DNA of 64,000 nucleotides from a phage: assembly GCA_029945195.1 (NCBI GenBank), contig GCA_029945195.1_4117.1; one strand, given 5' to 3'. Made by a program: the position numbers and the translations under genes. The notes beneath the pieces were generated by a model. The model made no database searches. It was not told where the DNA came from and saw nothing but the letters and a program-made list of their open reading frames with translations. Of the stretch, positions 1 to 64,000 are shown in pieces (positions within the stretch are counted from its first letter, which is position 1; each line of letters begins with the position of its first letter).

Positions 1-38
1 CCGTATTAAAAAGATCGCAGTACTTGAATAAAAAGTAC

Positions 39-66
39 TTGCAAACTAAGTTTAAACGCGTATAAT
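39..66 (+). promoter_or_regulatory. sigma70-type promoter (TTGCAA-16-TATAAT)
   Basis: -35 TTGCAA 39-44, -10 TATAAT 61-66; AGTACT in -35 flank. Confidence 0.6.
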
Positions 67-78
67 ACTTTATATCAG

Positions 79-97
79 GTGGGGAATAGTTCCCCAC
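79..97 (+). promoter_or_regulatory. 5' leader hairpin GTGGGGAA-TAG-TTCCCCAC
   Basis: perfect 8-bp inverted repeat about 13 nt after -10, upstream of SD AAGGAG 104-109. Confidence 0.6.
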
Positions 98-116
98 TAA
101 AGCAAGGAGTAATAAA

Positions 117-347
117 ATGACCACTATGTATATGATCGAATTGAAAGCCGTAAAAGATACTACCACAAATAAAACTACTTACTTACAGCGGATCTGCGGT
201 GTATGGCAACGTATTAGTAAAGTAAAGTACTATAAATTAACATCATATGCCAATCGTTCGGATTCATTCAGTACTGAAATAAAAGGTAATAAAGTACACC
301 AATACGGCACTTATTATTATTATAACCTGGACGCGATTGCAGTATAA
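117..347 (+). CDS. hypothetical early protein (76 aa)
   Basis: ORF track; SD AAGGAG 7 nt upstream; promoter+hairpin cassette. Confidence 0.6.
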   Translation: MTTMYMIELKAVKDTTTNKTTYLQRICGVWQRISKVKYYKLTSYANRSDSFSTEIKGNKVHQYGTYYYYNLDAIAV

Positions 348-377
348 GTAGTTTACAAATCTTTACAATTGCCAGTA

Positions 378-406
378 TTGACTTATTTTGTCAGTACTGG
401 CATAAT
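378..406 (+). promoter_or_regulatory. promoter TTGACT-17-CATAAT driving short noncoding unit
   Basis: -35 378-383, -10 401-406, CCAGTACTGG palindrome in spacer; conserved motif TAGCCCATAGGGTGCG at 429-444 downstream. Confidence 0.5.
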
Positions 407-521
407 GTATTCATTGGCAGATAAGCCGTAGCCCATAGGGTGCGGAAGTGTATCTATAGAAAAAGTAGTTTAGTACAGTTACAATTGTGCACCCGGTGGG
501 TTAGCTGTTGTCATGGGGTAT

Positions 522-550
522 ATTATACCAGTACTGGATAGTGCTGTCAA
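522..550 (-). promoter_or_regulatory. minus-strand promoter TTGACA-17-TATAAT convergent with 378-406
   Basis: minus-strand -35 at 545-550, -10 at 522-527; minus-strand copy of conserved motif at 488-505. Confidence 0.5.
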
Positions 551-595
551 TACCTTTTTACTATTCAGTACTGAAAACTATTTGATAAAAAGTAC

Positions 596-623
596 TTGCA
601 AACTATGTTTAAAAGCGTATAAT
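596..623 (+). promoter_or_regulatory. sigma70-type promoter (TTGCAA-16-TATAAT)
   Basis: -35 596-601, -10 618-623. Confidence 0.55.
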
Positions 624-630
624 GTTTTAC

Positions 631-705
631 ATCAGGACGGGGAACGAAATAAGTAACTTCCCGTTAAGTAGCCCAGGAGTAAGGCACACGAAAAACTCCC
701 CTGAT
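631..705 (+). ncRNA. conserved ~75-nt structured leader element, copy 1
   Basis: closed by ATCAGG/CCTGAT stem, internal hairpin ACGGGGAA..TTCCCGT; near-identical copy at 9669-9741 with the same flanking promoters. Confidence 0.4.
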
Positions 706-713
706 AAAATAGT

Positions 714-741
714 TTGACAATTGTTTTTAAAAGCGTATAAT
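714..741 (+). promoter_or_regulatory. sigma70-type promoter (TTGACA-16-TATAAT)
   Basis: -35 714-719, -10 736-741. Confidence 0.6.
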
Positions 742-773
742 ACTTACATCAACTACTGAATGAGGGTTACAAA

Positions 774-1385
774 ATGAAAACTATCACTACTACTACTTTC
801 GTTATGGATTTTTCTGAATTGAACGCAGAACAAAAAACGTCAGCTATCGAACTGGTTCGGGAACGTGAAAAAAACTCAAACGACAATTATTTTTCTGAAA
901 GTGAAATTGAATACTATAAAGAAACAGTACTACCGGAATATGGCATTAATGACGCTGAAATACAATTCAGTGGTTTTTGGTCCCAGGGTGACGGTGCATC
1001 AATCAGTACTGACCACGTTGACGCAGTGAAGTTTTTACGCAAGGTTAGAGCGTTAACTAAGTATCGCTCAATCCGTCACCTGCTGAATGAAGATGAATTA
1101 TCTATGAGGGTACAGCGTTCTCAATCCCGCTACTCACACGAAAACACTGTAAGCGGGTACATTGAATCGGGGTACACTGATTTAACAGCAAAACAGGAAG
1201 CGTTAGCCAATGAGCTTGAGGAATTGCTTACTGTTACTATTCGTGAATTATCTCGCAAGTTGTACCGTGATTTAGAGAATGCATATGAGGATCAATTCAC
1301 TACTGAGAACATCACGGCACTGATCGAGGGTAACGAGTATCAATTCAATGTTATTGATGGCGTAGTAGAATCAATCGCATATTAA
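774..1385 (+). CDS. hypothetical protein (203 aa)
   Basis: ORF track; SD GAGGG upstream; promoter 714-741. Confidence 0.65.
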   Translation: MKTITTTTFVMDFSELNAEQKTSAIELVREREKNSNDNYFSESEIEYYKETVLPEYGINDAEIQFSGFWSQGDGASISTDHVDAVKFLRKVRALTKYRSIRHLLNEDELSMRVQRSQSRYSHENTVSGYIESGYTDLTAKQEALANELEELLTVTIRELSRKLYRDLENAYEDQFTTENITALIEGNEYQFNVIDGVVESIAY

Positions 1386-1440
1386 TTTAGTACTGAGATA
1401 ATGGCGGGGAATGGTTCCCGCCTTTACTGAGGATTATCTA

Positions 1441-1647
1441 ATGAGTGATTTAATCGAACGTATCAAAGAGCTTGAAGAAAAAGAATTACAGTTAATCGGA
1501 TTGCGTAATAAAGTTTATTCAGAGCTTGGAGGCTTCATACAGGCTTGGGATAGTGGTGATCCTGATGCTTTACCTGCTAACCGCCAGGCGATGATCAATG
1601 ATGTGAGAAGTGTCTTTGATTATGTTTTAAAAAGTACTGGACACTAA
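1441..1647 (+). CDS. hypothetical protein (68 aa)
   Basis: track ORF 1411-1647 trimmed to ATG 1441: SD GAGGA 1428-1432; upstream in-frame ATG lies in hairpin 1403-1422. Confidence 0.5.
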   Translation: MSDLIERIKELEEKELQLIGLRNKVYSELGGFIQAWDSGDPDALPANRQAMINDVRSVFDYVLKSTGH

Positions 1648-1717
1648 GCAATAAAGGCGTATAATACTTTATATCGAGAGCGGGAATAGTTCCCGCTACT
1701 AATGAGGAATACTACAA

Positions 1718-1882
1718 ATGAATACTTTTACCTTCGCTCAATTGAACGCCCTGGATGTATTGTCTGATGCTTTGCGGGATGCAACTGAAAGCGGTTTATT
1801 TGACAATGTTGACATTCACCCTGATGTAATTAATAATTTTTGTGATGCTATCGCAGAAGTACTGGAAGATCTAAAAAAATAA
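1718..1882 (+). CDS. hypothetical small protein (54 aa, not in track)
   Basis: hand-translated; -10 TATAAT 1660-1665, hairpin 1679-1697, SD GAGGA 1704-1708. Confidence 0.5.
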   Translation: MNTFTFAQLNALDVLSDALRDATESGLFDNVDIHPDVINNFCDAIAEVLEDLKK

Positions 1883-1892
1883 TAGAAAGTAC

Positions 1893-1920
1893 TTGCAATT
1901 AGTTTTTAGTACTGTATAAT
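1893..1920 (+). promoter_or_regulatory. sigma70-type promoter (TTGCAA-16-TATAAT)
   Basis: -35 1893-1898, -10 1915-1920; AGTACTG immediately before -10. Confidence 0.6.
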
Positions 1921-1932
1921 AGTTTACATAGA

Positions 1933-1952
1933 GGGGAGAAATGGTTCTCCCT
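1933..1952 (+). promoter_or_regulatory. 5' leader hairpin GGGAGAA-ATGG-TTCTCCC
   Basis: inverted repeat between -10 and SD. Confidence 0.55.
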
Positions 1953-1970
1953 GGTAATGAGGAAAATAAA

Positions 1971-2192
1971 ATGGCTAATATCACTACTCTTTCTCAACTG
2001 GAAGCACTGGTTAAATCTATGCGGGAACATGCCGACAATATCGGCGTAAAAGATCCAGCCGTTTGCTTCTGCGACGAAATGAATGATGATACACTGGTAA
2101 TAGCAGAAGTACAAGATATTTCTAACTATTCATCGCGTTACACTGGCGGCGTAGCAAATAAAGGTGACTTCTGTTTATACCTTACCAAATAA
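1971..2192 (+). CDS. hypothetical protein (73 aa)
   Basis: track ORF 1941-2192 trimmed to ATG 1971 (SD GAGGA 1959-1963); upstream ATG sits in hairpin loop. Confidence 0.55.
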   Translation: MANITTLSQLEALVKSMREHADNIGVKDPAVCFCDEMNDDTLVIAEVQDISNYSSRYTGGVANKGDFCLYLTK

Positions 2193-2197
2193 CAACG

Positions 2198-2227
2198 CGG
2201 GGAGATAATAACTCCCCGTTACTTTTT
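2198..2227. terminator. rho-independent terminator-like hairpin (possibly bidirectional)
   Basis: CGGGGAG/CTCCCCG stem, then TTACTTTTT; also 3' of the minus-strand short unit. Confidence 0.5.
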
Positions 2228-2298
2228 CAGTACTGAATCATTTAATAGACGGATCTATGCACCCTGTGGGTTAGTGACTGTATCGTCTTTATGTAGTA

Positions 2299-2327
2299 AT
2301 TATGCCAGTACTGGATGCAGTTGTCAA
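2299..2327 (-). promoter_or_regulatory. minus-strand promoter TTGACA-17-CATAAT driving short noncoding unit
   Basis: minus -35 at 2322-2327, -10 at 2299-2304; conserved motif copy (minus) at 2258-2274. Confidence 0.5.
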
Positions 2328-2360
2328 CAATTATTTTTCAAATACTTTTTATTAAAATAC

Positions 2361-2388
2361 TTGCTATTAGTTTTTAAACGCGTATAAT
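2361..2388 (+). promoter_or_regulatory. sigma70-type promoter (TTGCTA-16-TATAAT)
   Basis: -35 2361-2366, -10 2383-2388; hairpin 2398-2416 follows. Confidence 0.55.
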
Positions 2389-2436
2389 GTTTTGCATAGG
2401 GGGAGCGGTTCCCCCTGGTAACTAAGGAATAAGAAA

Positions 2437-2673
2437 ATGCTTGAACAAATCAAATCAACGTCTGCTAATGTAACGGGAACGGTATCACACTTTATTGGTG
2501 ATGAATCGCGGGGCGTTCCCTATTGTGCTGTACATGTAAACACTGAGGGTAACTACTGGTTTACGGTTTACGGTTCATATTCATTTGGACGGCCAGGGCA
2601 TCAAAAAATTCTGGATAAAGTACAACCAACGGGTAAAAATATCACTGCCGAAATGTTTTATAAAAAATCATAA
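2437..2673 (+). CDS. hypothetical protein (78 aa)
   Basis: ORF track; SD AAGGA; promoter+hairpin cassette. Confidence 0.6.
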   Translation: MLEQIKSTSANVTGTVSHFIGDESRGVPYCAVHVNTEGNYWFTVYGSYSFGRPGHQKILDKVQPTGKNITAEMFYKKS

Positions 2674-2757
2674 AGTACTTGCAATTAGTTTTTAGTACTG
2701 TACAATATTTTACATCGCACGGGGGAGCGGTTCCCCCTGGTAACTAAGGATAATCAA

Positions 2758-3057
2758 ATGAAAATTGCAATCATCGCCCTGGCTTTATCTGTTTCCTCTT
2801 TCGCTGTTAACGCGTCGTTAGATGTACCTAGTGAAAAATTCATTCAGTGTACTGTTGCGATGACAGATGAAAGTACTGGCGAGATTGTTTTAAAGGATTT
2901 AGAGATCCAGCCAGAAGCATTTAAAAGCGGCCCGTTCCATGAAGAAGACGAAAAAGGTAGCACGACAATTTATTACGATGTAAGTACTAAGCGTGGATCG
3001 GTCACGGTTATGGATACTGAGAAAGTAACGCACACCGGAGTAATTAACTGTTTATAA
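2758..3057 (+). CDS. small secreted/periplasmic protein (99 aa)
   Basis: N-terminus MKIAIIALALSVSSFAVNAS is signal-peptide-like; SD AAGGA; promoter+hairpin upstream. Confidence 0.6.
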   Translation: MKIAIIALALSVSSFAVNASLDVPSEKFIQCTVAMTDESTGEIVLKDLEIQPEAFKSGPFHEEDEKGSTTIYYDVSTKRGSVTVMDTEKVTHTGVINCL

Positions 3058-3074
3058 TATAGTACTGAATCACT

Positions 3075-3103
3075 AGCCCACCTTAAACAGTGGGCTTTTT
3101 TGT
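3075..3103 (+). terminator. rho-independent terminator
   Basis: AGCCCAC-loop-GTGGGCT then TTTTTTG; exact duplicate at 3810-3837. Confidence 0.7.
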
Positions 3104-3305
3104 TTTTGTATTATCGTAGTACTGCATACTTTAAAAATAGTTTTAAAATAGTAGTTGACATTACCACAAAAAGGCGTAGAATGTATTACATCAAGACGGG
3201 GAGCACTAAGTAGACCGCCAGTAAGTCGAACGAAAAACTGGACACGTCGATAAAACTTTGATACACTAATAAACGTAAACTAAACTTTAATTGAGGATTT
3301 ATAAA

Positions 3306-3788
3306 ATGGCTAATGTAAAATCATTCCTGAAAGCACTGATTTCAAACGATACTGTTATTGCTGCTGAATTGTTGGCTGACCTGGATAACGATACCATGAA
3401 AGCAGTACGCAACAATTTTAACATTGCGTACAGTGAAGCTAAAGAACTGCAAGCCAAAAAGGTAGCAGAACTGGAAGAACAGAAAAAAGCCCGTGAAGCC
3501 GAACTGCAAGCAACAATCGAAAGTATCCAGGCGGCGGTGGCTGGATTGGATCTGGAAGTAGTTGTAGAAATGGCACATAAAGCCCTGGCGGTTAAGTATG
3601 GTGAAGATAAGCCAGAATCTAAACCTAAAAAATGGATTCAAGAACGTGTTACTGTAGTACTTGATAACGGGGAAGAACATATGATTCCTGTACGCGGTAA
3701 CTGCATTGCGGTAGTACTGGACGCTATCAAAGAAAGCGGTATGACTCGCGAGGAATGGATCGAAGCTCATCGCAAAGTTGAAGCATAA
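3306..3788 (+). CDS. hypothetical charged, helix-rich protein (160 aa)
   Basis: track ORF 3291-3788 trimmed to ATG 3306 (SD GAGGA); K/E/A-rich. Confidence 0.55.
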   Translation: MANVKSFLKALISNDTVIAAELLADLDNDTMKAVRNNFNIAYSEAKELQAKKVAELEEQKKAREAELQATIESIQAAVAGLDLEVVVEMAHKALAVKYGEDKPESKPKKWIQERVTVVLDNGEEHMIPVRGNCIAVVLDAIKESGMTREEWIEAHRKVEA

Positions 3789-3809
3789 CAATTAAAGTAC
3801 TGAATCACT

Positions 3810-3837
3810 AGCCCACCTTAAACAGTGGGCTTTTTTG
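3810..3837 (+). terminator. rho-independent terminator
   Basis: same AGCCCACCTTAAACAGTGGGCTTTTTT as 3075-3103. Confidence 0.7.
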
Positions 3838-3855
3838 TGTCTGTAGTATTCCAGT

Positions 3856-3955
3856 CCACCAGCACCGCCTAGAATCGATTCTAACGCATTAAACTGATTA
3901 TCTGATACATCGCCCTAGCTGGTGGCGTTAAGGTCGTTAGAATGCGATTGAGAGC
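3856..3955. repeat. interleaved inverted repeats containing Chi and its complement
   Basis: CCACCAGC 3856-3863 vs GCTGGTGG 3918-3925; ...AATCGATTCTAACGCATT 3874-3890 vs CGTTAGAATGCGATTGAG 3935-3952. Confidence 0.5.
3918..3925 (+). other. Chi site GCTGGTGG
   Basis: exact E. coli Chi octamer, intergenic. Confidence 0.6.
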
Positions 3956-4073
3956 GTTTAAATTATTTTGCAAAAAGTAATAAAAAGTACTTGCACGATT
4001 AAGAGATTAGCGTATAATGTTTTACATCGAGAGGGGGAAACGGTTCTCCTTCCAAATCAAAGGAATCAAAACA

Positions 4074-4301
4074 ATGGCTATTATCATTACTCGCGTATCT
4101 GGTACTACTGGCAACGAACAAGTAGTTGCAGTCATTACGAACAAGGCAGGTGCGGAATTGCAAAATGCAATGAATACCTGGGCCGTTAATGAGTTCGGTC
4201 AGTGGGCAAGTGTAGCATACATTGAAACCTATCAAGTGCCGACCATTAGTTTAACGGATCTTGGTGTGGAACGTATCCTTTGCCTGGATGAATTAAATTA
4301 A
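4074..4301 (+). CDS. hypothetical protein (75 aa)
   Basis: track ORF 4017-4301 trimmed to ATG 4074 (SD AAAGGA); MAII N-terminus shared with 4388 and 7178 genes. Confidence 0.55.
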   Translation: MAIIITRVSGTTGNEQVVAVITNKAGAELQNAMNTWAVNEFGQWASVAYIETYQVPTISLTDLGVERILCLDELN

Positions 4302-4387
4302 AAAAAGTACTTGCAAAGTAAATCGAATAAAGTATAATACATTACATCAAGGGGAGAAATGATTCTCCCCACTACAAGGAAACTAAA

Positions 4388-4600
4388 ATGGCTATCATTA
4401 CTAAAATCAAAGTTAACAAGACTATCGTTAAACTGGCAGAAGTGAAAGAAGGTTATAAAGTATCTTGGTGCGGTATGTATCGGACGTTCGCAGATATAGA
4501 TGATGCGATCAATTATTACAGTGACACGGTTAAAAACTTTGTTCGTGCTGATGTGGTTATGGCAGTGGCAACATATAAAGCAGCGAAAGAAAGTAAGTAA
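4388..4600 (+). CDS. hypothetical protein (70 aa)
   Basis: ORF track; promoter + hairpin 4351-4370 + SD AAGGA. Confidence 0.6.
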   Translation: MAIITKIKVNKTIVKLAEVKEGYKVSWCGMYRTFADIDDAINYYSDTVKNFVRADVVMAVATYKAAKESK

Positions 4601-4691
4601 AAATATTATCACAGTACTATTGACATAGTTTGATAGTACTGGCATAATAGATTTTATCAAGACGACACATATTAATTTAAGGAATACTAAA

Positions 4692-5015
4692 ATGGCTAAA
4701 ACTATCATCAACACCGTTTCCCTGGCTGCAATCCATGCAATCAATGTTGACGGTAAACGTTGGACTGATTCATATGGCAATACTTATCATTCTTGTCATG
4801 TAAGCGTTGAACTGGATAACGGCTTGAATGATCTGGCGGTTGAATCATTTACTTATGGCTATGAGGATGCATATCAACAAACGGCGGTATCACTCTTAAA
4901 GGAATCAGTAGACGGGCTTGATACTGTTGAAACCTCCCTCTATCGTTTGTGCAATGATCTTAATATCCCGTTGCATTGTACTGTACAGAATGTTAAACGC
5001 AAAAAAGATCTTTAA
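4692..5015 (+). CDS. hypothetical protein (107 aa), paralog of 10461-10784
   Basis: shares RWTDSxGNTYHSC..FTYGY..RKKD with 10461 ORF; promoter ATTGACA..CATAAT upstream. Confidence 0.65.
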   Translation: MAKTIINTVSLAAIHAINVDGKRWTDSYGNTYHSCHVSVELDNGLNDLAVESFTYGYEDAYQQTAVSLLKESVDGLDTVETSLYRLCNDLNIPLHCTVQNVKRKKDL

Positions 5016-5095
5016 TTAGCTTTACTTTATGCAGATACTTTGATATAGTGTCTGCATAGGAGAAAGAAATTAAATCAACTTAAGAGGATAGTAAA

Positions 5096-5365
5096 ATGAA
5101 AAATATCAGTACTTTAATCGATGCAGGTACACATGTTCGTCGGTCTATGGTTGCAACCAGTTCTACAAAACAAGTACCAAGCGGTTATCTTGTATTTGTG
5201 CACGATGGAAAACTCCTGGAACGTTCAATCAATTTTGATGTTAAAAACAATTGCCGTTTTATTATCTTTCGCCGTGAACAATATAAAATTGATTTGCCAG
5301 CGAAGCCCATTAGCGGGGCGTACAACGTGCAATCATTGTTTGAGCGTCAACCATACACCTATTGA
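5096..5365 (+). CDS. hypothetical protein (89 aa)
   Basis: ORF track; SD AGAGGA 8 nt upstream. Confidence 0.5.
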   Translation: MKNISTLIDAGTHVRRSMVATSSTKQVPSGYLVFVHDGKLLERSINFDVKNNCRFIIFRREQYKIDLPAKPISGAYNVQSLFERQPYTY

Positions 5366-5416
5366 TCAAATCATCGTCAGTGGTCGATTTAGGCCGCTTA
5401 TATTGGGGATTATACC

Positions 5417-5785
5417 ATGAACGTTAATCAAGTACTGAATGAGATCGAAAGCATCATTAAACCGATGAAGCGTACTGATGCTATGTTAACACCGGAAGAA
5501 TGCCGCCTTTATGAGCGTTACAGCGTCGAACAAGTCCAGGCAATGGCTAGTATCCTTCCGGTTAGTAGTACTGCTAAAGGTGGCCCAGGTTTAACCGTAC
5601 AGGATAAAATCGATCTCCTTAAGCTCAATGGCTATGTAGTTGATGTCGATAAAGAAAAAGTAATGGTATATGATAGTAGTATTGAGCAAGACTATTATAA
5701 CTATTGCATGATTGAAAATGATCCTATTGATTCTATCATTGAAAATATGGTTAACAAAGCATTAAAAGATTTAGATTTAGTTTGA
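5417..5785 (+). CDS. hypothetical protein (122 aa)
   Basis: ORF track. Confidence 0.55.
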   Translation: MNVNQVLNEIESIIKPMKRTDAMLTPEECRLYERYSVEQVQAMASILPVSSTAKGGPGLTVQDKIDLLKLNGYVVDVDKEKVMVYDSSIEQDYYNYCMIENDPIDSIIENMVNKALKDLDLV

Positions 5786-5859
5786 CAGTACTGTAAAAAG
5801 GCGTATAATGTTTTACATAGAGGGGGGAAATGGTTCTCCCCAATAACAGGAGATACAAA

Positions 5860-6012
5860 ATGAAACAATACAACGCTCGGTTTGATGTTACTATCGGTAA
5901 CGGCAAAGGTCAATTCTCTTTCAGTACTCGACGCAGTTATACAGAAAACTTCCTGCGTAATTGTGCACTGACCGCCGCACAAATTAAACATTACTTTCAG
6001 GCTAAAAAATGA
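5860..6012 (+). CDS. hypothetical small protein (50 aa)
   Basis: track ORF 5830-6012 trimmed to ATG 5860 (SD AGGAG); hairpin about 5820-5842 upstream. Confidence 0.5.
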   Translation: MKQYNARFDVTIGNGKGQFSFSTRRSYTENFLRNCALTAAQIKHYFQAKK

Positions 6013-6098
6013 AATCATTAGCTTATTACAGTTCGGCCCTGGTCGGTGCATTGATCGCGGCGTTGTTAGTAACCTATCTATTCTTTATGGTGATTTAA
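6009..6098 (+). CDS. small hydrophobic membrane peptide (29 aa, not in track)
   Basis: hand-translated MKSLAYYSSALVGALIAALLVTYLFFMVI; ATGA overlap with upstream gene. Confidence 0.4.
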   Translation: MKSLAYYSSALVGALIAALLVTYLFFMVI

Positions 6099-6233
6099 AT
6101 GAATCCTAACGGTATAGTTTACAGTACTCCTAAAACTAAAGCAGATAAAGCTAAAGCACGTAAAGCGAAAGTACAGGAATACATCAAGCAAGGCATGACA
6201 CGAAAGGCCGCAGTACTTAAAGCTAAAAAATAA
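6099..6233 (+). CDS. small basic peptide (44 aa, not in track)
   Basis: hand-translated, lysine-rich; start abuts upstream stop. Confidence 0.4.
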   Translation: MNPNGIVYSTPKTKADKAKARKAKVQEYIKQGMTRKAAVLKAKK

Positions 6234-6237
6234 ATGA

Positions 6238-6314
6238 AAAAAGTGGTTGACTTCGGTCAGCCATTTTGCTATTATATATTCATTGAGAGATAGCTCACTA
6301 GCCCACAGGGTGCA
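6238..6314 (+). repeat. composite intergenic repeat, copy A
   Basis: hairpin 6238-6267 with embedded TTGACT 6247-6252 and TATTAT 6270-6275; conserved motif CTAGCCCACAGGGTGCA 6298-6314. Confidence 0.6.
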
Positions 6315-6368
6315 GGAGTGTATCTATTGTATAATGTTTGAGTACTGAAAACTATTTTTAAAAAGTAC

Positions 6369-6396
6369 TTGCAAACTATCTCAATAAGCGTATAAT
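6369..6396 (+). promoter_or_regulatory. sigma70-type promoter (TTGCAA-16-TATAAT)
   Basis: -35 6369-6374, -10 6391-6396; hairpin 6410-6428. Confidence 0.6.
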
Positions 6397-6447
6397 GTTT
6401 TACATCGAAAGGGGAAACGGTTTCCCCTGGTAATAAGGAAACAAATC

Positions 6448-6789
6448 ATGACTATCTCAATTGCTCAATCTAACTTTGAAAATGAAATCATCGCCCAGGC
6501 ACTGCGTTTAAATGATGGTCGGGCCGAAATTAATTACGGTTTCAATTCAGGCGGTTGCGAAAAATATCAGTACTTTACAACGGCTGATGGCTGTGTCCTG
6601 GGCATCAATACAGTTATTGTAAACATTCAGAAAATTAATTTCAATGATCCAGACGATAGCCAGTTTTACATTGTAGGCGTAGACGTGAATTATGAGGATG
6701 ATTCACTAACTGATGATCACACTGGCGAGAAGTTAGAAAGTGCATACGGTGAAGATGATTATCAGTCAGTACCGGAAGATTTTGAATAA
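6448..6789 (+). CDS. hypothetical acidic protein (113 aa)
   Basis: ORF track; SD AAGGA; promoter+hairpin cassette. Confidence 0.6.
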   Translation: MTISIAQSNFENEIIAQALRLNDGRAEINYGFNSGGCEKYQYFTTADGCVLGINTVIVNIQKINFNDPDDSQFYIVGVDVNYEDDSLTDDHTGEKLESAYGEDDYQSVPEDFE

Positions 6790-6882
6790 TATTAAAAAAT
6801 AGTTTGACAATAGATTATAGTACTGTATAATAGTTTACATCAAGGGGAGAATAGTTCTCCCCACTAACAGAGAGAAAACAAA

Positions 6883-7095
6883 ATGGCTAATATCTGCACT
6901 GCTCTGAAAAATGCAAAACAAGTTTTATTTTCTGATCACGATCATTTAAACAAGGATATTACTGGCGTTCGGAATATCAAAGATGTAAAAAGTGTTATGG
7001 GTATCTATTGCAATATGAAACGTGTTGGAACGTTCGGCGACAAAGTACTATACCAGGCAGGGGATTACAATTTTACACTGACGATCATTAACTAA
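6883..7095 (+). CDS. hypothetical protein (70 aa)
   Basis: ORF track; hairpin 6844-6862 upstream. Confidence 0.6.
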   Translation: MANICTALKNAKQVLFSDHDHLNKDITGVRNIKDVKSVMGIYCNMKRVGTFGDKVLYQAGDYNFTLTIIN

Positions 7096-7177
7096 AAATA
7101 TTATCACAGTACTATTGACATAGTTTGATAGTACTGACATAATAACTTTTATCAACTACACTACTAAGGAATTAAAA

Positions 7178-7357
7178 ATGGCTATCATCGCAAAAACTGA
7201 AATCATCGGCCTGGATTCTATCATCATGACGTTTGAAGATCAAAAAGGTATGTATGTAGTTTCATATGGTGATTATGTTCGGGAGTATGAAACGGTAGAC
7301 GAAGCCTTTGAAAGTTACATTCGCCAGGTGAATAAAGCATACGACGACTACCGCTAA
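7178..7357 (+). CDS. hypothetical small protein (59 aa, not in track)
   Basis: hand-translated MAIIAKTEIIG...; promoter ATTGACA..CATAAT and SD AAGGA upstream. Confidence 0.5.
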   Translation: MAIIAKTEIIGLDSIIMTFEDQKGMYVVSYGDYVREYETVDEAFESYIRQVNKAYDDYR

Positions 7358-7456
7358 AATATATTACCAGTACTATTAAAGATATTGACAACGTTTGATA
7401 GTACTGTATAATAAGTTTTATAAACAGTAGTTAACTTAACCTAAGAGAGAAACAAA

Positions 7457-7600
7457 ATGATCGCACTGGATTCATTCATCGACGCAGTACTGGCAAAAAC
7501 TGGCGAGGATCTTACCGCAGAACAATACGCGATGATCGAACAATGTCAACAGGACGGTAAATCGGTGAAAGATACTGTTAAGATTATCCGCAAGATGTAA
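7457..7600 (+). CDS. hypothetical small protein (47 aa, not in track)
   Basis: hand-translated; promoter TTGACA..TATAAT and SD AGAGAGA upstream. Confidence 0.45.
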   Translation: MIALDSFIDAVLAKTGEDLTAEQYAMIEQCQQDGKSVKDTVKIIRKM

Positions 7601-7606
7601 GATTAT

Positions 7607-7634
7607 AGCCCACTGGTTAACGCTGGTGGGCTTT
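7607..7634 (+). terminator. terminator-like hairpin containing Chi
   Basis: AGCCCAC/GTGGGCT stem 7607-7613/7626-7632 with Chi 7622-7629 spanning loop and 3' arm; weak T tract. Confidence 0.45.
7622..7629 (+). other. Chi site GCTGGTGG
   Basis: exact octamer. Confidence 0.6.
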
Positions 7635-7699
7635 AATTCATTACCCTATACAATGCCAGTACTAAACCGTTTATCTCGTTAGAATGCGTTACAGGACGT

Positions 7700-7903
7700 T
7701 TGACAATGATTAGCATGAAATCAGTACAAAAACAAATAGAAACATTATCAAAAATTAAACGTAAACAGTACTCCTTAGAATATACAATCAATGGTAACTA
7801 TCATCTAATGAAAGAAAATAATTTTATAGTCATTGATGAATCATTGCAAATCATTAGTATAGTACTGAAAGCATTAATCAATGACAGAAAAAAATTAAAA
7901 TAA
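7700..7903 (+). CDS. hypothetical protein (67 aa)
   Basis: ORF track; AT-rich, no strong SD. Confidence 0.35.
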   Translation: MTMISMKSVQKQIETLSKIKRKQYSLEYTINGNYHLMKENNFIVIDESLQIISIVLKALINDRKKLK

Positions 7904-7907
7904 TCTA

Positions 7908-7977
7908 TTGACAAATTATGCCAGTACTGGCATAATACTTACATCAAGACGAGAACGTCACTAACCCATAGGGTGCA
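7908..7977 (+). promoter_or_regulatory. promoter TTGACA-17-CATAAT plus conserved motif CTAACCCATAGGGTGCA
   Basis: -35 7908-7913, -10 7931-7936, motif 7961-7977. Confidence 0.5.
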
Positions 7978-8234
7978 CAAATGTAACTGTATAATATTGA
8001 TCAAAAAATGATCTGATCAATACTTGTTCAATTTGCGTAAAGTAGTATAATTCTATGCAGTTGGTTAGACGAAAGGTTATGATTAGTAGTGGAAGTGTAT
8101 AAAAATTTTCATGGTGTGGTGTTCCGCACATATGGGGATGAATATGTCGTGTCGTATGGATTGGAAAAAGTAAAAACAAGTAATATACTTGTCGCGTTAC
8201 AGTACTATAGTAATTTTATAATGAGGTTAAAATA

Positions 8235-8492
8235 ATGGCTGTAGGATTCACGAAAGATGGGGCCGAGCAAGACGAGATTAACGCAGTGATTCAGGCCGCT
8301 GTTAACCACGCTAGAACGCAAATTAACGCACAAATAGAATCACTGATACATTGCCTCGACTGCGGCGATAAAATCCCTGAGAATCGCCGCCAGGCAGTTA
8401 AGGGGTGTAAGTACTGCATAACTTGCCAGGAGGATCATGATAGTATTTTTAAACGTCAACCGCGTAATTGTTGGCATAGATCTATGAGATAA
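8235..8492 (+). CDS. TraR/DksA-family C4 zinc-finger protein (85 aa)
   Basis: CLDCGDKIPENRRQAVKGCKYCITCQ matches the CxxC-x17-CxxC TraR/DksA C-terminal zinc finger. Confidence 0.6.
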   Translation: MAVGFTKDGAEQDEINAVIQAAVNHARTQINAQIESLIHCLDCGDKIPENRRQAVKGCKYCITCQEDHDSIFKRQPRNCWHRSMR

Positions 8493-8573
8493 AAAGTATT
8501 GACAGTACTGAAAGATAGTGTATACTGTATTACATCAAGGGGAAACGTCTTCCCCTACTAAGAGGAAATGAAA

Positions 8574-8762
8574 ATGGAAAACTTATCAAGTATTTTAGTA
8601 CAAGATGATTTCGGTAATCCTGGAAGTGCTATCATCGTTCGGGGCAATAAGGCAACGTTTGTTATTGCTGGTGGGCCTGTACAGCGTAGCATTAAAAACA
8701 ATGCAGTTACAATCAATAATGTTCGCTATCGCTTAGATAAAGAATTGATTCATAAACTTTAA
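8574..8762 (+). CDS. hypothetical protein (62 aa)
   Basis: track ORF 8568-8762 trimmed to ATG 8574 (SD AGAGGA 8561-8566); hairpin 8538-8556. Confidence 0.5.
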   Translation: MENLSSILVQDDFGNPGSAIIVRGNKATFVIAGGPVQRSIKNNAVTINNVRYRLDKELIHKL

Positions 8763-8848
8763 AAAAAGTATTTGACAAAGCATCGTAGTACTGTATAATA
8801 GTTTACATGAAGGGGAGAAATGATTCTCCCCACTAAGAGGAAAGAAAC

Positions 8849-9061
8849 ATGCAAGGTCAACTAATCGTTCGTAAATGGTCTGATACTAACGAAAAACCGT
8901 GGGATGTTCAATATATCGGACCAGACGGTGTTTCACGTTATCAACCTGGCGTAACGCATAGTACTGAGCAATATGCCGCCGCTCACCGTGAACGCCTGTT
9001 AGAATCTATGAAACAGGGATTCTGTGAAAAATTCATTCAAGATCATTGGCTGAAAGATTAA
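8849..9061 (+). CDS. hypothetical protein (70 aa)
   Basis: ORF track; promoter + hairpin 8812-8831. Confidence 0.6.
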   Translation: MQGQLIVRKWSDTNEKPWDVQYIGPDGVSRYQPGVTHSTEQYAAAHRERLLESMKQGFCEKFIQDHWLKD

Positions 9062-9080
9062 TATATAAGGAGTACAGCTT

Positions 9081-9173
9081 ATGCAAATGAATCCGATGAT
9101 TGTTGTGTTAGCTGTACTTATGATCATTCATGCCATCGTAGAAGTACTAACACAATCAGGAGTAATACAATGA
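9081..9173 (+). CDS. small hydrophobic membrane peptide (30 aa, not in track)
   Basis: hand-translated MQMNPMIVVLAVLMIIHAIVEVLTQSGVIQ; SD AAGGAG upstream. Confidence 0.45.
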   Translation: MQMNPMIVVLAVLMIIHAIVEVLTQSGVIQ

Positions 9174-9340
9174 TCCAGGTGGAATTATCAGTACTGAAAG
9201 ATCTGTTTTATCGGTTAGGCACTACTGGCGAATACCCTAAAGGGGATACTGCTAAACTATACATTGCATTGGATGTATGGCAACGTAATGAACTGGCTAA
9301 CGCCTGGCGTAAAGGTAAATCAGAGGGGATTGCAGCATGA
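9170..9340 (+). CDS. hypothetical small protein (56 aa, not in track)
   Basis: hand-translated; ATGA overlap with neighbours. Confidence 0.45.
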   Translation: MIQVELSVLKDLFYRLGTTGEYPKGDTAKLYIALDVWQRNELANAWRKGKSEGIAA

Positions 9341-9486
9341 AAGAATTTTTATTCGAAGTAGTGTTCCAGGGCGTAGGAAGTAACCAACTGATACGATCAA
9401 GTGGTTACAATGTTAACCAGGCATGGAATAACATTAAACAAATGTACCCGAACGCTATCACCTATCGCAACCCAAAACAAGTTTAA
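9337..9486 (+). CDS. hypothetical small protein (49 aa, not in track)
   Basis: hand-translated; ATGA overlap. Confidence 0.45.
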   Translation: MKEFLFEVVFQGVGSNQLIRSSGYNVNQAWNNIKQMYPNAITYRNPKQV

Positions 9487-9497
9487 AAAGAATTGAA

Positions 9498-9567
9498 AAA
9501 GGGATTGACTCCGGTCAGTCCCTTTGCTATTATATATTCATTGAAACAATCTAGCCCACAGGGTGCA
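9498..9567 (+). repeat. composite intergenic repeat, copy B
   Basis: hairpin 9498-9525 with embedded TTGACT 9505-9510 and TATTAT 9528-9533; motif CTAGCCCACAGGGTGCA 9551-9567. Confidence 0.6.
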
Positions 9568-9585
9568 TAAATGTATCTATTGTTT

Positions 9586-9593
9586 GCTGGTGG
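9586..9593 (+). other. Chi site GCTGGTGG
   Basis: exact octamer, intergenic. Confidence 0.6.
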
Positions 9594-9633
9594 CTAGTAC
9601 TATCAAGTACTGAAAACTATTTTTAAAAAGTAC

Positions 9634-9661
9634 TTGCATTGTACTTAGAATCAAGTATAAT
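9634..9661 (+). promoter_or_regulatory. sigma70-type promoter (TTGCAT-16-TATAAT)
   Basis: -35 9634-9639, -10 9656-9661. Confidence 0.55.
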
Positions 9662-9668
9662 GTTTTAC

Positions 9669-9741
9669 ATCAGGACGGGGAACGAAATAAGTAACCCCGT
9701 TAAGTAGTCCAGGAGTAAGACATACGAAAACCTCCCCTGAT
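9669..9741 (+). ncRNA. conserved ~75-nt structured leader element, copy 2
   Basis: about 90% identical to 631-705 with the same flanking promoters. Confidence 0.4.
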
Positions 9742-9748
9742 AAAATAG

Positions 9749-9777
9749 TTTGACAATAGAAATTAAACGAGTATAAT
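9749..9777 (+). promoter_or_regulatory. sigma70-type promoter (TTGACA-17-TATAAT)
   Basis: -35 9749-9754, -10 9772-9777. Confidence 0.6.
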
Positions 9778-9807
9778 ACTTACATCAACCACAAAGAGGA
9801 ATACAAA

Positions 9808-10008
9808 ATGAAACATTTTACTTTCGGTGTAGTAGGCTTTACAGTATCCAGCGGCGTTTATAAATCAGAACGCGGTGCTAAAAATGCAGCAAGTCGGGCG
9901 TATGGTTCACAGCGTGACTTACAGGTCGGTTATATTAGTAACATTAATAACATGTTTATTCCTGTTTCACAGCGTAAAGCGGGTAACATGAAATGGGAAA
10001 CAATTTGA
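9808..10008 (+). CDS. hypothetical protein (66 aa)
   Basis: ORF track; SD AGAGGA. Confidence 0.6.
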   Translation: MKHFTFGVVGFTVSSGVYKSERGAKNAASRAYGSQRDLQVGYISNINNMFIPVSQRKAGNMKWETI

Positions 10009-10097
10009 TAAAATAGTTTGACAATAGTTTTTAGTACTGTATAATATTTTACATCAAGTGGGGAATAGTTCCCCACCTAACAAAGAGAGAAATTAAA

Positions 10098-10373
10098 ATG
10101 CGGATTCTACTGACAGCTAACGAAATCGAGCAAGTACTGACTACTAACCTGGAACAATGGAAACGTGATGCAGATATCCAGGCGGTACAATGGCTTAACG
10201 ATAAGTTAACGCCGGATGACTTAAGCAAGATTGTAGATCCTCAATTCTACGAAGATATTCACGACACCGCGTTAAGCGTCGAGGATGTACTTGATAAGCA
10301 CTATATTGATACTGATTTACAGGTTTACGGTCGTAAAAACTTTATCACTATTCACGACATTTACAATACTTAA
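10098..10373 (+). CDS. hypothetical acidic protein (91 aa)
   Basis: ORF track; hairpin 10059-10077. Confidence 0.6.
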   Translation: MRILLTANEIEQVLTTNLEQWKRDADIQAVQWLNDKLTPDDLSKIVDPQFYEDIHDTALSVEDVLDKHYIDTDLQVYGRKNFITIHDIYNT

Positions 10374-10460
10374 GTATTGACAAAGTATCTTAGTACTGTA
10401 TAATAGTTTACATCAAGGCAGGGGAATGGTTCCCCTCCTAACTAAAAGAGAGAAATTAAA

Positions 10461-10784
10461 ATGGCTATGATCCTTACCCAGAAAGTAGAAATGAAAATTG
10501 TAACTTCCTTTGACATTAAAGTTAATCGGTGGACTGATAGCCACGGCAATACTTACCACTCATGCTACGTGTCTGCATTGATTGGTGACCGCTGGGAAGA
10601 CCTGGGACACGAAACATTTACTTACGGTTACGGCACACAAGGCGAGTACACTGGTTTGGAAATCATTAAGGAAACTGTAATAGGTTTCAACCCGAAAGAG
10701 AAAGTACTACACAGAATTGAGAAAGAGATCAACAAAGAAATTACAGTTCGATACTACGATGTAAAACGTAAGAAAGACATGTAA
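10461..10784 (+). CDS. hypothetical protein (107 aa), paralog of 4692-5015
   Basis: shared RWTDSHGNTYHSC / FTYGY / KRKKD motifs; hairpin 10420-10436. Confidence 0.65.
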   Translation: MAMILTQKVEMKIVTSFDIKVNRWTDSHGNTYHSCYVSALIGDRWEDLGHETFTYGYGTQGEYTGLEIIKETVIGFNPKEKVLHRIEKEINKEITVRYYDVKRKKDM

Positions 10785-10883
10785 TAGAATCCATTTAAAG
10801 TACTATTTGACATTGCCCAGATAGTACTTTATAATAGACTCTAACTTGTAGTACTAATTAACTTAACTAATAGGATGTACACC

Positions 10884-11279
10884 ATGATTACTAAATTCTT
10901 CGCTACCCGTGAACAAGCTCGCATCGTTGCCCGTGAAGAAGGTGAAACATTTAAAGACATGGGCAAAGATGCACCGAAAGGACAACGCTGGGCGGTACAG
11001 TTCAAAGAGATCTCTGATATTGTGAATTCACCTGAGCCTGTACTTACAGCAGCAGAACTAAAGCAAGCTCAAGAACTGGCTGAAGTACTGAACGCTCAAG
11101 ATGACTTTTTGAAAGGTTCTGATATTGAAGTTACAGTTAACGCAAATGCATGGACTCACGCGGATCACCTGGCAAACCTTAAGCGTCCAAGTGAACTGAT
11201 TCGTAACCAGAAAGAGATCCGTCATGACCGTAAAGGAAACCGTGTAACAGTATACAGTAAACGCCGCCAGGTTATCTAA
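10884..11279 (+). CDS. hypothetical protein (131 aa)
   Basis: track ORF 10875-11279; second ATG 10884 better spaced from AGGA. Confidence 0.55.
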   Translation: MITKFFATREQARIVAREEGETFKDMGKDAPKGQRWAVQFKEISDIVNSPEPVLTAAELKQAQELAEVLNAQDDFLKGSDIEVTVNANAWTHADHLANLKRPSELIRNQKEIRHDRKGNRVTVYSKRRQVI

Positions 11280-11302
11280 TAACTTTGCAGTACTAACAAC
11301 AC

Positions 11303-11327
11303 GGCGGGAACTATTCCCGCCTTTTTT
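11303..11327 (+). terminator. rho-independent terminator
   Basis: GGCGGGAA-CTA-TTCCCGCC then TTTTTT. Confidence 0.7.
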
Positions 11328-11341
11328 ATAGGATAAACAAA

Positions 11342-11596
11342 ATGATTAAGGTTCAACTATCAAACGATAATGTATTACGGGTACACTATAAAGCCCCACA
11401 GAGAATCATCACAAAGGCCGTACAGCTTGCTAATGAGTTTATTAATGGTAGTCTATTGCCTAGGAAGTTAAGCAACGGGAAACTACGTGTAATCGACGTA
11501 GACACTAACAATAGAATAGTGATCGAGAGTACTGGAAAAATTAATCTATATGAACACCAACAATACAATAAAAAAATAAAACTAATATCACGTTGA
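11342..11596 (+). CDS. hypothetical protein (84 aa)
   Basis: ORF track; SD AGGA. Confidence 0.55.
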   Translation: MIKVQLSNDNVLRVHYKAPQRIITKAVQLANEFINGSLLPRKLSNGKLRVIDVDTNNRIVIESTGKINLYEHQQYNKKIKLISR

Positions 11597-11621
11597 CAGT
11601 ACTCAAATGTTTTAGTATTAT
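11593..11621 (+). promoter_or_regulatory. promoter TTGACA-17-TATTAT
   Basis: TTGACAGTACTCAAATGTTTTAGTA block duplicated at 11874-11902. Confidence 0.5.
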
Positions 11622-11654
11622 GTATCTATACCAACACAGAGAGAGAGAAACAAA

Positions 11655-11873
11655 ATGAAATTATCTAAAATCGAAAAGAAAACTATTGATGAAGCAGTGA
11701 AGCACGGTTATACCTTTCGTAATGATTCACACTTCACTAGTTTTCAACAGGGAAACCGTACCATCAAAAAACTCATTGATAAAGGTTTACTCACTAAGGT
11801 TGATAACGGGAACGGTGTAGAATATCAACCGACAGAAGACGCATTATCACTAAAGAAATATTCTATTATCTAA
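11655..11873 (+). CDS. hypothetical protein (72 aa)
   Basis: ORF track. Confidence 0.55.
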   Translation: MKLSKIEKKTIDEAVKHGYTFRNDSHFTSFQQGNRTIKKLIDKGLLTKVDNGNGVEYQPTEDALSLKKYSII

Positions 11874-11902
11874 TTGACAGTACTCAAATGTTTTAGTACT
11901 AT
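11874..11902 (+). promoter_or_regulatory. promoter TTGACA-17-TACTAT (duplicate of 11593-11621)
   Basis: near-identical 30-nt block. Confidence 0.5.
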
Positions 11903-11930
11903 GTACGCATACCAACACGGGGAAAACAAA

Positions 11931-12173
11931 ATGATTACTTTAGAAAAACGTATCAAAGAGACTACAACGCTGGTGGAACTGTTAACCGTTCTTAAATGCC
12001 GGGTAACTCCATTCAGTACACCGGACTTTATCAACATGGTGGACGTTAACGGTCGATATCGTATTGCGGTCGAACAAGGTACGGCAAAAGTATTCAGTAC
12101 TAAAAATACGCGTGAAGTATTCCACGCAGTTCAAGTAAAAAAAGTAGTTGCCATTGATAGTAAAGTACTGTAA
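11931..12173 (+). CDS. hypothetical protein (80 aa)
   Basis: track ORF 11874-12173 trimmed to ATG 11931 (SD GGGGAAAA). Confidence 0.5.
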   Translation: MITLEKRIKETTTLVELLTVLKCRVTPFSTPDFINMVDVNGRYRIAVEQGTAKVFSTKNTREVFHAVQVKKVVAIDSKVL

Positions 12174-12204
12174 TATAGTTTCATTAACTCAAGGAGTCAA
12201 CACA

Positions 12205-12789
12205 ATGCGTAACTATACTAAATTCATCCGTTCACTTCATGCAATGGAAACCAACAAAGAGATCCTTTCAGCTTGTCGGTTAGCTGGACTGGAGATCGTC
12301 GGTGCGGGTTCTTCCCGTATTGTATTCGCTTTAAATGATCGGTTAGTGATTAAGGTCGCGAATTGTGATGCGGGTGTAGAACAAAATGAAACTGAATGTA
12401 AGGTATGGAATTTTTTAGATTATGACCGTCCGCACCTTAAACAGTACTTTGCTAAAGTGCATATGCATTTATGCGATCCTGATAATCTGTTTATTGTTAT
12501 GGATCGTTTGAGTACTGCAAGCAAAGGCAGTGTAAAGCATGTAAACGCGTGCAATGAGTTAAAGTACAATATTAAACGTAATACGGTAGAACGCCATCAC
12601 CATTTCGCTGATGCTCTCAATCACGTTGATGATACATTATCCACACTAACGATAAGAGATATCAGAAAACAGAATATCGGCCAGGATCGCAACGGCTTGA
12701 TTAAAGTACTTGATTACGGTTTAACCCGCAATATCTGGAATCAGTACTATAAAAAACGTGATGTTAACGCGATAACTATAACACGATAA
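12205..12789 (+). CDS. minimal eukaryotic-like protein kinase fold (194 aa)
   Basis: track ORF trimmed to ATG 12205 (SD AAGGAG); Gly loop VGAGSSRIVF, LVIKV lysine, hinge FIVMDRL, catalytic loop IRDIRKQNIG, DYG; C-lobe subdomains VIII-XI absent. Confidence 0.55.
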   Translation: MRNYTKFIRSLHAMETNKEILSACRLAGLEIVGAGSSRIVFALNDRLVIKVANCDAGVEQNETECKVWNFLDYDRPHLKQYFAKVHMHLCDPDNLFIVMDRLSTASKGSVKHVNACNELKYNIKRNTVERHHHFADALNHVDDTLSTLTIRDIRKQNIGQDRNGLIKVLDYGLTRNIWNQYYKKRDVNAITITR

Positions 12790-12800
12790 AAAAGATTAAA

Positions 12801-12875
12801 AAAGGGATTGACTCCAGTCAGTCCCTTTGCTATTATATATTCATTGAGAGATAACTCACTGACCCATAGGGTGCG
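12801..12875 (+). repeat. composite intergenic repeat, copy C
   Basis: hairpin 12801-12828 with embedded TTGACT 12808-12813 and TATTAT 12831-12836; motif CTGACCCATAGGGTGCG 12859-12875. Confidence 0.6.
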
Positions 12876-12930
12876 GAAGTGTATCTATTATATAAGTATT
12901 CAGTACTGAAAACTATTTTATAAAAAGTAC

Positions 12931-12958
12931 TTGCAAACTATCTCAATGAGCGTATAAT
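12931..12958 (+). promoter_or_regulatory. sigma70-type promoter (TTGCAA-16-TATAAT)
   Basis: -35 12931-12936, -10 12953-12958. Confidence 0.6.
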
Positions 12959-13013
12959 GTTTTATATCGAGAGGGGGAAATGGTTCTCCCTGGTACTAAA
13001 AGGAATCAAGACG

Positions 13014-13235
13014 ATGACTACTATGACATGCGTTCACGCTTCAAATCTTCTGAATGATGCAGCATTTAAAGCAGGTGAAGAATATCAATGCTATCGGGAT
13101 GAAAATAAAAAAGTTTTCGTCGTTGATGCTAACGGTTTCCATATTGAATTACAATCCGGCTTCACTGGTTTAAATGGTAAATCAGTATGGGGCGTTAATG
13201 ATGATAATGGTCTTTATCACTTTATCCGTAATTAA
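13014..13235 (+). CDS. hypothetical protein (73 aa)
   Basis: track ORF 12957-13235 trimmed to ATG 13014 (SD AAAGGA). Confidence 0.55.
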   Translation: MTTMTCVHASNLLNDAAFKAGEEYQCYRDENKKVFVVDANGFHIELQSGFTGLNGKSVWGVNDDNGLYHFIRN

Positions 13236-13318
13236 GTATTGACAAAGTATATCAGTACTGTATAATAGTTTACATCAAGGGGAGAATAGTTCTCCCCACA
13301 ATAAAAGGAAACAAAATT

Positions 13319-13591
13319 ATGTCCAGCTACTCCGCTACTATGATTATTAAAGATATGAACGGTAATCCTACTTCTGCTGGTGGATCATTTGGTAACATTA
13401 ATTTAGATGGGCGGTTATCAATTGAATCAGCCATCAATGCCGCGAAAGAAGTTTTTAAGAATGAATGTACTGTAAGCAAACTGGATTATATGGGCTTCGC
13501 TATCGAGAAAACTAATCGTTTTGTGGACTACAAAAAACCACTGATGATCGATACTAACCTGAAAGCTAACGAAGTGGAATACTTATTATGA
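13319..13591 (+). CDS. hypothetical protein (90 aa)
   Basis: ORF track; hairpin 13279-13297; contains in-frame Chi 13376-13383. Confidence 0.6.
   Translation: MSSYSATMIIKDMNGNPTSAGGSFGNINLDGRLSIESAINAAKEVFKNECTVSKLDYMGFAIEKTNRFVDYKKPLMIDTNLKANEVEYLL
13376..13383 (+). other. Chi site GCTGGTGG (inside CDS)
   Basis: exact octamer. Confidence 0.55.
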
Positions 13592-13779
13592 CAGTTGAAG
13601 AAGTTAAAAAAGTACTGGCAGTACTACGCTATCATAATCATTGCAAGGTGAAGAATGATCCTGATTATGTTGATTCATCCCTGGAGGAAGACACCTTAAA
13701 CGCGATAAGCTATATGCAAACATTAGCAAAGCGTATGACCGAAAAGAATAGGCCGGACTATATCGGAAATAAAATTTAA
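13588..13779 (+). CDS. hypothetical protein (63 aa)
   Basis: ORF track; ATGA overlap with upstream gene. Confidence 0.5.
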   Translation: MTVEEVKKVLAVLRYHNHCKVKNDPDYVDSSLEEDTLNAISYMQTLAKRMTEKNRPDYIGNKI

Positions 13780-13867
13780 AAAGTACTTGCATTGTAGTTA
13801 GATTAACGTATAATGTTTTATATCGAGAGGGGGGAAATGGTTTCCCCTCAAGTCCAGGAGATACACC

Positions 13868-14131
13868 ATGAACACTATCGAAATCACTATCAATGCACAC
13901 GTATACGACAACGTAGTACTGCAAACTACTATGACCGCTAATGATACCAGTACTTTGCGGAATATCGTTATTAGTTCAGTATGTGCCGCTATCGGTGATG
14001 TTGCCCTGGAAAATGCAAAACACGTCAACGATGCCTTTACGATGTGCAAACGTGATAACTCAAAACATATCATCTGCGAAGGTTACGGCGGTGTAGAATA
14101 CAATGTTTATATGAAAAAAGTACTTGCATAA
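13868..14131 (+). CDS. hypothetical protein (87 aa)
   Basis: ORF track; SD AGGAG; hairpin about 13825-13847. Confidence 0.6.
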   Translation: MNTIEITINAHVYDNVVLQTTMTANDTSTLRNIVISSVCAAIGDVALENAKHVNDAFTMCKRDNSKHIICEGYGGVEYNVYMKKVLA

Positions 14132-14199
14132 TAACTAAAACAAAGTATAATGTTTTGCATAGGGGGAGATATCCTCCCCCACTAATAAGGAGTACTAAA

Positions 14200-14424
14200 A
14201 TGGCTAACTTTGATGAACTGATGCGGGAAGTAGCTACCCTGGCAGAAGAGAAGAAATCATTTGATTCTATCTATAACACCGCTTACAGTGATTCAGTACT
14301 GGCATGTACTCAGGATCAAAAAGATGAACTGATCGCCACCTATCATGAAGCATGGAAGTATTACCGCCAATGGGAGAAAGAAGAAAGCGAGTCTACCATC
14401 AACGGCATCAATAATCTAATCTAA
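14200..14424 (+). CDS. hypothetical protein (74 aa)
   Basis: track ORF 14155-14424 trimmed to ATG 14200 (SD AAGGAG). Confidence 0.55.
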   Translation: MANFDELMREVATLAEEKKSFDSIYNTAYSDSVLACTQDQKDELIATYHEAWKYYRQWEKEESESTINGINNLI

Positions 14425-14499
14425 AGTTTTATTTCAGTACTATTGACATAGCTTGATAGTACTGATGTAATAACTTTACTAACTACAAGGGGAAACATA

Positions 14500-14757
14500 A
14501 TGGAACAGTTCACACAATATCGGGTAAATCCTCAAGCTATGGCCTACGTAGAAGACCATAAAACATTACCAGTACAGACACCAATCAAAGGCCGTATCTA
14601 TCGTGCTATGCAGTGGAATAACGCCTATAATGGCTATAAAGCGGTATCCGCTGCAATGTACTTAGGGGATGGCGAATGGTTTGATCCAAATAATCCTGGT
14701 GCACTCGATAGTACTGAACAAATGACATGGGCCGACTATATCGAAGATATCTCATAA
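14500..14757 (+). CDS. hypothetical protein (85 aa)
   Basis: ORF track. Confidence 0.55.
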   Translation: MEQFTQYRVNPQAMAYVEDHKTLPVQTPIKGRIYRAMQWNNAYNGYKAVSAAMYLGDGEWFDPNNPGALDSTEQMTWADYIEDIS

Positions 14758-14845
14758 AAACTATTTGACAGTACTACAAGATAATGTATAATGTTTTACA
14801 TAGAGCGGGGGAATAGTTCTCCCGCACCTTTAGGAGTAAAACATT

Positions 14846-15046
14846 ATGTCAATCGCTAACGAATTGGTTGCAGTACTGAATGAAGCAAAAGCCAACTGCA
14901 TCGATGTACAGATCAAAGAGCTTGGCAATGGCTTGATCGGCTGTACTTGTTCCGTGCAAACGGCTACCGATTATCGGGAAGTGGAATCACTCGAATCACT
15001 GGTACGGTATATTAAAATCCTGGTAGAAGATTGGAGAATCATCTAA
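14846..15046 (+). CDS. hypothetical protein (66 aa)
   Basis: ORF track; SD AGGAG. Confidence 0.55.
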   Translation: MSIANELVAVLNEAKANCIDVQIKELGNGLIGCTCSVQTATDYREVESLESLVRYIKILVEDWRII

Positions 15047-15061
15047 CAAAAAAGAATAAAA

Positions 15062-15132
15062 AAAAGGGATTGACTCCGGTCAGTCCCTTTGCTATTATAT
15101 ACGCATAGACAAAAATTAGCCCACAGGGTGCA
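15062..15132 (+). repeat. composite intergenic repeat, copy D
   Basis: hairpin with embedded TTGACT 15070-15075 and TATTAT 15093-15098; motif TAGCCCACAGGGTGCA 15117-15132. Confidence 0.6.
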
Positions 15133-15175
15133 GAGAAGTATCTATAAGATAGTTAATAACGGTGAGTAACTATCT

Positions 15176-15183
15176 GCTGGTGG
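15176..15183 (+). other. Chi site GCTGGTGG
   Basis: exact octamer, intergenic. Confidence 0.6.
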
Positions 15184-15303
15184 ATGTAATGCCAGTACTC
15201 AAAACTATTTCAAAAAAAGTATTGACAAAGTATATCAGTACTGCAATAATGTATCTCGTAGGGCGGCAATGGTGCGACGGCCCACAAAGTTAGGAGATTC
15301 AAA

Positions 15304-15630
15304 ATGAGTACTTCAATCGCTATCGTTAAAGCTTTCATCCGTACCAATTTCGACCGCATTACTGTTGATGGTAATGATCGGGAAGTAGAATACTCTTTCA
15401 TCGTTGCACAAACCGCAAACGGTGCACGCTATATCTTAAACGATAGTGAAGCTAACCACTACTTCTATAATAAGGGATTACATTATATCCCTAGCGAAGT
15501 AGTCTACACTAAGATGAATAAGCTAGTAGACAAGATTAACGCAAAGGGTACTATAGATTTACAGTACTGGACCGAAACCGATCCAGAATACGGATCACAT
15601 CGTTACCTGAATCCAGGAATTAAAATGTAA
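15304..15630 (+). CDS. hypothetical protein (108 aa)
   Basis: ORF track; SD AGGAG. Confidence 0.6.
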   Translation: MSTSIAIVKAFIRTNFDRITVDGNDREVEYSFIVAQTANGARYILNDSEANHYFYNKGLHYIPSEVVYTKMNKLVDKINAKGTIDLQYWTETDPEYGSHRYLNPGIKM

Positions 15631-15719
15631 AAAGTACTTGCATTGTACTTAGAATCAAGTATAATGTTTTACATAGAGAGGGGGAAATGGTTCTCCCTCC
15701 TAAATTAAGGAGTTTTATC

Positions 15720-16121
15720 ATGACCTTCTCAATCACTTCCTTCGCTGACGTTTTAGTACTGGCTCGGACTTTTGGTAAAGATGCACTGGAGTACGCTGTA
15801 AGTAATGGCACTCTCCAACCGGAACAATGCCGCATCATTGGAAACTGCAAACGTTGGGCGGTATCCAATACTATTGCACTAGAAAACTTCAACGATGGTA
15901 ACAATGAGTATTCAGTTGATGCAGTATTCGAAGCCGTTGATCTTGGCGGTATCTATAACACTAACCTAAATGATGTGCGTATCGTTCGCACGGGGTTCGG
16001 TGCTTATGATGTATCTATCCGTGAAGCTATGAACACCGGATACATTAGTAAGGACTTACTTGCTCACATCATGCAGCTATGGACGGAACGTAACGAAGCA
16101 CGCACTATCTTAGGGCTGTAA
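15720..16121 (+). CDS. hypothetical protein (133 aa)
   Basis: track ORF 15687-16121 trimmed to ATG 15720 (SD AAGGAG). Confidence 0.6.
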   Translation: MTFSITSFADVLVLARTFGKDALEYAVSNGTLQPEQCRIIGNCKRWAVSNTIALENFNDGNNEYSVDAVFEAVDLGGIYNTNLNDVRIVRTGFGAYDVSIREAMNTGYISKDLLAHIMQLWTERNEARTILGL

Positions 16122-16189
16122 GCATTACACATCACCAAACATCATAGGCCGCTCTCTAGCGGCCTTAACTATATCAGGAGGGCATACAT

Positions 16190-16399
16190 ATGTTCTATAC
16201 AGTATACAGCGTTCTAGGTACTATTGCTGGCGTACATGATAACGTCAGTGATGCTATGCGTACAGTACTGCAACAGGTTCCACTAAAGCCTAAGACCATT
16301 AAGCAGATGACAGCACGACTAACCAGGGCGACCGCTGGCGTGGAAGTATGGCAGGACTACGGGGATACACAGATAATCGTTAGCGTAACGAAGGATTAA
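16190..16399 (+). CDS. hypothetical protein (69 aa)
   Basis: ORF track; SD AGGAGG; 5' hairpin 16146-16165. Confidence 0.55.
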   Translation: MFYTVYSVLGTIAGVHDNVSDAMRTVLQQVPLKPKTIKQMTARLTRATAGVEVWQDYGDTQIIVSVTKD

Positions 16400-16570
16400 T
16401 GCGTAAAGGGATCTAGTACTGATTCAGAAAAAAGTCAAGGCGTTTTTAAAATAATGCGTTAAAAAAATGCATAGGTAATCCCTTGACTTTTTTAAAATAA
16501 AAGGGATTGGACTATGGCAAAATGCGTAGGGGGCTAAAGGGCGGGTAACCTTAGCGACTTCGATAAAGGG
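16398..16570 (+). repeat. iteron-like direct repeats (AATGCGT x3, TAAAGGG x3-4)
   Basis: TAAAGGG at 16404, 16535, 16564 plus AAAAGGG at 16499; AATGCGT at about 16399, 16454, 16521. Confidence 0.45.
16434..16493 (+). terminator. terminator-like long hairpin
   Basis: GTCAAGG 16434-16440 / CCTTGAC 16481-16487 then TTTTTT; large loop. Confidence 0.35.
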
Positions 16571-16590
16571 GTATTACGAATAAAATGTTA

Positions 16591-16618
16591 TTGACTTTTT
16601 ATACAATTCATATATTAT
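16591..16618 (+). promoter_or_regulatory. promoter TTGACT-16-TATTAT at head of family-A array
   Basis: -35 16591-16596, -10 16613-16618. Confidence 0.5.
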
Positions 16619-16648
16619 ATGATTGATATTATTTTCAAGGGAGTCCCT

Positions 16649-16846
16649 ATGCGTATTTTAACTCAAGCAGAACACCACGAAAGACTTATCAATAACATGG
16701 CTATGATAATGTATAAGTCACATGACCGTGGTATTGCCTATAAGCGTGAATTAATTATGGCACTATTCATTGGGACTAACTATCAGGAAAGGTATGTCAA
16801 GGATTGGATTTGGTATTTAATTGAAGATGTAACGAGTAAACTATGA
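16649..16846 (+). CDS. family-A array protein (LGTNYQ motif)
   Basis: track ORF trimmed to ATG 16649 (SD AAGGGAG); MRILTQ N-terminus typical of family. Confidence 0.65.
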   Translation: MRILTQAEHHERLINNMAMIMYKSHDRGIAYKRELIMALFIGTNYQERYVKDWIWYLIEDVTSKL

Positions 16847-17043
16847 AAATGCGTAAATTAACCGAAAAAGAATATCAAGCACTGTTACGTAAAAACTTCA
16901 CAAAGATTTATAATACAGACTCACACGTAGAACGAATGGAGTTATACCTTTTGATTACATTGGGAACTAACTATCAGGATGCATGGGTAACGAAATATGT
17001 GGATACATTGAAAAATGAAATTTTGTCCACGAGGAAACAATGA
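16843..17043 (+). CDS. family-A array protein (LGTNYQ motif)
   Basis: tandem paralog; ATGA stop-start overlap. Confidence 0.65.
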   Translation: MKMRKLTEKEYQALLRKNFTKIYNTDSHVERMELYLLITLGTNYQDAWVTKYVDTLKNEILSTRKQ

Positions 17044-17249
17044 AAACTATAACACGAACCCAATCATACGGTCTTATCTTGAAATACATGGACTTAATGG
17101 TGGATATCAGCAAAGACCTTCCTAAAACTGAAATTGAAGTTGCAAGAGCAGAGATCCGTATGTTGGCTGTACTGAACACAAACCATCAGGAAGAGTATGT
17201 TCAAGATTGGATTCGATTTTTAATAGAAGATATTAAGAGTAAACTATGA
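17040..17249 (+). CDS. family-A array protein (LNTNHQ)
   Basis: tandem paralog; ATGA overlap. Confidence 0.65.
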   Translation: MKTITRTQSYGLILKYMDLMVDISKDLPKTEIEVARAEIRMLAVLNTNHQEEYVQDWIRFLIEDIKSKL

Positions 17250-17458
17250 TTATATTAACACCTGAAGAATATAAGAAACGTTTTAAATCTGTCCAGGCTG
17301 AAATATTACTTATATACCTTTCAAATGCAGATCTTAACTTATCAAGGGTAATGGAGAAGGATTTACTTATGGGTGCATTTTTGGATACAGACTTTCAGGA
17401 GTATTATGTAGGAGAATACTTTATTGCACTTCAGAACCACATTAAGAGTAAACTATGA
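17246..17458 (+). CDS. family-A array protein (LDTDFQ)
   Basis: tandem paralog; ATGA overlap. Confidence 0.65.
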   Translation: MIILTPEEYKKRFKSVQAEILLIYLSNADLNLSRVMEKDLLMGAFLDTDFQEYYVGEYFIALQNHIKSKL

Positions 17459-17670
17459 TTATTCTAGAAAAATCATATCAATATACTGAACGCATCGCTG
17501 CCAGACAACTTGAAATCCTCATAATATACGAAGAGACTTCTGATTTAAACTTAGCCGAGGTATTGGAAAATGAAATACTTTTGGGTGCATTCTTGGGAAC
17601 AGACTATCAGGAGTATTATGAGGAAAAGTATTTGTCATCTCTTGAGAAATACGTCAGGAGCAAACTATGA
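17455..17670 (+). CDS. family-A array protein (LGTDYQ)
   Basis: tandem paralog; ATGA overlap. Confidence 0.65.
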   Translation: MIILEKSYQYTERIAARQLEILIIYEETSDLNLAEVLENEILLGAFLGTDYQEYYEEKYLSSLEKYVRSKL

Positions 17671-17894
17671 AACATTTAAGTAATATAGAGAAGAATAAAA
17701 TTATCATTGCTGTAATAAACAAATATTTTACACTTCCACAAAAAGAATGTTTATCTATAAGGGAACACAGGATAAACACCACCGAGATTCGCATGTTGGC
17801 TGTACTGGGGACTAACTTCCAAGAAGGCTATGTTCATGAGCACATCGTTGCACTCACTAATTACATAATGGACAAATGTAATGAACATCATTAA
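17667..17894 (+). CDS. family-A array protein (LGTNFQ)
   Basis: tandem paralog; ATGA overlap. Confidence 0.65.
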   Translation: MKHLSNIEKNKIIIAVINKYFTLPQKECLSIREHRINTTEIRMLAVLGTNFQEGYVHEHIVALTNYIMDKCNEHH

Positions 17895-18105
17895 TAACTT
17901 TGAATACGAGGCCCGTGCTAAGAGTGCCAGAAAAAAAGAGAACACCATTTACTTCACTATGATGTACTTACAATGGACTGAAATTGAAGAAAAGGTTGCT
18001 GAAGTATGGATGTTGGAATTCATGGGGACGCAGTATCAGAATAGGTTTGCGGGTGAGTATATCAATGTTCTTATGAAACAAATAGAAAGAAAGGAAAAGA
18101 ACTAA
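17881..18105 (+). CDS. family-A array protein (MGTQYQ)
   Basis: tandem paralog. Confidence 0.6.
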   Translation: MNIINNFEYEARAKSARKKENTIYFTMMYLQWTEIEEKVAEVWMLEFMGTQYQNRFAGEYINVLMKQIERKEKN

Positions 18106-18263
18106 TGGTTTTCATTAACATATCTGACCAACTCGATACTAAACTAAAAGTCGAGCAGAGTGAGGGATGGATGCTGTACTTTCTTGGAACTTCTCATCAG
18201 AATTTTTATGTCCATGAACACATAGTTGCACTCACAAATCTAATAAGGGATAAATGTAAATGA
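18105..18263 (+). CDS. family-A array protein, short member (52 aa, not in track)
   Basis: hand-translated; LGTSHQ motif; TAATG and ATGA junctions. Confidence 0.5.
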   Translation: MVFINISDQLDTKLKVEQSEGWMLYFLGTSHQNFYVHEHIVALTNLIRDKCK

Positions 18264-18517
18264 AACACTTGACGAACGATGAATATTCACTTAGAATTCG
18301 AAAGCTCACCCCAGAAGCAAGACTAATCTACGATGACGGTGAACTTTCATGGAACGAGATGAAAGTTAAAGTTCATGAGCTATGGTTGCTGTACTTTGTG
18401 GGAACCCAATATCAAGAGAAATATTGTACCGATTATCTTGAACAACTAATGGATCTTATACAGATAAAACTAAATGAACGAATTGTGGAAAAATATGAAG
18501 ACTTTATCAAGCACTGA
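18260..18517 (+). CDS. family-A array protein (VGTQYQ), 3' extended
   Basis: reads past usual KL stop into next gene, consistent with a 1-nt shift at the junction. Confidence 0.55.
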   Translation: MKHLTNDEYSLRIRKLTPEARLIYDDGELSWNEMKVKVHELWLLYFVGTQYQEKYCTDYLEQLMDLIQIKLNERIVEKYEDFIKH

Positions 18518-18746
18518 GTATCAGACTGCCCTCTTCTCTCTTCTTAACACCCTTAGAAAAAACTATGCATTACATGGTGCACCTGAATTGGATGTTATCA
18601 ACGGTGATGTTTATCTTATGAAATTCATTGGAACAAACTATCAAGAACTGTTCACTCAACGATATATCTCTGCACTGAGAAACGAAATATCAGATAAAAC
18701 CCGCCAAGCCCAAAGAGAATGGAAGAGACAATGCAACAAAGACTAA
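18474..18746 (+). CDS. family-A array protein (IGTNYQ)
   Basis: tandem paralog; start at canonical junction. Confidence 0.6.
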   Translation: MNELWKNMKTLSSTEYQTALFSLLNTLRKNYALHGAPELDVINGDVYLMKFIGTNYQELFTQRYISALRNEISDKTRQAQREWKRQCNKD

Positions 18747-18982
18747 ATCACAAAATGTATTTTAAACTATTACAGAATCTAGGACAAAAACACTATGATA
18801 CAGTATCTGAAATATTACCCTATGATATCATGCGTTTAATTCATAGTGAGGCAGAGATGCTTGTACTGATGACAGGCACTGATAAAACAGCAATTACCAA
18901 ATCTATAGATATGTTCATCGATGCACACTGCCAACACATTAGAACCGAGATATGGAGACGTGAGAATGAAAATCCTGACTGA
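18719..18982 (+). CDS. family-A array protein, divergent (MTGTDKT)
   Basis: tandem position; degenerate motif. Confidence 0.5.
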   Translation: MEETMQQRLNHKMYFKLLQNLGQKHYDTVSEILPYDIMRLIHSEAEMLVLMTGTDKTAITKSIDMFIDAHCQHIRTEIWRRENENPD

Positions 18983-19181
18983 GCATGAGTATTACAATAG
19001 GTTAAGAACTATACAAGGAAAAGTCTCGTGGACTTTTTTAGATAATTCTATTGCAGAAGCGGACCGATGTGTTATAATAGCTGAAATGAAGCTATTACTC
19101 TTCATTGGGACAAACTATCAAAGTATCTACATAGACGCATGGTTAAGCAGCTTACGTCTGAAGTCGGTGAGTTTAAAATGA
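18966..19181 (+). CDS. family-A array protein (IGTNYQ)
   Basis: track ORF trimmed to ATG 18966 (MKILTEHEY). Confidence 0.6.
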   Translation: MKILTEHEYYNRLRTIQGKVSWTFLDNSIAEADRCVIIAEMKLLLFIGTNYQSIYIDAWLSSLRLKSVSLK

Positions 19182-19396
19182 GAAAATTAATAGGTTTCGA
19201 ATATGTTAAGCTTCTACAAACCTGTGGAATCAGAAGGAGAATGATTCAAAAGGATAAAAGAATTGCCGAAGAACGAAAGTATATAATGATAACTGAACTT
19301 TATGTCTTAACACTCTTAGGCACAAACTATCAACACACTTATGTAGACCTATGGATCGATGCACTACAGAAAGAGGTTAAAAGTAAATGCAAATGA
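19178..19396 (+). CDS. family-A array protein (LGTNYQ)
   Basis: track ORF trimmed to ATGA-junction ATG 19178. Confidence 0.6.
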   Translation: MRKLIGFEYVKLLQTCGIRRRMIQKDKRIAEERKYIMITELYVLTLLGTNYQHTYVDLWIDALQKEVKSKCK

Positions 19397-19605
19397 TTAA
19401 TTTAAGTAAAGACGAATTTTATGTTATACTGGCGAAAACTTATCCAGCACGTAAGGCCGTTTATGATAGTCACATTATTGAACCCTCAAAGAAGTTGATT
19501 TTAGTAAATGAGATAAAGATGCTTTCAGTCTTAGGAACAAACTATCAAGAGAATGCTGTACTGTTGTTAATTGATGCCCTCAAGAGAGAGATACAAAGTA
19601 AATGA
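19387..19605 (+). CDS. family-A array protein (LGTNYQ)
   Basis: tandem paralog. Confidence 0.65.
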   Translation: MQMINLSKDEFYVILAKTYPARKAVYDSHIIEPSKKLILVNEIKMLSVLGTNYQENAVLLLIDALKREIQSK

Positions 19606-19826
19606 TTAATTTAACTTACCATGAATATCAAAAACGTTTAAATGCATCCAGAGATATAAGGATTCAAATATTCAATAACAAAAGATTGAAGCCTGATATC
19701 AGGAAAATCAAAATCATAGAAGCAGAGTTGTGCAACTTTCTAGGGACGAACTATCAGGCAGGTAAGGTAAAAAACTATCTTAAAGAACTCATGAATAGTA
19801 TTGAAAATAAATGTAAGGGTAATTAA
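19602..19826 (+). CDS. family-A array protein (LGTNYQ)
   Basis: tandem paralog; ATGA overlap. Confidence 0.65.
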   Translation: MINLTYHEYQKRLNASRDIRIQIFNNKRLKPDIRKIKIIEAELCNFLGTNYQAGKVKNYLKELMNSIENKCKGN

Positions 19827-19827
19827 C

Positions 19828-20094
19828 ATGAAAATGATCAATTTAAGTAAAGATGAATATAACGAGCGACGTGCAAAAATCTCAACTAAACGCACCGAAA
19901 TCTATTACAGCGAAGAAATCAAACACGACAAGAAGATGATTATGATACGTGAGTTGATAATGGGTGCTATGCTAGGAACTAACTATCAAGAACAAGAGGT
20001 ACAACTCGTATTAAATGAATTACTAATGGAAATCAGAGGTAAGCTGTACTTTCATCAAATGACCCGCCCACTAAGGTGTACTAGGAATGATTAA
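19828..20094 (+). CDS. family-A array protein (LGTNYQ), C-terminal extension
   Basis: track ORF (TTG 19801) trimmed to ATG 19828. Confidence 0.6.
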   Translation: MKMINLSKDEYNERRAKISTKRTEIYYSEEIKHDKKMIMIRELIMGAMLGTNYQEQEVQLVLNELLMEIRGKLYFHQMTRPLRCTRND

Positions 20095-20302
20095 CATCAC
20101 ATTACAAGAAAGGTTCATACGCATCAACTATGCAATTTCCAAATTAGATGCTACAATAGGATTTCAAAGTCTACCATACAAAACCAGATTGTTATTAGAG
20201 TGTGAAGCTAAGTTGGGTGTACTGTTAGGGACGCAACACCAACAACGATATGTGGAAATCTGGATTGACCTTTTAACCCAAAATATATATGAGAGAATGT
20301 AA
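20087..20302 (+). CDS. family-A array protein (LGTQHQ)
   Basis: tandem paralog. Confidence 0.65.
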   Translation: MINITLQERFIRINYAISKLDATIGFQSLPYKTRLLLECEAKLGVLLGTQHQQRYVEIWIDLLTQNIYERM

Positions 20303-20533
20303 ATGCAAAATGAAATGATATACATAACGAATGAAGAATTTCAAGAGAAGATGTTAAAAACAAAAAACATTAATCTTAAGTTCGTTCCAAATCAATCAAT
20401 ATATGAAGTATCTGCAAATGTATTGTTTCAGAAGTTACCATACGTTCTTGGAACTGATAAACAAGAATTTATGGTTCAAAATATGATTGAACATCTTATG
20501 ATGAGTATTAAGGAAAAAGTAAATGCAAAATGA
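20303..20533 (+). CDS. family-A array protein (LGTDKQ)
   Basis: tandem paralog; MQNEMIY N-terminus shared with next gene. Confidence 0.65.
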   Translation: MQNEMIYITNEEFQEKMLKTKNINLKFVPNQSIYEVSANVLFQKLPYVLGTDKQEFMVQNMIEHLMMSIKEKVNAK

Positions 20534-20768
20534 AATGATATACTTAACATATAATGAATACGTCGAGAGATTAGTTAGTGCCAAGAGATATACAAATCAA
20601 CTTCCTCACAACCCAAACCAAACCCCAGAGGAAAAGAATGCGGAAGCTCTATTCCAAGCACTACCATACCTTCTTGGAACTGATAGGCAGGAGTATCACG
20701 TTGAACGTATAATTAAATCTCTTAAAATCACTATTAAGGAAAAGATACATGAAACACTTGACAGATGA
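20523..20768 (+). CDS. family-A array protein (LGTDRQ)
   Basis: tandem paralog. Confidence 0.65.
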   Translation: MQNEMIYLTYNEYVERLVSAKRYTNQLPHNPNQTPEEKNAEALFQALPYLLGTDRQEYHVERIIKSLKITIKEKIHETLDR

Positions 20769-20979
20769 TGAACATGGGCTTATAGTAATGGATGTAATCA
20801 ACATCGAATACAAAAAGTTGATACGCTATCGTTGTTATGAAGATAAGCAACTAGTTCTAGCAGAACAGAAGTTGTTTCGACTCTTAAACACAAACTACCA
20901 AGCACAATACGAAGAATCGTATATGTACCTTTTGGCGAGGAAAGCAAAAAGAGATTATGAAAATTTTAAGCAAAGGTGA
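20749..20979 (+). CDS. family-A array protein (LNTNYQ)
   Basis: tandem paralog. Confidence 0.65.
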   Translation: MKHLTDDEHGLIVMDVINIEYKKLIRYRCYEDKQLVLAEQKLFRLLNTNYQAQYEESYMYLLARKAKRDYENFKQR

Positions 20980-21178
20980 TTCAGTAATATTACTTATAGA
21001 GAGTTCAAGTAAATTCTTAAACATAACACTGTCTGATATAGATGAAGATGATAAAGAAGTACTGAGAGCAGATTTAAGAGTACTGTTACATCTCGGAACA
21101 AACCTACAAGAAGAATATGTAGAGTACTACATTGATGAACTTAAAGAATCAGTACTGAGAAGATGCAAATGCGAATGA
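20957..21178 (+). CDS. family-A array protein (LGTNLQ)
   Basis: tandem paralog. Confidence 0.65.
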   Translation: MKILSKGDSVILLIESSSKFLNITLSDIDEDDKEVLRADLRVLLHLGTNLQEEYVEYYIDELKESVLRRCKCE

Positions 21179-21390
21179 TTACCGACGAAGAATACCTAAC
21201 AATTATAAATGGATTGTTTTTGAAGTTGTTTGTTATTAACACATCAGATATACCAGATATGGATAAAATTATTAAGAGAAATGAAATCTATGTTCTAGCT
21301 ACCCTGGGAACTAACTATCAAGAATACGATATTAATGATTATATTAATACACTTAAAGGAGCAATTGAACTAAAATGCCAAAACCACTAG
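21163..21390 (+). CDS. family-A array protein (LGTNYQ)
   Basis: tandem paralog. Confidence 0.65.
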   Translation: MQMRMITDEEYLTIINGLFLKLFVINTSDIPDMDKIIKRNEIYVLATLGTNYQEYDINDYINTLKGAIELKCQNH

Positions 21391-21590
21391 GAACAGCAGA
21401 ATACATTGAACTCATGGGATTACACTTCTCATCCTTTCAGAAACTTATGCGAGAATCAAAGAATGATTTAGAATATACCATCAGAGGTTCAGATTTAAGA
21501 ATGCTTCTCACCCTAGACACAGATTCCCAAGAGCGTTTTGTCAATGAGCACATTAGAGCACTTTTAATGGAAATTCAAAGTAAACTATGA
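21375..21590 (+). CDS. family-A array protein (LDTDSQ)
   Basis: tandem paralog. Confidence 0.6.
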   Translation: MPKPLGTAEYIELMGLHFSSFQKLMRESKNDLEYTIRGSDLRMLLTLDTDSQERFVNEHIRALLMEIQSKL

Positions 21591-21802
21591 AGGTAATATC
21601 AAACCAAGAGTACTTGGCACTATTCAGGAAGAATAATCACAAATATATGGCACTTGATTCAAGAACTGATATAAGTGAACTTGAAAAAAATCTTTTGCGT
21701 TCAGAGATGATAGTACTGACACTCTTAGGAACACAGCATCAAGAAAGAACTGTTAATTCACACATAGAAATACTTAAGAAGCTTATACAGGAAAAGTTAT
21801 GA
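21587..21802 (+). CDS. family-A array protein (LGTQHQ)
   Basis: tandem paralog; ATGA overlap. Confidence 0.65.
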   Translation: MKVISNQEYLALFRKNNHKYMALDSRTDISELEKNLLRSEMIVLTLLGTQHQERTVNSHIEILKKLIQEKL

Positions 21803-22020
21803 GAATCATAACACAACAAGATATGTTTAAGTTCACAAGGGATTATGCATCTGAATTTGATGCTATATTATCAAAAAGTTACAACAACCCTTATACAGAA
21901 GATGTACACTACAATGAATTATGGGTGTATATACTTTTAGGTACAGATCATCAAGAGCAAGCCGTACAGAGGTATTTGAGTGCTTTAAGTACTGCTACTG
22001 CTAATGGAGTATGTGTTTAA
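21799..22020 (+). CDS. family-A array protein (LGTDHQ)
   Basis: tandem paralog; ATGA overlap. Confidence 0.65.
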   Translation: MRIITQQDMFKFTRDYASEFDAILSKSYNNPYTEDVHYNELWVYILLGTDHQEQAVQRYLSALSTATANGVCV

Positions 22021-22021
22021 T

Positions 22022-22264
22022 ATGAAAGTACTGACAGAATTAGAAATGTATCATAGATTTAATAAGTACTATCATTTACTTAAACCTATACAGAGGATTA
22101 AGTGTCCCTTTGTAGTGAAACAGGTATTAATTTATGAGCATAAGTTATTTGTATCATTAGGTACGAATGAACAAGATTATTATTTGAAGTTGTACTTAAT
22201 TACTTTAATTGAATTGATTAATTCCAAAACTCAGAAAGCGAAGAAATATAAAAATGAAAACTAA
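22022..22264 (+). CDS. family-A array protein (LGTNEQ)
   Basis: track ORF trimmed to ATG 22022. Confidence 0.6.
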   Translation: MKVLTELEMYHRFNKYYHLLKPIQRIKCPFVVKQVLIYEHKLFVSLGTNEQDYYLKLYLITLIELINSKTQKAKKYKNEN

Positions 22265-22595
22265 AATTCAACTCAGGGTATACATATCGTATGAAAATAT
22301 ATACGTTAAAAGTAGTCTATGTAAAGATGTAATGGACTACAAAGGTAAACCATTCACAGTTACTTACAGTTTAACAGGAGGTTTATATATCTCTTTTGCT
22401 AATTACGAAAATAATATGTACGAACACATTGACATTGAAGATTTAAGTACTTTATCACCAGAGGAATACTTCCAGGAATCATTAGTATGGGATTTAGAGT
22501 TCCCTATGCCATTAGTACATAAGATGATAGTACTAATGAAAGAATCTAAACAGGAGCCTAATGGTGATTATGAAGAACACATTATTGAGTATTAA
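22254..22595 (+). CDS. family-B array protein (EExYFQxS motif)
   Basis: LSPEEYFQESLVWD; first family-B member. Confidence 0.6.
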   Translation: MKTKIQLRVYISYENIYVKSSLCKDVMDYKGKPFTVTYSLTGGLYISFANYENNMYEHIDIEDLSTLSPEEYFQESLVWDLEFPMPLVHKMIVLMKESKQEPNGDYEEHIIEY

Positions 22596-22685
22596 GAGTT
22601 CTGATAGTACTGAGAGTACAAATGTTCTTGACAGTACTTTTCATTACTGATATAGTGCACCAACGTTAATCATAGGGTACAGATT

Positions 22686-22931
22686 ATGTTGAATTTTTTA
22701 AATTTCCTTATCGTCTTGTGTATTGTTCTTGGGATTGCACCATTTGTATTGTATTTCATGGATTCAGATGAAATGCAGAAGATGAATTGCACAAGGACAG
22801 GACAGAGTAGAGTAGAGACGATTCTTATGCCTGTTACGGTTATTGTTAACAACATGCCAATTACGAACATGGTCCCTACCCTAACGACAACGTACCAGTA
22901 CTCTTGTACAGACGGAGAGAGGTGGAGATAA
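22686..22931 (+). CDS. small membrane protein (81 aa)
   Basis: hydrophobic N-terminus LNFLIVLCIVLGIAPFVLYF; promoter-like TTGACA..TATAGT upstream. Confidence 0.45.
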   Translation: MLNFLNFLIVLCIVLGIAPFVLYFMDSDEMQKMNCTRTGQSRVETILMPVTVIVNNMPITNMVPTLTTTYQYSCTDGERWR

Positions 22932-23254
22932 TGCGTAAATTCAATTGTATTGTACGTAAGAATTCATGTTACATTGTAGTAGCTGATTTTAATACGGGTT
23001 CTGGGTTGAAGATATTTGAGTACAGAAAATGTAATAATTCTTTTCATTGGAAATTAGGTGCAAGAAAAACAAATACAATTTCAGTACCGAATTTATGTTC
23101 TATCTCTGAAGAAGAAGAGTTTCAGTACATGTTAGTACACGATGATTCTTTAGGTTTTACATTAGAAGATATGAAGAAAGTGCAACAGCAGATGATTGCA
23201 CATTGTCATCTTCCAAAGAATTTTGTTCAACACGTATGTGAATTCCACATATAA
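22931..23254 (+). CDS. family-B array protein
   Basis: track ORF trimmed to ATG 22931 (SD GGAG); SEEEEFQYMLVHDD. Confidence 0.55.
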   Translation: MRKFNCIVRKNSCYIVVADFNTGSGLKIFEYRKCNNSFHWKLGARKTNTISVPNLCSISEEEEFQYMLVHDDSLGFTLEDMKKVQQQMIAHCHLPKNFVQHVCEFHI

Positions 23255-23362
23255 GAGAAGAATATGAAATTTAATATTCACAGAATGAAGATCAATGTTG
23301 ACACTCCATTTGAATAGTGTTAACATGTTTACCTATTCAATTTTAAGATAAGGTACAATGAT

Positions 23363-24172
23363 ATGAAATTTTTAACAGAATCTGAAGCAACCAATTTGAT
23401 TATGAAAAAATTTAGTTCTGGTGATTTAAAGAAATCAGCATCTTACAAAGGTTCAGTTGCCTTGAGTTTATATCTTGGTACAAATTATCAGGAAGCAGCA
23501 CAAGAGCAATATATTAATGCATTAAAGGAAGAGATTCGAGAAAAAATTAAAATTAATAAAGATTGCAGTACTGATTTTTCAATTGAAAAGTTATTGAATA
23601 TGTTTGTCAATACAACAGAGACACCAAGAAAAGAAGATGTTGGTTTAGGTCATGTAAGTGATTTTATGTACGCAGCATATGAATCTTTAGTACAGACTGG
23701 GATTGCTAAATCTGTAATTGAAGTGCATCGTAAATTTGAAGAAGGTGATGAAATTAGACAATTAGTTAAAGATAAAGAAAATAAGATTGGTCGTTTATTT
23801 GTTATTAAGGACAATGATAGTTCTTCATATATTTTGATTAATACAGATAAGACATTCAATTATTACAAGGATTTACATTATTATATGATTACCAATTACG
23901 GAATATCCTATTTAAGAAGTAATTGGGAAGTTGAATATGTATTTTATTTTAACAAACATTCGCATGGTTCAACAAGAACAAAAGATTTATATGAGCAAGC
24001 ATTAATGATTGCTACGCCTAATGAAAATGGCATTTTCAGTAAAGATTACGATAAGGTATTGGAACGTTTAAAACACAGAGCTTCGTGCGGGACAATGCCG
24101 TGTGATTATAGTATTACACAATACAATAAAAATTATCATTGTGGTGTTTTTAAGGAACAATATAAATCATGA
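23363..24172 (+). CDS. chimeric protein: family-A motif N-terminus + about 200-aa unique C-terminal domain (269 aa)
   Basis: LGTNYQEAAQEQYINALKEEIREK at residues 38-61, then unrelated C-terminal region. Confidence 0.6.
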   Translation: MKFLTESEATNLIMKKFSSGDLKKSASYKGSVALSLYLGTNYQEAAQEQYINALKEEIREKIKINKDCSTDFSIEKLLNMFVNTTETPRKEDVGLGHVSDFMYAAYESLVQTGIAKSVIEVHRKFEEGDEIRQLVKDKENKIGRLFVIKDNDSSSYILINTDKTFNYYKDLHYYMITNYGISYLRSNWEVEYVFYFNKHSHGSTRTKDLYEQALMIATPNENGIFSKDYDKVLERLKHRASCGTMPCDYSITQYNKNYHCGVFKEQYKS

Positions 24173-24489
24173 AATTTAATATAGCAAAAACATCTAATGT
24201 ATGTATATTTGGTTATGCTGATGAGTTAGGTGATCTTGACATTCTATTGTACAAAAAGGATGGTGTTATGCATTTCAAGTACCAGGATGAAGAGGCAGAC
24301 AATTATCCTTTACCTAATTTAGTACAAATGCAGGAAGAGGAATTATTCCAGTACAGCTTAGTATATGACATTGATATTTGCACGATGCCAGTACTAATTA
24401 ATATTCAAAAAGTGATGCTCGATGTGTTTGATAGGCTAATACAAGGCACACAAGGAAGAACCATATATGTCAATGTACAAGACAATTAA
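24169..24489 (+). CDS. family-B array protein
   Basis: QEEELFQYSLVYD; ATGA overlap. Confidence 0.6.
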   Translation: MKFNIAKTSNVCIFGYADELGDLDILLYKKDGVMHFKYQDEEADNYPLPNLVQMQEEELFQYSLVYDIDICTMPVLINIQKVMLDVFDRLIQGTQGRTIYVNVQDN

Positions 24490-24682
24490 TCAAGAATGGA
24501 AGACCCAAAAGTACAGGGAATTCAGTACTAGTTTAACAAAAGATGCATTGAATTTAAAAAGAACAGAGTTTGATATGTTTATTTTTCTTGGAACACGTTC
24601 ACAAGAACAATACATTCATTATTATATAAGTTCATTGCGAACGGAGATCGTATGCAAAACACAGGGTATTATAAAAAAGTAA
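24467..24682 (+). CDS. family-A-like protein (LGTRSQ) inside family-B zone
   Basis: motif FLGTRSQEQYIHYYISSLRTEI. Confidence 0.55.
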   Translation: MSMYKTINQEWKTQKYREFSTSLTKDALNLKRTEFDMFIFLGTRSQEQYIHYYISSLRTEIVCKTQGIIKK

Positions 24683-24918
24683 ACCAATATTTGTACGCTA
24701 CAAAGTACAGGGATTTTTGTTTAAAGGGTGGTGATGAAGATTTTTCTTTGCGATTATCAGAATTTAATCTGTTATTTTATCTTGGTACATCGGAACAAGA
24801 AGAAATGGCACAGAAATTTATCAAGCACCTTGAACAAAAAATTCATATGCAAATTTTGATGCTTAAGGTACATAATGAGATAAACAAATATGAACCCAAC
24901 AATAGTACAGGATCTTAA
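24652..24918 (+). CDS. family-A-like protein (LGTSEQ)
   Basis: motif YLGTSEQEEMAQKFIKHLEQKI. Confidence 0.55.
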   Translation: MQNTGYYKKVNQYLYATKYRDFCLKGGDEDFSLRLSEFNLLFYLGTSEQEEMAQKFIKHLEQKIHMQILMLKVHNEINKYEPNNSTGS

Positions 24919-25276
24919 ACAAGTAATATTCCTTTTGAATACAAGAAGTGAAATGTATACAGAGTTAAAAGAGATTAATGCATTTTATCAGAATTTTGTA
25001 ATTCAAGAGTTCAGTGATTTAATTACAGATGCATTATTTGAATTCTCGGAGAAATACAAAGGAACAGAGTTCAGTGTTAAGAATGTTATTCGTCCAATTA
25101 CAAGGAAAATTATATTATCACATTTTACATTTGACAATAAAGATTTATTCAGTCATAATCCAAGTACAGCTTTATATTTTATTCCTGATTCAGACAAAAA
25201 TCATCCTATTCATTACGGATGGATTTTGTCGTACATAGTACAAGGAAAGGAGTATCCTATTAAATGGAACGATTAG
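24890..25276 (+). CDS. hypothetical protein (128 aa)
   Basis: ORF track; no clear family motif. Confidence 0.45.
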   Translation: MNPTIVQDLKQVIFLLNTRSEMYTELKEINAFYQNFVIQEFSDLITDALFEFSEKYKGTEFSVKNVIRPITRKIILSHFTFDNKDLFSHNPSTALYFIPDSDKNHPIHYGWILSYIVQGKEYPIKWND

Positions 25277-25424
25277 GGCGATTAGATTATTACACAATTA
25301 ATACAAATTATTTGTTGCGTAATATAAAATCCGATTACAAAATATGGATAAAGAACAGAGATAGTATGTGTTATGAATTTTATTTAGATTATGCCATCAA
25401 ACGCTTTTTAAGAGAAGAACATTA

Positions 25425-25625
25425 ATGCACACACCGCACAAAGAGCACACAGAGCACAAAAATACAAAAACGATAAATGTTTTAAATGATTCTTTATTGG
25501 TGAGTATAAATTTATATTATAAAATTCATTTAAATGGTGGTATTGAAAATTTTAGTTATTATTTGAGTGCAATATCGCAAGAGCATTTAATATACCAAGA
25601 TCATTTATTGCACCCGAATCCATAA
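25425..25625 (+). CDS. hypothetical protein (66 aa)
   Basis: ORF track; weak SD. Confidence 0.35.
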   Translation: MHTPHKEHTEHKNTKTINVLNDSLLVSINLYYKIHLNGGIENFSYYLSAISQEHLIYQDHLLHPNP

Positions 25626-25633
25626 GGCGAATT

Positions 25634-26179
25634 ATGAATGAGATAGAATTATTAGCACACAAGATTAGTACAATAATGCTTATCCTCAATAACAACCATC
25701 CTATATCGCAGATAGATGGAATCCTGAGTCAGAGGACAGGTGGTAGTTTATATTTGACATTAACAGAGGTTATCGCAAGGAATTACATTGATATTGAAAT
25801 CGAGAACAGTGATGCATCAGGAAAGGTTGATGTAGGTGCATTAATCAGTTCAAATCCAGTATCAGCATCCCCATTGACCAAAGGTGTTAGTACAGGATTC
25901 GAAGGGTATTTGTGGTACAATACCAATGATGATTATTTTATATATCAGCATTCCAATACAAATTATGATGAAGACAAATTTCAGTTCATAGACCCTTATG
26001 ATGAAGCTGAAGTATTTCAAAAATCATTAATCACAAAACCGCATGAGATGATGTATCTAATGTTATTCAGTACAATGCATTTGAATCCATTAATTAAAGG
26101 TTTAAAATTTTATATTCAATTGAATTTAGTCCATGTAGTTTATGATTTATTAATGCAAGGATATAGTTATGAAGTATAA
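25634..26179 (+). CDS. family-B array protein
   Basis: DEAEVFQKSLITKPHEMMYLMLF. Confidence 0.55.
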   Translation: MNEIELLAHKISTIMLILNNNHPISQIDGILSQRTGGSLYLTLTEVIARNYIDIEIENSDASGKVDVGALISSNPVSASPLTKGVSTGFEGYLWYNTNDDYFIYQHSNTNYDEDKFQFIDPYDEAEVFQKSLITKPHEMMYLMLFSTMHLNPLIKGLKFYIQLNLVHVVYDLLMQGYSYEV

Positions 26180-26486
26180 AATGCTTAATACAGTATCAGG
26201 GGTATATGTAGAATTAGAATCCGATTATTCAGATGGATGGAATTTTATTAAACGACACGATAGAAATACATGGTACATGGCACATTTGGATAATGACGTA
26301 ATAATAGATAATTTTGTCGATTTTAATACATTATCAGAAGAAGAATTTTTCCAAATGCAATTTGTGCTTGATACAAATGGATTTGATTTGCTATTATTAA
26401 GGAATATTCAGAAAGCGGTTAATGAATTCATAATCCAAAATAATTCAGGTAAAATGGGGATGTTCCATGATCTGGAAGTACAATGA
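26169..26486 (+). CDS. family-B array protein
   Basis: LSEEEFFQMQFVLD. Confidence 0.6.
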   Translation: MKYKMLNTVSGVYVELESDYSDGWNFIKRHDRNTWYMAHLDNDVIIDNFVDFNTLSEEEFFQMQFVLDTNGFDLLLLRNIQKAVNEFIIQNNSGKMGMFHDLEVQ

Positions 26487-27024
26487 AATTCAGTACACCT
26501 ACGCTAATGCAATCCTTATGGGACAAAAGTTAGCTTGTATTGTTGCAGCCTTATATAATGCACAGAAAGATTACAAGCGTCATATTCACAAATGTATTGG
26601 TATTATTCCATCGAAGTACAATACATATATTGCGTGCACGAGTCATTTTGATAAACGATTCAATACACCTGATACCCCAAATTCCCGTAGTGTTATTGGT
26701 CTTTTGGATTTCGCCCCTGGTGCTGTTATTGGAAAGAATGATTTAGAGTACGCATGGTATAATAAAAATGCCCCGTTAGTAATGGTAAAATATGATACAG
26801 AAACGAACAAAACAATAGAGTACAATACATATAAATCAGAGGAAGAATTTTTCCAAGGTTCATTGCTTGTGCCAGTGCGTTTGTTGTTTTATAATGTCCT
26901 TATTAGTACAGTACACAATAGTCCATTACACAAGAATCACAAAATTAATTTCAATTTTTGTGCTTATGCAATTGATGGTGTGTATGAGTGTTTAATGGAG
27001 GTATTGAGTTATGAAGCTGAATAA
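26467..27024 (+). CDS. family-B array protein
   Basis: KSEEEFFQGSLLVP. Confidence 0.6.
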   Translation: MIWKYNEIQYTYANAILMGQKLACIVAALYNAQKDYKRHIHKCIGIIPSKYNTYIACTSHFDKRFNTPDTPNSRSVIGLLDFAPGAVIGKNDLEYAWYNKNAPLVMVKYDTETNKTIEYNTYKSEEEFFQGSLLVPVRLLFYNVLISTVHNSPLHKNHKINFNFCAYAIDGVYECLMEVLSYEAE

Positions 27025-27352
27025 TACATTTGATATTAATAAGTTAAGAGAATGGTTTTATAGTATTGAAATTGAAGCCATCCCATATCATAGATATGAA
27101 CAATATAATTTAACCAGTATTGATATCAGTGAGTTGTACGCGTATTATCAAAGTGCATTAGAGATGCATAAGTTATTTTTGAGTACAGATTTTGTTCTAA
27201 ATTACAATTTTGAGGAATTTAATAATTATAATTTAGTACAGAAATATGTAGTAGCAAAGTATATGTACCTTCAAGGAATTACAAGTAATTTGGAATTCAA
27301 TACAGTCCTTGCTTTAGTTGAGGTAATTTTATGCAGTACATGTATGATTTAG
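27011..27352 (+). CDS. hypothetical array protein (motif degenerate)
   Basis: ORF track; tandem position. Confidence 0.45.
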   Translation: MKLNNTFDINKLREWFYSIEIEAIPYHRYEQYNLTSIDISELYAYYQSALEMHKLFLSTDFVLNYNFEEFNNYNLVQKYVVAKYMYLQGITSNLEFNTVLALVEVILCSTCMI

Positions 27353-27837
27353 AGTTTAGTTTAGATGCTGCCTTTAAATTTGTTCACAAGATAGAAACAA
27401 TATACAGTACATTATGTGCAATACAATCAGTATCATCTGAGTTTGATGTTGGTGAAAAATATCAGGTATGGAATAATACATTTCTTAACAAAGAACGTTG
27501 CTCTACGGGGTTTAATATTTTAACATTTAATCCCAGCAATTGTTACCCAGAGAAGCATGAACGTTATCCGAATGACGACATGTGGTTTGATTACACAAAA
27601 GATGGTGATATGTCATCCCTTGTAGTTCCTGATGATTTTAATGCCGAAGATTTAACGGAAGAGTGGTGGTTTCAACAGAATTTAGTACACGATGATATTG
27701 ATTTATTTTTTTATGTAGTATTTAAAATGCTTTACCACAACAATATATTAAAAGATAGTGTGTTTTTTTCATGTCTATATATTGATGATTTGTACAATGA
27801 AATCCAAATCAACATACCCAGAACGCCTGTATCGTAA
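27331..27837 (+). CDS. family-B array protein
   Basis: LTEEWWFQQNLVHDD. Confidence 0.6.
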   Translation: MQYMYDLEFSLDAAFKFVHKIETIYSTLCAIQSVSSEFDVGEKYQVWNNTFLNKERCSTGFNILTFNPSNCYPEKHERYPNDDMWFDYTKDGDMSSLVVPDDFNAEDLTEEWWFQQNLVHDDIDLFFYVVFKMLYHNNILKDSVFFSCLYIDDLYNEIQINIPRTPVS

Positions 27838-27852
27838 GATATGGGCTTTTTT
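27825..27852 (+). terminator. terminator-like hairpin inside array
   Basis: GCCTGTATC-GTAA-GATATGGGC then TTTTTT; overlaps stop of upstream gene. Confidence 0.45.
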
Positions 27853-27919
27853 CGTTTTGGTATTGACAAAGAAGTGCAAAGCTGTTATCATGTGTAATCA
27901 TTTTAAAGGAGAACATATA

Positions 27920-28432
27920 GTGAGTTTCATAATCCCTAGTACATACGAAGATGCATCAAGTGCAGTTCATAAGATTCATTATATTTTTAATTTAATTATT
28001 AGATCTGCAAAAATTAAAATGTATGCACCTCTTGTGGAATACGATAAAAATGAGGAAATTTTTGTTAGCACAGACCAAATTATTTTTCCATATTTCAATG
28101 AAGATAGATTGTGGTTCATGCATTTAGCTGCATTACAAAAATATAAAATGTCAATTCGTAATAATTTGGATATACCGTTATATCATCCTGATATTGGAGA
28201 GGATGAATATTTTCAGTACAGTACAGTACACCGCCATGAAGATATCTTTGTTGCTATGCTTATTGCTAAATTGAATACCGTTGATTTGGAGCAGTACAAA
28301 TACAATAATAAATCATGTAAGATCATAATCCCTGCATTCATAGCTCTTTATGATTATGTGGTGCATAACAAAAAAGATGATACATATGCTTTCAATGAAG
28401 AGTATTTGAATTTTTTTAAGGAGAACATATGA
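27920..28432 (+). CDS. family-B array protein (GTG start)
   Basis: track ORF 27758-28432 trimmed to GTG 27920: SD AAGGAG 27906-27911; GEDEYFQYSTVHRHED. Confidence 0.5.
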   Translation: MSFIIPSTYEDASSAVHKIHYIFNLIIRSAKIKMYAPLVEYDKNEEIFVSTDQIIFPYFNEDRLWFMHLAALQKYKMSIRNNLDIPLYHPDIGEDEYFQYSTVHRHEDIFVAMLIAKLNTVDLEQYKYNNKSCKIIIPAFIALYDYVVHNKKDDTYAFNEEYLNFFKENI

Positions 28433-28956
28433 GCAGTGAAGTGCTGAAATCAATGACATTCAATGAAATTGGTACATTTAAAGATAAGATCATTGATTGC
28501 ATTGAATACATGATTTGTAGTAATATCGAAAGTATCGAGATATTTAACAAGACAAATCGCTCTTACCATATGATGTACATTGCAAACAATAATGGTATCA
28601 TTCCATTTATTTCGGATAGTACAATATGGTACGCATGTGATACGAAAAAATACACAGCAGGTTCGTATAGCTTAGGGTCACATACGGAATTGATTATTCC
28701 TGAGCATTGTATGAAAGAAGAAGAATATTTTCAAATGCAATGTATACATTCACCATTAGTGTTGTTTAGTTTATATATTATACCTTATATCACCAAATGT
28801 GTTCATGAGAATAAAGCTCCGTGGAATCATGAATTTGTATCGTTGAAGTTATTGTATAATGTATTAGTAGAATATTATGATTACAGGCACAATGGTACAA
28901 TCAGTGATGTATGGGATTTTGAATCGCTAAGGGTGAAAACATACACAGGTGAATGA
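28429..28956 (+). CDS. family-B array protein
   Basis: MKEEEYFQMQCIHSP; ATGA overlap. Confidence 0.6.
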   Translation: MSSEVLKSMTFNEIGTFKDKIIDCIEYMICSNIESIEIFNKTNRSYHMMYIANNNGIIPFISDSTIWYACDTKKYTAGSYSLGSHTELIIPEHCMKEEEYFQMQCIHSPLVLFSLYIIPYITKCVHENKAPWNHEFVSLKLLYNVLVEYYDYRHNGTISDVWDFESLRVKTYTGE

Positions 28957-29572
28957 TATGACCAGAATTAAAATGTATGATTTGATGCAGTACAGTAAAA
29001 TTGCCATTCCAGTGCTTAATAAAGTGCTGGATGCATTCATTGCCAAATACCCTGAGAATTCAGTGTTATGTATTCCATTTAGTGTTCCAGATAAAGATGA
29101 TATATTCCAAGTGAATGTCAGTACACGTGGTATTACATTACAGCAGAAATACATGGATACGGAATATTATGGAATAAAGTTGGATTCAGTACAGGGTTCA
29201 AAATCAGCCTATGATTTTTTTGTTCCTAATAATATAGAGTCATGGGAAACAAACATTTCAAAGAAAGATGAAAATGATGTTCCTATTAGTGGTGTGTTCA
29301 ACAATAAAGTTTTTTATTATTACGAAACCGACAAATTCCCTGAAGAGTTATATTACAATTCAGAAATGAATGAAGATGTAGATGCATTCATGTTTCAATT
29401 ATCTTTAGTACATGATATCATTGATGTTCAAGAGTTAAGAGCAGAAATCAATTTAGCTAAAGAGTTATCGGACATGCTGCCACCGTTTAGTATGCTTTTT
29501 TGTGAAGGTGGTTATTTTTCAAAAGAAGTGTTTGAACATTTCGTAGATGTTGTAAAAGGGTTGGATATATAG
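28949..29572 (+). CDS. family-B array protein
   Basis: EDVDAFMFQLSLVHD. Confidence 0.55.
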   Translation: MNDMTRIKMYDLMQYSKIAIPVLNKVLDAFIAKYPENSVLCIPFSVPDKDDIFQVNVSTRGITLQQKYMDTEYYGIKLDSVQGSKSAYDFFVPNNIESWETNISKKDENDVPISGVFNNKVFYYYETDKFPEELYYNSEMNEDVDAFMFQLSLVHDIIDVQELRAEINLAKELSDMLPPFSMLFCEGGYFSKEVFEHFVDVVKGLDI

Positions 29573-29573
29573 T

Positions 29574-29768
29574 ATGCTTACAGTTGATGTTAAACAAAAA
29601 TACCGTAAGTTTGATTGGTTCACCGACAGTTTCCAGCTTGAATTATTACATTTGAATATCTGTGAAACATTATGTGCAGAAACACAAGATGAATTTGATG
29701 ATAGAGTGATGAACATAGTAATGCTTTCTTGCTTTAAACATTTTGGTTATTTTTTCGGACAGAATTGA
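29574..29768 (+). CDS. hypothetical protein (64 aa)
   Basis: ORF track. Confidence 0.4.
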   Translation: MLTVDVKQKYRKFDWFTDSFQLELLHLNICETLCAETQDEFDDRVMNIVMLSCFKHFGYFFGQN

Positions 29769-29776
29769 GGTAAAAA

Positions 29777-30292
29777 ATGCATCAACACAAGCATCATTCA
29801 TATGATTTTGCAATTAACATTATGAAGTTCATTCGAGCGTTGGAGGATGGGAAGCTTAGTCATAAGTACACCAAAGTAGGTGACAATTGGTTCAGAAATG
29901 ATGATGAGTTCAGAAGTCATAAGATTGTTTACAGCAATAATTACAGTGCCAATTACCTACAAGATGTAGTGATGTGTTTTGAATACGTGTTGCAGTTCAG
30001 GGGTTCAATCCAGGATGAGTTGATGGAGCACATGTACATCCGATACCTTCCAATGCTCAAAGATGAAAATGTATTATTAAATTCAATATACCAACGAGTT
30101 CGTGAAATTGAGTGCAGGGATATATTAGATACAGAAGAATCGTATTTCCAGCAATCCCTGATTTATGCACCTGATTTATTACAGGTACATAATTTGTTTA
30201 ATACATTACGTCAAAACATCAGTACAGACATATTTTTGTCATTATCGGATTATGATACATTTGTCAAAGATTTAGAGGAAATAGGTTTATGA
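29777..30292 (+). CDS. family-B array protein
   Basis: DTEESYFQQSLIYAPD. Confidence 0.6.
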   Translation: MHQHKHHSYDFAINIMKFIRALEDGKLSHKYTKVGDNWFRNDDEFRSHKIVYSNNYSANYLQDVVMCFEYVLQFRGSIQDELMEHMYIRYLPMLKDENVLLNSIYQRVREIECRDILDTEESYFQQSLIYAPDLLQVHNLFNTLRQNISTDIFLSLSDYDTFVKDLEEIGL

Positions 30293-30633
30293 GTCGATTT
30301 TCGGTTTATATAGTAAACGTCAGTAAAGATGGTAGTTTAATTGAATTTGATGTAGTTGATAACAATGATAATTCATATGGTATTAAGGTACAGGACAATG
30401 ATGTACAGTTCAGTACAAGGACAAATTTTGAGAATCCAGTCCAAGTTCCGAATTTCATAGAAGATGAAGCTGCACGATTCCAATACGAAACGGCATATGA
30501 CAATGTACATATGCATATTATTATGCAAACGAGTTTAGTTCAATTAGTTCCTTTGTTCAGACAAAATATATATGTACATGAAGTGTCGATTAATGGCATT
30601 CAAAGTTCCGTTTTGTTCGGTACAAATATGTAA
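30289..30633 (+). CDS. family-B array protein (divergent)
   Basis: EDEAARFQYETAYD; ATGA overlap. Confidence 0.55.
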   Translation: MSRFSVYIVNVSKDGSLIEFDVVDNNDNSYGIKVQDNDVQFSTRTNFENPVQVPNFIEDEAARFQYETAYDNVHMHIIMQTSLVQLVPLFRQNIYVHEVSINGIQSSVLFGTNM

Positions 30634-30643
30634 GGAAAGTACA

Positions 30644-31195
30644 ATGAGTTCAATGAGTTTATTAGATACATTAGAAAAAGACAGAAGTGCAATTAAGCGT
30701 TTAAAAGAGCAAGTACAAAAGATTGTATACAACGTTGATAAGTTTGAAGTCCCAGGAAGATTTGGTGATATTTCCCATACGGAGATCAAATCCCTTAAGT
30801 CAGATTTGTTGATTAAAAATAAAAATGGGTTGATTTTAGTTTTGAGTTCAGATATGATGGGGGCAACACATAGTTATAATGCAGTATCGGTGCGTTCAGA
30901 GTGTGAAGGTATATATCTATCACAGGGTTTCAATAGCGAGACACAGGTTTGTTTTTGTGATGCAGTACATGACCCTATGAAGTTCACGAGAAGTGAAGCC
31001 CAAGCGTTATTAGAGCTATCAGACGAGAGTTTGTTTCAGTACAGTACAATGTATGACAATGATAAGCTTCGTTGTATGTACGCTGTAAAGCATTATACAC
31101 AGGAGTTTTCTGGATTTGCATACCTTTTAGTTAGAACCAATACCAGATATATTGATATGTTAGAAGATTACATCGATAAAGTTGTTAATGTATGA
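30644..31195 (+). CDS. family-B array protein
   Basis: track ORF trimmed to ATG 30644 (SD AAGGA); SDESLFQYSTMYDND. Confidence 0.55.
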   Translation: MSSMSLLDTLEKDRSAIKRLKEQVQKIVYNVDKFEVPGRFGDISHTEIKSLKSDLLIKNKNGLILVLSSDMMGATHSYNAVSVRSECEGIYLSQGFNSETQVCFCDAVHDPMKFTRSEAQALLELSDESLFQYSTMYDNDKLRCMYAVKHYTQEFSGFAYLLVRTNTRYIDMLEDYIDKVVNV

Positions 31196-31377
31196 TGTAT
31201 GATTATGTGATGGTATAATGCTGATGAAAGAGTTATTTGAAGATCAGTTCAATACATATGTGGATAATATTCTTTATTCCAGCCGTGCTAGTCAACGAGG
31301 AAATCGTGCTTACAATATAGATTACCTATTAGTGGTGCTGAGTTCACAGTACACCTACGCTGTACAGAGGACATATT

Positions 31378-31581
31378 ATGAATAATTTTAGAGATGTTGC
31401 TAAGGAGAAGTTCAAGTGCAGTTTAGATTTTGGGTTAAATGATTTTCTGACATGCACAATGTACAGGAATGATGATTATGAGCAATCCGTAATTTCGTTG
31501 CACAGATATTTCGAAATAATTTACGCAAGATATCTTAGAAGGTTAGAGGGAATAGGGGATTGGAATTATGATTACGTTTGA
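31378..31581 (+). CDS. hypothetical protein (67 aa)
   Basis: ORF track. Confidence 0.45.
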   Translation: MNNFRDVAKEKFKCSLDFGLNDFLTCTMYRNDDYEQSVISLHRYFEIIYARYLRRLEGIGDWNYDYV

Positions 31582-31792
31582 AGAGCCGGAAGTGGCATAT
31601 TGCTTTAGTGTGAAAGGTTTTGAATTCATGATGGATTCTATTTTGAAGGATACATATTTGGTTCAGATTGCAGTTGCAGATAATACAGATAATGCATTAC
31701 AGCGAGTATTGAATATATACGAGAGGACGAGTCGAAGGCTTTGTGCAATGAAAAGGATTGAAGAAATCAAGGTTTCTAGGCTGAATAAATAG
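31568..31792 (+). CDS. hypothetical protein (74 aa)
   Basis: ORF track. Confidence 0.45.
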   Translation: MITFEEPEVAYCFSVKGFEFMMDSILKDTYLVQIAVADNTDNALQRVLNIYERTSRRLCAMKRIEEIKVSRLNK

Positions 31793-31810
31793 AGACGTTT
31801 CATTTTGACA

Positions 31811-31840
31811 GGCCGCAGGGGGGGGTCAAAAAAATTTCCG
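31811..31840. repeat. G8/A7 homopolymer element
   Basis: GCCGCAGGGGGGGGTCAAAAAAATTTCCGCTG; related inverted copy at 55905-55938. Confidence 0.5.
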
Positions 31841-31990
31841 CTGAAAAACATGCTAAGGTATATGTTTAATATAAAGTTTTATATTGTGTTTTTCAGAGTA
31901 CAGTTCATGTTTCTTGAAACAAAAAATACCCCGCCGCCGAACGTTCTCCTTATATTGGAGTTTACCTTATTAATTATAGTAGAGATTAAG

Positions 31991-32368
31991 ATGGAAATAA
32001 AATATAATGAATTTTGTGCAAGGACATGGATGTACACTGGTGAGTTAGTTACGCACTCTAACTTATACAAGGGTGATTTAAACTACGCTAGGGACAAGAT
32101 TTTAAAGTACTGGAATGCTGACTTTTATTTGATGGATTTTAGTACTGGGTTTAGGGGTAAAGCAACCGAGATGTTGGACTATACAGTACTTGATGATGCT
32201 GCACTGTTTCAGGCGGCATTAGTATTTGATAAGAAGTACATCTGTACATTAGAAGAGATGATTGAATTACAGCGTAGAATTAAATGTATTCACAGGGAAT
32301 GTATAGATATCTGGTGCAGTACTGGTGAAGATGATTTTTGTAATCATTTCAATCTAGGGGAAGTGTGA
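31991..32368 (+). CDS. family-B array protein
   Basis: track ORF 31805-32368 trimmed to ATG 31991; DDAALFQAALVFDKKY; upstream part is G-tract noncoding. Confidence 0.55.
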   Translation: MEIKYNEFCARTWMYTGELVTHSNLYKGDLNYARDKILKYWNADFYLMDFSTGFRGKATEMLDYTVLDDAALFQAALVFDKKYICTLEEMIELQRRIKCIHRECIDIWCSTGEDDFCNHFNLGEV

Positions 32369-32529
32369 TGGAATTTGATTTTTTAATATCAGTACATTCT
32401 TTTAAGCACAGTTATCAGTACTTTTGTAATTTAAACAAAGGTGATTTGATTATGGATACAGATACAGAGGCTGTATACAGTTCTAATATTCTGTACAAAT
32501 TCAGTACTAATCTGAAGGAGATTTTATGA
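32368..32529 (+). pseudogene. truncated duplicate of the N-terminus of gene 32894-33250
   Basis: first ~85 nt ~85% identical to 32894-32981 (MEFDFLIS..HSYQYFCNLNKGDL), then diverges to early stop (53 aa). Confidence 0.5.
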
Positions 32530-32894
32530 AAAAAGAAATTAGAATTCAATTCGGTATGAGGAAAAGAGAGGTCATCTGTACACTGAATCATGCGGACGTG
32601 GAAATGGGTGGTGCATTACAAAAATTCTCCCATTTTGTTCTTGTACTATATGAAAATGGGTCTTTTAAAATCTTCACATATGATGATTCAAAAAATTACC
32701 GTAATGATTTTGTAAATCTTACAGTACTGTCAGAAGAGGAATTCTTTCAGGAAAGTACTGTTTGGAATTTACCAAGAGCACCAATTGAATACGTCCGTGC
32801 TACACAGGTAGAGATGATCAAAACAATGCAGAACTATCCAGAAGATTATATGACTAAGTTTCCTGAATCTTTTAATGTAGAGGTTGAGTACTGA
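32526..32894 (+). CDS. family-B array protein
   Basis: LSEEEFFQESTVWN. Confidence 0.6.
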   Translation: MKKEIRIQFGMRKREVICTLNHADVEMGGALQKFSHFVLVLYENGSFKIFTYDDSKNYRNDFVNLTVLSEEEFFQESTVWNLPRAPIEYVRATQVEMIKTMQNYPEDYMTKFPESFNVEVEY

Positions 32895-33250
32895 TGGAAT
32901 TTGATTTTTTAATATCTACACATACGTTCAAGCACAGTTATCAGTACTTTTGTAATTTAAACAAAGGTGATTTAATGCACAGTGCAAATGAGTATATTCA
33001 TTACACTCAGGGTAAATTTACATTCATTGATTACAGTTCATTACAGTATCCACACCAAGATATGCCGGACTATACATTAATGGATACCGCAGAACTATTC
33101 CAAGAATCATTAGTATTTGATAAAAAGTACTTGTGTACATTTGAAGAAGTTATTGCAATACAAAATGAAATGAAAGAGTATGCTGCTTTGAATAAACCCA
33201 ATGCAAGTATTAATCAAGAATACAAATTCAATTTAGGAATTCAAGAATGA
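32894..33250 (+). CDS. family-B array protein
   Basis: DTAELFQESLVFDKKYLCTFEEV. Confidence 0.6.
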   Translation: MEFDFLISTHTFKHSYQYFCNLNKGDLMHSANEYIHYTQGKFTFIDYSSLQYPHQDMPDYTLMDTAELFQESLVFDKKYLCTFEEVIAIQNEMKEYAALNKPNASINQEYKFNLGIQE

Positions 33251-33606
33251 CATATGATTATTCTATGTACTATTATAAGTTACCTAAAGGATGGGACTTG
33301 TGCTGTAATCTTATTAAGGGCGACTCGGAACATGAGTTGAGTTTATATATGCATTACAAAGATTCTTGTTTTAAATTTATTCATGTATCACATGACGACT
33401 ATGACTATGAATCTGAGAGTCTTATAGATTATACAGTACTGGACGATGGCGAACTATTTCAGGCTGCATTAGTGTTTGATAAGAATAAGTACTCCTGTAC
33501 ATTTGAAGAAATGGTTTCTTTGCAAAATGAAATGAAGAGATTTGAAAAAGAAAACGTATTTAATCCATCCCCATCAAGAACGAATAATTATTATTTCAAT
33601 ATATGA
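33247..33606 (+). CDS. family-B array protein
   Basis: DDGELFQAALVFDKNKYSCTFEEM. Confidence 0.6.
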   Translation: MTYDYSMYYYKLPKGWDLCCNLIKGDSEHELSLYMHYKDSCFKFIHVSHDDYDYESESLIDYTVLDDGELFQAALVFDKNKYSCTFEEMVSLQNEMKRFEKENVFNPSPSRTNNYYFNI

Positions 33607-33615
33607 GATTATAAA

Positions 33616-34107
33616 ATGACATTACAGAGTTCATTGGAAAAAGCAAAGAAGATTCATGAGTACATGAATATGGCAAAAGAAGGTTCAGTTTACGGTGTTT
33701 TCAAAGACACAAGTACTCAATATTATGTACCAGATAACCTCCTTTATAATGACTGCTCAGATACAGAAACGTGCGTACTGGATACAGAAACGTGCATACT
33801 AGATACCGACCCTAATGATTATGAATGCTTCATTAATATGCATAATGAGTACATGGTCTATATTAATGATACAGATACCATTAACAGTACTGACAGCGAT
33901 TCCAATGACATTATAATTCCGAGTGAAGTTCTGGAAGGTCCGTGGGATAGTGAAGAGTATTACTTCCAACAAAGTACTGTATATGATAATGAAGTACTTG
34001 ATGTTATTATAATTATGTGGTACTTTAAAAGTATTGGTTCTGGGAACTTCTATTTCGATTACAAATACGTAAAGAAAACTGTAGATAACGGTATTAACAG
34101 GGGTTGA
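33616..34107 (+). CDS. family-B subfamily protein (EEYYFQQS, WYFKS)
   Basis: GPWDSEEYYFQQSTVYDNEVLDVIIIMWYFKS. Confidence 0.65.
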   Translation: MTLQSSLEKAKKIHEYMNMAKEGSVYGVFKDTSTQYYVPDNLLYNDCSDTETCVLDTETCILDTDPNDYECFINMHNEYMVYINDTDTINSTDSDSNDIIIPSEVLEGPWDSEEYYFQQSTVYDNEVLDVIIIMWYFKSIGSGNFYFDYKYVKKTVDNGINRG

Positions 34108-34108
34108 A

Positions 34109-34579
34109 ATGAGTTTAGAAAGAGCATTAGAGATTGCGAAGTTAATTGATTTATGCAGCAAAGAAATTGTAGCAAATTGTCTTAATGGATATCTATTCAA
34201 GGAAGGTAAATCATATTGTCGAATGAGATACGATGACAGTAGTGAGTACATTCACATGTATGAAGAAAACTTAGATTCTTCTGAAACAACACTCAATGGG
34301 TGTGATGTTAATTTGGAAGATAATTACATGTACTTCTGTCGTGATGCTGATATTTTAATACAAGATTCTGACATTATATCTGGTGCAGCAGAGAAACATC
34401 TTCCGTATTCAGTACTGGATAATGACTGGGGAAGTGAAGAGTACTACTTCCAGCAGAATACTATCTACGAGGAAGATGTACTTGACAAGCTTGTCATTCT
34501 GTGGTACTTTAATAATACAGATTGTCCTAGCTTCTATTTGGACTTGGATCTACTACGAGTTATTAAAGAGGATATATGA
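34109..34579 (+). CDS. family-B subfamily protein
   Basis: DWGSEEYYFQQNTIYEEDVLDKLVILWYF. Confidence 0.65.
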   Translation: MSLERALEIAKLIDLCSKEIVANCLNGYLFKEGKSYCRMRYDDSSEYIHMYEENLDSSETTLNGCDVNLEDNYMYFCRDADILIQDSDIISGAAEKHLPYSVLDNDWGSEEYYFQQNTIYEEDVLDKLVILWYFNNTDCPSFYLDLDLLRVIKEDI

Positions 34580-35019
34580 GTTTAGCAAGTGCACTTGAAC
34601 TAGCACACAGAATACATCACTTCCACGATAACATAAAAAGTGGGTTCTATGGTGATAAAGTAAGTGCATTTGGTGATGAGTATTATCTATCAGGTATAAA
34701 GACATACTCTGATGATATTTTACTTATGGGACAGGATAAAGACAATACTATACAGTACTCTTCATGTAGTCAATATACTAATTTTTTTGTATATATTCCA
34801 GGTACTAAGATTACTTTTGACACAACAAATACACCTGTTGACTTCGGGGTACTTGATGGCCCGTGGGGTACTGAAGAGTATTACTTCCAACAGAGTCTCA
34901 TTTTTAACCAAGAAATTCTTGATTCCTTGGTTGTGTTGTGGTACTTTAAGGAATTGAATTTTGAACCATTCTTTCTTGACTGGGGAGCATGTGAATATTT
35001 AAGTACAGGGGATTTGTAA
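34576..35019 (+). CDS. family-B subfamily protein
   Basis: GPWGTEEYYFQQSLIFNQEILDSLVVLWYF. Confidence 0.65.
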   Translation: MSLASALELAHRIHHFHDNIKSGFYGDKVSAFGDEYYLSGIKTYSDDILLMGQDKDNTIQYSSCSQYTNFFVYIPGTKITFDTTNTPVDFGVLDGPWGTEEYYFQQSLIFNQEILDSLVVLWYFKELNFEPFFLDWGACEYLSTGDL

Positions 35020-35507
35020 TGTCATTACAAAGTGCATTGAAAGAAGCAAAGAAGATTCATGAGTACATGATTATGGTACAGGAAGGTTCAGTACCAGGTG
35101 TATATAAAACATCTGATACTGAATTTTTTGTAAAAGACCGTGACGATTATGACGAGTCCGAGATATGTGCAGAAACATTAGTACTGCACACTGATACTGG
35201 TGACAGTGATAACTGTGAATATCATATGTACAATCAGTACATTAGTTATTGTCGTAATGAAGATATTACCATCTACAACACAGATAGTGATGCTGATGAC
35301 ACTATCATTCCTTATTCAGTACTGGAAGGACCGTGGGATAGTGAAGAATATTACTTCCAGAATAGTACGTTGTACAATGAAGAAGAATTAGATGTTATTG
35401 TAATTATGTGGTATTTCAAAAGTATTGACTCCAGTAGTTTCTATTTTGATTATGAATATGTAGAGAATACTGTAGGAGAAGGTAATGTCATTACAAAGTG
35501 CTCTTGA
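35019..35507 (+). CDS. family-B subfamily protein
   Basis: GPWDSEEYYFQNSTLYNEEELDVIVIMWYF. Confidence 0.65.
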   Translation: MSLQSALKEAKKIHEYMIMVQEGSVPGVYKTSDTEFFVKDRDDYDESEICAETLVLHTDTGDSDNCEYHMYNQYISYCRNEDITIYNTDSDADDTIIPYSVLEGPWDSEEYYFQNSTLYNEEELDVIVIMWYFKSIDSSSFYFDYEYVENTVGEGNVITKCS

Positions 35508-35937
35508 AAAAGCAAAAGAACTACATGGATACTTTGACGATATAAAGGCAGGAAAGTTCAAAGAAGTGTACAAAGCCGAGAACGGCAACTACTACAAGGA
35601 TGAAATGTATAATAACTCCGTTGGTGTAAGGGTTATTCTTGGGTTGAATTCCAATAGTCCTATATCGTTTTCTGAATACAATAGAGATGCAGAATTTATT
35701 AGTTATGTTGAAAATGGTAGCATTCGTTTTATTAATCGCAAAAAACCATTAATTTTGAATTATGAAGTACTGGAAGGTCCGTGGGATAGTGAAGAGTATT
35801 ACTTCCAAAACAGTACTGTTTACGATGATGAAGTACTTGAAGCATTAGTTATTATGTGGTACTTAAAGAGTGTTAACTGTCCTCGATTTTATTTGGATTT
35901 CGAAGAACTTCGTAAAGATCCAGAAGGTATAGAATGA
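35485..35937 (+). CDS. family-B subfamily protein
   Basis: GPWDSEEYYFQNSTVYDDEVLEALVIMWYL. Confidence 0.65.
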   Translation: MSLQSALEKAKELHGYFDDIKAGKFKEVYKAENGNYYKDEMYNNSVGVRVILGLNSNSPISFSEYNRDAEFISYVENGSIRFINRKKPLILNYEVLEGPWDSEEYYFQNSTVYDDEVLEALVIMWYLKSVNCPRFYLDFEELRKDPEGIE

Positions 35938-36248
35938 AAAACTTATTCAGTGTTCAGTACGTCCCTGGTGAAATTAGTTTATTGTATCTGTTTGATCATG
36001 ATAATTCATTATTACTAGTAGTAAAGAAATGCCAAGCTAGTTCATTTGTTGAATACATTCACGATAGTGAATATATACCTGATTTTTTAGAGTGTGATTA
36101 TTACGATGAACATGAATCATTTATTTTCCAGGAATCGCTCGTGTGGGATAAATCGATCAACTTCTTTACGTTAATTGAATTACAAAAGCAGGTGAAGTAT
36201 CATTGGAATTACTTAATCACACAGGATTACATTGAGATAGAAATATAA
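35934..36248 (+). CDS. family-B array protein (divergent)
   Basis: DEHESFIFQESLVWDK. Confidence 0.55.
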   Translation: MKNLFSVQYVPGEISLLYLFDHDNSLLLVVKKCQASSFVEYIHDSEYIPDFLECDYYDEHESFIFQESLVWDKSINFFTLIELQKQVKYHWNYLITQDYIEIEI

Positions 36249-36556
36249 TGACTAAAAATGAATTTGATTCACTTTGTACGGTTTATAATTCATTGACAGA
36301 AATACCTGACTTTATTAATTACATTTCAGCTTTAAATCAAATTATGCATAGTTTTGAACAATCGTTTGAAGAGAAATATGCTGGTAGAAAAGTTCTATGT
36401 CATATGTCAATGTACTTAGGAGATGGTGAGCCTTACACTACAAGTACTACATGTGAAATAAAAAAATATAATATATTATTGGGGACAATAGAATTCACAG
36501 TATCCAATGGTGGTAGTTATATGTACTTTAGAGATGGAGTGGTTGAATTATTATGA
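36248..36556 (+). CDS. hypothetical protein (102 aa)
   Basis: ORF track; no family motif. Confidence 0.45.
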   Translation: MTKNEFDSLCTVYNSLTEIPDFINYISALNQIMHSFEQSFEEKYAGRKVLCHMSMYLGDGEPYTTSTTCEIKKYNILLGTIEFTVSNGGSYMYFRDGVVELL

Positions 36557-37002
36557 GTTACGAAAGTGCAATCAAGAAAGCAAATGATATTCTACGCGTC
36601 GTTAAATTCTTCAAAGAAAATCCTGAATACTTAGCTGATGAAAACCATGATCACGATGAGAGATTGAGACGAAAAATTGTCGCTTTATTTGACACTAATG
36701 CGGATAATTATAGTCTAATTGAGTTAGCATACGATTATATTTCATTGAACCGAAACGGACATTTAGTTAATATAGAAAGACATGCGAGTGAAGAATCTTT
36801 TAAAATTTCAGACATTTTATCCCTGAGTACTGAAGAAGGGTACTTCCAGGGTAGTACTGTTTATGAACAAGGAACACTTGACAATCTATGCACATTCAGT
36901 GTAATATATCAGAAATCAGTACTGGATGTATTTTATCTTGACACTGCTGAACTGGATACACTAATCAATTTTGTTACTACTGAAGAGGCCACATTTGAGT
37001 GA
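36553..37002 (+). CDS. family-B array protein
   Basis: LSTEEGYFQGSTVYEQG. Confidence 0.6.
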   Translation: MSYESAIKKANDILRVVKFFKENPEYLADENHDHDERLRRKIVALFDTNADNYSLIELAYDYISLNRNGHLVNIERHASEESFKISDILSLSTEEGYFQGSTVYEQGTLDNLCTFSVIYQKSVLDVFYLDTAELDTLINFVTTEEATFE

Positions 37003-37535
37003 TGAAAGTTAACATCAATGACTTTGATGCATTACAAGATTTATCAAAAAAGATTCGTATCATCGTACCAGTACTCAAAAAATGCAGTACTGGTTTAATC
37101 GATCCTAGTACTGTTGTTAATGAGAAGTACAATTTTCATTATGTATTACAGGGTACTGGGGCATTCCAGAAGTGTGAGGTGCGTGAGACACACGTAATTG
37201 ATACATCATTGTTTTCTATTGGTGCACCTGTGTCGAATAATACTATTTTCCTAGACAACGCTGGAAATATTCAACAATTAACATTTAAGAAAAGGAAAAA
37301 GAACAATAACATTGGTGTGTATGCGATGAAGTGGGGTCAACCTGATTTGAAGCGTGAAATTCACATCCCTAAGTACAATTACAATGCATTTGACGAACAG
37401 TGTTTTCAACTATCGTGTACTGACCCTGACTATGCTATCATTCAGTTCTATATGGAATTGCAGATAGCATTTAACAGTAATTTGTATATTAACTTATTGG
37501 CGATTAACATTGATGAAGTATTCAAAAACATTTAA
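36999..37535 (+). CDS. family-B array protein (divergent)
   Basis: FDEQCFQLSCTDPD. Confidence 0.5.
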   Translation: MMKVNINDFDALQDLSKKIRIIVPVLKKCSTGLIDPSTVVNEKYNFHYVLQGTGAFQKCEVRETHVIDTSLFSIGAPVSNNTIFLDNAGNIQQLTFKKRKKNNNIGVYAMKWGQPDLKREIHIPKYNYNAFDEQCFQLSCTDPDYAIIQFYMELQIAFNSNLYINLLAINIDEVFKNI

Positions 37536-37731
37536 TCGAATTGAATACATGAGAACTGTGAGTGCAGTGTGGGACATATGGTTCACTACTAAACCAAAAA
37601 TGGATTACCATGACTTTAAGCTCTTGTTCTTCGTTGGCTCTAACAAACAGGATGTTGCAATGAAGGGTTATATTCAGCACTTACAGGAACTAATCCAGAA
37701 GAGAATATATGAAAATAATAGACCAAAATGA
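37510..37731 (+). CDS. family-A-like protein (VGSNKQ)
   Basis: FFVGSNKQDVAMKGYIQHLQELI. Confidence 0.5.
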   Translation: MMKYSKTFNRIEYMRTVSAVWDIWFTTKPKMDYHDFKLLFFVGSNKQDVAMKGYIQHLQELIQKRIYENNRPK

Positions 37732-37900
37732 CATTGCTAAACTATTCAATATATATTCTACTAGAATGATGCAAACAGACTCATATAGTACTGAATTCAA
37801 AGAGTTGAAAGTCCTGATGTACTTGGGAACCCAATATCAGGAACAAGTTATTTTGGAATATATTAATTCGCTGAAGAAGGATATCCGTTATGTACGATGA
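37709..37900 (+). CDS. family-A-like protein (LGTQYQ)
   Basis: MYLGTQYQEQVILEYINSLKKDI. Confidence 0.55.
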   Translation: MKIIDQNDIAKLFNIYSTRMMQTDSYSTEFKELKVLMYLGTQYQEQVILEYINSLKKDIRYVR

Positions 37901-38450
37901 TTTAGATATTGCGTTTGAACGTATGGTAATTTTAATGCAATGTGCAGAAATGCATGAAACAATCCGTCGCACCAAAGGGATTGAATATACAAGTAAACTA
38001 TTCTCATACGAAAGTCGTCGAGGGATGGATCATTTTTACTGCACTGATTGTTCAAAGTTTTCAGTACTGAAATATTATCATCCTACTGTTTCCAATAATA
38101 GTTTAATATCCACATATGACGGTGTTCTGTTTAGTGTAATGTATGACACATTACATCCATCAATTTCAATCTATAAAGATTGCGATAGTAGTTTATCGTA
38201 TATAATTGAAGATTACTTATCTCCTAATACTGAAGAGAATATTTTTCAGAACAGTGTGTTGCATGATGAATTAAGCATAAAATGCATCTATATGTTCAAT
38301 AAGTTAAAAGAGTACGCCGATAATAATTACTTAATTGATAAGTTAGCAGTATTGTCTGTTTCCGTTTTTAATACAAATGACATTGATATGAAATACTATA
38401 ATGAGATTTGTAAAGTACATCATATGTATAAGGAACTATTATGTCAATAA
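37890..38450 (+). CDS. family-B array protein
   Basis: NTEENIFQNSVLHDE. Confidence 0.55.
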   Translation: MYDDLDIAFERMVILMQCAEMHETIRRTKGIEYTSKLFSYESRRGMDHFYCTDCSKFSVLKYYHPTVSNNSLISTYDGVLFSVMYDTLHPSISIYKDCDSSLSYIIEDYLSPNTEENIFQNSVLHDELSIKCIYMFNKLKEYADNNYLIDKLAVLSVSVFNTNDIDMKYYNEICKVHHMYKELLCQ

Positions 38451-39043
38451 ATGCAAATAAATGTTGTAGTGCAGATGTGCATTTGTTTTTTAAGAAATTA
38501 GCAAATGATATTATATATATGCAGGAAATGATTTATCACAAACGAGCGGATTTAGAAAAAGCATTAGTACAGTTCTCATTTATGCTTGATGGTGATATAT
38601 TTCTAGAGAGTGATGCATTGCGAATAGTATTAGATAAAAATGCTAAAAGATTTTTATTTCATATAGATAATAAATTATGTTCCTCCGTATGTCGTACTTT
38701 TTATAATCGTGATTCGGACTTATATCAATTCCTTTATTCTAAAGGTGCAGTAGAAGCATCATATGGTGATGGTTATGCCCTAGGAAAGAGTATTCCATTT
38801 ATGAAATCATTTAAAATAGAACACATCAGTACTGATGAAGATGCAATGTTCACAAATGATATAACTATGGGACGTGAAGATGCAATGCGATATATTACAA
38901 ATTCTATGCATACATTCTTTCAACGAACAGAATTTGATAATGTATATATATCAAATGTAAATATTTTCAATGACCTGTGTCAGTACTTGAGAAGTGTTTG
39001 TGATTTTGATGAAAGCTATTGTAAGCTTTATACTGAGGTATAA
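38441..39043 (+). CDS. hypothetical array protein (motif degenerate)
   Basis: ORF track; tandem position. Confidence 0.45.
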   Translation: MSINANKCCSADVHLFFKKLANDIIYMQEMIYHKRADLEKALVQFSFMLDGDIFLESDALRIVLDKNAKRFLFHIDNKLCSSVCRTFYNRDSDLYQFLYSKGAVEASYGDGYALGKSIPFMKSFKIEHISTDEDAMFTNDITMGREDAMRYITNSMHTFFQRTEFDNVYISNVNIFNDLCQYLRSVCDFDESYCKLYTEV

Positions 39044-39048
39044 AACAA

Positions 39049-39411
39049 ATGAACACATTAAGTATTACATACTATACAACTAAAAAATTAGTTACTTGTT
39101 TAATATCATTGAAGACAAACCATGATGATATGTTTGATATGGCTGCATATGAATTAGAATTATCAGAAGATGGCTTCAAGAGCTATGAAGTATATAGCTA
39201 TGTTCGTGAAGATGTAATTGACACTACACTAATGCAAGAGGATGAGTTATTCCAAGAAAGTTTAGTATGGGATAATAAGTACGATTGTAACTTTGATTTC
39301 TTATGTTTAATCCAGAAAGAAATGAAAAGAATCTTTGATAATTATCCAATCAAACGTTTCAGTACTGCACCTGAGCAATATAAAAGGATTATATTCACCT
39401 ATGAAGATTGA
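39049..39411 (+). CDS. family-B array protein
   Basis: MQEDELFQESLVWDNKY. Confidence 0.6.
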   Translation: MNTLSITYYTTKKLVTCLISLKTNHDDMFDMAAYELELSEDGFKSYEVYSYVREDVIDTTLMQEDELFQESLVWDNKYDCNFDFLCLIQKEMKRIFDNYPIKRFSTAPEQYKRIIFTYED

Positions 39412-39778
39412 ATTTGAAGTTATTACATATAGTATAGGTGATGGTATCCGTTGCTATGTACAAGCAAGGCATATGGTTCCTGATGATAAACTGTCACCCA
39501 AAAGCTTCTGTATCACACAAGATCTCTTAGATATCAACGGAGAGTACAAGTACATATATTATCTTACTAAGGGTTATTGTAGTACACGCGGTTTTAATAT
39601 TGTAGCTGTTTCTAGAGATGAAATTGATGATTTAACTGAGTACGGGGAAGAAGAGATGTTCCAGTACAGTACTGTTTTTAATGAACTGGATGTGTTTCTG
39701 TTACGAAAAATACAACACATTATGCAAGAATGTTTGCATCATAAGAGAGGTATGGTATGCGACGTGAATCTGAATTAG
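39401..39778 (+). CDS. family-B array protein
   Basis: track ORF trimmed to ATGA-junction ATG 39401; GEEEMFQYSTVFNE. Confidence 0.55.
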   Translation: MKIEFEVITYSIGDGIRCYVQARHMVPDDKLSPKSFCITQDLLDINGEYKYIYYLTKGYCSTRGFNIVAVSRDEIDDLTEYGEEEMFQYSTVFNELDVFLLRKIQHIMQECLHHKRGMVCDVNLN

Positions 39779-40098
39779 TTAAAGTAATGTACGCTACTCA
39801 TATTAAACTACTACTTGTTAAATTTGATTATAATAAAAAACATAATGATTTCTATACTTTAATTCGTGATGAAAATACATTCTCCTTGCGATGCAACAAT
39901 ATACCCTTGAAGATAAATGATTTTACTTCACTTGACGAGGGGGAATTATTTCAAGAATCATTAGTTTTTAATAGTAATATAAAAATTGATATAGAAGTTA
40001 TTAAAAAATACCAGATTCTATTGAACAAAATTATGAATTGTTATCCATGTGAAATAGGTGGTCATATGCAGTTCAAATCAAAAATGTATGAATTATGA
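39757..40098 (+). CDS. family-B array protein
   Basis: LDEGELFQESLVFNSN. Confidence 0.6.
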   Translation: MRRESELVKVMYATHIKLLLVKFDYNKKHNDFYTLIRDENTFSLRCNNIPLKINDFTSLDEGELFQESLVFNSNIKIDIEVIKKYQILLNKIMNCYPCEIGGHMQFKSKMYEL

Positions 40099-40105
40099 GG
40101 TTTAT

Positions 40106-40642
40106 ATGTTAGATAAAAAAATGAACTCTGGAACCCAATATAATCATCTTAAGTTGGATACATTCGAATCAGCTATCAGTACAGCACAAGATATAATTGA
40201 TATTATCAAGTTCATTAAAGAAGATAAGTTCAAATGTTTGAAAATACTAAATCGTTCAATGTACCGTGATAAAAATATTCATGTATCAGTACGTAGACCG
40301 AAAGATCAAGAAAGTGGGAGAGATTTCTATAACAACAGTGAGCAGTTCGAATGTGAATATGATCCAGAATTTAGAGGTGGTTTCATGTGTTACAGTATGA
40401 AGGATACCTCACACATTGAGATACGTTCATCGAAAGGTGGCATACGTACATTAGAGTTTATTGATATAGTTTTAAATCAGGAATACTACTTTCAACTATC
40501 ATTATTGTTTCCTTCATACGATTTAGGAGTTCTATTCATGTATAAGTACTTTCATGAGCACTGGAATGAAGACTTCTATCTGGACTTAGAAGATTACCAA
40601 TTAGTTTGGAAAGAAATGGTAGAACTTCGCAACCCATCTTGA
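40106..40642 (+). CDS. family-B array protein
   Basis: track ORF trimmed to ATG 40106 (SD GAGG); NQEYYFQLSLLFP. Confidence 0.55.
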   Translation: MLDKKMNSGTQYNHLKLDTFESAISTAQDIIDIIKFIKEDKFKCLKILNRSMYRDKNIHVSVRRPKDQESGRDFYNNSEQFECEYDPEFRGGFMCYSMKDTSHIEIRSSKGGIRTLEFIDIVLNQEYYFQLSLLFPSYDLGVLFMYKYFHEHWNEDFYLDLEDYQLVWKEMVELRNPS

Positions 40643-40701
40643 CACCCTCCGATTCTTTGTGATATAATCTCTTTATATTAATTGTAAAGGGTTATATCAC
40701 A

Positions 40702-41178
40702 ATGTCCAAAGACCTATCATTTAGCAATGCACAAAAAATAGCAAAAGACATTATCAGGGTTTATAAATTCCTTACAAATGTTACTGAAGATTTTTCCGTA
40801 GGCAAACATACAGTCAAAAAACGAAATGGATACCTTTCCTTTATGGATGGGTTACTCTATAGTTCAGATGAATCAACTTGTAGTATTAGAGTGCTTGATG
40901 AAGTACCAAGTGGTGATTTTATTTCATACCATTTCCCAAGTTCAGATAATTTCAAATACTACAATCATCATCTTATAAATGAAGGATTTGATACGGCTGA
41001 AATTAACACTGAAGAAGAGTTCTTCCAGTACAGTACTGTGTATCCAGAGAGGATTGTTTTCAGTTCAGTGATTTACACTGCCCTTAAAAATGAACTAAAT
41101 TCAGATAGTGATCATTTCTACTTGGACCTGAACAATCTCGATTGTATTATTGAGTACCTGGAGAAAAATGGTTTATGA
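40702..41178 (+). CDS. family-B array protein
   Basis: NTEEEFFQYSTVYPE; promoter-like TTGTGATATAAT upstream. Confidence 0.6.
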   Translation: MSKDLSFSNAQKIAKDIIRVYKFLTNVTEDFSVGKHTVKKRNGYLSFMDGLLYSSDESTCSIRVLDEVPSGDFISYHFPSSDNFKYYNHHLINEGFDTAEINTEEEFFQYSTVYPERIVFSSVIYTALKNELNSDSDHFYLDLNNLDCIIEYLEKNGL

Positions 41179-41645
41179 TTACTACAGAATATGATTACGA
41201 TGGTGTTTTAGAATTTGCAGAAAATATCTATCGCATTGCAAAGGAGTTCAGAAGTCCTGACCCATTTGGTGGTATGTTCGAATACGATGAGTTTAGTTCA
41301 TCCAAAGGAAGACTTGCGTTTACTAATGAAAGAGGTAATCAAATCTATGCCGAGTACTTTGATGATAATGACTTTCATTACAAAGCCGAATACATTTCAT
41401 ATTGCCCTGGGTCTGATTTGAAGATTAATATTGATACATTTAGAGAAGCAGTATTTGTTCCGTATAATGATTTAGTCTTCATGTCAGAGGAAATGTACTT
41501 TCAGGGTTCTTGTATTCATGATGTAAAAGTACTTAATGCTATGTTATTTTATGGTGCACTACTTAATCATTACAAATACAATCAACGATTCTTTTTAGAT
41601 TTAGCAGTCTACTATAAATGCGTGGATTATTTGAATGCAAAATAA
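41175..41645 (+). CDS. family-B array protein
   Basis: MSEEMYFQGSCIHD; ATGA overlap. Confidence 0.6.
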   Translation: MITTEYDYDGVLEFAENIYRIAKEFRSPDPFGGMFEYDEFSSSKGRLAFTNERGNQIYAEYFDDNDFHYKAEYISYCPGSDLKINIDTFREAVFVPYNDLVFMSEEMYFQGSCIHDVKVLNAMLFYGALLNHYKYNQRFFLDLAVYYKCVDYLNAK

Positions 41646-41997
41646 GAAAACAATTCAGTACATGACTGATGGTTCTGAATACTTTGTTTCAAGATATGTA
41701 ATCAACTACAACCATTATGTAACCTATATTCCAGAGTACAATCAATTTTATATTCAGATTTATCAAAATAATGGAAAGATAAATGATATATATTCAGAAA
41801 TAAAAATCCCTGATTATAGTACTTTATCAGAAGAGGAATTGTTTCAGGAGAACACTATAAGTACTGAAGATGTGTACGAAATAATGGAATACCAAAAGGT
41901 ACTTAAACATTTTCATGAAGCAAATGATATACAAATAGATATTGTTAAACCGTGGTGTTACAATACATATGAGGTAAATTATGTTAGAAATGATTAA
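41635..41997 (+). CDS. family-B array protein
   Basis: LSEEELFQENTIS. Confidence 0.55.
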   Translation: MQNKKTIQYMTDGSEYFVSRYVINYNHYVTYIPEYNQFYIQIYQNNGKINDIYSEIKIPDYSTLSEEELFQENTISTEDVYEIMEYQKVLKHFHEANDIQIDIVKPWCYNTYEVNYVRND

Positions 41998-42394
41998 AAT
42001 TATGCAACGCTGTCTTGTTGATCAACACGGGGTATATGGATATCGTTTAAGTGCTCCTATTGACAAAAATAAAACAACCTATGTAAGCTATAATGCTGTA
42101 CATGGATTTGATATATTCATTGATGCCAACAATAAAATCAAACAAGCTAAGGATGTGTCTATAATGACCCCTGATGAGTTATTCCAGTACAGCTTAGTTC
42201 TTCCTACATGTATCGATTTACAACGTCTAGGAGCGATACAGAAGGTTTTACGCGAACATAAAGTACAACCCAATAAAGTCACACACATTCCAGAAACAAT
42301 CTTCAAAACCATAGAAGTAGAAACTCCTGATTATATGTTAAGTGATGATGAGTACTACGAAAAACACTTCCCTGGTAAAGTTTGGAGAGACTAA
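41981..42394 (+). CDS. family-B array protein
   Basis: TPDELFQYSLVLP. Confidence 0.55.
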   Translation: MLEMIKIMQRCLVDQHGVYGYRLSAPIDKNKTTYVSYNAVHGFDIFIDANNKIKQAKDVSIMTPDELFQYSLVLPTCIDLQRLGAIQKVLREHKVQPNKVTHIPETIFKTIEVETPDYMLSDDEYYEKHFPGKVWRD

Positions 42395-42885
42395 TGAACC
42401 GAAAGTACAGAGAAACTATGAAGTTCGCTAAGGAGTGTTTAGAAGTGTTTGAGTTCATCAATGCTCATAAAGATTTACTCCATAGATACATTGCAATCAG
42501 TGAGACAGATGACCATAGGTACATATGTTCTCGAATTCACGATAAGATATATAAGATTGTGTTCTCGGAAACATACACAGATACATCTAATTCACTATAT
42601 GATTTTGCACGTACTGATTACGTTTCATACAAATCTTGGTCTGATAGTATTAAAATTGTGCACAAGCAAAATACATTTTATTCTTTTCTTACGGACATTT
42701 CCGAAGAAAGTTACTTTCAAAACAGTTTAATTTATACAGAAAAAGAACTCAAAATGTTATTCATAATGTCGTACTTTAAAAAGTACTGCAAATTTAATAC
42801 ATTATCTTTTGAGATTTCTGCAATGAAAGTATTCATTAAAAATGTAAAAGAATTAAAGAGGGCTTTTAATGTACATAGAAAATGA
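42382..42885 (+). CDS. family-B array protein
   Basis: SEESYFQNSLIYTEKELKMLFIMSYFKKY. Confidence 0.6.
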   Translation: MERLMNRKYRETMKFAKECLEVFEFINAHKDLLHRYIAISETDDHRYICSRIHDKIYKIVFSETYTDTSNSLYDFARTDYVSYKSWSDSIKIVHKQNTFYSFLTDISEESYFQNSLIYTEKELKMLFIMSYFKKYCKFNTLSFEISAMKVFIKNVKELKRAFNVHRK

Positions 42886-43411
42886 GAATGTAAAATGCAT
42901 TACTGACATTTGTATAAAATTAATGAAAATTTTCATTAACCCAAAATACAAGACTCGTTCTTTACGTCATAATATTGATGAGCATTGTACCATTAATATA
43001 CTAGGTAGTATTCTTGATGTAAAATATGATGGTAAAATGTTATTCGGTATAAGAGAAGAGAAGATAGATGATGCATTCTTTTCTTCTAAAGATAAATTTG
43101 AACCTTCTGATTATAAAGTGATTATTCGTGATGATAGCATCTATATTAGTAGTGATTATTCAAATTACTTCGATAAAATATACACTGAAAACGTTGACTA
43201 CCATTATGAAATGATTGATTTACCAGTAACAGACATTGATATGGAGAGAATCAAATTTTCATTATCAGATAATGAGTACTTAGGTATACAAACATATTAT
43301 TCACTACAAGGAAAGATTCCACCTGCTATGTATATAAGGATTGAGATTGGTAATGTATTCAATGATAAGGTTATATCAATTGCTGATAAAATATTGGGGG
43401 TTGAATTATGA
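42869..43411 (+). CDS. hypothetical array protein (motif degenerate)
   Basis: ORF track. Confidence 0.45.
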   Translation: MYIENENVKCITDICIKLMKIFINPKYKTRSLRHNIDEHCTINILGSILDVKYDGKMLFGIREEKIDDAFFSSKDKFEPSDYKVIIRDDSIYISSDYSNYFDKIYTENVDYHYEMIDLPVTDIDMERIKFSLSDNEYLGIQTYYSLQGKIPPAMYIRIEIGNVFNDKVISIADKILGVEL

Positions 43412-43971
43412 ATATCAATGATTACCAATTTCATAGGCTTGAATTTCGTCATTGTGTTGCATTTGCAAAAACATTGATGTGCATCATTGACACTCTTTCA
43501 TCCAAACAATTTCGTAAGGATAATGATTTATTTCTGAAAAAAGGTCGTGTAACATCATCCGATATCTGTGTTGAACTATTTGTTGATATCAGTGTTGATA
43601 CCGGAGACAGTACAAGGGTTGGTTGTATAGGTCATATTGGTACACATTGCTTCACATGGAATCCAAATACAAGTCAAGTACGAATTGATTATAGAAATTC
43701 ACGTTGGGTTGATCTTAGTACTGAATCCGATTTAGAATCAGCTATGTTCCAGCTAAGTTTAATTCACAATCCTAATGAACTTCTTTACATTATTACTTTC
43801 AGTTATCTGTTACAAAACTACGATAAACCATCAGGGTTTTTCATAGAATCGGATATAGAAGAAATTATGGAAGAGTTTCCTAGTTTAAAGGATATTCTGG
43901 TAGAAAAAGATTTCTATGAAGACTTCAGAGATTTATACGACATGCACTTGGAGTTATTTAAGAATGGATAA
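43408..43971 (+). CDS. family-B array protein
   Basis: LESAMFQLSLIHNP. Confidence 0.55.
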   Translation: MNINDYQFHRLEFRHCVAFAKTLMCIIDTLSSKQFRKDNDLFLKKGRVTSSDICVELFVDISVDTGDSTRVGCIGHIGTHCFTWNPNTSQVRIDYRNSRWVDLSTESDLESAMFQLSLIHNPNELLYIITFSYLLQNYDKPSGFFIESDIEEIMEEFPSLKDILVEKDFYEDFRDLYDMHLELFKNG

Positions 43972-44482
43972 AGATGATATTCTAATTAGACTAATCAACA
44001 GTCTGTTAAATTTCGTGAATAGTGCCAGTGATACACACAATATAGGTGACATTGAATTCAAATCATTTGGAATGTACGGTGAGGAAAAAACATATTATGC
44101 ATCAATGAAATTCCAAGATTATTATGAAATGTTAGTTTCATTATCATACGAAGATGTGGACCCAAGATGGAGTTCCAGTATTTCACTATCGAGAATGGTA
44201 ATTCGTAGTAAACATCGTTACATTTCGTCAAAGAATACTCCCAACTTGTTTGATATTGTTTTAAATGAAAATACCAATCCTATATCTAAACATGATATCG
44301 TACCTTTAACTGATGAAGTACTTTTTCAATTGAGCACCATTTGTGATGAAGATGTGATATCATGTATGAAAATTTATGAGAAGGTTGGGAGTGATATTCC
44401 CATGAACTATTACCTAACGATAGATGGAACATACCTCAGAGATGAAGCTCTAGCGTACATTGACAGTGTTTTACCAAAATAA
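43964..44482 (+). CDS. family-B array protein
   Basis: track ORF trimmed to ATG 43964; TDEVLFQLSTICDED. Confidence 0.55.
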   Translation: MDKDDILIRLINSLLNFVNSASDTHNIGDIEFKSFGMYGEEKTYYASMKFQDYYEMLVSLSYEDVDPRWSSSISLSRMVIRSKHRYISSKNTPNLFDIVLNENTNPISKHDIVPLTDEVLFQLSTICDEDVISCMKIYEKVGSDIPMNYYLTIDGTYLRDEALAYIDSVLPK

Positions 44483-44504
44483 AGACCCGTATTGGGTCTT
44501 TTTG
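44483..44504 (+). terminator. rho-independent terminator inside array
   Basis: AGACCC-GTATT-GGGTCT then TTTTG. Confidence 0.6.
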
Positions 44505-44570
44505 TGTTTACGTCTTTACAGTAGCATTCAGATGTGTTATAATCGCTTTTAATAGAGTACAGGAGAAGAT

Positions 44571-45137
44571 ATGAGTACTGAATTAATTAAAGAAGTTACC
44601 TTACTTCTGAAGCATTGTTTTAAGTTCATTCCTGATACTGGTTCACGCCAGTACATTAAAGTTAATGAGAAATATAACATCAATATCCTTGTATCTGAAA
44701 CTGCGAGCAGTTATGCTAACATTGAGTTGGATTCTGAAGAAAAATATACAGTATTACAAATCATAGCAGATGTACAACGTAAACAAGATTATCGTTCTTC
44801 ATTTTACAACGATTATCTGTGTGTTTGCTCAAACTTCAGTGAGAATAAAATTGTGTATAAGAATTTATACACACATGAAGTGATTGATACATATAATTAT
44901 AAAATTTCATCTGATGAATACAATGTGCTAATGTTCAACGCAAACCTTTTGTATGATGCCAGTACTGTACGCTGTTTAGAGTTAGCATATAAAATTCCAA
45001 AGATCATGGAAAGAAAAGATTTGATTCACTTTAAAACTATTTTAAAATACAGTACAAAAGAATTAGAGGATTTAGTACAGGCTCTTAAGAATTTCATTAA
45101 TGAACATGTACCTGTTAAATTCGAGGATGCACAATGA
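44571..45137 (+). CDS. hypothetical array protein (motif degenerate)
   Basis: ORF track; SD AGGAG; promoter-like TGTGTTATAAT upstream. Confidence 0.5.
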   Translation: MSTELIKEVTLLLKHCFKFIPDTGSRQYIKVNEKYNINILVSETASSYANIELDSEEKYTVLQIIADVQRKQDYRSSFYNDYLCVCSNFSENKIVYKNLYTHEVIDTYNYKISSDEYNVLMFNANLLYDASTVRCLELAYKIPKIMERKDLIHFKTILKYSTKELEDLVQALKNFINEHVPVKFEDAQ

Positions 45138-45718
45138 ACCATATCAGAACTAAAATTTTGAGACTCATGCATGACATTGCAGAACTTTCAGAGATTCATG
45201 ACATTACAGAAATTGTTGAATTTGATGATTATCGACTGAAAATTGAAAACAAATCCAAACATCGTTTTGGATCAGTTCAGTTGGATGTATATAAAACTTA
45301 TGAATTTTCTAAAAAAATTAAAAGTTCATGGGATACGATTACTATGTACATTCGCACATCCAGAAATCGTGAACGTATTGGTTCTATTTCTTCTAATATG
45401 GTATTTGCGAATGCATTACATGAAAAAATGAATAAAATTGTAGAATCTAATTTCAGTGAAGATGATGGATTTATTGGGTTGGATGTTCCACCAGAATTAG
45501 ACCAAAGTGAAGATATTCGAGATGCATTCATTTTCCAGAAATCCTTGTTGGACAATTACAAAGAATTCGAGTACTTAATGCTTTGTTACGATACTGCAAA
45601 AGTTCTTGATTGTGGTGAACTAGTTATGTACAATGATTTTATCAATTACAAGACTGATGTTCTGAATACACTACTTCAAAATATAGAATCGGTTAAGGAA
45701 AAATATGAACGCTTATAG
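45134..45718 (+). CDS. family-B array protein
   Basis: IRDAFIFQKSLLDN. Confidence 0.55.
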   Translation: MNHIRTKILRLMHDIAELSEIHDITEIVEFDDYRLKIENKSKHRFGSVQLDVYKTYEFSKKIKSSWDTITMYIRTSRNRERIGSISSNMVFANALHEKMNKIVESNFSEDDGFIGLDVPPELDQSEDIRDAFIFQKSLLDNYKEFEYLMLCYDTAKVLDCGELVMYNDFINYKTDVLNTLLQNIESVKEKYERL

Positions 45719-46283
45719 TTATATGACAGAACGCCATCAGTTATTATATGATATCAGTACAAAAATGTTATCAATTGTTAGTAGTGCAAAAGAAATTGAA
45801 AAACAATACCTCATCCGTGATGTAGCAATTTCATCTAAATGTTGGTCCAATGAATATTACGATCACGGTATTCTTACTATTTCTGGGGCTAGAAATATTT
45901 GTATTGTAAAAAATAAAAATAAAAGTAATGAAGAGTGTGAGATTAGAACCGATATACAAATTAAGGATGATGGAAGTTTTTCACACCACCCATTCCATAT
46001 TAGTACTATTAGTGTTTTATATAATATTAAAGTACTATTCGGTGATGAAGAGTATGTGTTAAAAGCTATCAATCCAGATTCAAGTACAGTTGAAGAAGAA
46101 CTGTTCCAGATGAGCACTGTTATACCTGAAGAGGTTCTTAGTACTGTTATTTTTTGTAGTTTAATTTATCATGAATACAAAAAGTTCCAGTTCGATTTCC
46201 ACATGTTAGGAACATACATCTTCAATAATTTGAATGTAGATCGTTTAACAGCATTAAATGCAGCAATGGATAAGGTGCTATAA
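45705..46283 (+). CDS. family-B array protein
   Basis: TVEEELFQMSTVIPEE. Confidence 0.6.
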   Translation: MNAYSYMTERHQLLYDISTKMLSIVSSAKEIEKQYLIRDVAISSKCWSNEYYDHGILTISGARNICIVKNKNKSNEECEIRTDIQIKDDGSFSHHPFHISTISVLYNIKVLFGDEEYVLKAINPDSSTVEEELFQMSTVIPEEVLSTVIFCSLIYHEYKKFQFDFHMLGTYIFNNLNVDRLTALNAAMDKVL

Positions 46284-46711
46284 TGACAAGAGATGATTGT
46301 TTGTACATATGGGATATAATTGAAACTACACTTTCAAATCCAGAAAATTATAAAACAAAAAAAAGACAACGACACAAAATATGGATAGATTTGTTCGTTG
46401 AGGGCATACACGCAGTGACTATTTGGGATTCACCGAGGGCATCAGCATCTACTCTGTTGGACAATGAATGCATTGATTGCATTAATTCCACTTTTCATCT
46501 CCACGGTACTACAATTTTTGGTACATTTCTGGATATTGAAAGTAAAGATGATATTGATTCACTTGCGTTACAATACCAAGTACTATATAATACTAAATTA
46601 ATTTACGATTTAGTACTAGCTTCTTATGTGTATAAATTAATGATGAAATATAATCATATTTCTGTTTCAGTTTATACTAAGGATATTCTTTCATTAAGAG
46701 ACAAAACATGA
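46283..46711 (+). CDS. hypothetical array protein (motif degenerate)
   Basis: ORF track. Confidence 0.45.
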   Translation: MTRDDCLYIWDIIETTLSNPENYKTKKRQRHKIWIDLFVEGIHAVTIWDSPRASASTLLDNECIDCINSTFHLHGTTIFGTFLDIESKDDIDSLALQYQVLYNTKLIYDLVLASYVYKLMMKYNHISVSVYTKDILSLRDKT

Positions 46712-47217
46712 GTTTATTAAATGCACGAGAATTAGTTGAGATGTATGAGATCTTATCTTCATATAAAAATTCTCCAAAAGATGTAATTCTAAACAAAAAG
46801 TTCCATGTCAGTGTTGAACATATAACAAATATAGATATGATTTCTTTGGTGGAAAGTAATAAGTCAGGTCTGGAGCGTGATATCATGCGTTTGATTTATA
46901 TTCCTAAACCATCATATACTAATGATAGTACTATTAGCAATGAGACATTCATGTATAGTCCTGGTACGGATTCTACTATAGTATCGCTGTCCAATAAATC
47001 AATGGATACTTTCCAATTCATCTATACCAGTACTGATAACATTGAAGAAATTGAATTTCAAAACAATACATTAAGTCCATGTAGTAGTGTTATAACCTTT
47101 ATGTCATATCTATGGTCAACTAAAACAAGTGCTGTTGTATATAGTTCAAATTATACACAAGATAGTATTGTTGAATCATATAAAGTTCTAAAGGAATACT
47201 ATGAAAATAACAAATGA
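46708..47217 (+). CDS. family-B array protein (divergent)
   Basis: NIEEIEFQNNTLSP. Confidence 0.5.
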   Translation: MSLLNARELVEMYEILSSYKNSPKDVILNKKFHVSVEHITNIDMISLVESNKSGLERDIMRLIYIPKPSYTNDSTISNETFMYSPGTDSTIVSLSNKSMDTFQFIYTSTDNIEEIEFQNNTLSPCSSVITFMSYLWSTKTSAVVYSSNYTQDSIVESYKVLKEYYENNK

Positions 47218-47782
47218 TTTTATTAAAAGTGTAGTACACCCTATGCTTAGTATTATGAAAAAAATACAGAATCTACCGGAAGATAACGATTACAAGTTTA
47301 ATCGTTTTGATTCAGATGTGTTTTGTATTGAAATTGAAATTAATAACAATCGTAATTTACATTTAAAATTCAAAGAATCTTCGAGTCCGTACTACAACTT
47401 TGATATGAATTTTAAAATAGATACTGACATTGAAGAAAACATAATATCAAATCATACTAGCAAAAATGGTTTTATGCATAGAACTACTATGTACAATAAT
47501 AAAAATAGTATTATATCTAAATGGAATCAACAATTCACTAAAATTTGTGAAATTGAATATAATGATTTTGGTGAAGAACATTACTTTCAGTTAAGTACAA
47601 TTCATGAACTTCCACCATATGATTATGTTAAAACATGGTTTGATATTCATAATATAATTGATGATGCAATCAAACTTCCATTTGGTGTGTCAATATCATA
47701 TACTGCTCCTAAAACATTTGTTTTTACTGAAGATATGATTATGAAAAAGATATGGGCAATCATCCCACTTATGATGGATTAA
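47201..47782 (+). CDS. family-B array protein
   Basis: FGEEHYFQLSTIHE. Confidence 0.6.
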   Translation: MKITNDFIKSVVHPMLSIMKKIQNLPEDNDYKFNRFDSDVFCIEIEINNNRNLHLKFKESSSPYYNFDMNFKIDTDIEENIISNHTSKNGFMHRTTMYNNKNSIISKWNQQFTKICEIEYNDFGEEHYFQLSTIHELPPYDYVKTWFDIHNIIDDAIKLPFGVSISYTAPKTFVFTEDMIMKKIWAIIPLMMD

Positions 47783-47788
47783 ATTTGT

Positions 47789-47813
47789 ACCAGGGGTTGA
47801 CTCTGGTTTTTTT
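47789..47813 (+). terminator. rho-independent terminator inside array
   Basis: ACCAG-GGGTTGACT-CTGGT then TTTTTTT. Confidence 0.55.
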
Positions 47814-47843
47814 GTATGATACATTGTTCTCAAGGAGAATTTT

Positions 47844-48395
47844 ATGAACTACAATCATGATCTTTTTACATTATGTGCATCCAAATGTGTTGAAGGATGG
47901 GCAGATAAAATCAATACCATAATTCATCGATATCTCGTCTTTAGTTCCCGTGCACGAAGTGAGGGGGCTATGGATTTCAAATATACACTATCTATTGATG
48001 GTGTAACTATCCATGCAGACGAAGAACGTCTGAACATTAATTTGTATGATTCCTGTGTATTTGCTATTCACCAAAAGATGGGGAAAGGATGGGGTTGTAA
48101 TAACATTAACTCCAAAGCTATCTTTTGGGTTGGTCACCATCAGACAGTACTTGATCCTTCAATCAAATCTAATCTTTTATCCGATAATATGGTTTATGAT
48201 TTATTGTACTCCGAAGAACAACATTTTCAGTTAAGTACATTACATGATCTGGCACAGTACGAGGATTGTTACAAAACATTAGAACTATGCCATTCCCTTG
48301 AACTTAAAGATAAATTGATACAAGTTTACCCTTCATTCTTTCATGAAGAAGTACAAAGTACACTAGATCATATTTTATATGGATACGATAAATGA
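47844..48395 (+). CDS. family-B array protein
   Basis: YSEEQHFQLSTLHD; SD AAGGAG. Confidence 0.6.
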   Translation: MNYNHDLFTLCASKCVEGWADKINTIIHRYLVFSSRARSEGAMDFKYTLSIDGVTIHADEERLNINLYDSCVFAIHQKMGKGWGCNNINSKAIFWVGHHQTVLDPSIKSNLLSDNMVYDLLYSEEQHFQLSTLHDLAQYEDCYKTLELCHSLELKDKLIQVYPSFFHEEVQSTLDHILYGYDK

Positions 48396-48994
48396 GAAAA
48401 AGTTATCAAGAAGCTATTGACTTAATTCGTGAAGTTATCAAGGTGGCTCCTGCTGCTATTGAGTTCAAGAAGTCCATATACAAGAAGTATGGTTCAATGT
48501 CGAGTATGTGCTTTCAAAAGAAACGTAGAGCATTCACTACCCAGTACTGGAATGATTCTATCATCCTGAGCAATGAGACTCAGCGTATTTTAACACTAGA
48601 ATCTGAACCTAATGAGTACGGGGAAGGGAACATTTGTGTACCTGATTATGATGAAATTAACTTCAACTGCGGTGATTTTGAAACAACATTATTACTTCAT
48701 GAGGGTTATCCAGAAGGTGATGTATTAGCTGAGTACAATCCAAAAACTAAAATTCTCAAAAGAGGAATCCAGTTCACTATTAATAACAAAGATGATGTTC
48801 AAGCAGCACTGATGCAACTGAGTACAAGTGAACCTATCACTATTAGTGTAGAAGAGTTATGGGGAATTATTTCAGTACTCAATGAGTGCTACAAAGTAAA
48901 ATCATTGCGTAAACACAGCATTATATTACATACCAATATGGCAAATATAAAATGTAAGCACATTCAAGAAATGGTGGTTCCAGATGGACTTTAA
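48392..48994 (+). CDS. family-B array protein (divergent)
   Basis: DVQAALMQLSTSEP. Confidence 0.5.
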   Translation: MRKSYQEAIDLIREVIKVAPAAIEFKKSIYKKYGSMSSMCFQKKRRAFTTQYWNDSIILSNETQRILTLESEPNEYGEGNICVPDYDEINFNCGDFETTLLLHEGYPEGDVLAEYNPKTKILKRGIQFTINNKDDVQAALMQLSTSEPITISVEELWGIISVLNECYKVKSLRKHSIILHTNMANIKCKHIQEMVVPDGL

Positions 48995-49568
48995 AGAAAT
49001 TGAAAGTAAATTAAAGTACTTCAAAGATATCAAACTTCTTTGGAAAAAGTATAAAGTTGATTACAATTTCAGTGATGATGAGACAATAAAATACATTGAG
49101 ATTAATATCAAAATCAAGTTCAAGAATAATAATTATGGTGAAGTAACCTTAAATCATACTGGTATATCACTCAAGGACTATGATGGTACAACACTCGCAT
49201 ATTTTGACTTCACACCAGAACCAGGTGAAACACTACTTAGTGAGATAAATTCCTATGACATGGAAGTGTTCGGCGGGAATCCGTTACTGTTCCGACTTTC
49301 TGAAGAGTGGAGTGAAGAGTACTACACTTACAAAGATGGTGTAGTACTTGATATTCATGGAGAAGTTGTGAATGACTTGGAAGAACGTTTGTTCCAAGAA
49401 TTGTGTGTTTCAAATACTTCATATGCATACAATCATATCCTTGACATGTTTGATTTATATAGTAAAATAGATGCTGAAATGAAGGCACATGGTATTCATT
49501 ACCTTACAATTAACGACTATGCTCAACTCGAAACCGCTGTGAAAGCATTGACTAAAGTACTGAAATAG
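48984..49568 (+). CDS. family-B array protein
   Basis: LEERLFQELCVSN. Confidence 0.5.
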   Translation: MDFKEIESKLKYFKDIKLLWKKYKVDYNFSDDETIKYIEINIKIKFKNNNYGEVTLNHTGISLKDYDGTTLAYFDFTPEPGETLLSEINSYDMEVFGGNPLLFRLSEEWSEEYYTYKDGVVLDIHGEVVNDLEERLFQELCVSNTSYAYNHILDMFDLYSKIDAEMKAHGIHYLTINDYAQLETAVKALTKVLK

Positions 49569-49577
49569 GAATGAAAT

Positions 49578-49991
49578 ATGAAACTGTATCATGCGAGTAC
49601 TGTAAAAATTGATAACTTTTATATCCCGTATGGTGGTCTTCATATGGGAGGTAAACACAGTGCTTTGGAAGCTGCATTACGCAAGCTGAGAAGCCCACTG
49701 AACGTAGTAGACGCATGTACAGTATACTTGCATACCTTAGAAGTTGATGTTGATAACGTGCTTCTGTGTGAAGATTTAGGCAGTGATGATGAGTGGCGTT
49801 CACTTATTGAGAATTGCACTGCTCAAGGTTATGATGCTGTTCAGTACAAAAATGATTACGAGCCAGACAATGTTCCTAGCTTTATGATTTGGGATGCATC
49901 TAAAGTTCGCATCATTGAAGTTGATGCTATGCATATGGATGAAGCTGAAATGATTATCGAAGATTTTCTTGATGAATATGAAGGTGTATAA
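49578..49991 (+). CDS. hypothetical protein (137 aa), non-family insert in array
   Basis: ORF track; no family motif, composition looks less AT-rich by eye. Confidence 0.5.
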   Translation: MKLYHASTVKIDNFYIPYGGLHMGGKHSALEAALRKLRSPLNVVDACTVYLHTLEVDVDNVLLCEDLGSDDEWRSLIENCTAQGYDAVQYKNDYEPDNVPSFMIWDASKVRIIEVDAMHMDEAEMIIEDFLDEYEGV

Positions 49992-50527
49992 TGTCTGAAC
50001 CGATGGTAGCACTGGCACGTACAAAATTACTATTAAAGATTGGTGAGATTTTTACGGTTCTTCTGTCCAATAATATTGATATCACTGAGCTAGATATTAA
50101 GCAACCGTGGGAAGTGACTATGTTCTCGGCGTTCCACCGATTGTCATATAAAGGTGAAAGTGTTCTTGATTTTAACCCTAAAGCAAAATTCATAGATTAT
50201 GCTGCGTTGTACAGAGAGTTGCACAGAAATATTTATTCCGGTTGTATAACCAATAACTTCAAAGAAATTAAAGTTCAAACTGCATCACATGAGTTCAATG
50301 ATTTACTTTATCCAGAATTTAATCTAACAGAAGAATTACTCTTTCAGTACTCGTTAATTCTCACAAATCTCGAAACACTAGAGTTCTACAAAGAGTTAGT
50401 AGATATTTTTATGAATACACGACTTTCAAAAGATATTGTGATATTCTGGTATACAGAGCATGTTACGGAGGAATTGCTTACTGAATTTCTTCTAAATATG
50501 ACAGCTATAAAGGAGAAGTTATGTTAG
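49991..50527 (+). CDS. family-B array protein
   Basis: LTEELLFQYSLILT. Confidence 0.55.
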   Translation: MSEPMVALARTKLLLKIGEIFTVLLSNNIDITELDIKQPWEVTMFSAFHRLSYKGESVLDFNPKAKFIDYAALYRELHRNIYSGCITNNFKEIKVQTASHEFNDLLYPEFNLTEELLFQYSLILTNLETLEFYKELVDIFMNTRLSKDIVIFWYTEHVTEELLTEFLLNMTAIKEKLC

Positions 50528-50994
50528 ATATTTTAGGAAACATCGATACTGCAAATTATTTTATCCAGGACGCACTGTTCAATACAGTTCAACAAGGATT
50601 AGAAGTTCGTCATAACGTTTACCAAGGTGATGGTTATTTCGTTGATATTGTTGAGGCACGAAAGAATACGTTTAATGTTAACATTACAACACTGGGTAGA
50701 CAGAACATTGCACGAATTTTAGTAAGTAAAGATGAAATTGTATTGAGATACAGTGCTAAGTTTATGTTGACTTATAAGAAAAAAACTGATATGTTCAGTA
50801 CTAATTTATTTGATGAGCCATTTGACCTTGAAGATATTGAAGCTACTTTCTTTACTCAAAGTACTATGGTAAAATACACTGATGTTCAATTTTCTGCTGA
50901 TGTAATGTCAGAAACATTACAAATGATCAAGGTATTATTTTATGCATTTGAGCAATTTAGAGAAGAAAGAAACAAGGTTAACAACCACAGATGA
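50521..50994 (+). CDS. family-B array protein (divergent)
   Basis: EDIEATFFTQSTMV. Confidence 0.5.
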   Translation: MLDILGNIDTANYFIQDALFNTVQQGLEVRHNVYQGDGYFVDIVEARKNTFNVNITTLGRQNIARILVSKDEIVLRYSAKFMLTYKKKTDMFSTNLFDEPFDLEDIEATFFTQSTMVKYTDVQFSADVMSETLQMIKVLFYAFEQFREERNKVNNHR

Positions 50995-51007
50995 ACTAAT
51001 AGAGGCG

Positions 51008-51355
51008 ATGACTAAGGAGTCAAAATACCACAAAGGGATTCGTCTATATTTTATAGATATTGGTTCAATGGAAGGCATATACATTTATGGTTCACAATCT
51101 TTATCTTATGATGTAATGCCAAAAAAACATGTAAAAATCTTTTTAGGTTCAAATAAAAAAACTTTCTTGACAATTAATGATAAAAACGTTATTATGAATT
51201 CGTTGGGTCATGATAAGGTGGAAATTGATCTAAACACACTGGAGGATATTGATTTTTTTCAATACGAGTGTTTAGGTGTTGACTTACATGGCATTAGTAG
51301 CGATATGATAAAATCATTAATCAAATATTTCGAAGGTGTTCATAAATGTATCTAA
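51008..51355 (+). CDS. family-B array protein (divergent)
   Basis: track ORF 50942-51355; start uncertain, ATG 51008 chosen to avoid overlap; EDIDFFQYECLGVD. Confidence 0.45.
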   Translation: MTKESKYHKGIRLYFIDIGSMEGIYIYGSQSLSYDVMPKKHVKIFLGSNKKTFLTINDKNVIMNSLGHDKVEIDLNTLEDIDFFQYECLGVDLHGISSDMIKSLIKYFEGVHKCI

Positions 51356-51843
51356 CTAAATCAATGAAAAATTCATTTGATAAAATCAAGAGTTGTCTTG
51401 ATGGGGAAAATATTACAAGTGTTACACAAACTGCTGACCAAATTCAAAGCAGTTCAAGTGATTGTACTGTTATTTTAGGTTTACATAGTCTACGTTTATC
51501 AATAGTAAATAATATTGACAACACTGCTATTGTAATCACACCATGCCATATTCAAAATGAGAATGGTGTATATCTTCATCACATGGGAACAGTATTTCAT
51601 ATTTTCAATACAAACGAAAACATTGTTAAGGAATACAAATCTCTTAATATTGATTCAGGTGAATTATTTCAAATGAGTACTTTGTACTCATGTAATTTTA
51701 CAGATACTTCATGTATTTTGCCATTTTTCTTGGAAATTATTAAGAAAATGGAAAATTTAAAACGTGAATACAATAAAGAAATGGTTCCTGAAGCTATATT
51801 AAATATTACTAATGCTATAGAGAAGTATAATGCAGTGACTTAA
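51346..51843 (+). CDS. family-B array protein
   Basis: DSGELFQMSTLYS. Confidence 0.55.
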   Translation: MYLTKSMKNSFDKIKSCLDGENITSVTQTADQIQSSSSDCTVILGLHSLRLSIVNNIDNTAIVITPCHIQNENGVYLHHMGTVFHIFNTNENIVKEYKSLNIDSGELFQMSTLYSCNFTDTSCILPFFLEIIKKMENLKREYNKEMVPEAILNITNAIEKYNAVT

Positions 51844-51885
51844 TAAAAACGCACATGGAGTGCATTAGAAGATCAAGGATAGATC

Positions 51886-52359
51886 ATGGAGATTAAAACT
51901 GTTGAAAATGGGAAAATTGATGACATTTTAGAGTTGGACGCATTCAAAGTTCATGATATAATGTTTAATGTGAAGGACATTATTCAATGTCTATTTTTGT
52001 GTAGCAAGACAATGCATGATTTTTTTCACAACCCAAATACTAACGTTTTTATACTAACAATCAGTACTGAAAACTCGTTTATCATGGGTATGCCTATGAG
52101 TACAAATGAACAATATATTGATTGTGTTATTCGTAATAACGATAGTATTACGCCACAATCTGAAGTACGTAAAAAGAAAAACACCTACACAATCAAAGAT
52201 GATAAAATTATGATGTGCTGTAGTAAAGGGTTTATATTAGATAATTTTATCGTCAAAGACAGTTATCACGACTTTAAAGTGTCTGAAAATCAATCCAATG
52301 TAGTTCTTTATGCGAGTGACATAGAAAGTCTAACAGTTAAAGATCCCAGTTTGGAGTAA
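51886..52359 (+). CDS. hypothetical protein (157 aa)
   Basis: ORF track; SD AAGGA. Confidence 0.5.
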   Translation: MEIKTVENGKIDDILELDAFKVHDIMFNVKDIIQCLFLCSKTMHDFFHNPNTNVFILTISTENSFIMGMPMSTNEQYIDCVIRNNDSITPQSEVRKKKNTYTIKDDKIMMCCSKGFILDNFIVKDSYHDFKVSENQSNVVLYASDIESLTVKDPSLE

Positions 52360-52361
52360 GT

Positions 52362-52493
52362 ATGGCTAAGAAAGTAAACAATTTCGTACAGAAACACATG
52401 AATGAGTTTAACAAGCCTCAGACACATGTGGATCGTAAAAAAGAAATGAAAAATGGTAAAGTAAAACACAAGTCGAGATTTATTCTCGACTAA
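52362..52493 (+). CDS. small lysine-rich basic protein (43 aa, not in track)
   Basis: hand-translated MAKKVNNFVQKHMNEFNKPQTHVDRKKEMKNGKVKHKSRFILD; SD GGAG. Confidence 0.45.
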   Translation: MAKKVNNFVQKHMNEFNKPQTHVDRKKEMKNGKVKHKSRFILD

Positions 52494-52522
52494 TTTTTTG
52501 TCTAAATTTATGAGGATTGTAT

Positions 52523-53371
52523 ATGTTAGATATTTCAGATTTTCTTAATTTTAAAAAGTATTCAGTACTTGAACATATCAACGAATTTCTGAATTCTACT
52601 ACACCATTTGGTATCAGTACATCAGATGCATACGATGGATATACAATCTTCCCATACAATGACTTTCAAATTTCCGTCAAAAAAGGTTTTACAAAAGAAG
52701 TTGCAATTCGTGATGTAGTAATGTATAGCGATTCTTCTATTTCTTACTGTCATGACGTGAACAAGTTTGAATCTCTTTCAACACCTAATTGTTCATACTA
52801 CAAATCCCATGACACGATGATGTATAAAGAACAACATATCAATGGTGTTTCGTTCTATAAAACTAGCAGTGATAAATCATATACATCTAGAGATGATTTT
52901 GGAAAATACACATGTACTATGCACACGGATAATGAAAAAACAAATTACACTCATTCATTCGAGTCCAAATTCCAAGAGAGTGAAGTTTCAAATATCACTA
53001 TACAAGAACAGGTTTCAGAAGGCATTGTATATCGTAGTACTGCATTCTTTCGCATGAAAGATATTGCCACAGGCAGACCAATGATGTACAATATTGACAT
53101 ATACATGAAAGGTGATATATCCGAAGTAGTGATTAGTACTGGTTATCGTGAAAAATATACAGTTACAATGGAATCACCAGATGCATCATTAGTTCACCTC
53201 TTTAACAATTTATATACATTCCAATTCGAACTTAGTTTCGATCCAAATGAATATCAAATATTTGATATATTAAAAAGTAATATTATTAATAAGTTAGAAT
53301 ATTACTACAAGTTAGGTGGTAAGATGTGCATAGTTAATACTATGTTACATAACATAAAAGAAACATTATAA
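52523..53371 (+). CDS. hypothetical protein (282 aa)
   Basis: track ORF (TTG 52517) trimmed to ATG 52523; SD GAGGA. Confidence 0.6.
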   Translation: MLDISDFLNFKKYSVLEHINEFLNSTTPFGISTSDAYDGYTIFPYNDFQISVKKGFTKEVAIRDVVMYSDSSISYCHDVNKFESLSTPNCSYYKSHDTMMYKEQHINGVSFYKTSSDKSYTSRDDFGKYTCTMHTDNEKTNYTHSFESKFQESEVSNITIQEQVSEGIVYRSTAFFRMKDIATGRPMMYNIDIYMKGDISEVVISTGYREKYTVTMESPDASLVHLFNNLYTFQFELSFDPNEYQIFDILKSNIINKLEYYYKLGGKMCIVNTMLHNIKETL

Positions 53372-53387
53372 ATCTGGAGGATTTGGT

Positions 53388-53681
53388 ATGGATACTAAAT
53401 TCAAAATTATTTTTAAAACTAAGCCGTATATTCCACATACAGCAGAACGTTTTATACCACATGGTGCTGAGGAAATTATTCACCAAGATGGTACTAAGTT
53501 ATACCTTGTTCCTTGTTCTTATGAACGTGCAGTAGAAATGTTACTAATGAATGCTAGACTATGCAAAAACAAGTACATTAGTTACCTATACAATGAACAT
53601 ATTTTAGATTTCAATGATGAAAATATGTTCATTCTAGCAATTGAGGATTTTGATAACTGGTACAATATTATTAAAATCTAA
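53388..53681 (+). CDS. hypothetical protein (97 aa)
   Basis: ORF track; SD GGAGG. Confidence 0.55.
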   Translation: MDTKFKIIFKTKPYIPHTAERFIPHGAEEIIHQDGTKLYLVPCSYERAVEMLLMNARLCKNKYISYLYNEHILDFNDENMFILAIEDFDNWYNIIKI

Positions 53682-53752
53682 TGAAAATAATGTGAACATA
53701 TTAGATTCTTGTGATATAATGTTCACATCTTTTTTTGATAACGGAGATATAG

Positions 53753-54139
53753 ATGAATACAAGTTCAGTCCTAAAAGCAATTGGTGGTGTTTTACTCATT
53801 GAAGTAAAAGGTGAGCCAAAGCTATGCTGTTTAGAAGATATGAAGAATACAAAACACTTCAGTACTGGTCAGATTTTCAATGCCATTCGTATTCTAAATG
53901 ACAAATCCATTGCTGATTATGGAAAAGTTTGGCCTGTATATCAAAATGCTGATGGTGATATCAGTACTGATTGGAAAACAATTGAGGCGGTACGACAAAG
54001 TTGTGAGAGTGATTGGGACTTCATTGTTGAAGTTTGTGATCAACTACAAGAAGATGTTCCAGAAATTGTTGAACGAAAAGAAGTTCTAGCACGACTTGAA
54101 AAATTCCGTCACGGAACACTACAGTATGACACAATCTAA
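53753..54139 (+). CDS. hypothetical protein (128 aa)
   Basis: ORF track; promoter-like TTGTGATATAAT upstream. Confidence 0.55.
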   Translation: MNTSSVLKAIGGVLLIEVKGEPKLCCLEDMKNTKHFSTGQIFNAIRILNDKSIADYGKVWPVYQNADGDISTDWKTIEAVRQSCESDWDFIVEVCDQLQEDVPEIVERKEVLARLEKFRHGTLQYDTI

Positions 54140-54188
54140 TCTGCTTATTAAAAATATCTAATTAACATTATATAAAAGGAATTTAAAA

Positions 54189-54494
54189 ATGGAAGACAAT
54201 GGAATGAAATTTGATATGTTTGAAGGTGTACCAGAGTTCGATTTCAACAAACTTGAAGAAGGTGAGGAATCAGAACTAGTTAGTGTTACACTTAAAGCAG
54301 ATTCTAAAAAGAAATATTCATCATCAGTACGTTCACGTTCACAAGAAGAATACGAAACATTTATTGAAAGTATTCATTATGAAACATTCCATCACGCAGA
54401 TGGAACTCCATATGAAGTACGTGTAACAGTACTGAAGCCTGAAGTAAATCCAATGGAAAATCTACGTCCTGTTTACTGCTGGGCAAGTCACTAA
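54189..54494 (+). CDS. hypothetical protein (101 aa)
   Basis: ORF track; SD AAGGA. Confidence 0.55.
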   Translation: MEDNGMKFDMFEGVPEFDFNKLEEGEESELVSVTLKADSKKKYSSSVRSRSQEEYETFIESIHYETFHHADGTPYEVRVTVLKPEVNPMENLRPVYCWASH

Positions 54495-54503
54495 TAAACC
54501 AAA

Positions 54504-54534
54504 GGACGGGATTTGTTATCTCGTCCTTTTTTTT
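54504..54534 (+). terminator. rho-independent terminator
   Basis: GGACG..CGTCC stem then TTTTTTTT. Confidence 0.65.
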
Positions 54535-54546
54535 GTCTGGAGATGT

Positions 54547-55401
54547 ATGAAACTTTATCTAATCGTTGACTACAATAAGGATTATGCTGGTAACTTCACC
54601 GAAGATTCGGATGGATATTGCACATCGACTAATGTCAATGTACGTAGCAGTAGTGCTCATGAACATGAATCTTGTAAAAATCTAAAAGATTTTATCGCAT
54701 ACCGAGCATTTGAAAAGAACTTCTGCCGCAGTAGATATTCGAAGTTTGAGTACCCGTTAATTGATGTTCCTGATGATTTAATGTTCCAGTTAATGCTAAC
54801 TGGAGTTCAAGATTATGATTACATAGCATATAATCATATTACTAAGAAAATTTATATTGGTACATCATCACATGACACTTCTATGTATGCATCATGCCCA
54901 GATGATCGAATGAATGATAGAAAATCATACTATAGTGGATCAGTTGGTTTAAATGATTCATTAAATAAAAATATATTCTTTGAGTATGTTTATGATTACC
55001 ATCATGAGAAAAAAGAACGTGAAGATTACTGTATAGCAATTGATAGTACTAATGGGTATGAAGACGTGAAAGAAGCACTTATGCCGTACATTATTGAAAA
55101 GTACTACAAAGATTTTCAGTACTGTAGTAATTTTCTAATCAGAAATTCTATTATAATCGGTCGCCAATCTAGTGCATACTCTCAGTACTATAATGATTCA
55201 CCAGTAGCATCGGCAAATGAAATGTGTGATATTTTACAAATTCCACGTGAAGATATGGCATTCATTTTTACATCTTTTATTGAAGATGATGAATTGTACG
55301 TTAAAAATAAACACCGTTTAATGCCAAGTAAGATTGAAATTATTAGATGCGTAAGCGTTGATATACTGACAAATTTTACTGAAAAAACAGAATATAACTG
55401 A
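54547..55401 (+). CDS. hypothetical protein (284 aa)
   Basis: ORF track; SD GGAGA. Confidence 0.6.
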   Translation: MKLYLIVDYNKDYAGNFTEDSDGYCTSTNVNVRSSSAHEHESCKNLKDFIAYRAFEKNFCRSRYSKFEYPLIDVPDDLMFQLMLTGVQDYDYIAYNHITKKIYIGTSSHDTSMYASCPDDRMNDRKSYYSGSVGLNDSLNKNIFFEYVYDYHHEKKEREDYCIAIDSTNGYEDVKEALMPYIIEKYYKDFQYCSNFLIRNSIIIGRQSSAYSQYYNDSPVASANEMCDILQIPREDMAFIFTSFIEDDELYVKNKHRLMPSKIEIIRCVSVDILTNFTEKTEYN

Positions 55402-55430
55402 GACAAAGAATAAGTTAATGATATAATGTA

Positions 55431-55465
55431 AGGTGACAACATAATATGTTGGTCACCTTTTTTAA
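55431..55465 (+). terminator. rho-independent terminator
   Basis: AGGTGACAACAT..ATGTTGGTCACCT then TTTTTT. Confidence 0.65.
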
Positions 55466-56004
55466 TCCTGAAAGGTTCCCATAAGGAAATGATTAAAAGC
55501 CTAATCCACTCGAAAATGTAGAGGGTAGATGAGTAGTCCTTTCAGTACGAACAGCAGATGAAACCCGTTAGATGATGGCATAGTTTGAACCACTCACGGC
55601 AATGCGGCTGTATAAAGAACTCCAATAGGATAAAGAGAGTTCCTCGATAGACATATAAGGATCGCACCTTACCAATTATCTAAGGGAGATTTCATAAGAA
55701 ATATGCGGTCGGAATTATACAATATAGTTGCGTCCAAATTTTGTGAAATCAAATACAAGTACTGGTCATATGGTATTTGTATTATGTGTCGGGATGTTTA
55801 AGACCGACGACCGTTGCTACAAGAACCGCGATAGAGAGAAACAGAGCAACCCGCTTTCGTCTCGTAAGAGAATTCGTGATATGAACTATGTGAAGGCCAC
55901 CAGCGTCAAATTTTTTTGTTCTTTCCCCTGCGGGGGGGATGAAATATGCTCAAGCAAACCCCGTCAATATTAATTAAAAGAAAATAGTACTTGTAGAATT
56001 AGAC
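55466..56004. other. ~540-bp noncoding island, visibly less AT-rich than flanks
   Basis: no convincing ORF (track ORF 55728-55973 has no SD and odd composition); holds CCACCAGC 55897-55904 and T7..G7 element. Confidence 0.4.
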
Positions 56005-56079
56005 ATGCGTAGCATGATAATTCTACTGATGTTGATGCAATCAACGTCACGTATATTCATTGATGTTTCCATAGGAATA

Positions 56080-56625
56080 ATGATGGCATTTATTAGAAAA
56101 GAAAAAACTGTTACTTATAAAACTTTGAATTTTGATGATTGCATTAATCAGTCACAAGACGAAGATATCTTTACTGGATATGTGGTTATTAAAGAAAAAG
56201 GATGCATTTCTTATATAAAGGAATTACAAAATGGAATTGAAGTGACTTCAGTTAAATTACTTCCTACTCAAAAACCAACAATATCAAAAGCCCAGTATGG
56301 TAATTATTTTGAAGAAAGATATAGTAATAATTCAATAAGTGTTAAGGCTCATATTATTAAAGGAGAACTAGAAGGAGAATATAGAAAATACAACCCACAA
56401 GGAAAATGTGTTTGGGTTAAATACTTCAATTCAGGATATGATGTAACATCTGAAATTATAGAATTCTTGGGTTTAAAATGTACCCCTGAGACTATTCATG
56501 ATTACAAGTTCAATACTGAAGAAGAGTTTAATCTGATGATGCGTTACGGTTCACATTTTAAATTTTTATATGAATATAACATTGACAGTAGTACTTTTGA
56601 TAAGATAGTACACAACTGTCTCTAA
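56080..56625 (+). CDS. hypothetical protein with MORN-like repeats (181 aa)
   Basis: track ORF 56005-56625 trimmed to ATG 56080; GEYRKYNPQGKCVWVKYFNSGYD resembles MORN/YwqK-type repeats (weak). Confidence 0.4.
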   Translation: MMAFIRKEKTVTYKTLNFDDCINQSQDEDIFTGYVVIKEKGCISYIKELQNGIEVTSVKLLPTQKPTISKAQYGNYFEERYSNNSISVKAHIIKGELEGEYRKYNPQGKCVWVKYFNSGYDVTSEIIEFLGLKCTPETIHDYKFNTEEEFNLMMRYGSHFKFLYEYNIDSSTFDKIVHNCL

Positions 56626-56641
56626 CAAAAGGAATTATATA

Positions 56642-57163
56642 ATGTCGAAGAAGGATGCTTCGAAAAAACATTCAGTACATTTCAGTACTGGAAAGGACAA
56701 CTGGACAACTCCCAAAGATTTCTTTGAAGATTTGGATGAGTTATGGGGATTTACACTTGATGCTGCTTGTGTTGATGAGACTGCATTGTGTGATAACTAT
56801 TTTACACCTGATGATAATTCTCTTGAACAAGACTGGGGAAAAAATATTGTTTGGTTAAATCCCCCATATAGTGATTTAAAAACTTGGTTAGCCAAGGCAG
56901 TAGATGCGTATAATAAAGGTGCTACAGTACTGATTCTAGTACCATCCAGGACTGATACAATAGCATTTCAGGAATATGCAGCCAAAATATGTGATTGTAT
57001 TTGTTTTATCAAAGGTAGATTACGTTTTGGTATTCCAGAAGAACCTGATAAGAAAACAGATTCAGCACCATTTCCTTCGTGTCTTATAGTCCTTGATAAG
57101 TACCTCACTACTGCTAAAATTAATTATCTTAAATCTCTCGGATTGGTGATGAAGAATCTATGA
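56642..57163 (+). CDS. DNA N6-adenine methyltransferase, phage Dam-like (173 aa)
   Basis: WTTPKDFFEDLDELWGFTLDAAC N-terminal block and NPPYS catalytic motif; SD AAAGGA. Confidence 0.6.
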   Translation: MSKKDASKKHSVHFSTGKDNWTTPKDFFEDLDELWGFTLDAACVDETALCDNYFTPDDNSLEQDWGKNIVWLNPPYSDLKTWLAKAVDAYNKGATVLILVPSRTDTIAFQEYAAKICDCICFIKGRLRFGIPEEPDKKTDSAPFPSCLIVLDKYLTTAKINYLKSLGLVMKNL

Positions 57164-57693
57164 AAGAAACATGTGTATTAACGTTTGGTCGTATTAATCC
57201 TGTACATCGTGGACATGGTTTAGTTTTTGAAAAGGCCAAAACATTACAAGAACAGTACAATGCTGATTTAAAAATATATCTAAGCACCAGTACTGACAAT
57301 ATAAAAAACCCACTCCCACCTGAACTAAAAATGTATTATACAGAGGGATTCTATCCTTCAGTGCAAGAGAACATCTACACAGAAGACAATCTATTTGATA
57401 TAATGAGAGAACTGGATGGAAAGTACTTAGATGTTCTTTTCATTTGTGGTTCTGACCGTATTGATTCTTTTCAAAAAACTCTTGACATGTACAATGGTAA
57501 GTTGTATAATTTTTGTAGTATAAAAGCAATTCAGGCAGGTATTGACCGTAATGTAAGTCAATATAGCTCAACACAAATGCGTAACTTCGCAAAAAATGAA
57601 GATTTTGATAGTTTTCGTGAGTTTTTACCTGGAAATGACGAGGACTTAAAAATACAATTATTTGAAGACGTTATAAAATACATGAGGAAATAA
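57160..57693 (+). CDS. NadM-type nucleotidyltransferase, likely NMN adenylyltransferase (177 aa)
   Basis: FGRINPVHRGH (HxGH motif as in NadM GRFQPFHKGH) and SSTQMR (SxTxxR); ATGA coupling to upstream MTase. Confidence 0.6.
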   Translation: MKETCVLTFGRINPVHRGHGLVFEKAKTLQEQYNADLKIYLSTSTDNIKNPLPPELKMYYTEGFYPSVQENIYTEDNLFDIMRELDGKYLDVLFICGSDRIDSFQKTLDMYNGKLYNFCSIKAIQAGIDRNVSQYSSTQMRNFAKNEDFDSFREFLPGNDEDLKIQLFEDVIKYMRK

Positions 57694-57695
57694 TT

Positions 57696-57989
57696 ATGTC
57701 AGTACTGTTCAAAACCAATCCAGTACTTTGGGATCAAAATGAGCAATCAGGATTTCGTTCCATCCATGTTGAATACAAAGGTAATACTGTAGTTGCAATT
57801 ATTGCTAACAAAACTCTAGGAAACTGGACTGCACAGGTTGTTCCTATGGGATATTCTTACACATCTGATGAGGTACAATTCCTGGCTGAACTATATCGCC
57901 AAGTGCCGTTTATCATTAATGTACTAGAAGGTAATGATACATTATCACATGCAGATGTGATTAATTTTCTTGGAAACTTGCATGTGTGA
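57696..57989 (+). CDS. hypothetical protein (97 aa)
   Basis: ORF track. Confidence 0.5.
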   Translation: MSVLFKTNPVLWDQNEQSGFRSIHVEYKGNTVVAIIANKTLGNWTAQVVPMGYSYTSDEVQFLAELYRQVPFIINVLEGNDTLSHADVINFLGNLHV

Positions 57990-58269
57990 TGAAATAAATC
58001 TTACAGGATATTTTTTACAAGAATCAATGATTAAATTTAGTGAAAAATTTTCAGTACTGGATGGTATCGAAATGTGGCATGTCAAACCACTGTTCCACAC
58101 TTTCAGTAAAGAGCACAAAATGTTATTGACTGAAGCGAGTAAATCAAATAACATATGTGAAATCAAAATTGGTGTAAATGTCTATAAAGGGATGGTTATC
58201 TTTTTTGACAATAACAGCAACTACTTTTATATTGTTAAGGAGCATTACGTTGACAAATACAAATACTAA
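57982..58269 (+). CDS. hypothetical protein (95 aa)
   Basis: track ORF (TTG 57970) trimmed to first ATG 57982. Confidence 0.45.
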   Translation: MCDEINLTGYFLQESMIKFSEKFSVLDGIEMWHVKPLFHTFSKEHKMLLTEASKSNNICEIKIGVNVYKGMVIFFDNNSNYFYIVKEHYVDKYKY

Positions 58270-58864
58270 TACATACTTCCGTTATCTTCGCTTAGGTCTT
58301 TCCCTACGTCCGATCCGTGGAAAGTGCGATTCACTCGCTGACCTTGACTATGCATATGCATTACATCATGAAGGTGTACAGTATGTATTGGGTGATTATG
58401 GTGAATTTGAAGAAACAAATGACAGTACTGGAATTAATGCTGGTGTAGAAAATCTTAACAACATTGCTAACAGTTCTCGCCATGACATTGTGTTACAGAT
58501 TCAAAACTTTATTGAGCAGCACACAGGTAAACGTGTTTGGTGCTATGTCGGTACTGATGCACAAATGTCAATTTCATTCGGTAACGATGAAGGATATGTT
58601 GCACAGCTTATTATGGATTTTGAATCTGAAGAGAAGTTTTTAGAATTCAAAGAAAAGATTATTCAGTCACTTGTTGATATGGGTATCCCCGAAGATAAAA
58701 TGCCAGAAGTTCAAAACATTGATGAATTTGTTTTGATTCCATCTGATGAGAAATATGATGCAATGTTTACTGCTCTTAATATTCCAGGAGTTATTGTGGA
58801 GTACTTTGATGATGGTGATGATAGTATCTATATCGATCTAGATGACGATGACGACGATGAATAA
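58250..58864 (+). CDS. hypothetical protein with poly-Asp C-terminus (204 aa, TTG start)
   Basis: track ORF 58178-58864 trimmed to TTG 58250: SD AAGGAG 58237-58242, 7-nt spacing; ends DLDDDDDDE. Confidence 0.5.
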   Translation: MTNTNTNTYFRYLRLGLSLRPIRGKCDSLADLDYAYALHHEGVQYVLGDYGEFEETNDSTGINAGVENLNNIANSSRHDIVLQIQNFIEQHTGKRVWCYVGTDAQMSISFGNDEGYVAQLIMDFESEEKFLEFKEKIIQSLVDMGIPEDKMPEVQNIDEFVLIPSDEKYDAMFTALNIPGVIVEYFDDGDDSIYIDLDDDDDDE

Positions 58865-58871
58865 TGTACAT

Positions 58872-58898
58872 AGCCCGACATAAGTTCGGGCTATTTTT
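58872..58898 (+). terminator. rho-independent terminator
   Basis: AGCCCGA-CATAAGT-TCGGGCT then ATTTTTG. Confidence 0.65.
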
Positions 58899-58910
58899 GT
58901 AAGGGGATAT

Positions 58911-59186
58911 ATGAATTATAAAGTTCTACAATATACATACAGTGTTTTGTTTGATTTACATCACAATGGAAGATATCTCAATACAATACGAGAAAACACA
59001 TTCACTCATACTATCTGGATTAATCACTTAATAATGATACGTGAATATTTTGTTAATAGTGAGATAATCATTCGTGGTAAAAAACAGAAGATAGAACAAG
59101 TTAATAGTTTTGGTGGTAAATTAGTACTATCATTTATAGATAGTAATACTAATGAAAGATATAGTATAGATTTGGTGGACATATGA
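58911..59186 (+). CDS. family-C tandem small protein
   Basis: MNYKVLQYTYSVLFDL..; tandem paralogs follow. Confidence 0.55.
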   Translation: MNYKVLQYTYSVLFDLHHNGRYLNTIRENTFTHTIWINHLIMIREYFVNSEIIIRGKKQKIEQVNSFGGKLVLSFIDSNTNERYSIDLVDI

Positions 59187-59449
59187 ATTATAAAGATTTC
59201 CTACTAACATACAAGATTATTCGAGATTTAGCACACGACAATGATAGCCCTAGTCTAGAAGACACATGCACTGAAATGATTCATACAATTCGTGGTAAGA
59301 TTAAAAAAAAATTCAGTACTGTTATTATTGGTGATGACCATGCAGAATTTTCTGATATAATCATTAGACGTGATGGTAAAGTTGAGGTTCAGTACTACAC
59401 TGATTTTGGATTTACCAGTATTCCGTTGGAGATATTCCCTTGGGATTAA
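59183..59449 (+). CDS. family-C tandem small protein
   Basis: MNYKDFLLTYKIIRDL; ATGA overlap. Confidence 0.55.
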   Translation: MNYKDFLLTYKIIRDLAHDNDSPSLEDTCTEMIHTIRGKIKKKFSTVIIGDDHAEFSDIIIRRDGKVEVQYYTDFGFTSIPLEIFPWD

Positions 59450-59751
59450 ATTTAAATGATATACAATTCACTTATAAGATCCTATATGATTTGTATGATG
59501 TATACCTTGTTAGTAACAAAATAGGTTCACATAACCCATACAAAGAACAACCATTTATTGATTTATATATTGAGTACTTAGATTCAGTAGGTGAATATAT
59601 AAAAAAGAATTACAGTACTTTTATCGACGGAAATGATATATTCGAGTTCTCTGGAGTTAAATCATACAATGGGATTATCCATGTTGAATTTCTTGAAATA
59701 ACCGATAGGGGATTTATCGAGATTAAAGTTGTGAAGTTGGTGAATTTATAA
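59440..59751 (+). CDS. family-C tandem small protein
   Basis: LNDIQFTYKILYDLYD. Confidence 0.55.
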   Translation: MGLNLNDIQFTYKILYDLYDVYLVSNKIGSHNPYKEQPFIDLYIEYLDSVGEYIKKNYSTFIDGNDIFEFSGVKSYNGIIHVEFLEITDRGFIEIKVVKLVNL

Positions 59752-59761
59752 GAGGTTACAT

Positions 59762-60073
59762 ATGTTATTAAATGATATACAATTCACATACAAATTTTTG
59801 TATATCCAATACGCTACGGTTGATGCTGGAGAATATCTCTACGGTGAAATCTATCGTTCGGTATGGATAAAGTTTTTGGATGAATTACATGAATATTACC
59901 ATGATTTGTGTATAGTTCGTGATAATAAAATATACAAATTCCGCGATATTGTTAGTCATAGCGGTAAGCTACGATTGGAATTGAGTACTGATAGTGATGT
60001 TGATTGGATTGGTGTAAATTTACTGGAGTTGGAGAATGAAAAACAACTTAAAGGAAATACAAGTATTTTATAA
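59762..60073 (+). CDS. family-C tandem small protein
   Basis: LNDIQFTYKFLYIQY. Confidence 0.55.
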   Translation: MLLNDIQFTYKFLYIQYATVDAGEYLYGEIYRSVWIKFLDELHEYYHDLCIVRDNKIYKFRDIVSHSGKLRLELSTDSDVDWIGVNLLELENEKQLKGNTSIL

Positions 60074-60320
60074 ATTCTTATACTTGTCATATGTAAAAGA
60101 TGAGTACTATGAAAGTGTGTATTATTTTTTATGGCAACATTACCGTACTATAGTAAGAGATTTATATATAGGAAAATCTATCATATCCAATGGTGAAAAA
60201 TGTATATGTACTGATGTTGTTAGTTTTAATGGTTCTTTAACACTGTGTTTCAGATGCGATAATAATAGTGGGTCATTTTCATTAAACGTATATCAGTTAG
60301 AAGGAATAAATTTTGAATAA
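60036..60320 (+). CDS. family-C tandem small protein
   Basis: LKEIQVFYKFLYLSY. Confidence 0.55.
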   Translation: MKNNLKEIQVFYKFLYLSYVKDEYYESVYYFLWQHYRTIVRDLYIGKSIISNGEKCICTDVVSFNGSLTLCFRCDNNSGSFSLNVYQLEGINFE

Positions 60321-60513
60321 ATGTCCATATTGTAACAGTACTCAATTAGCTCGTTTCCGTTTAGATTCAGACTGGGCGACTGGTGCTGGTGATTTCTTCC
60401 CTATTAATGATGATGCAGAATACACCGAAGAACAGCACAAAGATTTTGATAAATCATGGCGACCTGACATTGAGTGCATTTATTGCCTTAATTGTGAGCG
60501 TGTTCATGACTAA
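60313..60513 (+). CDS. zinc-ribbon small protein (66 aa, TTG start)
   Basis: CPYC..(x45)..CIYCLNC, two CxxC pairs; TTG start in track; overlaps neighbours. Confidence 0.35.
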   Translation: MNKCPYCNSTQLARFRLDSDWATGAGDFFPINDDAEYTEEQHKDFDKSWRPDIECIYCLNCERVHD

Positions 60514-60769
60514 AGCTGAACTAATAGTTCATACATATAAAATGATATCAAGTACTGAGTTATCATATAGTGCAGATAATCCAGTACTGGATTATTTTGT
60601 TGAATTATTGAAAGAGCATTATATTGGTAAATCACTGATTCTTAATAATATTAATTTCACGGTAAAGGATGTAGCACCTGGAAAAAACGTACTAATAGTA
60701 TGTGTTACTTCATCTGATAACCCAGTATACCCAATATCAATAATTTTTGAGATATTAGGAGATTTATGA
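60506..60769 (+). CDS. family-C tandem small protein
   Basis: track ORF 60383-60769 trimmed to ATG 60506; ELIVHTYKMISS. Confidence 0.5.
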   Translation: MTKAELIVHTYKMISSTELSYSADNPVLDYFVELLKEHYIGKSLILNNINFTVKDVAPGKNVLIVCVTSSDNPVYPISIIFEILGDL

Positions 60770-61056
60770 ATATCATTTTAATGCAGAAAACATATGCTAT
60801 ATTGGTGAAAGATTATTCCATTACTTTCGATTCACAAGAAAGTGCTCTACATAACCTATACAAAAACGTAACACAAGAATACAGAAATATGTTTTCTGAC
60901 TTAGTAGTAGGAAGGTATTTCAGTACTAGAAAATACCCAAAACTTCAAATAGTTGATGTTTCTTTTTATTTCAATGGTCATATTACTATTCATAGTTTAG
61001 ACCAAGATTCAACAACGTACTTAAACTTTTCATTTGATGAGGTAACATTTTTATGA
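60766..61056 (+). CDS. family-C tandem small protein
   Basis: MQKTYAILVKDY; ATGA overlap. Confidence 0.55.
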   Translation: MNIILMQKTYAILVKDYSITFDSQESALHNLYKNVTQEYRNMFSDLVVGRYFSTRKYPKLQIVDVSFYFNGHITIHSLDQDSTTYLNFSFDEVTFL

Positions 61057-61229
61057 GAACAGTATTTTTTATCTGGAGTCTTTTTTCATTGGCAGTACTG
61101 ACAGTATGTGGGATTTGTTTCCTTTCATCAATTAATACTTGGTATATCAATTTACTATTTCCATTTGTCGGTGTTGGATTAGGATTTACTTTACATAGTG
61201 TATGTAAGGATTACAATGAGAACAAATGA
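61053..61229 (+). CDS. small membrane protein (58 aa, not in track)
   Basis: hand-translated MRTVFFIWSLFSLAVLTVCGICFLSS..; two hydrophobic segments. Confidence 0.45.
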   Translation: MRTVFFIWSLFSLAVLTVCGICFLSSINTWYINLLFPFVGVGLGFTLHSVCKDYNENK

Positions 61230-61494
61230 AGTACTTGTTGCTGAAACAATGAAGATGATTTACGATATCACGTCAGCACAGAATATGCCATATCCAACTA
61301 AGTCTTTATTGAGGACTGTGTATCTGGGGATAGTACAGGAGTACTACAAATCCAAGCACAGAAGCATTATTAGTGTTTATCGTGATTATGAAAGGATTCG
61401 TATTTTATTCTGGAACAAGAATCGAGTACGTTCTGAATGTGATCTAGTAGATTTTAAATTAGAGAATCTTTATTGCTATAAACAGGGACAATAG
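61216..61494 (+). CDS. hypothetical protein (92 aa)
   Basis: track ORF 61198-61494 trimmed to ATG 61216. Confidence 0.45.
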   Translation: MRTNEVLVAETMKMIYDITSAQNMPYPTKSLLRTVYLGIVQEYYKSKHRSIISVYRDYERIRILFWNKNRVRSECDLVDFKLENLYCYKQGQ

Positions 61495-61552
61495 TTTAAT
61501 TCATGATATAATAATGGGTAAGGAACAATAATTAACACAAGGAGTGTGTGAA

Positions 61553-62281
61553 ATGCTTGACCGTATCCGTTTCGCTACAGAGATGGCGAATGAATTAAAC
61601 ATGGCAAATTTCCAAATGTTAACATCAGTAATGGCTGAACATGCATGTGCTTATTCTGTAAGTGGTGTGCAGTGTGGTCAGGAGAATATGTTAGCAGATG
61701 TTTATAGTGAAGTACAAAGTAAGCAATATAGTGTAAAGACATATAAGGATAAGTTTGTTAGTCTTTATATGAACGAAGATATTGCCGAAGACCGCAAATT
61801 CACTGATTTTATTATTGAACGCCGAGTATCAGGTGTATCTAATCCTAATGCATCAAGCGATGAAGTTTTTGCAGAAGTACTGAAAGATATATACGAAAAT
61901 GAATTAAAAAGTAAGAATCATTACAATGTACGTGAAACTAACACAGTGCTCTTGGGATATGATGAAGACGAAGAATACTATTATTTTCGTATGACTGAAG
62001 TTCCTTTTGAATACAAATCTCCATATACAACTACAGTGAAAGAATTTACTGAAAAAAGTAAAAACTTTATGAAGCATGAAGGAAATCGTTGTAGTATAAA
62101 TGGTTATGACGAAAATGGCATTCACATTTATGAATGGGTTCACCCAAATTGTCAGACATACACTCGTTGCTTGAAAAAACGTTATAATTTAGAAGAGCAT
62201 GAATCATTCTATTTTAAAGTTAAGAAGCAAGGTTATACTCGCCCCGCCGATTCTGAATTGATGGGTATGATATATTTCTAA
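61553..62281 (+). CDS. hypothetical protein (242 aa)
   Basis: track ORF (GTG 61544) trimmed to ATG 61553: SD AAGGAG 61539-61544; promoter-like GATATAAT upstream. Confidence 0.6.
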   Translation: MLDRIRFATEMANELNMANFQMLTSVMAEHACAYSVSGVQCGQENMLADVYSEVQSKQYSVKTYKDKFVSLYMNEDIAEDRKFTDFIIERRVSGVSNPNASSDEVFAEVLKDIYENELKSKNHYNVRETNTVLLGYDEDEEYYYFRMTEVPFEYKSPYTTTVKEFTEKSKNFMKHEGNRCSINGYDENGIHIYEWVHPNCQTYTRCLKKRYNLEEHESFYFKVKKQGYTRPADSELMGMIYF

Positions 62282-62291
62282 GGAAACTGCT

Positions 62292-62573
62292 ATGGATTTT
62301 TATCTACACACATGGACATACGAACAATATATTACATTATATCTTGAAATTATTAACACAGAACCTAGGTGTGGTTGTTGGTTCGCAGATATCATAAAAG
62401 AGTATGCGGACGAATTTGAGTTCGTGTATCTTGGTACTGATATATTTGTAAAAAGTGTAGGTAAAACCGGACGAATCACTGATATAGATTACGACACTGT
62501 TAGTGTGAATTTCTATGTTGATTTTCCTGATGCTGGCGTTGATGGTGTATATTGTCTTTATGAAATAATTTAA
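62292..62573 (+). CDS. hypothetical protein (93 aa)
   Basis: ORF track. Confidence 0.55.
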   Translation: MDFYLHTWTYEQYITLYLEIINTEPRCGCWFADIIKEYADEFEFVYLGTDIFVKSVGKTGRITDIDYDTVSVNFYVDFPDAGVDGVYCLYEII

Positions 62574-62580
62574 ATTTTTA

Positions 62581-62604
62581 GGCCAGCGTTTGCTGGTCTT
62601 TTTT
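62581..62604 (+). terminator. rho-independent terminator
   Basis: GGCCAGC-GTTT-GCTGGTC then TTTTTT. Confidence 0.65.
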
Positions 62605-62617
62605 CGCAGGTACAAAG

Positions 62618-62920
62618 ATGTTCAGTATAGATTTAATTAACAGTACTATCAAAATGTTGGCAGATTTGGTGAGACAATCCAATGGAACTTTATATTCTGC
62701 AATGTATAAAATGTTTGACCGATATATCAAGGATTGTAACATATCATTATATGGACTTGCTGTTGATATAGACGATTACTATGGAATTAATACTTCATAT
62801 AAAACAGGAATTTTAATTGGTATTAATATAAAGATGGGGTATTTCCCTTATTACTGTATAGGATTACCAGATAATACTTTGGTAGAATATCCAGCCAGTA
62901 CTATAAAAATAAGAGGATAA
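62618..62920 (+). CDS. hypothetical protein (100 aa)
   Basis: ORF track. Confidence 0.5.
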   Translation: MFSIDLINSTIKMLADLVRQSNGTLYSAMYKMFDRYIKDCNISLYGLAVDIDDYYGINTSYKTGILIGINIKMGYFPYYCIGLPDNTLVEYPASTIKIRG

Positions 62921-62927
62921 AACTAAA

Positions 62928-63506
62928 ATGAATGTATTAGAATTAAGTACTAAGCTGATTACTATGCGTAACGAGTGGTACGATTGGTTTTATAATGGTA
63001 CTGATATGGATTTTTCAAAATATCCATTTATGGAATCAGGATGTGATGCAAGATACCGCTGGTTGAGCAAAGATTGTTCTGGTTTACATATTCTAGTTGA
63101 CGATAGTGGTCAGGGAATTATAAAAGATTTACTTCAAGTTGAACAACTCGTCCATGATAATTGGTGTGATAACGATCCATACCTTGGAAATATGATTTAT
63201 GTAAGTGAAGATGATTGCATATTCGTTATCCAGCGTCATGGTAATTCTATGTTTTATGTAGCAGACAGCAGTACTCCAGAAGGTGCAGCAGCCGATGGTC
63301 TTATGCCTAAGATTGATATATTGGAATTTGGATTACCTGAGCACTTCCAGATTAGTACTTTATACGATATTCCACCACTTGAGTTCTTTGAAGAATTTAA
63401 ATTGTACTACAATGATCTTCAAAAATTGAGTACTGAGAGTCGCCTTGAAATAACCGTCAAGTACATGGACGGAACGAAATTAACCGATACGGGGATAGAA
63501 TTTTGA
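62928..63506 (+). CDS. family-B-like protein (192 aa)
   Basis: LPEHFQISTLYDIPPLEFFEEF; SD AGAGGA. Confidence 0.55.
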   Translation: MNVLELSTKLITMRNEWYDWFYNGTDMDFSKYPFMESGCDARYRWLSKDCSGLHILVDDSGQGIIKDLLQVEQLVHDNWCDNDPYLGNMIYVSEDDCIFVIQRHGNSMFYVADSSTPEGAAADGLMPKIDILEFGLPEHFQISTLYDIPPLEFFEEFKLYYNDLQKLSTESRLEITVKYMDGTKLTDTGIEF

Positions 63507-64000
63507 TTAAAGATTTAGATAGAATTTTATATGTACTAAGGGGTGTAATTACATTACATCCACAAATCAATCGAATTGAAAGTACATTTCAGTTGGAGTC
63601 AAGAGAAACTCCATATTCACATATATCAAATGTAGTTGGTTCACTCAGTACTGAAGACTCGTCTTACGATATTTGTGTATGTGAAGTACAACCAAGTTCG
63701 GATCTTGGATTTGCTATTTTTGATAAAGAACAAAATCTCATTAGTATGTTTCAGTGCAATAATCCTTTTTGGAAAACATGCCTGTATCCAGAGTGGGCTA
63801 TGCTTGATCCAACCAAGAGTACCATTAAAGTTTATGACTCTAAAAATGATGAAGTCGTTATTGATTTGGATGAGTCAATGTCAGAGGAAGAACACTTTCA
63901 GCTAATGATGATGCGTGCTATGCCTGAGTACAATGCAATGATTAATACTATACAATACATTAAGGATACCATGCCATCATTGCGTACACATGAGTTTTGC
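63503..64000 (+). CDS. family-B-like protein, 3' partial (TTG start, runs off window)
   Basis: hand-traced frame from TTG 63503 (SD GGGGA) with no stop to 64000; contains MSEEEHFQLMMMRAM. Confidence 0.4.
   Translation, partial: MIKDLDRILYVLRGVITLHPQINRIESTFQLESRETPYSHISNVVGSLSTEDSSYDICVCEVQPSSDLGFAIFDKEQNLISMFQCNNPFWKTCLYPEWAMLDPTKSTIKVYDSKNDEVVIDLDESMSEEEHFQLMMMRAMPEYNAMINTIQYIKDTMPSLRTHEFC

Follow-up and report, generated by a model that had tools for sequence, protein, structure and literature searches.

What is the element of about 75 nt that stands twice in this phage DNA, each time wedged between two promoters, and what would its RNA do at the start of an infection? The initial annotation of the 64,000-nt stretch analysed here (the window) had described two copies, about 90% identical, at 631-705 (copy A) and 9669-9741 (copy B), each with a promoter -10 box before it and a second promoter after it, and had offered a small stable RNA, a riboregulator leader or a processing signal as candidate functions. 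All coordinates given below refer to the + strand.

The element is duplicated together with its promoters

The duplication is borne out by global alignment, in which copies A and B agree in 69 of 75 columns (92%) and differ by four substitutions and one 2-nt indel. Each half of the element has exactly two occurrences in the window at up to three mismatches, where shuffled sequences are expected to give none. The repeat is also wider than the element itself and takes in the upstream promoter (P1), the element, the downstream promoter (P2) and a ribosome-binding site together, over about 560-775 versus 9595-9810.

The arrangement between two promoters was recovered around both copies using a consensus scan and reading of the sequence. 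P1 of copy A (TTGCAA-16-TATAAT, 596-623; 10 of 12 consensus positions) lies 7 nt before the element, with a predicted start at about 630-631, and P2 (TTGACA-16-TATAAT, 714-741; 12 of 12) lies outside the RNA fold and serves the gene at 774-1385. P1 of copy B (TTGCAT-16-TATAAT, 9634-9661) was read by eye, its -35 box matching the consensus at only 3 of 6 positions, which is below the threshold of the scan and hence not listed by it; P2 of copy B (TTGACA-16-TATAAT, 9750-9777) again matches at 12 of 12 positions and serves the gene at 9808-10008. In both copies, the 5' end of the element coincides with the predicted transcription start of a sigma70-type promoter, and its 3' end lies about 10 nt before a consensus promoter.

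The RNA is predicted to form a clamped pseudoknot

In copy A, the bases AUCAGG (631-636) pair with CCUGAU (700-705) in a closing helix (P0) that is part of the minimum-free-energy fold. These are the paired ends (ATCAGG/CCTGAT) that had been described for the DNA, and copy B has them as well (9669-9674 with 9736-9741); the complementarity of the two strands in copy A was equalled by 87 of 2000 shuffles. Directly behind the 5' strand, sequence and fold place a hairpin (HP1), formed in copy A by ACGGGGA and UCCCGU around a loop of 13-14 nt (637-664) and in copy B by 9675-9680 and 9695-9700. An internal hairpin had been assigned to both copies and is found in both, although the form quoted for it, ACGGGGAA..TTCCCGT, is exact in copy A only, copy B reading ACGGGG..CCCCGT.

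Between this hairpin and the 3' strand of P0 lies an H-type pseudoknot of the form UAAGUAG-N-S2a-UAA-G-N-C-R-Y-ACGAAAA-S2b. In copy A, this core occupies 665-699 (covariance model match 664-703, 50.5 bits, together with pair counts). Its stem S1 pairs 668-669 and 671-673 with 683-687, leaving A670 bulged, its stem S2 pairs GGAG (676-679) with CUCC (696-699), and its loops are UAA (680-682) and ACGAAAAA (688-695). In copy B, the model matches 9700-9739 (50.7 bits), with S1 at 9704-9709/9719-9723 and S2, of the same sequence as in copy A, at 9712-9715/9732-9735. Across the family, S1 consists of five pairs (G-Y, U-R, G-C, N-N' and C-G) plus the bulged A, and S2 of four to five pairs; the loops UAA and A(C/U/A)GAAAA are invariant, and about 20 invariant nucleotides are unpaired or at junctions. 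Because S1 and S2 interleave, they could also be alternative hairpins instead of one simultaneous pseudoknot.

P0 clamps the pseudoknot, usually with HP1 as an extra hairpin: 12 of 13 subtypes carry a helix of 4-9 pairs at this place, with differing sequences, and the HP1 stem is retained despite changes in length and wobble pairs in copy B and in phages 121Q, outra and A7_1. In T7-like phages, the HP1 loop pairs with the 3' tail to give P0, creating a second pseudoknot, and in the forms found in jumbo, phi92-like and rV5-like phages P0 involves the very first bases of the transcript. Of the structure proposed initially, a folded sense-strand RNA with paired ends and a hairpin at +1 of an early promoter stood up against the homologues in other phages, and the pseudoknot core had been missed. 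The wide distribution of this core, the third copy and the full extent of the duplication had likewise escaped the initial annotation.

A diverged third copy

A pattern scan located copy C at about 3190-3251, with a model match at 3206-3245 (52 bits). It is only 60% identical and lacks HP1. Its P0 pairs GACG (3195-3198) with CGUC (3245-3248), its S1 pairs 3210-3215 with 3225-3229, and its S2 pairs CCAG (3218-3221) with CUGG (3238-3241). All three copies in the window carry the family core UAAGUAG-N-C ... UAAG-N-C-R-Y-A(C/U/A)GAAAA. Copy C follows a promoter (TTGACA-16-TAGAAT, 3155-3182, found by scan and in the sequence) that is itself downstream of a terminator at 3075-3096, and forms part of the 5' untranslated region of the gene at 3306-3788; a strong second promoter is missing. 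When the window was searched with the core model (R1), the three copies scored 50-52 bits and the next best match 13 bits; these scores are partly so by construction, the window copies being included in the training alignment, and the pairing itself was read directly from the sequence. The three units are single and 2.5-6.5 kb apart.

All four helices covary across the family

The initial annotation had proposed folding the two copies as a covariation pair. Carried out across homologues of the family, this check showed strong covariation in all four helices, in a sample whose sequence diversity comes mostly from T7-like phages and in which the Asteriusvirus copies are nearly invariant. Among 25 distinct cores, 95.2% of cells were paired and the covariation score was 0.403 compared with 0.155 in shuffles (reached by 0 of 500), and sliding the registers of the same cores by 1-3 columns reduced pairing to at most 50%. 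With 31 distinct cores, 96.8% of cells were paired, and the pair of columns 9 and 22 occurred as A-U, C-G, U-A and G-C; these two columns can pair in 22 of 22 family members, as against 4 of 22 unrelated sequences that match the pattern. In 21 T7-like sequences, the four helices showed 11 two-sided pair changes compared with 3.2 in shuffles (0 of 500). The closing helix has had its entire sequence replaced at least ten times across the family, and an in-register test of P0 in T7-like phages gave five covarying pairs. In S2, three to four pairs covary across the family, and RNAalifold recovers this helix unaided.

G·U pairs are frequent, being found in 22 of 31 cores at one pair, and the folded strand is therefore the sense strand. 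On the reverse strand, folding showed no advantage over shuffled sequences (z -0.2 to -1.0), and every G·U pair would there be a C·A mismatch; an antisense RNA was rejected on these grounds.

The core recurs in T7 and other phages

The core is found in T7 at bases 551-586, between the E. coli promoters A1 and A2 (annotated starts 498 and 626, respectively), and hence inside the annotated A1 transcript. It is also present in 486 T7-like records, the carriers of which span at least 11 enterobacterial genera, and in Asteriusvirus, Salmonella and Erwinia jumbo phages, phi92-like phages and rV5-like phages. The element is always promoter-proximal: it lies on the sense strand, no more than about 50 nt after a sigma70-type early promoter. 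Its placement at +1 is kept behind three different promoter sequences (copy A, outra and A7_1) at a constant distance from the -10 box, the gap from the element to the next promoter ranges from 0 to about 40 nt, and the downstream genes vary between copies and between phages. In T7, some 340 nt and two further promoters separate the element from the first gene; A1 transcripts alone include it, and transcripts of the same genes that start at A2 or A3 lack it. Two contigs (L033 and L108) have an rrn-type boxA 20-35 nt after the element, and in T7 a boxA occurs at a later point of the same leader. Gene cassettes have been exchanged with phage muut, and the element travels with cassettes, as seen from a shared gene.

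The region of the T7 element between A1 and A2 is unannotated in every listed record. In the searchable literature, no description of a folded structure came up for the T7 A1-A2 spacer or for Asteriusvirus leaders, although older subscription literature may contain one; the T7 sequence occurs in just a few searchable papers, only within long DNA strings, and going by title or abstract none of these papers seems to be about RNA structure.

Searches for known identities

An Rfam search, also suggested initially, returned no match at the gathering threshold over the whole window. Rfam 15, the families of which include the preQ1, SAM-II, fluoride and guanidine-III riboswitches, the pistol, twister, hatchet and hammerhead ribozymes and known phage RNAs, gave no match over the element (330-800) at E up to 10, and none in the T7 leader. 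Upstream of the element, at 514-582, RT-6 gave a weak match (E 0.19) that appears to be due to chance. The statement that the element is not a tRNA agrees with ARAGORN, which finds no tRNA or tmRNA gene in the window. A protein-coding role was rejected, as the sole open reading frame (622-717) begins within the -10 box, ahead of the transcription start, and is broken by the indel in copy B; no conserved open reading frame covers the element. No terminator-like site was found within or right after 631-705, 3190-3251 or 9669-9741, and there is no U-tract.

A sequence mimic of a host or plasmid RNA was likewise rejected: a pattern scan of 185,579 bacterial species genomes gave chance matches and one T7-like contig only, and blastn gave no match to the element in 5,426 E. 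coli genomes or 72,556 plasmids. We also considered a mimic of the nested pseudoknot in the alpha-operon leader that is bound by S4, and found no similarity when the leader was read and the core model was run on it. As to a phage protein that might serve as a shared partner, tblastn of all open reading frames of the window against 379 kb of motif-flanking T7-like DNA yielded one weak match (E ~1e-5), and the downstream genes belong only to PHROG families of unknown function, with no Pfam match above threshold.

Proposed role and rival explanations

We hold with moderate confidence that the element is a conserved, phage-specific structured RNA domain that serves as an autonomous immediate-early module binding a conserved host component. 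In this proposal, early promoters read by host RNA polymerase would place the domain at the 5' end of the transcript, the domain would be a self-contained folded module that P1 exists to produce, and the invariant loop nucleotides would most likely form a binding surface for an Enterobacterales-wide host protein or RNP, which the RNA would capture or recruit in the first minute of infection. The element would pass between unrelated virulent phages inside promoter-linked early cassettes. Autonomy is supported by the adjacent genes of copies A and B, which have their own P2 with 12 of 12 consensus positions and their own ribosome-binding site, as well as by the variation in downstream genes and in the gap to the next promoter. 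A host partner is preferred over a phage partner because the motif spans many phage groups and a single weak protein similarity connects the window with the T7-like DNA around the motif. Strict confinement to virulent Enterobacterales phages, a position at the 5' end of the earliest transcripts and invariant loops together point to a host-directed function at the start of infection.

Of the functions suggested initially, that of a riboregulator of the adjacent gene appears the least favoured, because this gene is served by a consensus promoter and a ribosome-binding site that both lie after the element, because unrelated genes follow the element and because of the distance to the first gene in T7. 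With no terminator behind the element, processing would be required to release a discrete small RNA; failing that, the domain would act within a longer mRNA, and a cis role fits equally well. In a bolder form, which we put forward tentatively, the domain may represent a previously unrecognised class of immediate-early RNA effectors, made seconds after DNA entry and capturing or reprogramming a conserved enterobacterial component, with candidate targets such as a defence sensor or nuclease, Rho, RNase E or a part of the ribosome or RNA polymerase. Such an effector would have gone unnoticed in the T7 A1-A2 spacer and been traded horizontally among at least five virulent phage lineages, which we regard as equally tentative.

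Somewhat more doubtful is a leader acting in cis, the nascent RNA staying with or acting on its own transcript or polymerase. Such a leader could make RNA polymerase resistant to Rho or pausing, for which the put RNA of HK022, a phage leader RNA of about 65 nt that modifies RNA polymerase, is a precedent (PMC8632103), or it could bury the 5' end and so block 5'-end-dependent attack or scanning by RNase E. The constant promoter-proximal position on early transcripts would fit this, as would the pairing of the very first transcribed bases by P0 in the jumbo, phi92-like and rV5-like forms, the continuation of P1 transcripts into the downstream gene, the location of copy C in an ordinary 5' untranslated region and the boxA sequences in L033, L108 and T7. 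However, T7 makes A2 and A3 transcripts of the same genes without the domain, and with a perfect promoter of their own the genes behind copies A and B would be expressed mostly from mRNA that lacks it. Protection of the 5' end would be achieved by a simple hairpin, as in the other leaders of the window, which leaves the roughly 20 invariant loop nucleotides unexplained. Transcripts initiated at A1 terminate efficiently at the T7 early terminator in vitro, which argues against factor-independent antitermination of the put type. A small-molecule aptamer of the riboswitch kind or a self-cleaving ribozyme, with the invariant junction as ligand pocket or active site, is unlikely in our view. The fold packs four short helices, as many as two nested pseudoknots and some 20 invariant unpaired or junction nucleotides into 55-75 nt, a complexity typical of such RNAs, the A-rich loop 3 is of the kind that in H-type pseudoknots often docks into a helix groove, and cleavage by a ribozyme could leave a 5'-OH on the downstream mRNA. 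Against this, no riboswitch or ribozyme family of Rfam 15 matches even at E up to 10, no expression platform is evident (neither a terminator nor a sequestered start site is linked to the fold), the GGAG of S2 in the jumbo form is GCCUG or CCAG elsewhere, and absence from the bacterial genomes searched would be unusual for a metabolite sensor; we also know of no report of self-cleavage from decades of in vitro transcription of T7 A1 templates.

That the element is a decayed and functionless cassette of promoter, leader hairpin and Shine-Dalgarno sequence, which lost its gene and was duplicated by cassette recombination, has little to recommend it to us. Its first 50 nt or so do resemble ordinary leaders of the window (ATCAGG, a GGGGAA..TTCCCC hairpin and AGGAG), promoter-linked cassettes shuffle in T4-type phages (PMC2839356), and gene cassettes have been exchanged with phage muut. 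This reading is contradicted by the covariation, with compensatory changes in four helices next to invariant loops in at least five phage lineages and hundreds of genomes; moreover, conservation of AGGAG is limited to the forms in jumbo and phi92-like phages, there is no start codon behind it, and no reading frame survives the 2-nt indel that separates copies A and B. Action as DNA, whether on the downstream promoter (as its UP element or an activator site) or as a site of protein binding or recombination, is the explanation that we find hardest to credit. A promoter does usually lie just downstream, and the -35 hexamer of T7 A2 is at the same time the 3' strand of P0, with an A-tract at about -41 to -45. 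Yet the gap between the element and the next promoter ranges from 0 to about 40 nt, no strong promoter stands behind copy C or the elements of L033 and L108, and neither compensatory changes nor an abundance of G·U on one strand would be expected of a duplex DNA site.

Relation to known systems

Few viruses have been studied as well as T7, the A1 promoter region of which is in standard use in transcription biochemistry. A covarying multi-helix RNA at this place would surprise specialists, unless it is already described in literature beyond our search. The same RNA is common to T7, to jumbo phages of 350 kb and to phi92-like and rV5-like phages. The motif is in none of the RNA family libraries searched; it would add a new family to such libraries and improve the annotation of more than 500 phage genomes. 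RNA-based functions of the kind proposed are rare and of current interest for phage-host conflict and phage engineering.

Among RNAs of comparable architecture, the type III antitoxins (ToxI and relatives) are short pseudoknotted RNAs that bind and neutralise a protein, an endoribonuclease toxin, and a phage pseudo-ToxI mimic is a precedent for their use in counter-defence. The element shares with them its small size and pseudoknot and may, like them, bind a protein, and differs in lacking a tandem array of 34-45 nt repeats and an adjacent toxin gene, and in having no similar sequence in the bacterial genomes, E. coli genomes and plasmids that we searched. Compact, sometimes nested pseudoknots also serve as specific protein-binding sites in E. 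coli 5' leaders bound by S4 (alpha operon), S15 (rpsO) and L20 and in that of T4 gene 32, where they overlap the ribosome-binding site and autoregulate translation of the adjacent gene; the phage element, in contrast, involves no start site, and its core model matches nothing in the alpha-operon leader.

Two phage systems resemble the element in its setting. The promoter-early stem-loops (PeSL) of T4-type phages combine strong sigma70-like early promoters with a stem-loop, recur among small non-essential genes and mediate modular gene shuffling (PMC2839356). P1 and P2 are similarly strong and sigma70-like, the ordinary leaders of the window resemble PeSL, and the element travels with cassettes of this sort; however, PeSL are simple terminator hairpins with a recombinational role, whereas the element has several covarying helices and invariant loops, and nothing in it resembles a terminator. 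The put sites of HK022 (putL and putR) are cis-acting antiterminator RNAs that form a double hairpin of about 65 nt and modify RNA polymerase without any phage protein (PMC8632103); put acts on the polymerase that transcribes it and suppresses pausing and both intrinsic and Rho-dependent termination. Put and the element have in common that they are folded phage RNAs of about 65-75 nt, carried in early leaders that host RNA polymerase transcribes, but put belongs to a temperate lambdoid phage with one site per early operon, shows no sequence similarity to the element and lacks a pseudoknot, in place of which the element has interleaved S1 and S2 closed by P0.

The true homologues of the window element are the T7 A1-A2 spacer (NC_001604, about 535-590) and its equivalents in T3, Kayfunavirus and other Studiervirinae, which have the same core, preceding hairpin and closing helix, the same position in a sigma70-type early transcript and a promoter afterwards. 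They differ in that the T7-like domain starts about 38-45 nt after the transcription start, compared with +1 in copies A and B, in that its closing helix uses the HP1 loop where the window form uses the 5' end, and in that S2 is GCCUG/CAGGC in place of GGAG/CUCC.

A duplicated promoter-leader block in an Asteriusvirus early region

The initial annotation described the stretches at 631-705 (copy A) and 9669-9741 (copy B) as copies of one structured element with about 90% identity, and alignment confirmed this, with 69 of 75 columns identical (92%) and the differences amounting to four substitutions and one 2-nt indel in the hairpin. At ≤3 mismatches, either half of the element has exactly two occurrences in the window, where none would be expected. 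The proposed placement between a -10 box and a second promoter also holds for both copies: TATAAT (618-623) ends 7 nt before the start of copy A and TTGACA begins at 714, 8 nt past its end, and copy B has the same layout with TATAAT at 9656-9661 and TTGACA at 9750. The duplication exceeds the element, in that the promoter before it (P1), the element, the promoter after it (P2) and a ribosome-binding site were copied as one block. Minimum-free-energy folds of both copies recovered the paired ends (closing helix P0, AUCAGG/CCUGAU) and the internal hairpin (HP1) that had been noticed in the sequence, together with a third helix, GGAG/CUCC, with modest fold z-scores of -1.6 to -2.4. In agreement with the statement that the element is not a tRNA, a tRNA search found none in the window, and the suggested Rfam scan returned zero matches for the window copies and likewise for the T7 leader discussed below. 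A conserved ORF was rejected, as the only one (622-717) begins within the -10 box and its frame is broken in copy B, and so was an antisense RNA, as the reverse strand of copies A and B folds no better than shuffles.

Over its first 1.4 kb, the window matches the ~350-kb E. coli jumbo phages of the genus Asteriusvirus (PBECO4, 121Q, G17 and phAPEC6 group) with 95-96% identity. In Asteriusvirus records with annotated direct terminal repeats, the places of copies A and B and of a third copy, C, all lie within these repeats, 3.7-14 kb from the left end. The region is a plus-strand array of small genes, nearly each with its own predicted sigma70-type promoter, and a consensus scan detected 73 promoter-like sites in 11 kb versus 37 expected, ten of which are perfect 12-of-12 matches.

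Several other repeated signals were seen in the window. The 64 kb contain 221 copies of AGTACTG, often as the palindrome CAGTACTG, versus 7.5 ± 3 expected from shuffles (for example at 392-399, 566-573, 10033-10039 and 10392-10398). They frequently lie directly 5' of sigma70-like promoters or within the promoter spacer, and the sequence may serve as a regulatory or protein-binding site specific to the phage. A second promoter-linked family (378-470, 6240-6330 and 9498-9590) consists of a hairpin with a 12-bp stem and the -35 TTGACT inside, followed by a -10 of TATTAT or CATAAT and a conserved transcribed part (ATTCATTG...TAGCCCAYAGGGTGC...GTATCTAT); two of its three copies lie 150-220 nt 5' of copies A and B, and it may represent another small RNA or protein-binding site. 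Between two repeated elements 5' of copy A, a leftward promoter on the minus strand (550-522), with a perfect 12-of-12 sigma70 consensus and an extended -10 TG, is predicted to give a transcript antisense to ~380-520. The ordinary early leaders (e.g. 39-116, 10018-10097 and 10377-10460) are highly stereotyped, running from TATAAT through 7 nt, ATCA(A/G)G, a GYGGGGAA-nnn-TTCCCCRC hairpin and a ribosome-binding site to ATG. They are similar to the promoter/stem-loop (PeSL) cassettes known from T4-type phages, and the 5' part of the duplicated element looks related to them.

The element is shared by unrelated phages of Enterobacterales

A first blastn search with the 88-nt element as query found it in all listed Asteriusvirus records, at two places each or at four where both terminal repeats are included, and at 88-92% identity in ~145 kb phages of unrelated lineages, with carriers in Justusliebigvirus (outra, muut, EmilieFrey, A73 and W70) and Vequintavirinae (A7_1 and A5-4). 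The promoter sequences of these carriers vary (e.g. TTGACA-N16-TAAGAT in A7_1), the 7-nt gap from the -10 to the element is kept, and the next promoter follows 3' of the element. A blastn search started from the A7_1 copy returned partial, weak matches close to the left end in T7-like genomes, and on reading, these loci contain the 3' half of the element flanked by two host-type promoters. The T7 copy (551-586; TAAGTAGACAGCCTGATAAGTCGCACGAAAAACAGG) sits between the annotated E. coli promoters A1 (start 498) and A2 (start 626).

The family was then extended by scanning IMG/VR, metagenome contigs and a single genome for each bacterial species with degenerate patterns, and by blastn with copy C and with the T7 version, the latter matching 486 phage records. 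The motif is present in T7-like phages of Escherichia, Klebsiella, Salmonella, Yersinia, Enterobacter, Citrobacter, Shigella, Serratia, Pantoea, Erwinia and Cedecea, and beyond these in Asteriusvirus, phi92-like and rV5-like phages, the Salmonella jumbo phages Munch, 7t3 and PHA46 and an Erwinia jumbo phage. Among the one-per-species bacterial genomes, matches to the pattern were limited to chance ones and one T7-like contig, and the motif was not found in 5,426 complete E. coli genomes or 72,556 plasmids. Sequence mimicry of a host or plasmid RNA was rejected, as nothing similar was found in these E. coli chromosomes or plasmids.

In muut, an unrelated 146-kb phage (locus L002, 2650-2924), the motif and P2 directly precede a homologue of window gene 10098-10373, whereas in the window a 66-codon gene (9808-10008) separates them. 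Early-gene cassettes have evidently been swapped between phage families at promoter junctions. In T7 (locus L011, 498-535) and its relatives, the first ~40 nt of the A1 transcript, 5' of the motif, are conserved (ATCGA..GGGACACGG..) and hairpin-capable. Their similarity to the 5' end of copy C (ATCAAGACGGGGAGCAC) suggests that the entire promoter-leader unit is homologous across lineages.

Covariation supports a pseudoknot core

The conserved core reads 5'-UAA-GU(A)GNC-N-S2a-(N)UAA-GN'CRY-A(C/U/A)GAAA(A/G)N-S2b. Helix S1 pairs GU-GNC with GN'CRY, leaving the A bulged, and helix S2 pairs the segment following S1a with the segment following the A-rich loop. The predicted interleaved topology is that of an H-type pseudoknot, with a loop 1 of 1 nt, UAA or AUAA as loop 2 and ACGAAAAA as loop 3. 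In 25 distinct cores, 95.2% of S1 and S2 cells are paired, with a covariation score of 0.403 versus 0.155 in shuffles (reached in 0/500), and slid registers pair at ≤50%; 31 distinct, model-aligned cores gave 96.8% and 0.417 versus 0.160. The free S1 pair (columns 9-22) is A-U, C-G, U-A or G-C and never unpaired in these 31 cores. S2 occurs as GGAG/CUCC, GCCUG/CAGGC, GCCUG/CAGGU, GCUUG/CAAGC, ACCUG/CAGGU, CCAG/CUGG, GCCAG/CUGGU and ACUUG/CAAGU, and RNAalifold finds it unaided, with 3 of 4 pairs compensatory. As a control, unrelated sequences matching the same search patterns had columns 9-22 paired in 4 of 22 cases (~25% expected) and C at column 23 in 6 of 22, versus 22/22 for both in family members. 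G·U pairs are frequent (22/31 at columns 5-25), and therefore the folded strand is the sense strand.

Both the pattern scan and a covariance model built on the core (R1) detected exactly three copies in 64 kb, at 664-703 (copy A), 3206-3245 (copy C) and 9700-9739 (copy B), all scoring 50-52 bits, with 13 bits as the best score elsewhere in the window. Copy C (~3190-3251) is ~60% identical to copies A and B, lacks HP1 and lies in the 5' untranslated region of gene 3306-3788. It is preceded by a terminator (3075-3096) and a promoter (3155-3182, TTGACA-16-TAGAAT); neither promoter scan nor sequence revealed a strong second promoter 3' of it. This transcription unit is bracketed by two intrinsic terminators of identical sequence (AGCCCACCTTAAACAGTGGGCT plus T-run), at 3075-3096 and 3810-3831.

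P0 joins sequence 5' of the core to the bases immediately 3' of S2b, and varies by lineage: copies A and B share AUCAGG/CCUGAU with the phi92-like and A7_1 forms, copy C has GACG/CGUC, UPEC06 has GACGG/CCGUC, the Erwinia and Salmonella jumbo phages have GCGGC/GUCGC and CGGC/GCCG, and two metagenome contigs have AUCGAA/UUCGGU and AACGAA/UUCGUU. T7-like phages use the loop of HP1 as the 5' strand of P0, and their structure is thus a pseudoknot nested within the long loop of a second pseudoknot. Here P0 is GUCAA/UUGAC, whose 3' strand in T7 is the -35 hexamer of A2, or GUCGGU/ACCGAC, GUCAUC/GAUGAC, GAUUAG/CUAAUC, GCUAA/UUAGC or GUCAC/GUGAC. Over HP1, P0, S1 and S2, 21 T7-like sequences are 92.6% paired, with 11 two-sided pair changes versus 3.2 in shuffles (0/500), and of these compensatory pairs five fall in P0 and three in HP1 in the in-register alignment. 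The window form differs in nesting, its order being P0, HP1 and core, and its first transcribed bases, counted from the predicted start, are paired.

A candidate immediate-early RNA module

Other readings of the locus did not fit. A terminator scan at the element ruled out a terminator. A DNA-level UP element is incompatible with gaps of 0 to ~40 nt to the next promoter and with copies that no promoter follows. Covariation contradicts a decayed leader, and the core model gives no match to the alpha-operon leader in the region of its S4-binding pseudoknot.

By the position of the predicted promoters, early host-polymerase transcripts carry the domain at their 5' end or close to it, and in T7 the transcript concerned is the well-characterised A1 transcript. 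Since the downstream genes are mutually unrelated and, for copies A and B and in phi92-like and rV5-like phages, have a consensus promoter, a leader hairpin and a ribosome-binding site of their own, P1 and the domain appear to form a stand-alone unit that yields the RNA itself as its product. The ~20 invariant unpaired nucleotides among sequence-variable helices suggest a defined tertiary fold and a surface for binding. As carrier phages have nearly no proteins in common and their hosts are all Enterobacterales, a conserved host component is a more likely partner than a phage protein. We therefore lean, by a little over even chances, towards an autonomous RNA module that would be made immediate-early and would capture or recruit a host factor; within this reading, the structure is much better secured than the function.

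The main rival, a cis-acting leader that is 5'-protective or resembles put, the antiterminator RNA of HK022, would agree with the paired 5' end of the transcript, the absence of a terminator 3' of the domain and the proximity of boxA in some phages. We nevertheless consider it rather unlikely, given that the domain is restricted to A1 transcripts in T7 and to P1 transcripts in the window. An rrn-type boxA (GCTCTTTAACAA) was seen in the T7 early leader at 813-825, 3' of A3, and only 20-35 nt 3' of the pseudoknot in two metagenome contigs (L033 and L108); the 64-kb window contains no full boxA. An aptamer or ribozyme would match the complexity of the fold but appears improbable, as the element has neither an expression platform nor an Rfam relative.

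Relation to known RNAs

The element is a member of a new RNA family. It has no Rfam model, no RNA annotation in the listed records (the motif carries either no feature or 'hypothetical protein') and no published description that we could find. The last point refers to a full-text literature search that did not extend to older subscription papers on T7 early transcription, where an earlier mention is possible; exact sequence strings occur in only a few papers, which judging by title and abstract are not on RNA structure. The nearest known kinds are folded phage leader and non-coding RNAs and protein-binding pseudoknots.

Follow-up and report, generated by a model that had tools for sequence, protein, structure and literature searches.

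Why does the end of a giant phage genome carry so many exact copies of GCTGGTGG, the Chi octamer whose reading by E. coli RecBCD is established (PMC12315714), and does their strand bias tell from which side the DNA is exposed? The window analysed here is the whole stretch of 64,000 nucleotides of contig GCA_029945195.1_4117.1. A sequence-only reading had listed five Chi sites, all on the plus strand and mostly intergenic, and had suggested a RecBCD-proficient host and a defined direction of exposure of this genome end.

A Chi-dense terminal repeat

By exact search, seven plus-strand copies are found in the window, at 3918, 7622, 8667, 9586, 11969, 13376, and 15176. All five sites listed before are real, but the list was short by those at 8667 and 11969. 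The complement is present at 3856 and 55897, and the plus strand does not contain the octamer between 16 and 64 kb, both as had been reported. The region 3856-15183 comprises eight exact copies, of which one (3856) is on the minus strand, so that the reported plus-strand orientation applies within the cluster at a ratio of 7:1. The description as mostly intergenic is a rough approximation: four of the seven plus-strand sites and the site at 3856 are intergenic, and 8667, 11969, and 13376 are located in small ORFs.

Such numbers are far from what chance would provide. In dinucleotide shuffles of the whole window 0.43 copies are expected on both strands together, and the highest count among 100 shuffles was two. 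For the plus strand of 1-16,550, Markov models of orders 0-4 predict 0.08-0.28 copies, or 0.09-0.13 if the Chi copies are masked prior to estimating the background, compared to the seven observed (Poisson p ~3e-11 for order 2). The earlier estimate of about 0.1 copies per strand was therefore right, and the enrichment holds against a composition-matched null.

Judged by sequence similarity, the window is the genome end of a giant phage of E. coli, namely a jumbo coliphage that belongs to Asteriusvirus (121Q/PBECO4-like). The closest genomes, with ~90-95% identity, belong to E. coli and Salmonella phages of this genus. RecBCD is present in both E. coli and Salmonella. A host whose RecBCD reads GCTGGTGG, as had been proposed, is thus to be expected from the closest relatives. 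Positions 1-16,547 (plus strand) correspond by homology to a portion of the direct terminal repeat (DTR, ~21 kb) of the Asteriusviruses. The window starts ~3.1 kb inside the repeat, its first position aligning to position 3097 of vB_Ec-M-J, and position ~16,547 aligns to 21,525, the annotated end of the DTR in that phage. At ~16,547 the GC content drops from 0.39-0.40 to ~0.35 (0.386 in the DTR versus 0.354 in the rest), and the Chi cluster, which fills ~1-16,547, ends at this inner edge as well. The DTRs of three Asteriusviruses have been determined with PhageTerm to be 20.7-21.5 kb long, that of fEgEco12 by restriction mapping too (PMC13070987; PMC11895373). The small early genes in the DTR part all have a consensus sigma-70 promoter of their own (ten perfect TTGACA-16/17-TATAAT promoters within 3-16.6 kb), and repeated cassettes are numerous there. 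Pfam searches with ten DTR proteins revealed nothing but a zinc finger (DksA/TraR) and one weak, kinase-like match.

The sites are placed in very different surroundings. The minus-strand Chi at 3856-3863, which reads CCACCAGC on the plus strand, and the Chi at 3918 make up an inverted pair; the former faces RecBCD arriving from the left terminus and has been kept in vB_Ec-M-J, JP4, SP27, and SD-6_S16 and lost in 121Q (CCGTCAGC). The intergenic site at 3918-3925 is located downstream of a terminator hairpin (3810-3831) and is intact in all five relatives compared. The next intergenic site (7622-7629) is part of the loop and the 3' arm of a hairpin (7607-7632, AGCCCAC-tggttaacgctg-GTGGGCT), and the Klebsiella phage fENko-Kae01 has a comparable hairpin at 19354, identical in its loop and Chi. 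Two coding sites, 8667-8674 in a 64-aa ORF (8568-8762) and 13376-13383 in a 90-aa ORF (13319-13591), are read in the frame GCT GGT GGN (Ala-Gly-Gly). At the former the octamer is invariant among the relatives and the adjoining synonymous position is variable. The third coding site (11969-11976) is read as nnG CTG GTG Gnn (Leu-Val) in a small ORF and is intact in all relatives compared, with flanks of 80-85% identity. The remaining intergenic sites, all of these on the plus strand, are each part of an insertion into a repeated cassette: 9586-9593 in a small insertion in a terminator/promoter cassette (9483-9810), and 15176-15183 in another, larger one in the paralogue of this cassette (15048-15305). 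At three of the four intergenic plus-strand sites, the octamer overlaps with a hairpin arm of the type AGCCCAC/GTGGGCT.

Conservation, specificity, and confinement to the repeat

The seven plus-strand octamers are all intact in five other Asteriusvirus genomes, and their flanks have diverged to 70-85%. Across the six genomes none of the 56 octamer columns is variable, compared to 156 of 867 flank columns (Fisher p = 2e-5, the counts being drawn from related and thus not fully independent genomes). Insertions and deletions adjoin the octamers but never touch them. The Chi at 9586, for example, is intact despite flanks of only 78-81% identity in JP4, SP27, and SD-6, with a 10-bp indel beginning 2 nt past the octamer, and that at 15176 is intact despite flanks of 70-73% identity in four relatives, with a 13-bp indel beginning directly after it. 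As far as can be judged from these alignments, the octamers are under purifying selection. In addition, only two of the four paralogous intergenic cassettes contain Chi, each in a different insertion, and the main stretch that these insertions have in common is the octamer. Chi has apparently been gained independently in the two cassettes.

The enrichment is specific to the exact word. On the plus strand, exact Chi compared to all 24 one-mismatch variants combined gives 7 versus 1 in the window, 9 versus 6 in the DTR of vB_Ec-M-J, 12 versus 6 in that of fENko-Kae01, but 14 versus 129 in the unique region. Near-variants are not enriched. The complete genome of vB_Ec-M-J contains nine plus-strand and two minus-strand Chi in its DTR, where 0.1-0.4 and 0.04-0.09 would be expected. 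Its plus-strand density is 0.42/kb in the DTR versus 0.042/kb in the 335.5-kb unique part, a tenfold difference, and 9 of the 23 plus-strand sites are located within the 6% of the sequence that is DTR (p = 4e-6).

Distant enterobacterial relatives also have Chi clusters in their DTRs or in DTR-homologous regions. In fENko-Kae01 the 19.7-kb DTR has 12 plus-strand and 2 minus-strand sites, versus one of each in the next 30 kb; in the Pectobacterium phage CBB there are 7 and 2 in the 22.5-kb DTR versus 2 and 1 in the next 22.5 kb. A 358,663-bp IMG/VR genome (GAP32-sized) and five uncultivated contigs contain 5-14 plus-strand sites per 10-20 kb. The Chi word is identical in three or more clades whose repeats can no longer be aligned. 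As a negative control, the 39-kb DTR of the Pseudomonas jumbo phage PA5oct, which has a similar GC content, does not contain GCTGGTGG.

A probable role of RecBCD at the phage ends and the alternatives

With a probability of about 70%, we consider the octamers to be functional Chi sites of the host RecBCD that have been selected specifically in the ~21-kb DTR. Enrichment, confinement to the repeat, exact-word specificity, and conservation all argue for selected Chi sites, as do the clusters recurring in distant relatives that infect enterobacteria and the absence from the Pseudomonas jumbo phage. The octamers have the exact sequence, by similarity a RecBCD host, and by homology the active orientation to the genome ends. 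Plus-strand Chi act on RecBCD moving from right to left (PMC12315714). Because of this rule the plus-strand sites guard the repeat copy on the right, at the distant genome end, and not the nearby left terminus. By homology to vB_Ec-M-J with its annotated termini, they are 1.4-20.9 kb away from the right terminus and in active orientation, and the left terminus is faced by the minus-strand sites at 3856 (~7-7.4 kb) and at ~0.6 kb, the latter outside the window. The location at a genome end, as proposed before, is therefore right in that the plus-strand cluster fills the DTR-homologous part, but the geometry is different with the plus-strand sites facing the far right end.

The cluster most likely makes RecBCD, which destroys DNA ends, act in repair and recombination where the phage ends are exposed. 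The packaged genome would be linear with the repeat at both ends, and both ends would be entry points. RecBCD coming from the right would meet seven plus-strand sites in the phage of the window and nine in vB_Ec-M-J; RecBCD coming from the left would meet the two minus-strand sites. At a Chi recognised during infection, the enzyme would halt degradation of the 3'-ended strand and load RecA. The DNA degraded up to this point would be repeat sequence, and no unique information would be lost because a second copy exists. The RecA filament of repeat DNA could then invade the other repeat copy, leading to circles or concatemers for replication. The benefit might be protection, recombination, or both. 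A more far-reaching version is possible but should be regarded as tentative, namely that the ~21-kb DTR of the Rak2/121Q-like jumbo phages is a Chi-armoured sacrificial buffer, in which RecBCD chews redundant DNA, switches at Chi, and performs the first recombination that circularises or concatenates the genome, so that a virulent phage with its own recombinase would depend on RecBCD and Chi to start infection and the uneven strand numbers would mark the end exposed first.

The annotation of vB_Ec-M-J includes a UvsX-like recombinase, a UvsY mediator, an SbcCD-like nuclease, and several exonucleases, all encoded outside the window. Such genes of the relatives speak against a RecBCD-Chi role, as these phages have no obvious need for host recombination, unlike the LLS class of lambdoid phages. 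The phage could also neutralise RecBCD or cap its ends. Protection would also be lopsided since the left end has only one or two correctly oriented sites, and part of each octamer that overlaps with a hairpin arm may be under another constraint.

The bias towards the plus strand could mean that only the right end is exposed to RecBCD, for example by entering the cell first, and that a co-oriented array has been selected to face this end with the few minus-strand sites being incidental. The ratios of 7:1 in the window, 9:2 in vB_Ec-M-J, 12:2 in fENko-Kae01, and 7:2 in CBB seem to favour this, and if each site is recognised with 30-40% efficiency, 96-99% of the enzymes would be stopped by nine sites versus 51-64% by two. 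However, strand composition alone predicts 75-82% of the sites on the plus strand, which fits the 28 plus-strand and 6 minus-strand Chi in the pooled DTRs of three independent clades (binomial p 0.4-1.0). Both orientations are similarly enriched, 37-62 times on the plus and 24-54 times on the minus strand, and a minus-strand site ~0.5-0.6 kb from the left terminus, where a Chi palindrome is conserved between Asteriusvirus and fENko-Kae01, suggests that the left end matters too. Analogies to the order of DNA entry point in both directions. According to its annotation, the main pre-early genes in the repeat of T5 are transcribed toward the first-entering end, which would make the right end enter first, but transcription away from the entering end as in T7 predicts the left end, and the T5 repeat contains only two Chi, both in the inactive orientation for its entering end. 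Co-orientation as an indicator of a single direction of exposure is thus not supported, and direction-specific selection is unlikely.

It is much less probable still that the octamer is a signal for something other than RecBCD, be it for an early phage regulator, for packaging or the termini, or for replication, with its identity to Chi being coincidental. The repeat would be the place for packaging, termini, and early-regulation signals, the palindromic pair near the left terminus is found in two clades, and several copies in fENko-Kae01 are located within the spacers of promoters, directly before the −10 element. But the copies do not share any context, being found in ORFs in two frames, hairpin loops, promoter spacers, and plain spacers with unrelated flanks, and the exact host Chi recurs across clades with unalignable repeats and is absent from the Pseudomonas phage DTR. 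To match the one word of RecBCD among 65,536 octamers by coincidence is very unlikely. Least of all can we believe in an unselected excess through composition, codon usage, or copying of Chi-bearing cassettes, which is already largely refuted: the use of GCT GGT GGN at two of three coding sites, the higher GC content of the DTR, its many repeated cassettes, and the AGCCCAC...GTGG context at three of four intergenic plus-strand sites would fit, but no Markov model of order 4 or lower predicts more than 0.4 copies, one-mismatch neighbours are not enriched, the paralogous cassettes have Chi in only half of the cases and in different insertions, the octamers are far better conserved than their flanks, and Chi is ten times sparser in the unique region, where codon usage is the same.

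Comparison with other Chi-bearing genomes

In the full-text literature searched, we found terminal Chi clusters linked neither to jumbo phages nor to long exact terminal repeats, and no data on RecBCD or RecA dependence of Asteriusvirus growth or circularisation. If the sites are functional, redundancy combined with a RecBCD switch would be one reason for keeping a 20-kb repeat, a host dependency (recBCD, recA) would be predicted for a phage group under therapy development, and the Chi-dense block would be a marker for locating the termini in Asteriusvirus records with arbitrary starts. The DTR sites also offer a clean test of protection versus a recombination-start role in a virulent phage.

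The repeat of T5 (10.2 kb, exact, first-step-transfer DNA) has a comparable layout with pre-early genes driven by the host RNA polymerase, but it is not Chi-armoured, neither of its Chi being active for the first-entering left end. The E. coli chromosome uses the same octamer and enzyme, and the skew of its Chi orientation goes with the composition of the strands and the direction of replication. Its density is ~0.22 Chi/kb at 51% GC (bioRxiv 10.1101/2021.07.08.451572), whereas the phage DNA considered here has ~0.5 Chi/kb at 38% GC, restricted to 6% of the genome. The GC content rules out E. coli-derived DNA as the source, as does a Chi density of 2.4 times the host value (217/Mbp, bioRxiv 10.1101/2021.07.08.451572).

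Chi clusters at genome ends, for which a RecBCD-dependent role has been proposed, have been described for P1 (bioRxiv 10.1101/2021.07.08.451572) and the LLS-type lambdoid phages (PMC12315714). The latter have many Chi toward one end, mostly on the strand active for RecBCD entering there, which has been taken to mean that they employ the host RecBCD for growth that depends on recombination (Genome Res 2025, PMC12315714). Clustered and mostly co-oriented terminal sites are common to the LLS phages and the Asteriusviruses. However, the LLS class has cos ends and no phage recombination module, while the relatives in Asteriusvirus encode a recombinase and end in long direct repeats, and the orientation bias is taken as functional in the former but stays within compositional expectation in the latter. 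In P1 and its relatives P7 and D6, Chi cluster near the terminally redundant ends (Subramaniam & Smith, bioRxiv 10.1101/2021.07.08.451572), and RecBCD/RecA-dependent recombination between the terminal repeats after injection has been proposed as their role. As there, the Chi density is far above expectation, concentrated at packaged ends or terminal repeats (vB_Ec-M-J, fENko-Kae01, CBB), and both strands are involved. P1, however, is temperate, ~95 kb long, and packaged headful from pac with variable terminal redundancy, whereas the phage of the window is virulent and ~350-380 kb long, its ~21-kb repeats are fixed and exact and packed with early genes, and its group has UvsX/UvsY-type recombination proteins of its own. 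RecBCD dependence is documented for P1, and the role in Asteriusvirus is a prediction from the DNA. Chi clusters at phage ends were already known from the temperate P1 and from lambdoid phages lacking a recombinase, and the Asteriusvirus repeat now joins them.

The repeat region and its elements

The window matches the Asteriusvirus jumbo coliphages at ~88-95% identity in a mosaic fashion (121Q, PBECO4/SP27, phAPEC6, JP4, vB_Ec-M-J, and Salmonella SD-6_S16). The record of vB_Ec-M-J, a complete relative whose genome we put together from the eight pieces of its record, contains an annotated direct terminal repeat (DTR) of 21,525 bp, and both end copies are identical. In the alignment, window position 1 corresponds to repeat position 3097 and window position ~16,547 to the inner edge of the repeat, where the GC content falls and small genes with spacers between them give way to genes that overlap tightly. 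The sequence-only reading had placed the Chi cluster at a genome end, which was right given that the cluster region aligns to this annotated DTR. Two further Asteriusviruses have DTRs of 20.7-21.0 kb as determined by PhageTerm, and that of fEgEco12 is additionally backed by restriction mapping (PMC13070987; PMC11895373). Because 10 perfect TTGACA-16/17-TATAAT promoters are present in 13.6 kb, the repeat is an early region. A Pfam search with ten DTR proteins returned just a DksA/TraR zinc finger and a weak, sub-threshold kinase-like match, and no RecBCD inhibitor or end-protection protein was found among these ten by Pfam.

Directly after the repeat, from window position 16619 to ~23000, there is a long series of overlapping genes of similar lengths (~65-85 aa), which probably encode small early proteins of one paralogous family; the gene layout of vB_Ec-M-J at 21.6-27 kb is alike. 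In vB_Ec-M-J, short tandem iteron-like repeats shortly after the left terminus (775-900; GGCTAGAT, GGACG, and GGCTAAAC units) could be part of a packaging or termini signal. The JP4 record (PQ330092.1 120364-150354) has two tandem copies of the terminal repeat in its middle (period 20,114 bp), which is probably the assembler's way of representing the repeat, with an arbitrary deposited start. Megablast-level DNA matches to the repeat region were also obtained from 11 records labelled as Campylobacter phages and from single Acinetobacter and Erwinia phage records, and these may be due to mislabelling, contamination, or a shared mobile segment.

Several other elements recur within the repeat. 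Seven early transcripts (window 1944, 5833, 6854, 12983, 13289, 14816, and 15690) appear to begin with a common 5' hairpin, GGGGAGAA-atg/ata-GTTCTCCC, which is situated a few bases past the −10 box (TATAATGTTTTACATAGAG...) and resembles a conserved stem-loop of the 5'-UTR, perhaps one that stabilises the mRNA. A 28-nt perfect hairpin, AAAGGGATTGACTCCGGTCAGTCCCTTT, is present in four copies (6240-6267, 9498-9525, 12801-12828, and 15063-15090), has a TTGACT −35 box in its stem followed by a TATTAT −10 box, and is a combined terminator-like and promoter element within a repeated intergenic cassette of ~200 bp. Next to the early promoters there is a very large excess of the palindrome CAGTACTG and related AGTACT words, with 19 copies of CAGTACTG in the repeat part of the window (1-16550), 36 in the vB_Ec-M-J DTR, and 40 copies of the related AAAGTACT in the DTR of Pectobacterium phage CBB. 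Such words are conserved across genera, including the DTRs of vB_Ec-M-J, CBB, and the Klebsiella phage fENko-Kae01, and may be an operator or a UP/−35-associated motif.

Excess, specificity, and conservation of the Chi octamer

An exact search located Chi (GCTGGTGG) on the plus strand at 3918, 7622, 8667, 9586, 11969, 13376, and 15176, and on the minus strand at 3856 and 55897. The five plus-strand sites listed in the sequence-only reading are correct, and two of the seven had been missed. The enrichment it had claimed for 3918-15183 is thus confirmed and extended, as seven plus-strand Chi compare with 0.08-0.28 expected in 1-16,550 from Markov models of orders 0-4 fitted to this region (0.09-0.13 if the Chi copies are masked beforehand), and the excess is therefore ~30- to 80-fold. 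For both strands of the whole window the chance expectation is 0.43 Chi, with a maximum of two in the shuffles. Of the plus-strand sites, four are intergenic, like the minus-strand site at 3856, and three fall within small ORFs, where Chi is read as GCT GGT GGN (Ala-Gly-Gly) in two cases and as CTG GTG (Leu-Val) in the third. The single Chi complement in the AT-rich unique part (55897-55904, minus strand) adjoins a G-rich hairpin-like stretch, cccctgcggggggg, and is consistent with a background level outside the cluster.

A genome-wide count, proposed as a check along with the initial claim, was run on vB_Ec-M-J and revealed the enrichment to lie in the DTR: nine of the 23 plus-strand Chi are found within 6% of the non-redundant sequence (p = 4e-6). 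The DTR contains 9 plus- and 2 minus-strand Chi versus 14 and 9 in the 335.5-kb unique part, which corresponds to plus-strand densities of 0.42/kb and 0.042/kb, respectively. In the unique part the strand of the Chi tracks the local gene strand, and Chi exceeds the expectation from an order-3 model by only ~2-fold; plus-strand Chi are absent from 324,291 up to where the right repeat copy begins.

Composition or codon usage as the source of the excess would also lift the one-mismatch neighbours of Chi, and these are not raised. On the plus strand the exact word compares with the sum of its 24 neighbours as 7 versus 1 in the repeat part of the window, 9 versus 6 in the vB_Ec-M-J DTR, and 12 versus 6 in that of fENko-Kae01, but as 14 versus 129 in the unique region. 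In an unbiased ranking of 8-mers Chi is among the most over-represented words. The words ranked above it stem from repeated cassettes with promoters, 5' hairpins, and terminators, and unlike these words the Chi copies have unrelated flanks. A derivation from host DNA is ruled out by the GC content (0.386) and by a density exceeding that of E. coli.

All seven plus-strand octamers are intact at the orthologous sites of vB_Ec-M-J, JP4, SP27, SD-6_S16, and 121Q, while the ±40-nt flanks drop to 70-85% identity at 9586, 11969, and 15176. Within ±60-nt alignments, 0/56 octamer columns are variable versus 156/867 flank columns (Fisher p = 2e-5), and indels start 2 nt (9586) and 0 nt (15176) past the untouched octamer. 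121Q has lost the minus-strand site at 3856. Three genomes share an eighth plus-strand site (vB_Ec-M-J 19935); JP4 has GCTGGCGG in its place, and the window and 121Q lack it. Therefore, there is some turnover of Chi. Only two of the four paralogous intergenic cassettes (6225, 9483, 12786, and 15048) contain Chi, each in a different small insertion whose main common stretch is the octamer itself, and these copies look like independent acquisitions.

Distant relatives and strand orientation

A search for related loci with a 213-aa DTR protein returned 121Q alone, and further relatives were found via an annotated phage collection and CBB and fENko proteins. The Klebsiella aerogenes phage fENko-Kae01 has ~29% ANI to Asteriusvirus (PMC13070987). 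Its DTR (19,736 bp, PhageTerm-determined) contains 12 plus- and 2 minus-strand Chi, four of the DTR Chi in promoter spacers, versus one on each strand in the following 30 kb. CBB (Mimasvirus, 22,456-bp repeat) has 7 plus- and 2 minus-strand Chi versus 2 and 1 in the following 22.5 kb. A 358,663-bp IMG/VR genome and five uncultivated IMG/VR contigs (four of 355-366 kb, one of 33 kb) show 5-14 plus- and 1-4 minus-strand Chi per homologous region of 10-20 kb. As a negative control, Pseudomonas phage PA5oct has no GCTGGTGG in its 39-kb repeat (36.5% GC). That repeat contains one copy of the Pseudomonas Chi-like word GCTGGCGC and no cluster of it, and PA5oct therefore provides no positive evidence for a host switch.

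A perfect Chi palindrome, CCACCAGC-N4-GCTGGTGG, with one Chi per orientation and hairpin potential, is located ~0.5-0.6 kb from the left terminus, just outside the window (vB_Ec-M-J 588-607, fENko-Kae01 484-503), and is also carried by JP4 and SD-6. An IMG/VR search for it gave 46 loci; besides 121Q, most of these are on contigs of ~2-90 kb that are rich in GC and have an unremarkable number of Chi.

Chi on the top strand is read by RecBCD entering from the right, which is the 3' end of the top strand (PMC12315714). Therefore, the plus-strand Chi, which are 1.4-20.9 kb from the right terminus in vB_Ec-M-J, act in the right-hand repeat copy, and the minus-strand Chi act in the left-hand copy. 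Pooled over three clades, whose repeats are no longer alignable, the strand ratio is 28:6. All repeat genes are encoded on the plus strand, which is rich in purines and in G, and Markov models and one-mismatch neighbours predict a plus-strand share of 75-82%, so that 28:6 (p 0.4-1.0) is not evidence for direction-specific selection. Orientation as an independent signal was thus rejected, and both orientations are enriched (plus 37-62 times, minus 24-54 times), which leaves the single direction of exposure originally suggested unsupported. Gene orientation gives opposing predictions for the first-entering end, depending on whether T5 (by annotation) or T7 is taken as the analogue. T5 was also rejected as an analogue of the cluster: there are just two Chi in its 10.2-kb repeat, and both are oriented wrongly for the entering end.

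Proposed function and known terminal Chi clusters

The statistical and comparative facts on the DTR Chi are observations; that RecBCD recognises these sites, and the kind of benefit, we infer. Once the linear genome has been injected, RecBCD would load at its ends and degrade the redundant repeat DNA up to a recognised Chi. Assuming the usual 30-40% recognition per Chi, nine sites are calculated to stop 96-99% of the enzymes and two sites 51-64%. After Chi, RecBCD would load RecA onto a 3' tail of repeat sequence, and strand invasion of the second repeat copy by this tail could then produce circular or concatemeric genomes. An additional advantage would be that less substrate is left for CRISPR spacer capture. 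This model follows a proposal for terminal Chi in P1 (bioRxiv 10.1101/2021.07.08.451572) and a genetic demonstration in LLS-type lambdoid phages (PMC12315714).

In the literature searched, Chi clusters are not described for the terminal repeats of jumbo phages, and the Asteriusvirus papers describing the repeats do not mention Chi (PMC13070987, PMC11895373). The cluster in the terminal repeat is genuine, departs strongly from randomness, and has been maintained in evolution. By sequence, host, and geometry the octamers qualify as Chi sites, and they are best read as functional Chi sites at genome ends, with RecBCD activity being a prediction from sequence. Terminal Chi clusters are already known from P1 and LLS-type lambdoid phages, and the jumbo-phage DTR cluster is a further case. 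The closest resemblance is to P1, in the terminal repeats, the presence of Chi on either strand, and the proposed recombination of one repeat with the other. From the LLS class the cluster differs in its orientation bias, which stays within the compositional expectation, and in that relatives of the phage carry genes for UvsX/UvsY, exonucleases, and an SbcCD-like nuclease.

Follow-up and report, generated by a model that had tools for sequence, protein, structure and literature searches.

The 100-nt element at positions 3856-3955 of the window (the whole stretch of phage DNA analysed here, 64,000 nucleotides long) is spacer DNA between a terminator and a promoter, lying within a long direct terminal repeat (DTR), and not a conserved RNA or cruciform structure; the X pair of inverted repeats that it carries should be seen not as a helix but as two Chi sites in opposite orientations. 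One of these, on the plus strand, belongs to an array of Chi octamers that is co-oriented and confined to the DTR. Judging from the sequence, this array probably engages the host RecBCD enzyme at the genome ends.

The phage is an Asteriusvirus, one of the jumbo coliphages to which PBECO4 and 121Q also belong; identity to PBECO4 over the region is 98.5%, and 46 Asteriusvirus-type records were matched. These phages are virulent, with genomes of about 350 kb and fixed repeats of about 21 kb; in the Asteriusvirus fEgEco12 a DTR of 20,993 bp has been confirmed by PhageTerm and restriction digests, while recombination between the terminal repeats is only assumed in the genome papers (PMC13070987). 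The termini of the genome studied here are taken from its relatives vB_Ec-M-J and fEgEco12, which places base 1 of the window at about DTR coordinate 3097 and the DTR boundary near 16,550. The G+C content is 0.38 in the DTR vs. 0.32 in the remaining genome, and the plus strand is G-rich. This G-richness favours G-rich words; the Markov expectations fitted within the DTR, given below, already allow for it. The features considered are collected in Table 1.

Table 1. Features in and around the 3856-3955 element and Chi sites of the terminal repeat, in window coordinates.
Feature	Position	Strand	Basis or remark
Inner part of the ~21-kb DTR	1..16550	.	Collinear alignment to the annotated vB_Ec-M-J DTR, 1-21525
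Upstream gene, 160 aa, function unassigned, phrog_27871	3306..3788	+	Annotated CDS in PBECO4, 121Q and others
Intrinsic terminator: 7-bp stem, 8-nt loop, T-run	3810..3837	+	Terminator scan; annotated as terminator in G17
Minus-strand Chi CCACCAGC (top-strand reading), X' arm	3856..3863	-	Active for rightward RecBCD
Perfect 14-bp palindrome TAGAATCGATTCTA, overlapping the left Y arm	3870..3883	.	Direct sequence reading
Left Y arm AATCGATTCTAACG	3873..3886	+	Complementarity to right Y arm
Plus-strand Chi GCTGGTGG, X arm	3918..3925	+	Active for leftward RecBCD; first co-oriented DTR Chi within the window
Right Y arm CGTTAGAATGCGATT	3935..3949	+	Most variable stretch of the element
A/T-rich conserved stretch adjoining the promoter upstream, UP-element-like	3953..3985	+	Diversity 0.028; nearly invariant in alignment
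DTR early-promoter module AGTACTTGCAC-N16-TATAAT	3986..4018	+	One of 11 copies
Downstream gene, 75 aa, function unassigned, phrog_13850	4074..4301	+	Third codon position most variable
Chi in 3' arm of a terminator-like hairpin	7622..7629	+	Exact octamer match
Chi, coding sequence	8667..8674	+	Exact octamer match
Chi, intergenic, ~45 nt upstream of a promoter module	9586..9593	+	Exact octamer match
Chi, coding sequence	11969..11976	+	Exact octamer match
Chi, coding sequence	13376..13383	+	Exact octamer match
Chi, intergenic, upstream of a promoter; nearest the right DTR boundary in the window	15176..15183	+	Exact octamer match

An earlier note, made from the letters of this DNA, is as a whole partly confirmed in what it observed, in that the sequence elements it described are all present. 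The arm at 3856 does pair with the Chi at 3918: the X pair, CCACCAGC at 3856-3863 and GCTGGTGG at 3918-3925, is complementary at 8 of 8 positions. The Y pair has a core of ATTCTAACG (3878-3886) and CGTTAGAAT (3935-3943), complementary at 9 of 9 positions, which is extended over a 1-nt bulge by AATCG (3873-3877) with CGATT (3945-3949), for a total of 9+5 bp; this complementarity had been rightly seen, but the left arm begins at 3873 and not, as had been given, at 3874. The arms stand in the interleaved order X', Y, X, Y' that was reported for them, and the element contains further short palindromes besides the one of 14 bp. The core was also said to recur near a second Chi, and a 13-mer, TCGTTAGAATGCG, is indeed found at 7676-7688, downstream of the Chi at 7622. 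Allowing up to two mismatches, two recurrences were found vs. 1.0 expected, which is the level of chance, and relatives conserve the copy at 7676 but not the one in the element. The recurrence of AATGCGT in the 16.4-kb region is likewise real, in the form AATGCGTWA at 16398 and 16453. A dispersed repeat family was considered and rejected, blastn-short and nhmmer searches against the window having given nothing beyond the 13-mer at 7676 and two nhmmer hits of marginal significance; so was a 10-bp phasing of CGTT repeats, apparent by eye at 3926-3958 and 7677-7700, the second unit of which is not conserved in relatives.

The placement of the element between a terminator and a promoter was correctly described, as was the duplication of the terminator, whose stem-loop, AGCCCACCTTAAACAGTGGGCT, is present in identical copies at 3075 (3075-3096) and 3810. 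The product of the gene upstream matches its PHROG family with E = 3.5e-92, and diversity in this gene is 0.07, 0.04 and 0.22 at codon positions 1, 2 and 3, respectively. All 11 copies of the promoter module are on the plus strand and inside 34-15665, where 0.01 would be expected, and the A/T-rich stretch that adjoins the copy following the element presumably acts as an UP element. In 121Q, G17, A4 and CMSTMSU an extra gene has been inserted exactly at this promoter module.

The octamer at 3918 is an exact plus-strand Chi and had been recognised correctly as such; in the form TAGCTGGTGG it is invariant in all 14 related genomes compared, and orthologous Chi sites are present in vB_Ec-M-J and EC22.5-2. 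The Chi of the X' arm is intact in 10 of the 14, reading CCACTAGC in G17, SHEFM2K and A4 and CCGTCAGC in 121Q. The DTR part of the window contains seven plus-strand Chi sites (3918-15183), vs. 0.13-0.23 expected under Markov models of orders 1-3 (Poisson P ~6e-9); the 47 kb outside the DTR has no plus-strand and one minus-strand Chi. Over the whole window there are nine Chi vs. 0.43 expected, and none of 100 shuffles reaches nine. Chi is the commonest of 168 octamers of the same composition (seven copies, the others having at most three) and ranks third for observed over expected among octamers with at least five copies, where the other words at the top seem to be fragments of the terminator, 5'-UTR and promoter modules that are repeated. 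The flanks of the seven sites are all different, while each site is kept at the orthologous position in two genomes, with flanks there 84-96% identical. The sites sit where the sequence is free to vary: in spacers, in terminator stems and in some codons.

A DTR-confined Chi array is common to two related coliphages and to the distant Klebsiella phage fENko-Kae01 (~29% ANI). The full DTRs of relatives have nine plus-strand Chi; that of vB_Ec-M-J has nine plus and two minus, with 0.18-0.35 expected on the plus strand, and the next 18.5 kb has none. In the whole genome of EC22.5-2, nine of the 16 plus-strand Chi fall in the DTR-equivalent 6% of the genome (binomial P = 8e-8), and the other 330 kb carries about the number expected under the Markov model. 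The DTR of fENko-Kae01, with bounds from PhageTerm, has 12 plus-strand Chi vs. 0.16-0.59 expected and two on the minus strand, and the next 30 kb has one of each. Several of its sites lie within promoter spacers or terminator stems, at positions that are not orthologous to those of the window. The plus:minus ratios are thus 7:1 in the DTR part of the window, 9:2 in vB_Ec-M-J and 12:2 in fENko-Kae01. The sequence of the Chi sites, their statistics, conservation and orientation and their confinement to the DTR are in this way directly observed.

The earlier note went on to suggest that the interleaved pairs could form a pseudoknot-like RNA or alternative cruciforms, and itself took conservation in related genomes as the measure; by that measure the suggestion fails. 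The interleaved layout of the X and Y repeats is no more than chance, 8-bp interleaving being common in the window, where 15 interleaved perfect inverted-repeat pairs of at least 8 nt were found (first-order Markov simulations: mean 5.9, maximum 12). RNA folds of 3845-3965 are no better than those of shuffled sequences, with z = -0.87 for the plus strand and -0.40 for the minus strand; the sole nominally unusual fold is that of the plus strand of 3856-3955 under DNA parameters (z = -2.46, 3 of 200 shuffles being as good). Among the 14 related genomes no covariation was seen, none of the 22 proposed X and Y pairs having changed on both sides; four pairs of the Y helix are broken in 2-5 genomes each, every change being one-sided, and X' is mutated in four, the variation in X lying wholly in that arm and consisting of only three transitions. 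The right Y arm reads CTGTAAGAACGCG in E9.1, phAPEC6 and Turkey3 and has other variants in TH47 and CMSTMSU. The palindrome TAGAATCGATTCTA is broken by a T-to-A change in E9.1, BF17, TH47 and CMSTMSU, and in G17 a deletion of 12 aligned columns (11 nt net) has removed most of it and left the promoter intact. Diversity in the element is 0.072, vs. 0.17-0.22 at third codon positions; intergenic DNA throughout the DTR shows a divergence of 0.077 vs. 0.186 at third positions, and since the element matches this norm its conservation is no sign of a special function, the spacer evolving at a rate typical of DTR intergenic DNA. For the Y arms and the palindrome the simplest reading is ordinary DNA upstream of a strong early promoter. 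Overall the earlier interpretation is partly supported, being right about placement and Chi, with its folding mechanism unsupported.

That the interleaved repeats nevertheless give rise to a pseudoknot-like regulatory RNA, through terminator read-through or from a small RNA gene, seems highly improbable. The X helix can be paired in plus-strand RNA of all 14 genomes by way of G-U pairs and is kept in the RNAalifold consensus, and the element is conserved above third codon positions; but the RNAalifold covariation term is unfavourable (+1), the X changes are three transitions in a single arm, compensatory changes are absent and Y pairs are broken as described, the RNA folds do not stand out from shuffles, and the conservation equals the DTR intergenic average. 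Rfam at gathering thresholds and ARAGORN for tRNA and tmRNA gave no match over the whole window, and the region is preceded by a good terminator and followed by the next promoter, a scan of both strands having found no promoter within it. (Each TAGAAT was considered as part of an internal promoter and rejected: by eye there is no acceptable -35, the scan found none, and the TAGAAT at 3938 is not conserved.) It is also unlikely that the repeats are DNA-level sites, either cruciforms or operators at which a dimeric regulator of phage or host origin would act on the downstream early promoter; the candidate binding sites would be the palindrome, TATCnGATA and the Y arms. Such sites would fit the perfect palindrome with its shorter companions, the DNA-parameter fold, the location ~50-160 bp upstream of a strong promoter module, and the CTAACG and TATCTGAT blocks, which are invariant in the 14 genomes; Chi does not account for these two blocks or for the nominally stable DNA hairpin. 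They fit poorly with a palindrome that is broken in four genomes and largely deleted in G17 beside an intact promoter, with a right Y arm that is the most variable part of the element, with the mutated X' arms, and with how common interleaved inverted repeats of this size are in the window. Moreover, a similar upstream element is not seen at the other ten promoter modules, and the nhmmer search of the window gave only marginal matches (E = 0.045 and 0.086).

Positions 3973 to 3881, read on the minus strand, could encode a 30-aa protein, and the frame is annotated as a CDS in JP4, E9.1 and SHEFM2K, is open in 11 of the 14 genomes and is most diverse at the third codon position (0.10, vs. 0.072 at the first and 0.037 at the second); yet it starts with TTG with no upstream Shine-Dalgarno sequence, is interrupted by a stop in its second codon in BF17 and A4 and by a frameshift in CMSTMSU, and runs antisense to all of the genes around it. 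Searches of PHROG and Pfam gave no match, the scan gave no minus-strand promoter, and many of the substitutions alter the amino acid. We find such a protein scarcely credible, and the frame is probably spurious in the records that carry it. Plus-strand coding potential was examined by six-frame translation of the element in the 14 genomes, with stops everywhere. As for the Chi octamers, they could be a compositional or historical by-product with no RecBCD role, whether as a trace of host-derived DNA, as part of codon or promoter-module repeats, or as the site of some phage protein that matches Chi by coincidence. The higher G+C of the DTR and its G-rich plus strand lend themselves to this, as does the presence of some sites in coding sequence, and a fifth-order Markov model raises the expectation to 0.9-1.9, a model that is itself partly fitted to the Chi copies. 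On the other hand, a third-order model fitted within the DTR still leaves an excess of ~26- to 30-fold, the unrelated flanks show that the sites do not belong to a longer repeat, and the orientation bias is strong in all three DTRs. With ~0.42 Chi per kb on a single strand, the sites are several times as dense as in E. coli K-12, where both strands together average one per 4.6 kb (figure quoted in PMC12315714), and the same kind of array occurs independently in fENko-Kae01 at non-orthologous positions. A by-product is therefore distinctly unlikely. A scan of viral contigs for CCACCAGC-N2-8-GCTGGTGG returned more than 120 unrelated contigs and was uninformative.

Returning to engagement of RecBCD by the array, we infer that the enzyme is involved and that recombination is the outcome, as follows. 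The packaged genome would be linear with one DTR copy at each end, and RecBCD would load on the free ends once the DNA has been injected. Travelling leftward from the right end, it would reach top-strand Chi sites from their 3' side, which is the active orientation; in vB_Ec-M-J the first of the nine lies 1.4 kb from that end. A single Chi is recognised by RecBCD only part of the time, and an array would therefore make recognition nearly certain. RecBCD would then switch from degradation to loading RecA on a 3' tail of DTR sequence, which could pair with the other DTR copy. The ends would be protected by such pairing, which would also favour circularisation, concatemer formation or recombination-primed replication. 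RecBCD starting from the left end would meet Chi on the minus strand, which relatives carry at 0.6 kb and most genomes at the X' site. In the left DTR copy most plus-strand Chi are wrongly oriented for entry from that end and only the minus-strand sites fit, so that the model relies on the right-hand copy and one or two minus-strand sites; of these, the Chi at 3856 appears dispensable, since it has been lost in four of the 14 genomes. That top-strand Chi sites are active for RecBCD entering from the right end accords with PMC12315714. Chi would be less needed if the phage encoded an inhibitor of RecBCD, a protein that protects the ends or a recombinase of its own. The suggestion in the earlier note of a recombination hotspot is the part that the evidence favours, because the Chi belongs to a co-oriented, DTR-confined array and not because of hairpin geometry.

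We lean, if only slightly, toward the broader reading that virulent jumbo phages of the Rak2/Asteriusvirus type maintain a dedicated, DTR-confined Chi array by which RecBCD is turned from a destroyer into a joiner of the ~20-kb repeats, with top-strand sites starting 0.4-1.4 kb from the right terminus and a back-to-back pair ~0.5 kb from the left. The opposed pair at 3856 and 3918 would then be one bidirectional station of a Chi system, and Chi would be exploited not only by temperate P1 and lambdoid phages but also by giant virulent ones whose ends are fixed. Co-orientation, confinement to the DTR and conservation in more than one genus direct attention to one particular host enzyme, RecBCD, and such an array bears on how giant virulent phages with long DTRs guard their ends and convert a linear genome to a replicating form. 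In phage therapy, the RecBCD status or anti-RecBCD defences of target strains could possibly affect host range. For annotation, the inverted repeat 3856/3918 should be read as two Chi sites and not as a hairpin. The literature on Chi in jumbo phages or in direct terminal repeats yielded no report for these phages, which is in itself no proof of novelty.

The present array resembles other terminal Chi arrays in having an exact octamer, over-representation, concentration at the ends (with termini taken from relatives) and an orientation bias. In P1, Chi sites are clustered near the termini and have been proposed to drive terminal-repeat recombination (Subramaniam and Smith, bioRxiv 10.1101/2021.07.08.451572). 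In both cases the host Chi octamer is strongly over-represented and concentrated where the ends of packaged DNA fall, and recombination of the terminal repeats by RecBCD and RecA after injection is what is proposed. However, P1 is temperate and packages by the headful from pac, with variable ends, while the array described here ends where the repeat does; P1 is known to depend on RecBCD, and for the present phages such dependence is a proposal. For phage LLS, terminal Chi sites have been proposed to drive RecBCD-dependent growth, with experimental evidence of that dependence, and lambdoid phages tend to be richer in Chi where a phage recombination (Rec) module is lacking (PMC12315714). Like LLS and the lambdoid Pseudomonas phage MD8, both dense in Chi and devoid of a Rec module, the phages considered here have many co-oriented Chi toward one end, active for RecBCD entering there, and Chi is among their most over-represented octamers; phages of the LLS/MD8 type, in contrast, are cos phages of ~40-60 kb without long direct terminal repeats.

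In architecture the DTR is also like the terminal repeat of T5 (its first-step-transfer, pre-early region), a long exact repeat full of small early genes with strong sigma-70-type promoters and separated by terminators, although the T5 DTR is ~10 kb and has only two plus-strand Chi, and the likeness is one of DTR architecture and not of two-step DNA transfer. In T4-type phages, PeSL (promoter-early stem-loop) modules, repeats made of a promoter and a hairpin, lie on either side of small early genes and seem to serve as the joints at which cassettes are exchanged. To our knowledge, the PeSL sequences differ from those of the present modules and have no association with Chi. The two are alike in that promoter and hairpin modules are repeated, and that in the four phages named above an extra gene is found at a promoter module.

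The element (window 3856-3955), a spacer between a terminator and a promoter, lies in the long direct terminal repeat (DTR) of a jumbo phage. Over window 3300-4400 the identity with Escherichia phage PBECO4 is 98.5%, and 46 phage records match this region, almost all of them from Asteriusvirus-type jumbo coliphages or Salmonella phages of 348-386 kb. The orthologous part of vB_Ec-M-J falls within an annotated DTR of 21,525 bp; for fEgEco12, PhageTerm and restriction digests have confirmed a DTR of 20,993 bp (PMC13070987). Judged by collinear BLAST blocks, the window starts at about DTR coordinate 3097, and the DTR ends on the right near window 16,550, a point that coincides with what the earlier note called a 16.4-kb iteron-like region.

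The outstanding property of this repeat is its content of Chi, GCTGGTGG, with nine copies in the window vs. 0.43 expected and a Poisson probability of about 6e-9 for the count in the DTR part; the expected values in the table come from Markov models of orders 1, 3 and 5 (M1, M3 and M5). In EC22.5-2 a 6% share of the genome holds nine of the 16 plus-strand copies (P = 8e-8). Of the 168 octamers with this base composition, Chi is the most frequent (7 copies vs. at most 3 for the others); by observed/expected ratio it comes third among those octamers that occur 5 times or more, and the others near the top appear to be pieces of the repeated modules (terminator, 5'-UTR and promoter). Flanking sequences are unrelated among the seven plus-strand window sites, and four of the seven are intergenic, though about 65% of the vB_Ec-M-J DTR is coding. 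All seven have an orthologous Chi in both vB_Ec-M-J and EC22.5-2, where flank identity is only 84-96%. The array is also present in the distant Klebsiella jumbo phage fENko-Kae01, which shares only about 29% ANI with the Asteriusvirus group (PMC13070987); several of its Chi sites are wedged between promoter -35 and -10 boxes or inside terminator stems.

Coordinates of features and Chi counts (counts as plus/minus strand; expected values for the plus strand)
Feature	Genome	Position or region	Strand or count	Expected	Remark
Terminator	window	3810-3837			upstream of element; stem-loop duplicated at 3075
Palindrome TAGAATCGATTCTA	window	3870-3883			perfect, 14 bp
30-aa ORF	window	3973 down to 3881	minus		annotated CDS in JP4, E9.1, SHEFM2K
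Promoter module	window	3986-4018			downstream of element; drives 75-aa gene at 4074-4301
Chi	window	3918, 7622, 8667, 9586, 11969, 13376, 15176	plus
AATGCGTWA	window	16398-16856; 3882(-), 7683, 12204, 22930, 57576			first range, 3 copies clustered at inferred right DTR boundary
Chi	window	DTR part (1-16,550)	7/1	0.13-0.23 (M1-M3)	minus copy = X' arm
Chi	window	non-DTR (47 kb)	0/1	0.12-0.28 (M1-M3)
Chi	vB_Ec-M-J	DTR	9/2	0.18-0.35 (M1-M3)
Chi	vB_Ec-M-J	next 18.5 kb	0/0	0.04-0.11 (M1-M3)
Chi	EC22.5-2	DTR-equivalent 21 kb	9/2	0.18-0.34 (M1-M3)
Chi	EC22.5-2	other 330 kb	7/10	4.9-6.8 (M3-M5)
Chi	fENko-Kae01	DTR (19,736 bp)	12/2	0.16-0.59 (M1, M3)
Chi	fENko-Kae01	next 30 kb	1/1	0.10-0.19 (M1, M3)
Chi	T5	DTR (10.2 kb)	2/0
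Chi from right terminus	vB_Ec-M-J	1.4 kb first, then 1.6, 3.2, 5.1 kb and so on	plus
Chi from right terminus	fENko-Kae01	0.38 kb first, then 1.0, 1.9, 2.9 kb and so on	plus
Chi from left terminus	vB_Ec-M-J	0.59 kb	minus		half of back-to-back pair
Chi from left terminus	fENko-Kae01	0.48 kb	minus		half of back-to-back pair
Back-to-back Chi pair	vB_Ec-M-J	588-607			perfect 8-bp hairpin
Back-to-back Chi pair	fENko-Kae01	484-503			perfect 8-bp hairpin
Back-to-back Chi pair	EC22.5-2	30331-30350			perfect 8-bp hairpin

Top-strand 5'-GCTGGTGG-3' activates RecBCD that enters at the right end and moves left (PMC12315714), and this is the orientation that dominates the array. About 0.5 kb from the left terminus, outside the window, the Asteriusvirus genomes and fENko-Kae01 carry a back-to-back pair, CCACCAGC-N4-GCTGGTGG, whose minus-strand half is oriented to meet an enzyme that comes in from the left. 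The element holds an opposed pair of the same kind, X' at 3856 and X at 3918, 62 nt start to start, with the minus-strand X' optional (lost in 4 of 14 genomes). The Chi excess, its orientation and the likeness of the opposed pairs lead us to read the element as spacer DNA bearing a putative Chi station that serves both directions, as part of an array spanning the DTR. The Chi statistics, conservation and orientation are direct observations, and a role for RecBCD and recombination between the repeats are inferred: the array would keep the enzyme from degrading the linear genome after injection, and Chi recognition would load RecA on DTR single strands, allowing the two repeats to recombine. The same role has been proposed for the terminal Chi cluster of P1 and for Chi in RecBCD-dependent lambdoid phages such as LLS. 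Chi clustering at phage termini is already known in P1 (bioRxiv 10.1101/2021.07.08.451572) and a lambdoid phage class (PMC12315714); full-text literature searches returned no mention of Chi for Asteriusvirus, fENko-Kae01 or direct terminal repeats generally. The array gives direct experimental access to the step at which giant virulent phages protect their ends and circularise.

The earlier note had seen in the element two interleaved repeat pairs that could form a pseudoknot-like RNA or alternative cruciforms. Both pairings exist as described, X' CCACCAGC with X GCTGGTGG over 8/8 positions and Y ATTCTAACG at 3878 with CGTTAGAAT at 3935 over 9/9, with five more pairs beyond a 1-nt bulge. Such interleaving is not unusual in a window of this size, which holds 15 interleaved perfect inverted-repeat pairs of at least 8 nt (Markov simulation mean 5.9). 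In an alignment of the spacer from 14 genomes (about 86-98.5% identity), none of the 22 pairs of the exact pseudoknot shows a compensatory change, the X helix persists only via G-U pairing, and at four positions of the Y helix pairing is lost in 2-5 genomes; RNAalifold finds no covarying pair there, and its covariation term is unfavourable. The Chi arm TAGCTGGTGG is unchanged in all 14, and X' becomes CCACTAGC in G17, SHEFM2K and A4 and CCGTCAGC in 121Q. The right Y arm is the most variable stretch of the element (CTGTAAGAACGCG in E9.1, phAPEC6 and Turkey3, other variants in TH47 and CMSTMSU), with no matching change in the left arm in any of the 14. For RNA folding, z is -0.87 and -0.40, and searches for tRNA, tmRNA and Rfam families gave no match. 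By the note's own criterion for refutation, lack of conservation of either repeat pair in related genomes, the structural reading fails, and a pseudoknot or cruciform element is unsupported.

The spacer also contains several invariant blocks, among them CTAACG and TATCTGAT, and in this isolate a plus-strand fold with DNA parameters reaches z = -2.46, nominal only. The palindrome is disrupted in four genomes, and G17 has lost most of it to a deletion spanning 12 aligned columns (net loss 11 nt). The most economical view of these blocks, palindromes and DNA hairpin is that they are DNA of the usual kind upstream of a promoter, perhaps including factor sites, which is compatible with the Chi reading; as an account of the element we consider it rather unlikely. 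Nucleotide diversity is 0.072 in the element vs. 0.17-0.22 at third codon positions in the genes on either side and 0.24 in the adjacent 3838-3855 stretch. This low value is not special, because intergenic DNA throughout the DTR diverges similarly little (vB_Ec-M-J vs. window: 0.077 for intergenic DNA, 0.186 for third codon positions and 0.06 for the element). The antisense 30-aa ORF is probably a gene-finder over-call: it has a TTG start without a ribosome-binding site, BF17 and A4 have a stop at codon 2, CMSTMSU has a frameshift, many substitutions alter the amino acid, and no protein family matches.

Several other Chi sites deserve mention. The 17-mer CTGGTTAACGCTGGTGG, a terminator-like hairpin with Chi in its 3' arm, is identical at window 7613-7629 and fENko-Kae01 19345-19361 despite the low ANI. 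The T5 top-strand sites lie at 8127 and 8689 of the 10-kb terminal repeat, with none in the next 20 kb, numbers too small to interpret but in the same direction as the jumbo phages. Three minus-strand sites of EC22.5-2 outside the DTR-equivalent region (9277, 9535 and 9790, about 255 bp apart) are probably within tandem paralogous genes.

Within the DTR the window carries small plus-strand genes one after another, and many of them have a promoter or terminator of their own. Eleven copies of the promoter module AGTACTTGMA-N16-TATAAT, all plus-strand, are confined to window 34-15665 (0.01 expected); they resemble a class of early promoters specific to the DTR, and as a rule TTTTACATC and a G-rich/C-rich 5'-UTR hairpin come after them. 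Relative to window ~4018-4074, G17, 121Q, CMSTMSU and A4 carry an extra 50-aa gene and second promoter, inserted directly after the TATAAT/TTACATC of the promoter downstream of the element, which suggests cassette exchange of genes at repeated promoter modules. Two long unannotated, strongly conserved intergenic runs of the vB_Ec-M-J DTR, 3446-3870 (~window 350-774) and 5503-5745 (~window 2194-2436), diverge by 2.6% and 2.9% vs. 18.6% at third codon positions and could contain unannotated small genes or non-coding RNAs. Ahead of two gene starts (window 3926-3958 and 7677-7700), CGTT or CGAT motifs recur with a phasing of 9-10 bp; the 13-mer TCGTTAGAATGCG is common to both runs. The phasing of the first is not kept in relatives and is probably chance. 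AATGCGTWA has eight copies in the window vs. 1.25 expected, and its cluster at the inferred right DTR boundary, set among other short direct and inverted repeats (16428-16660), could serve as a signal for the terminus, for packaging or for the boundary.
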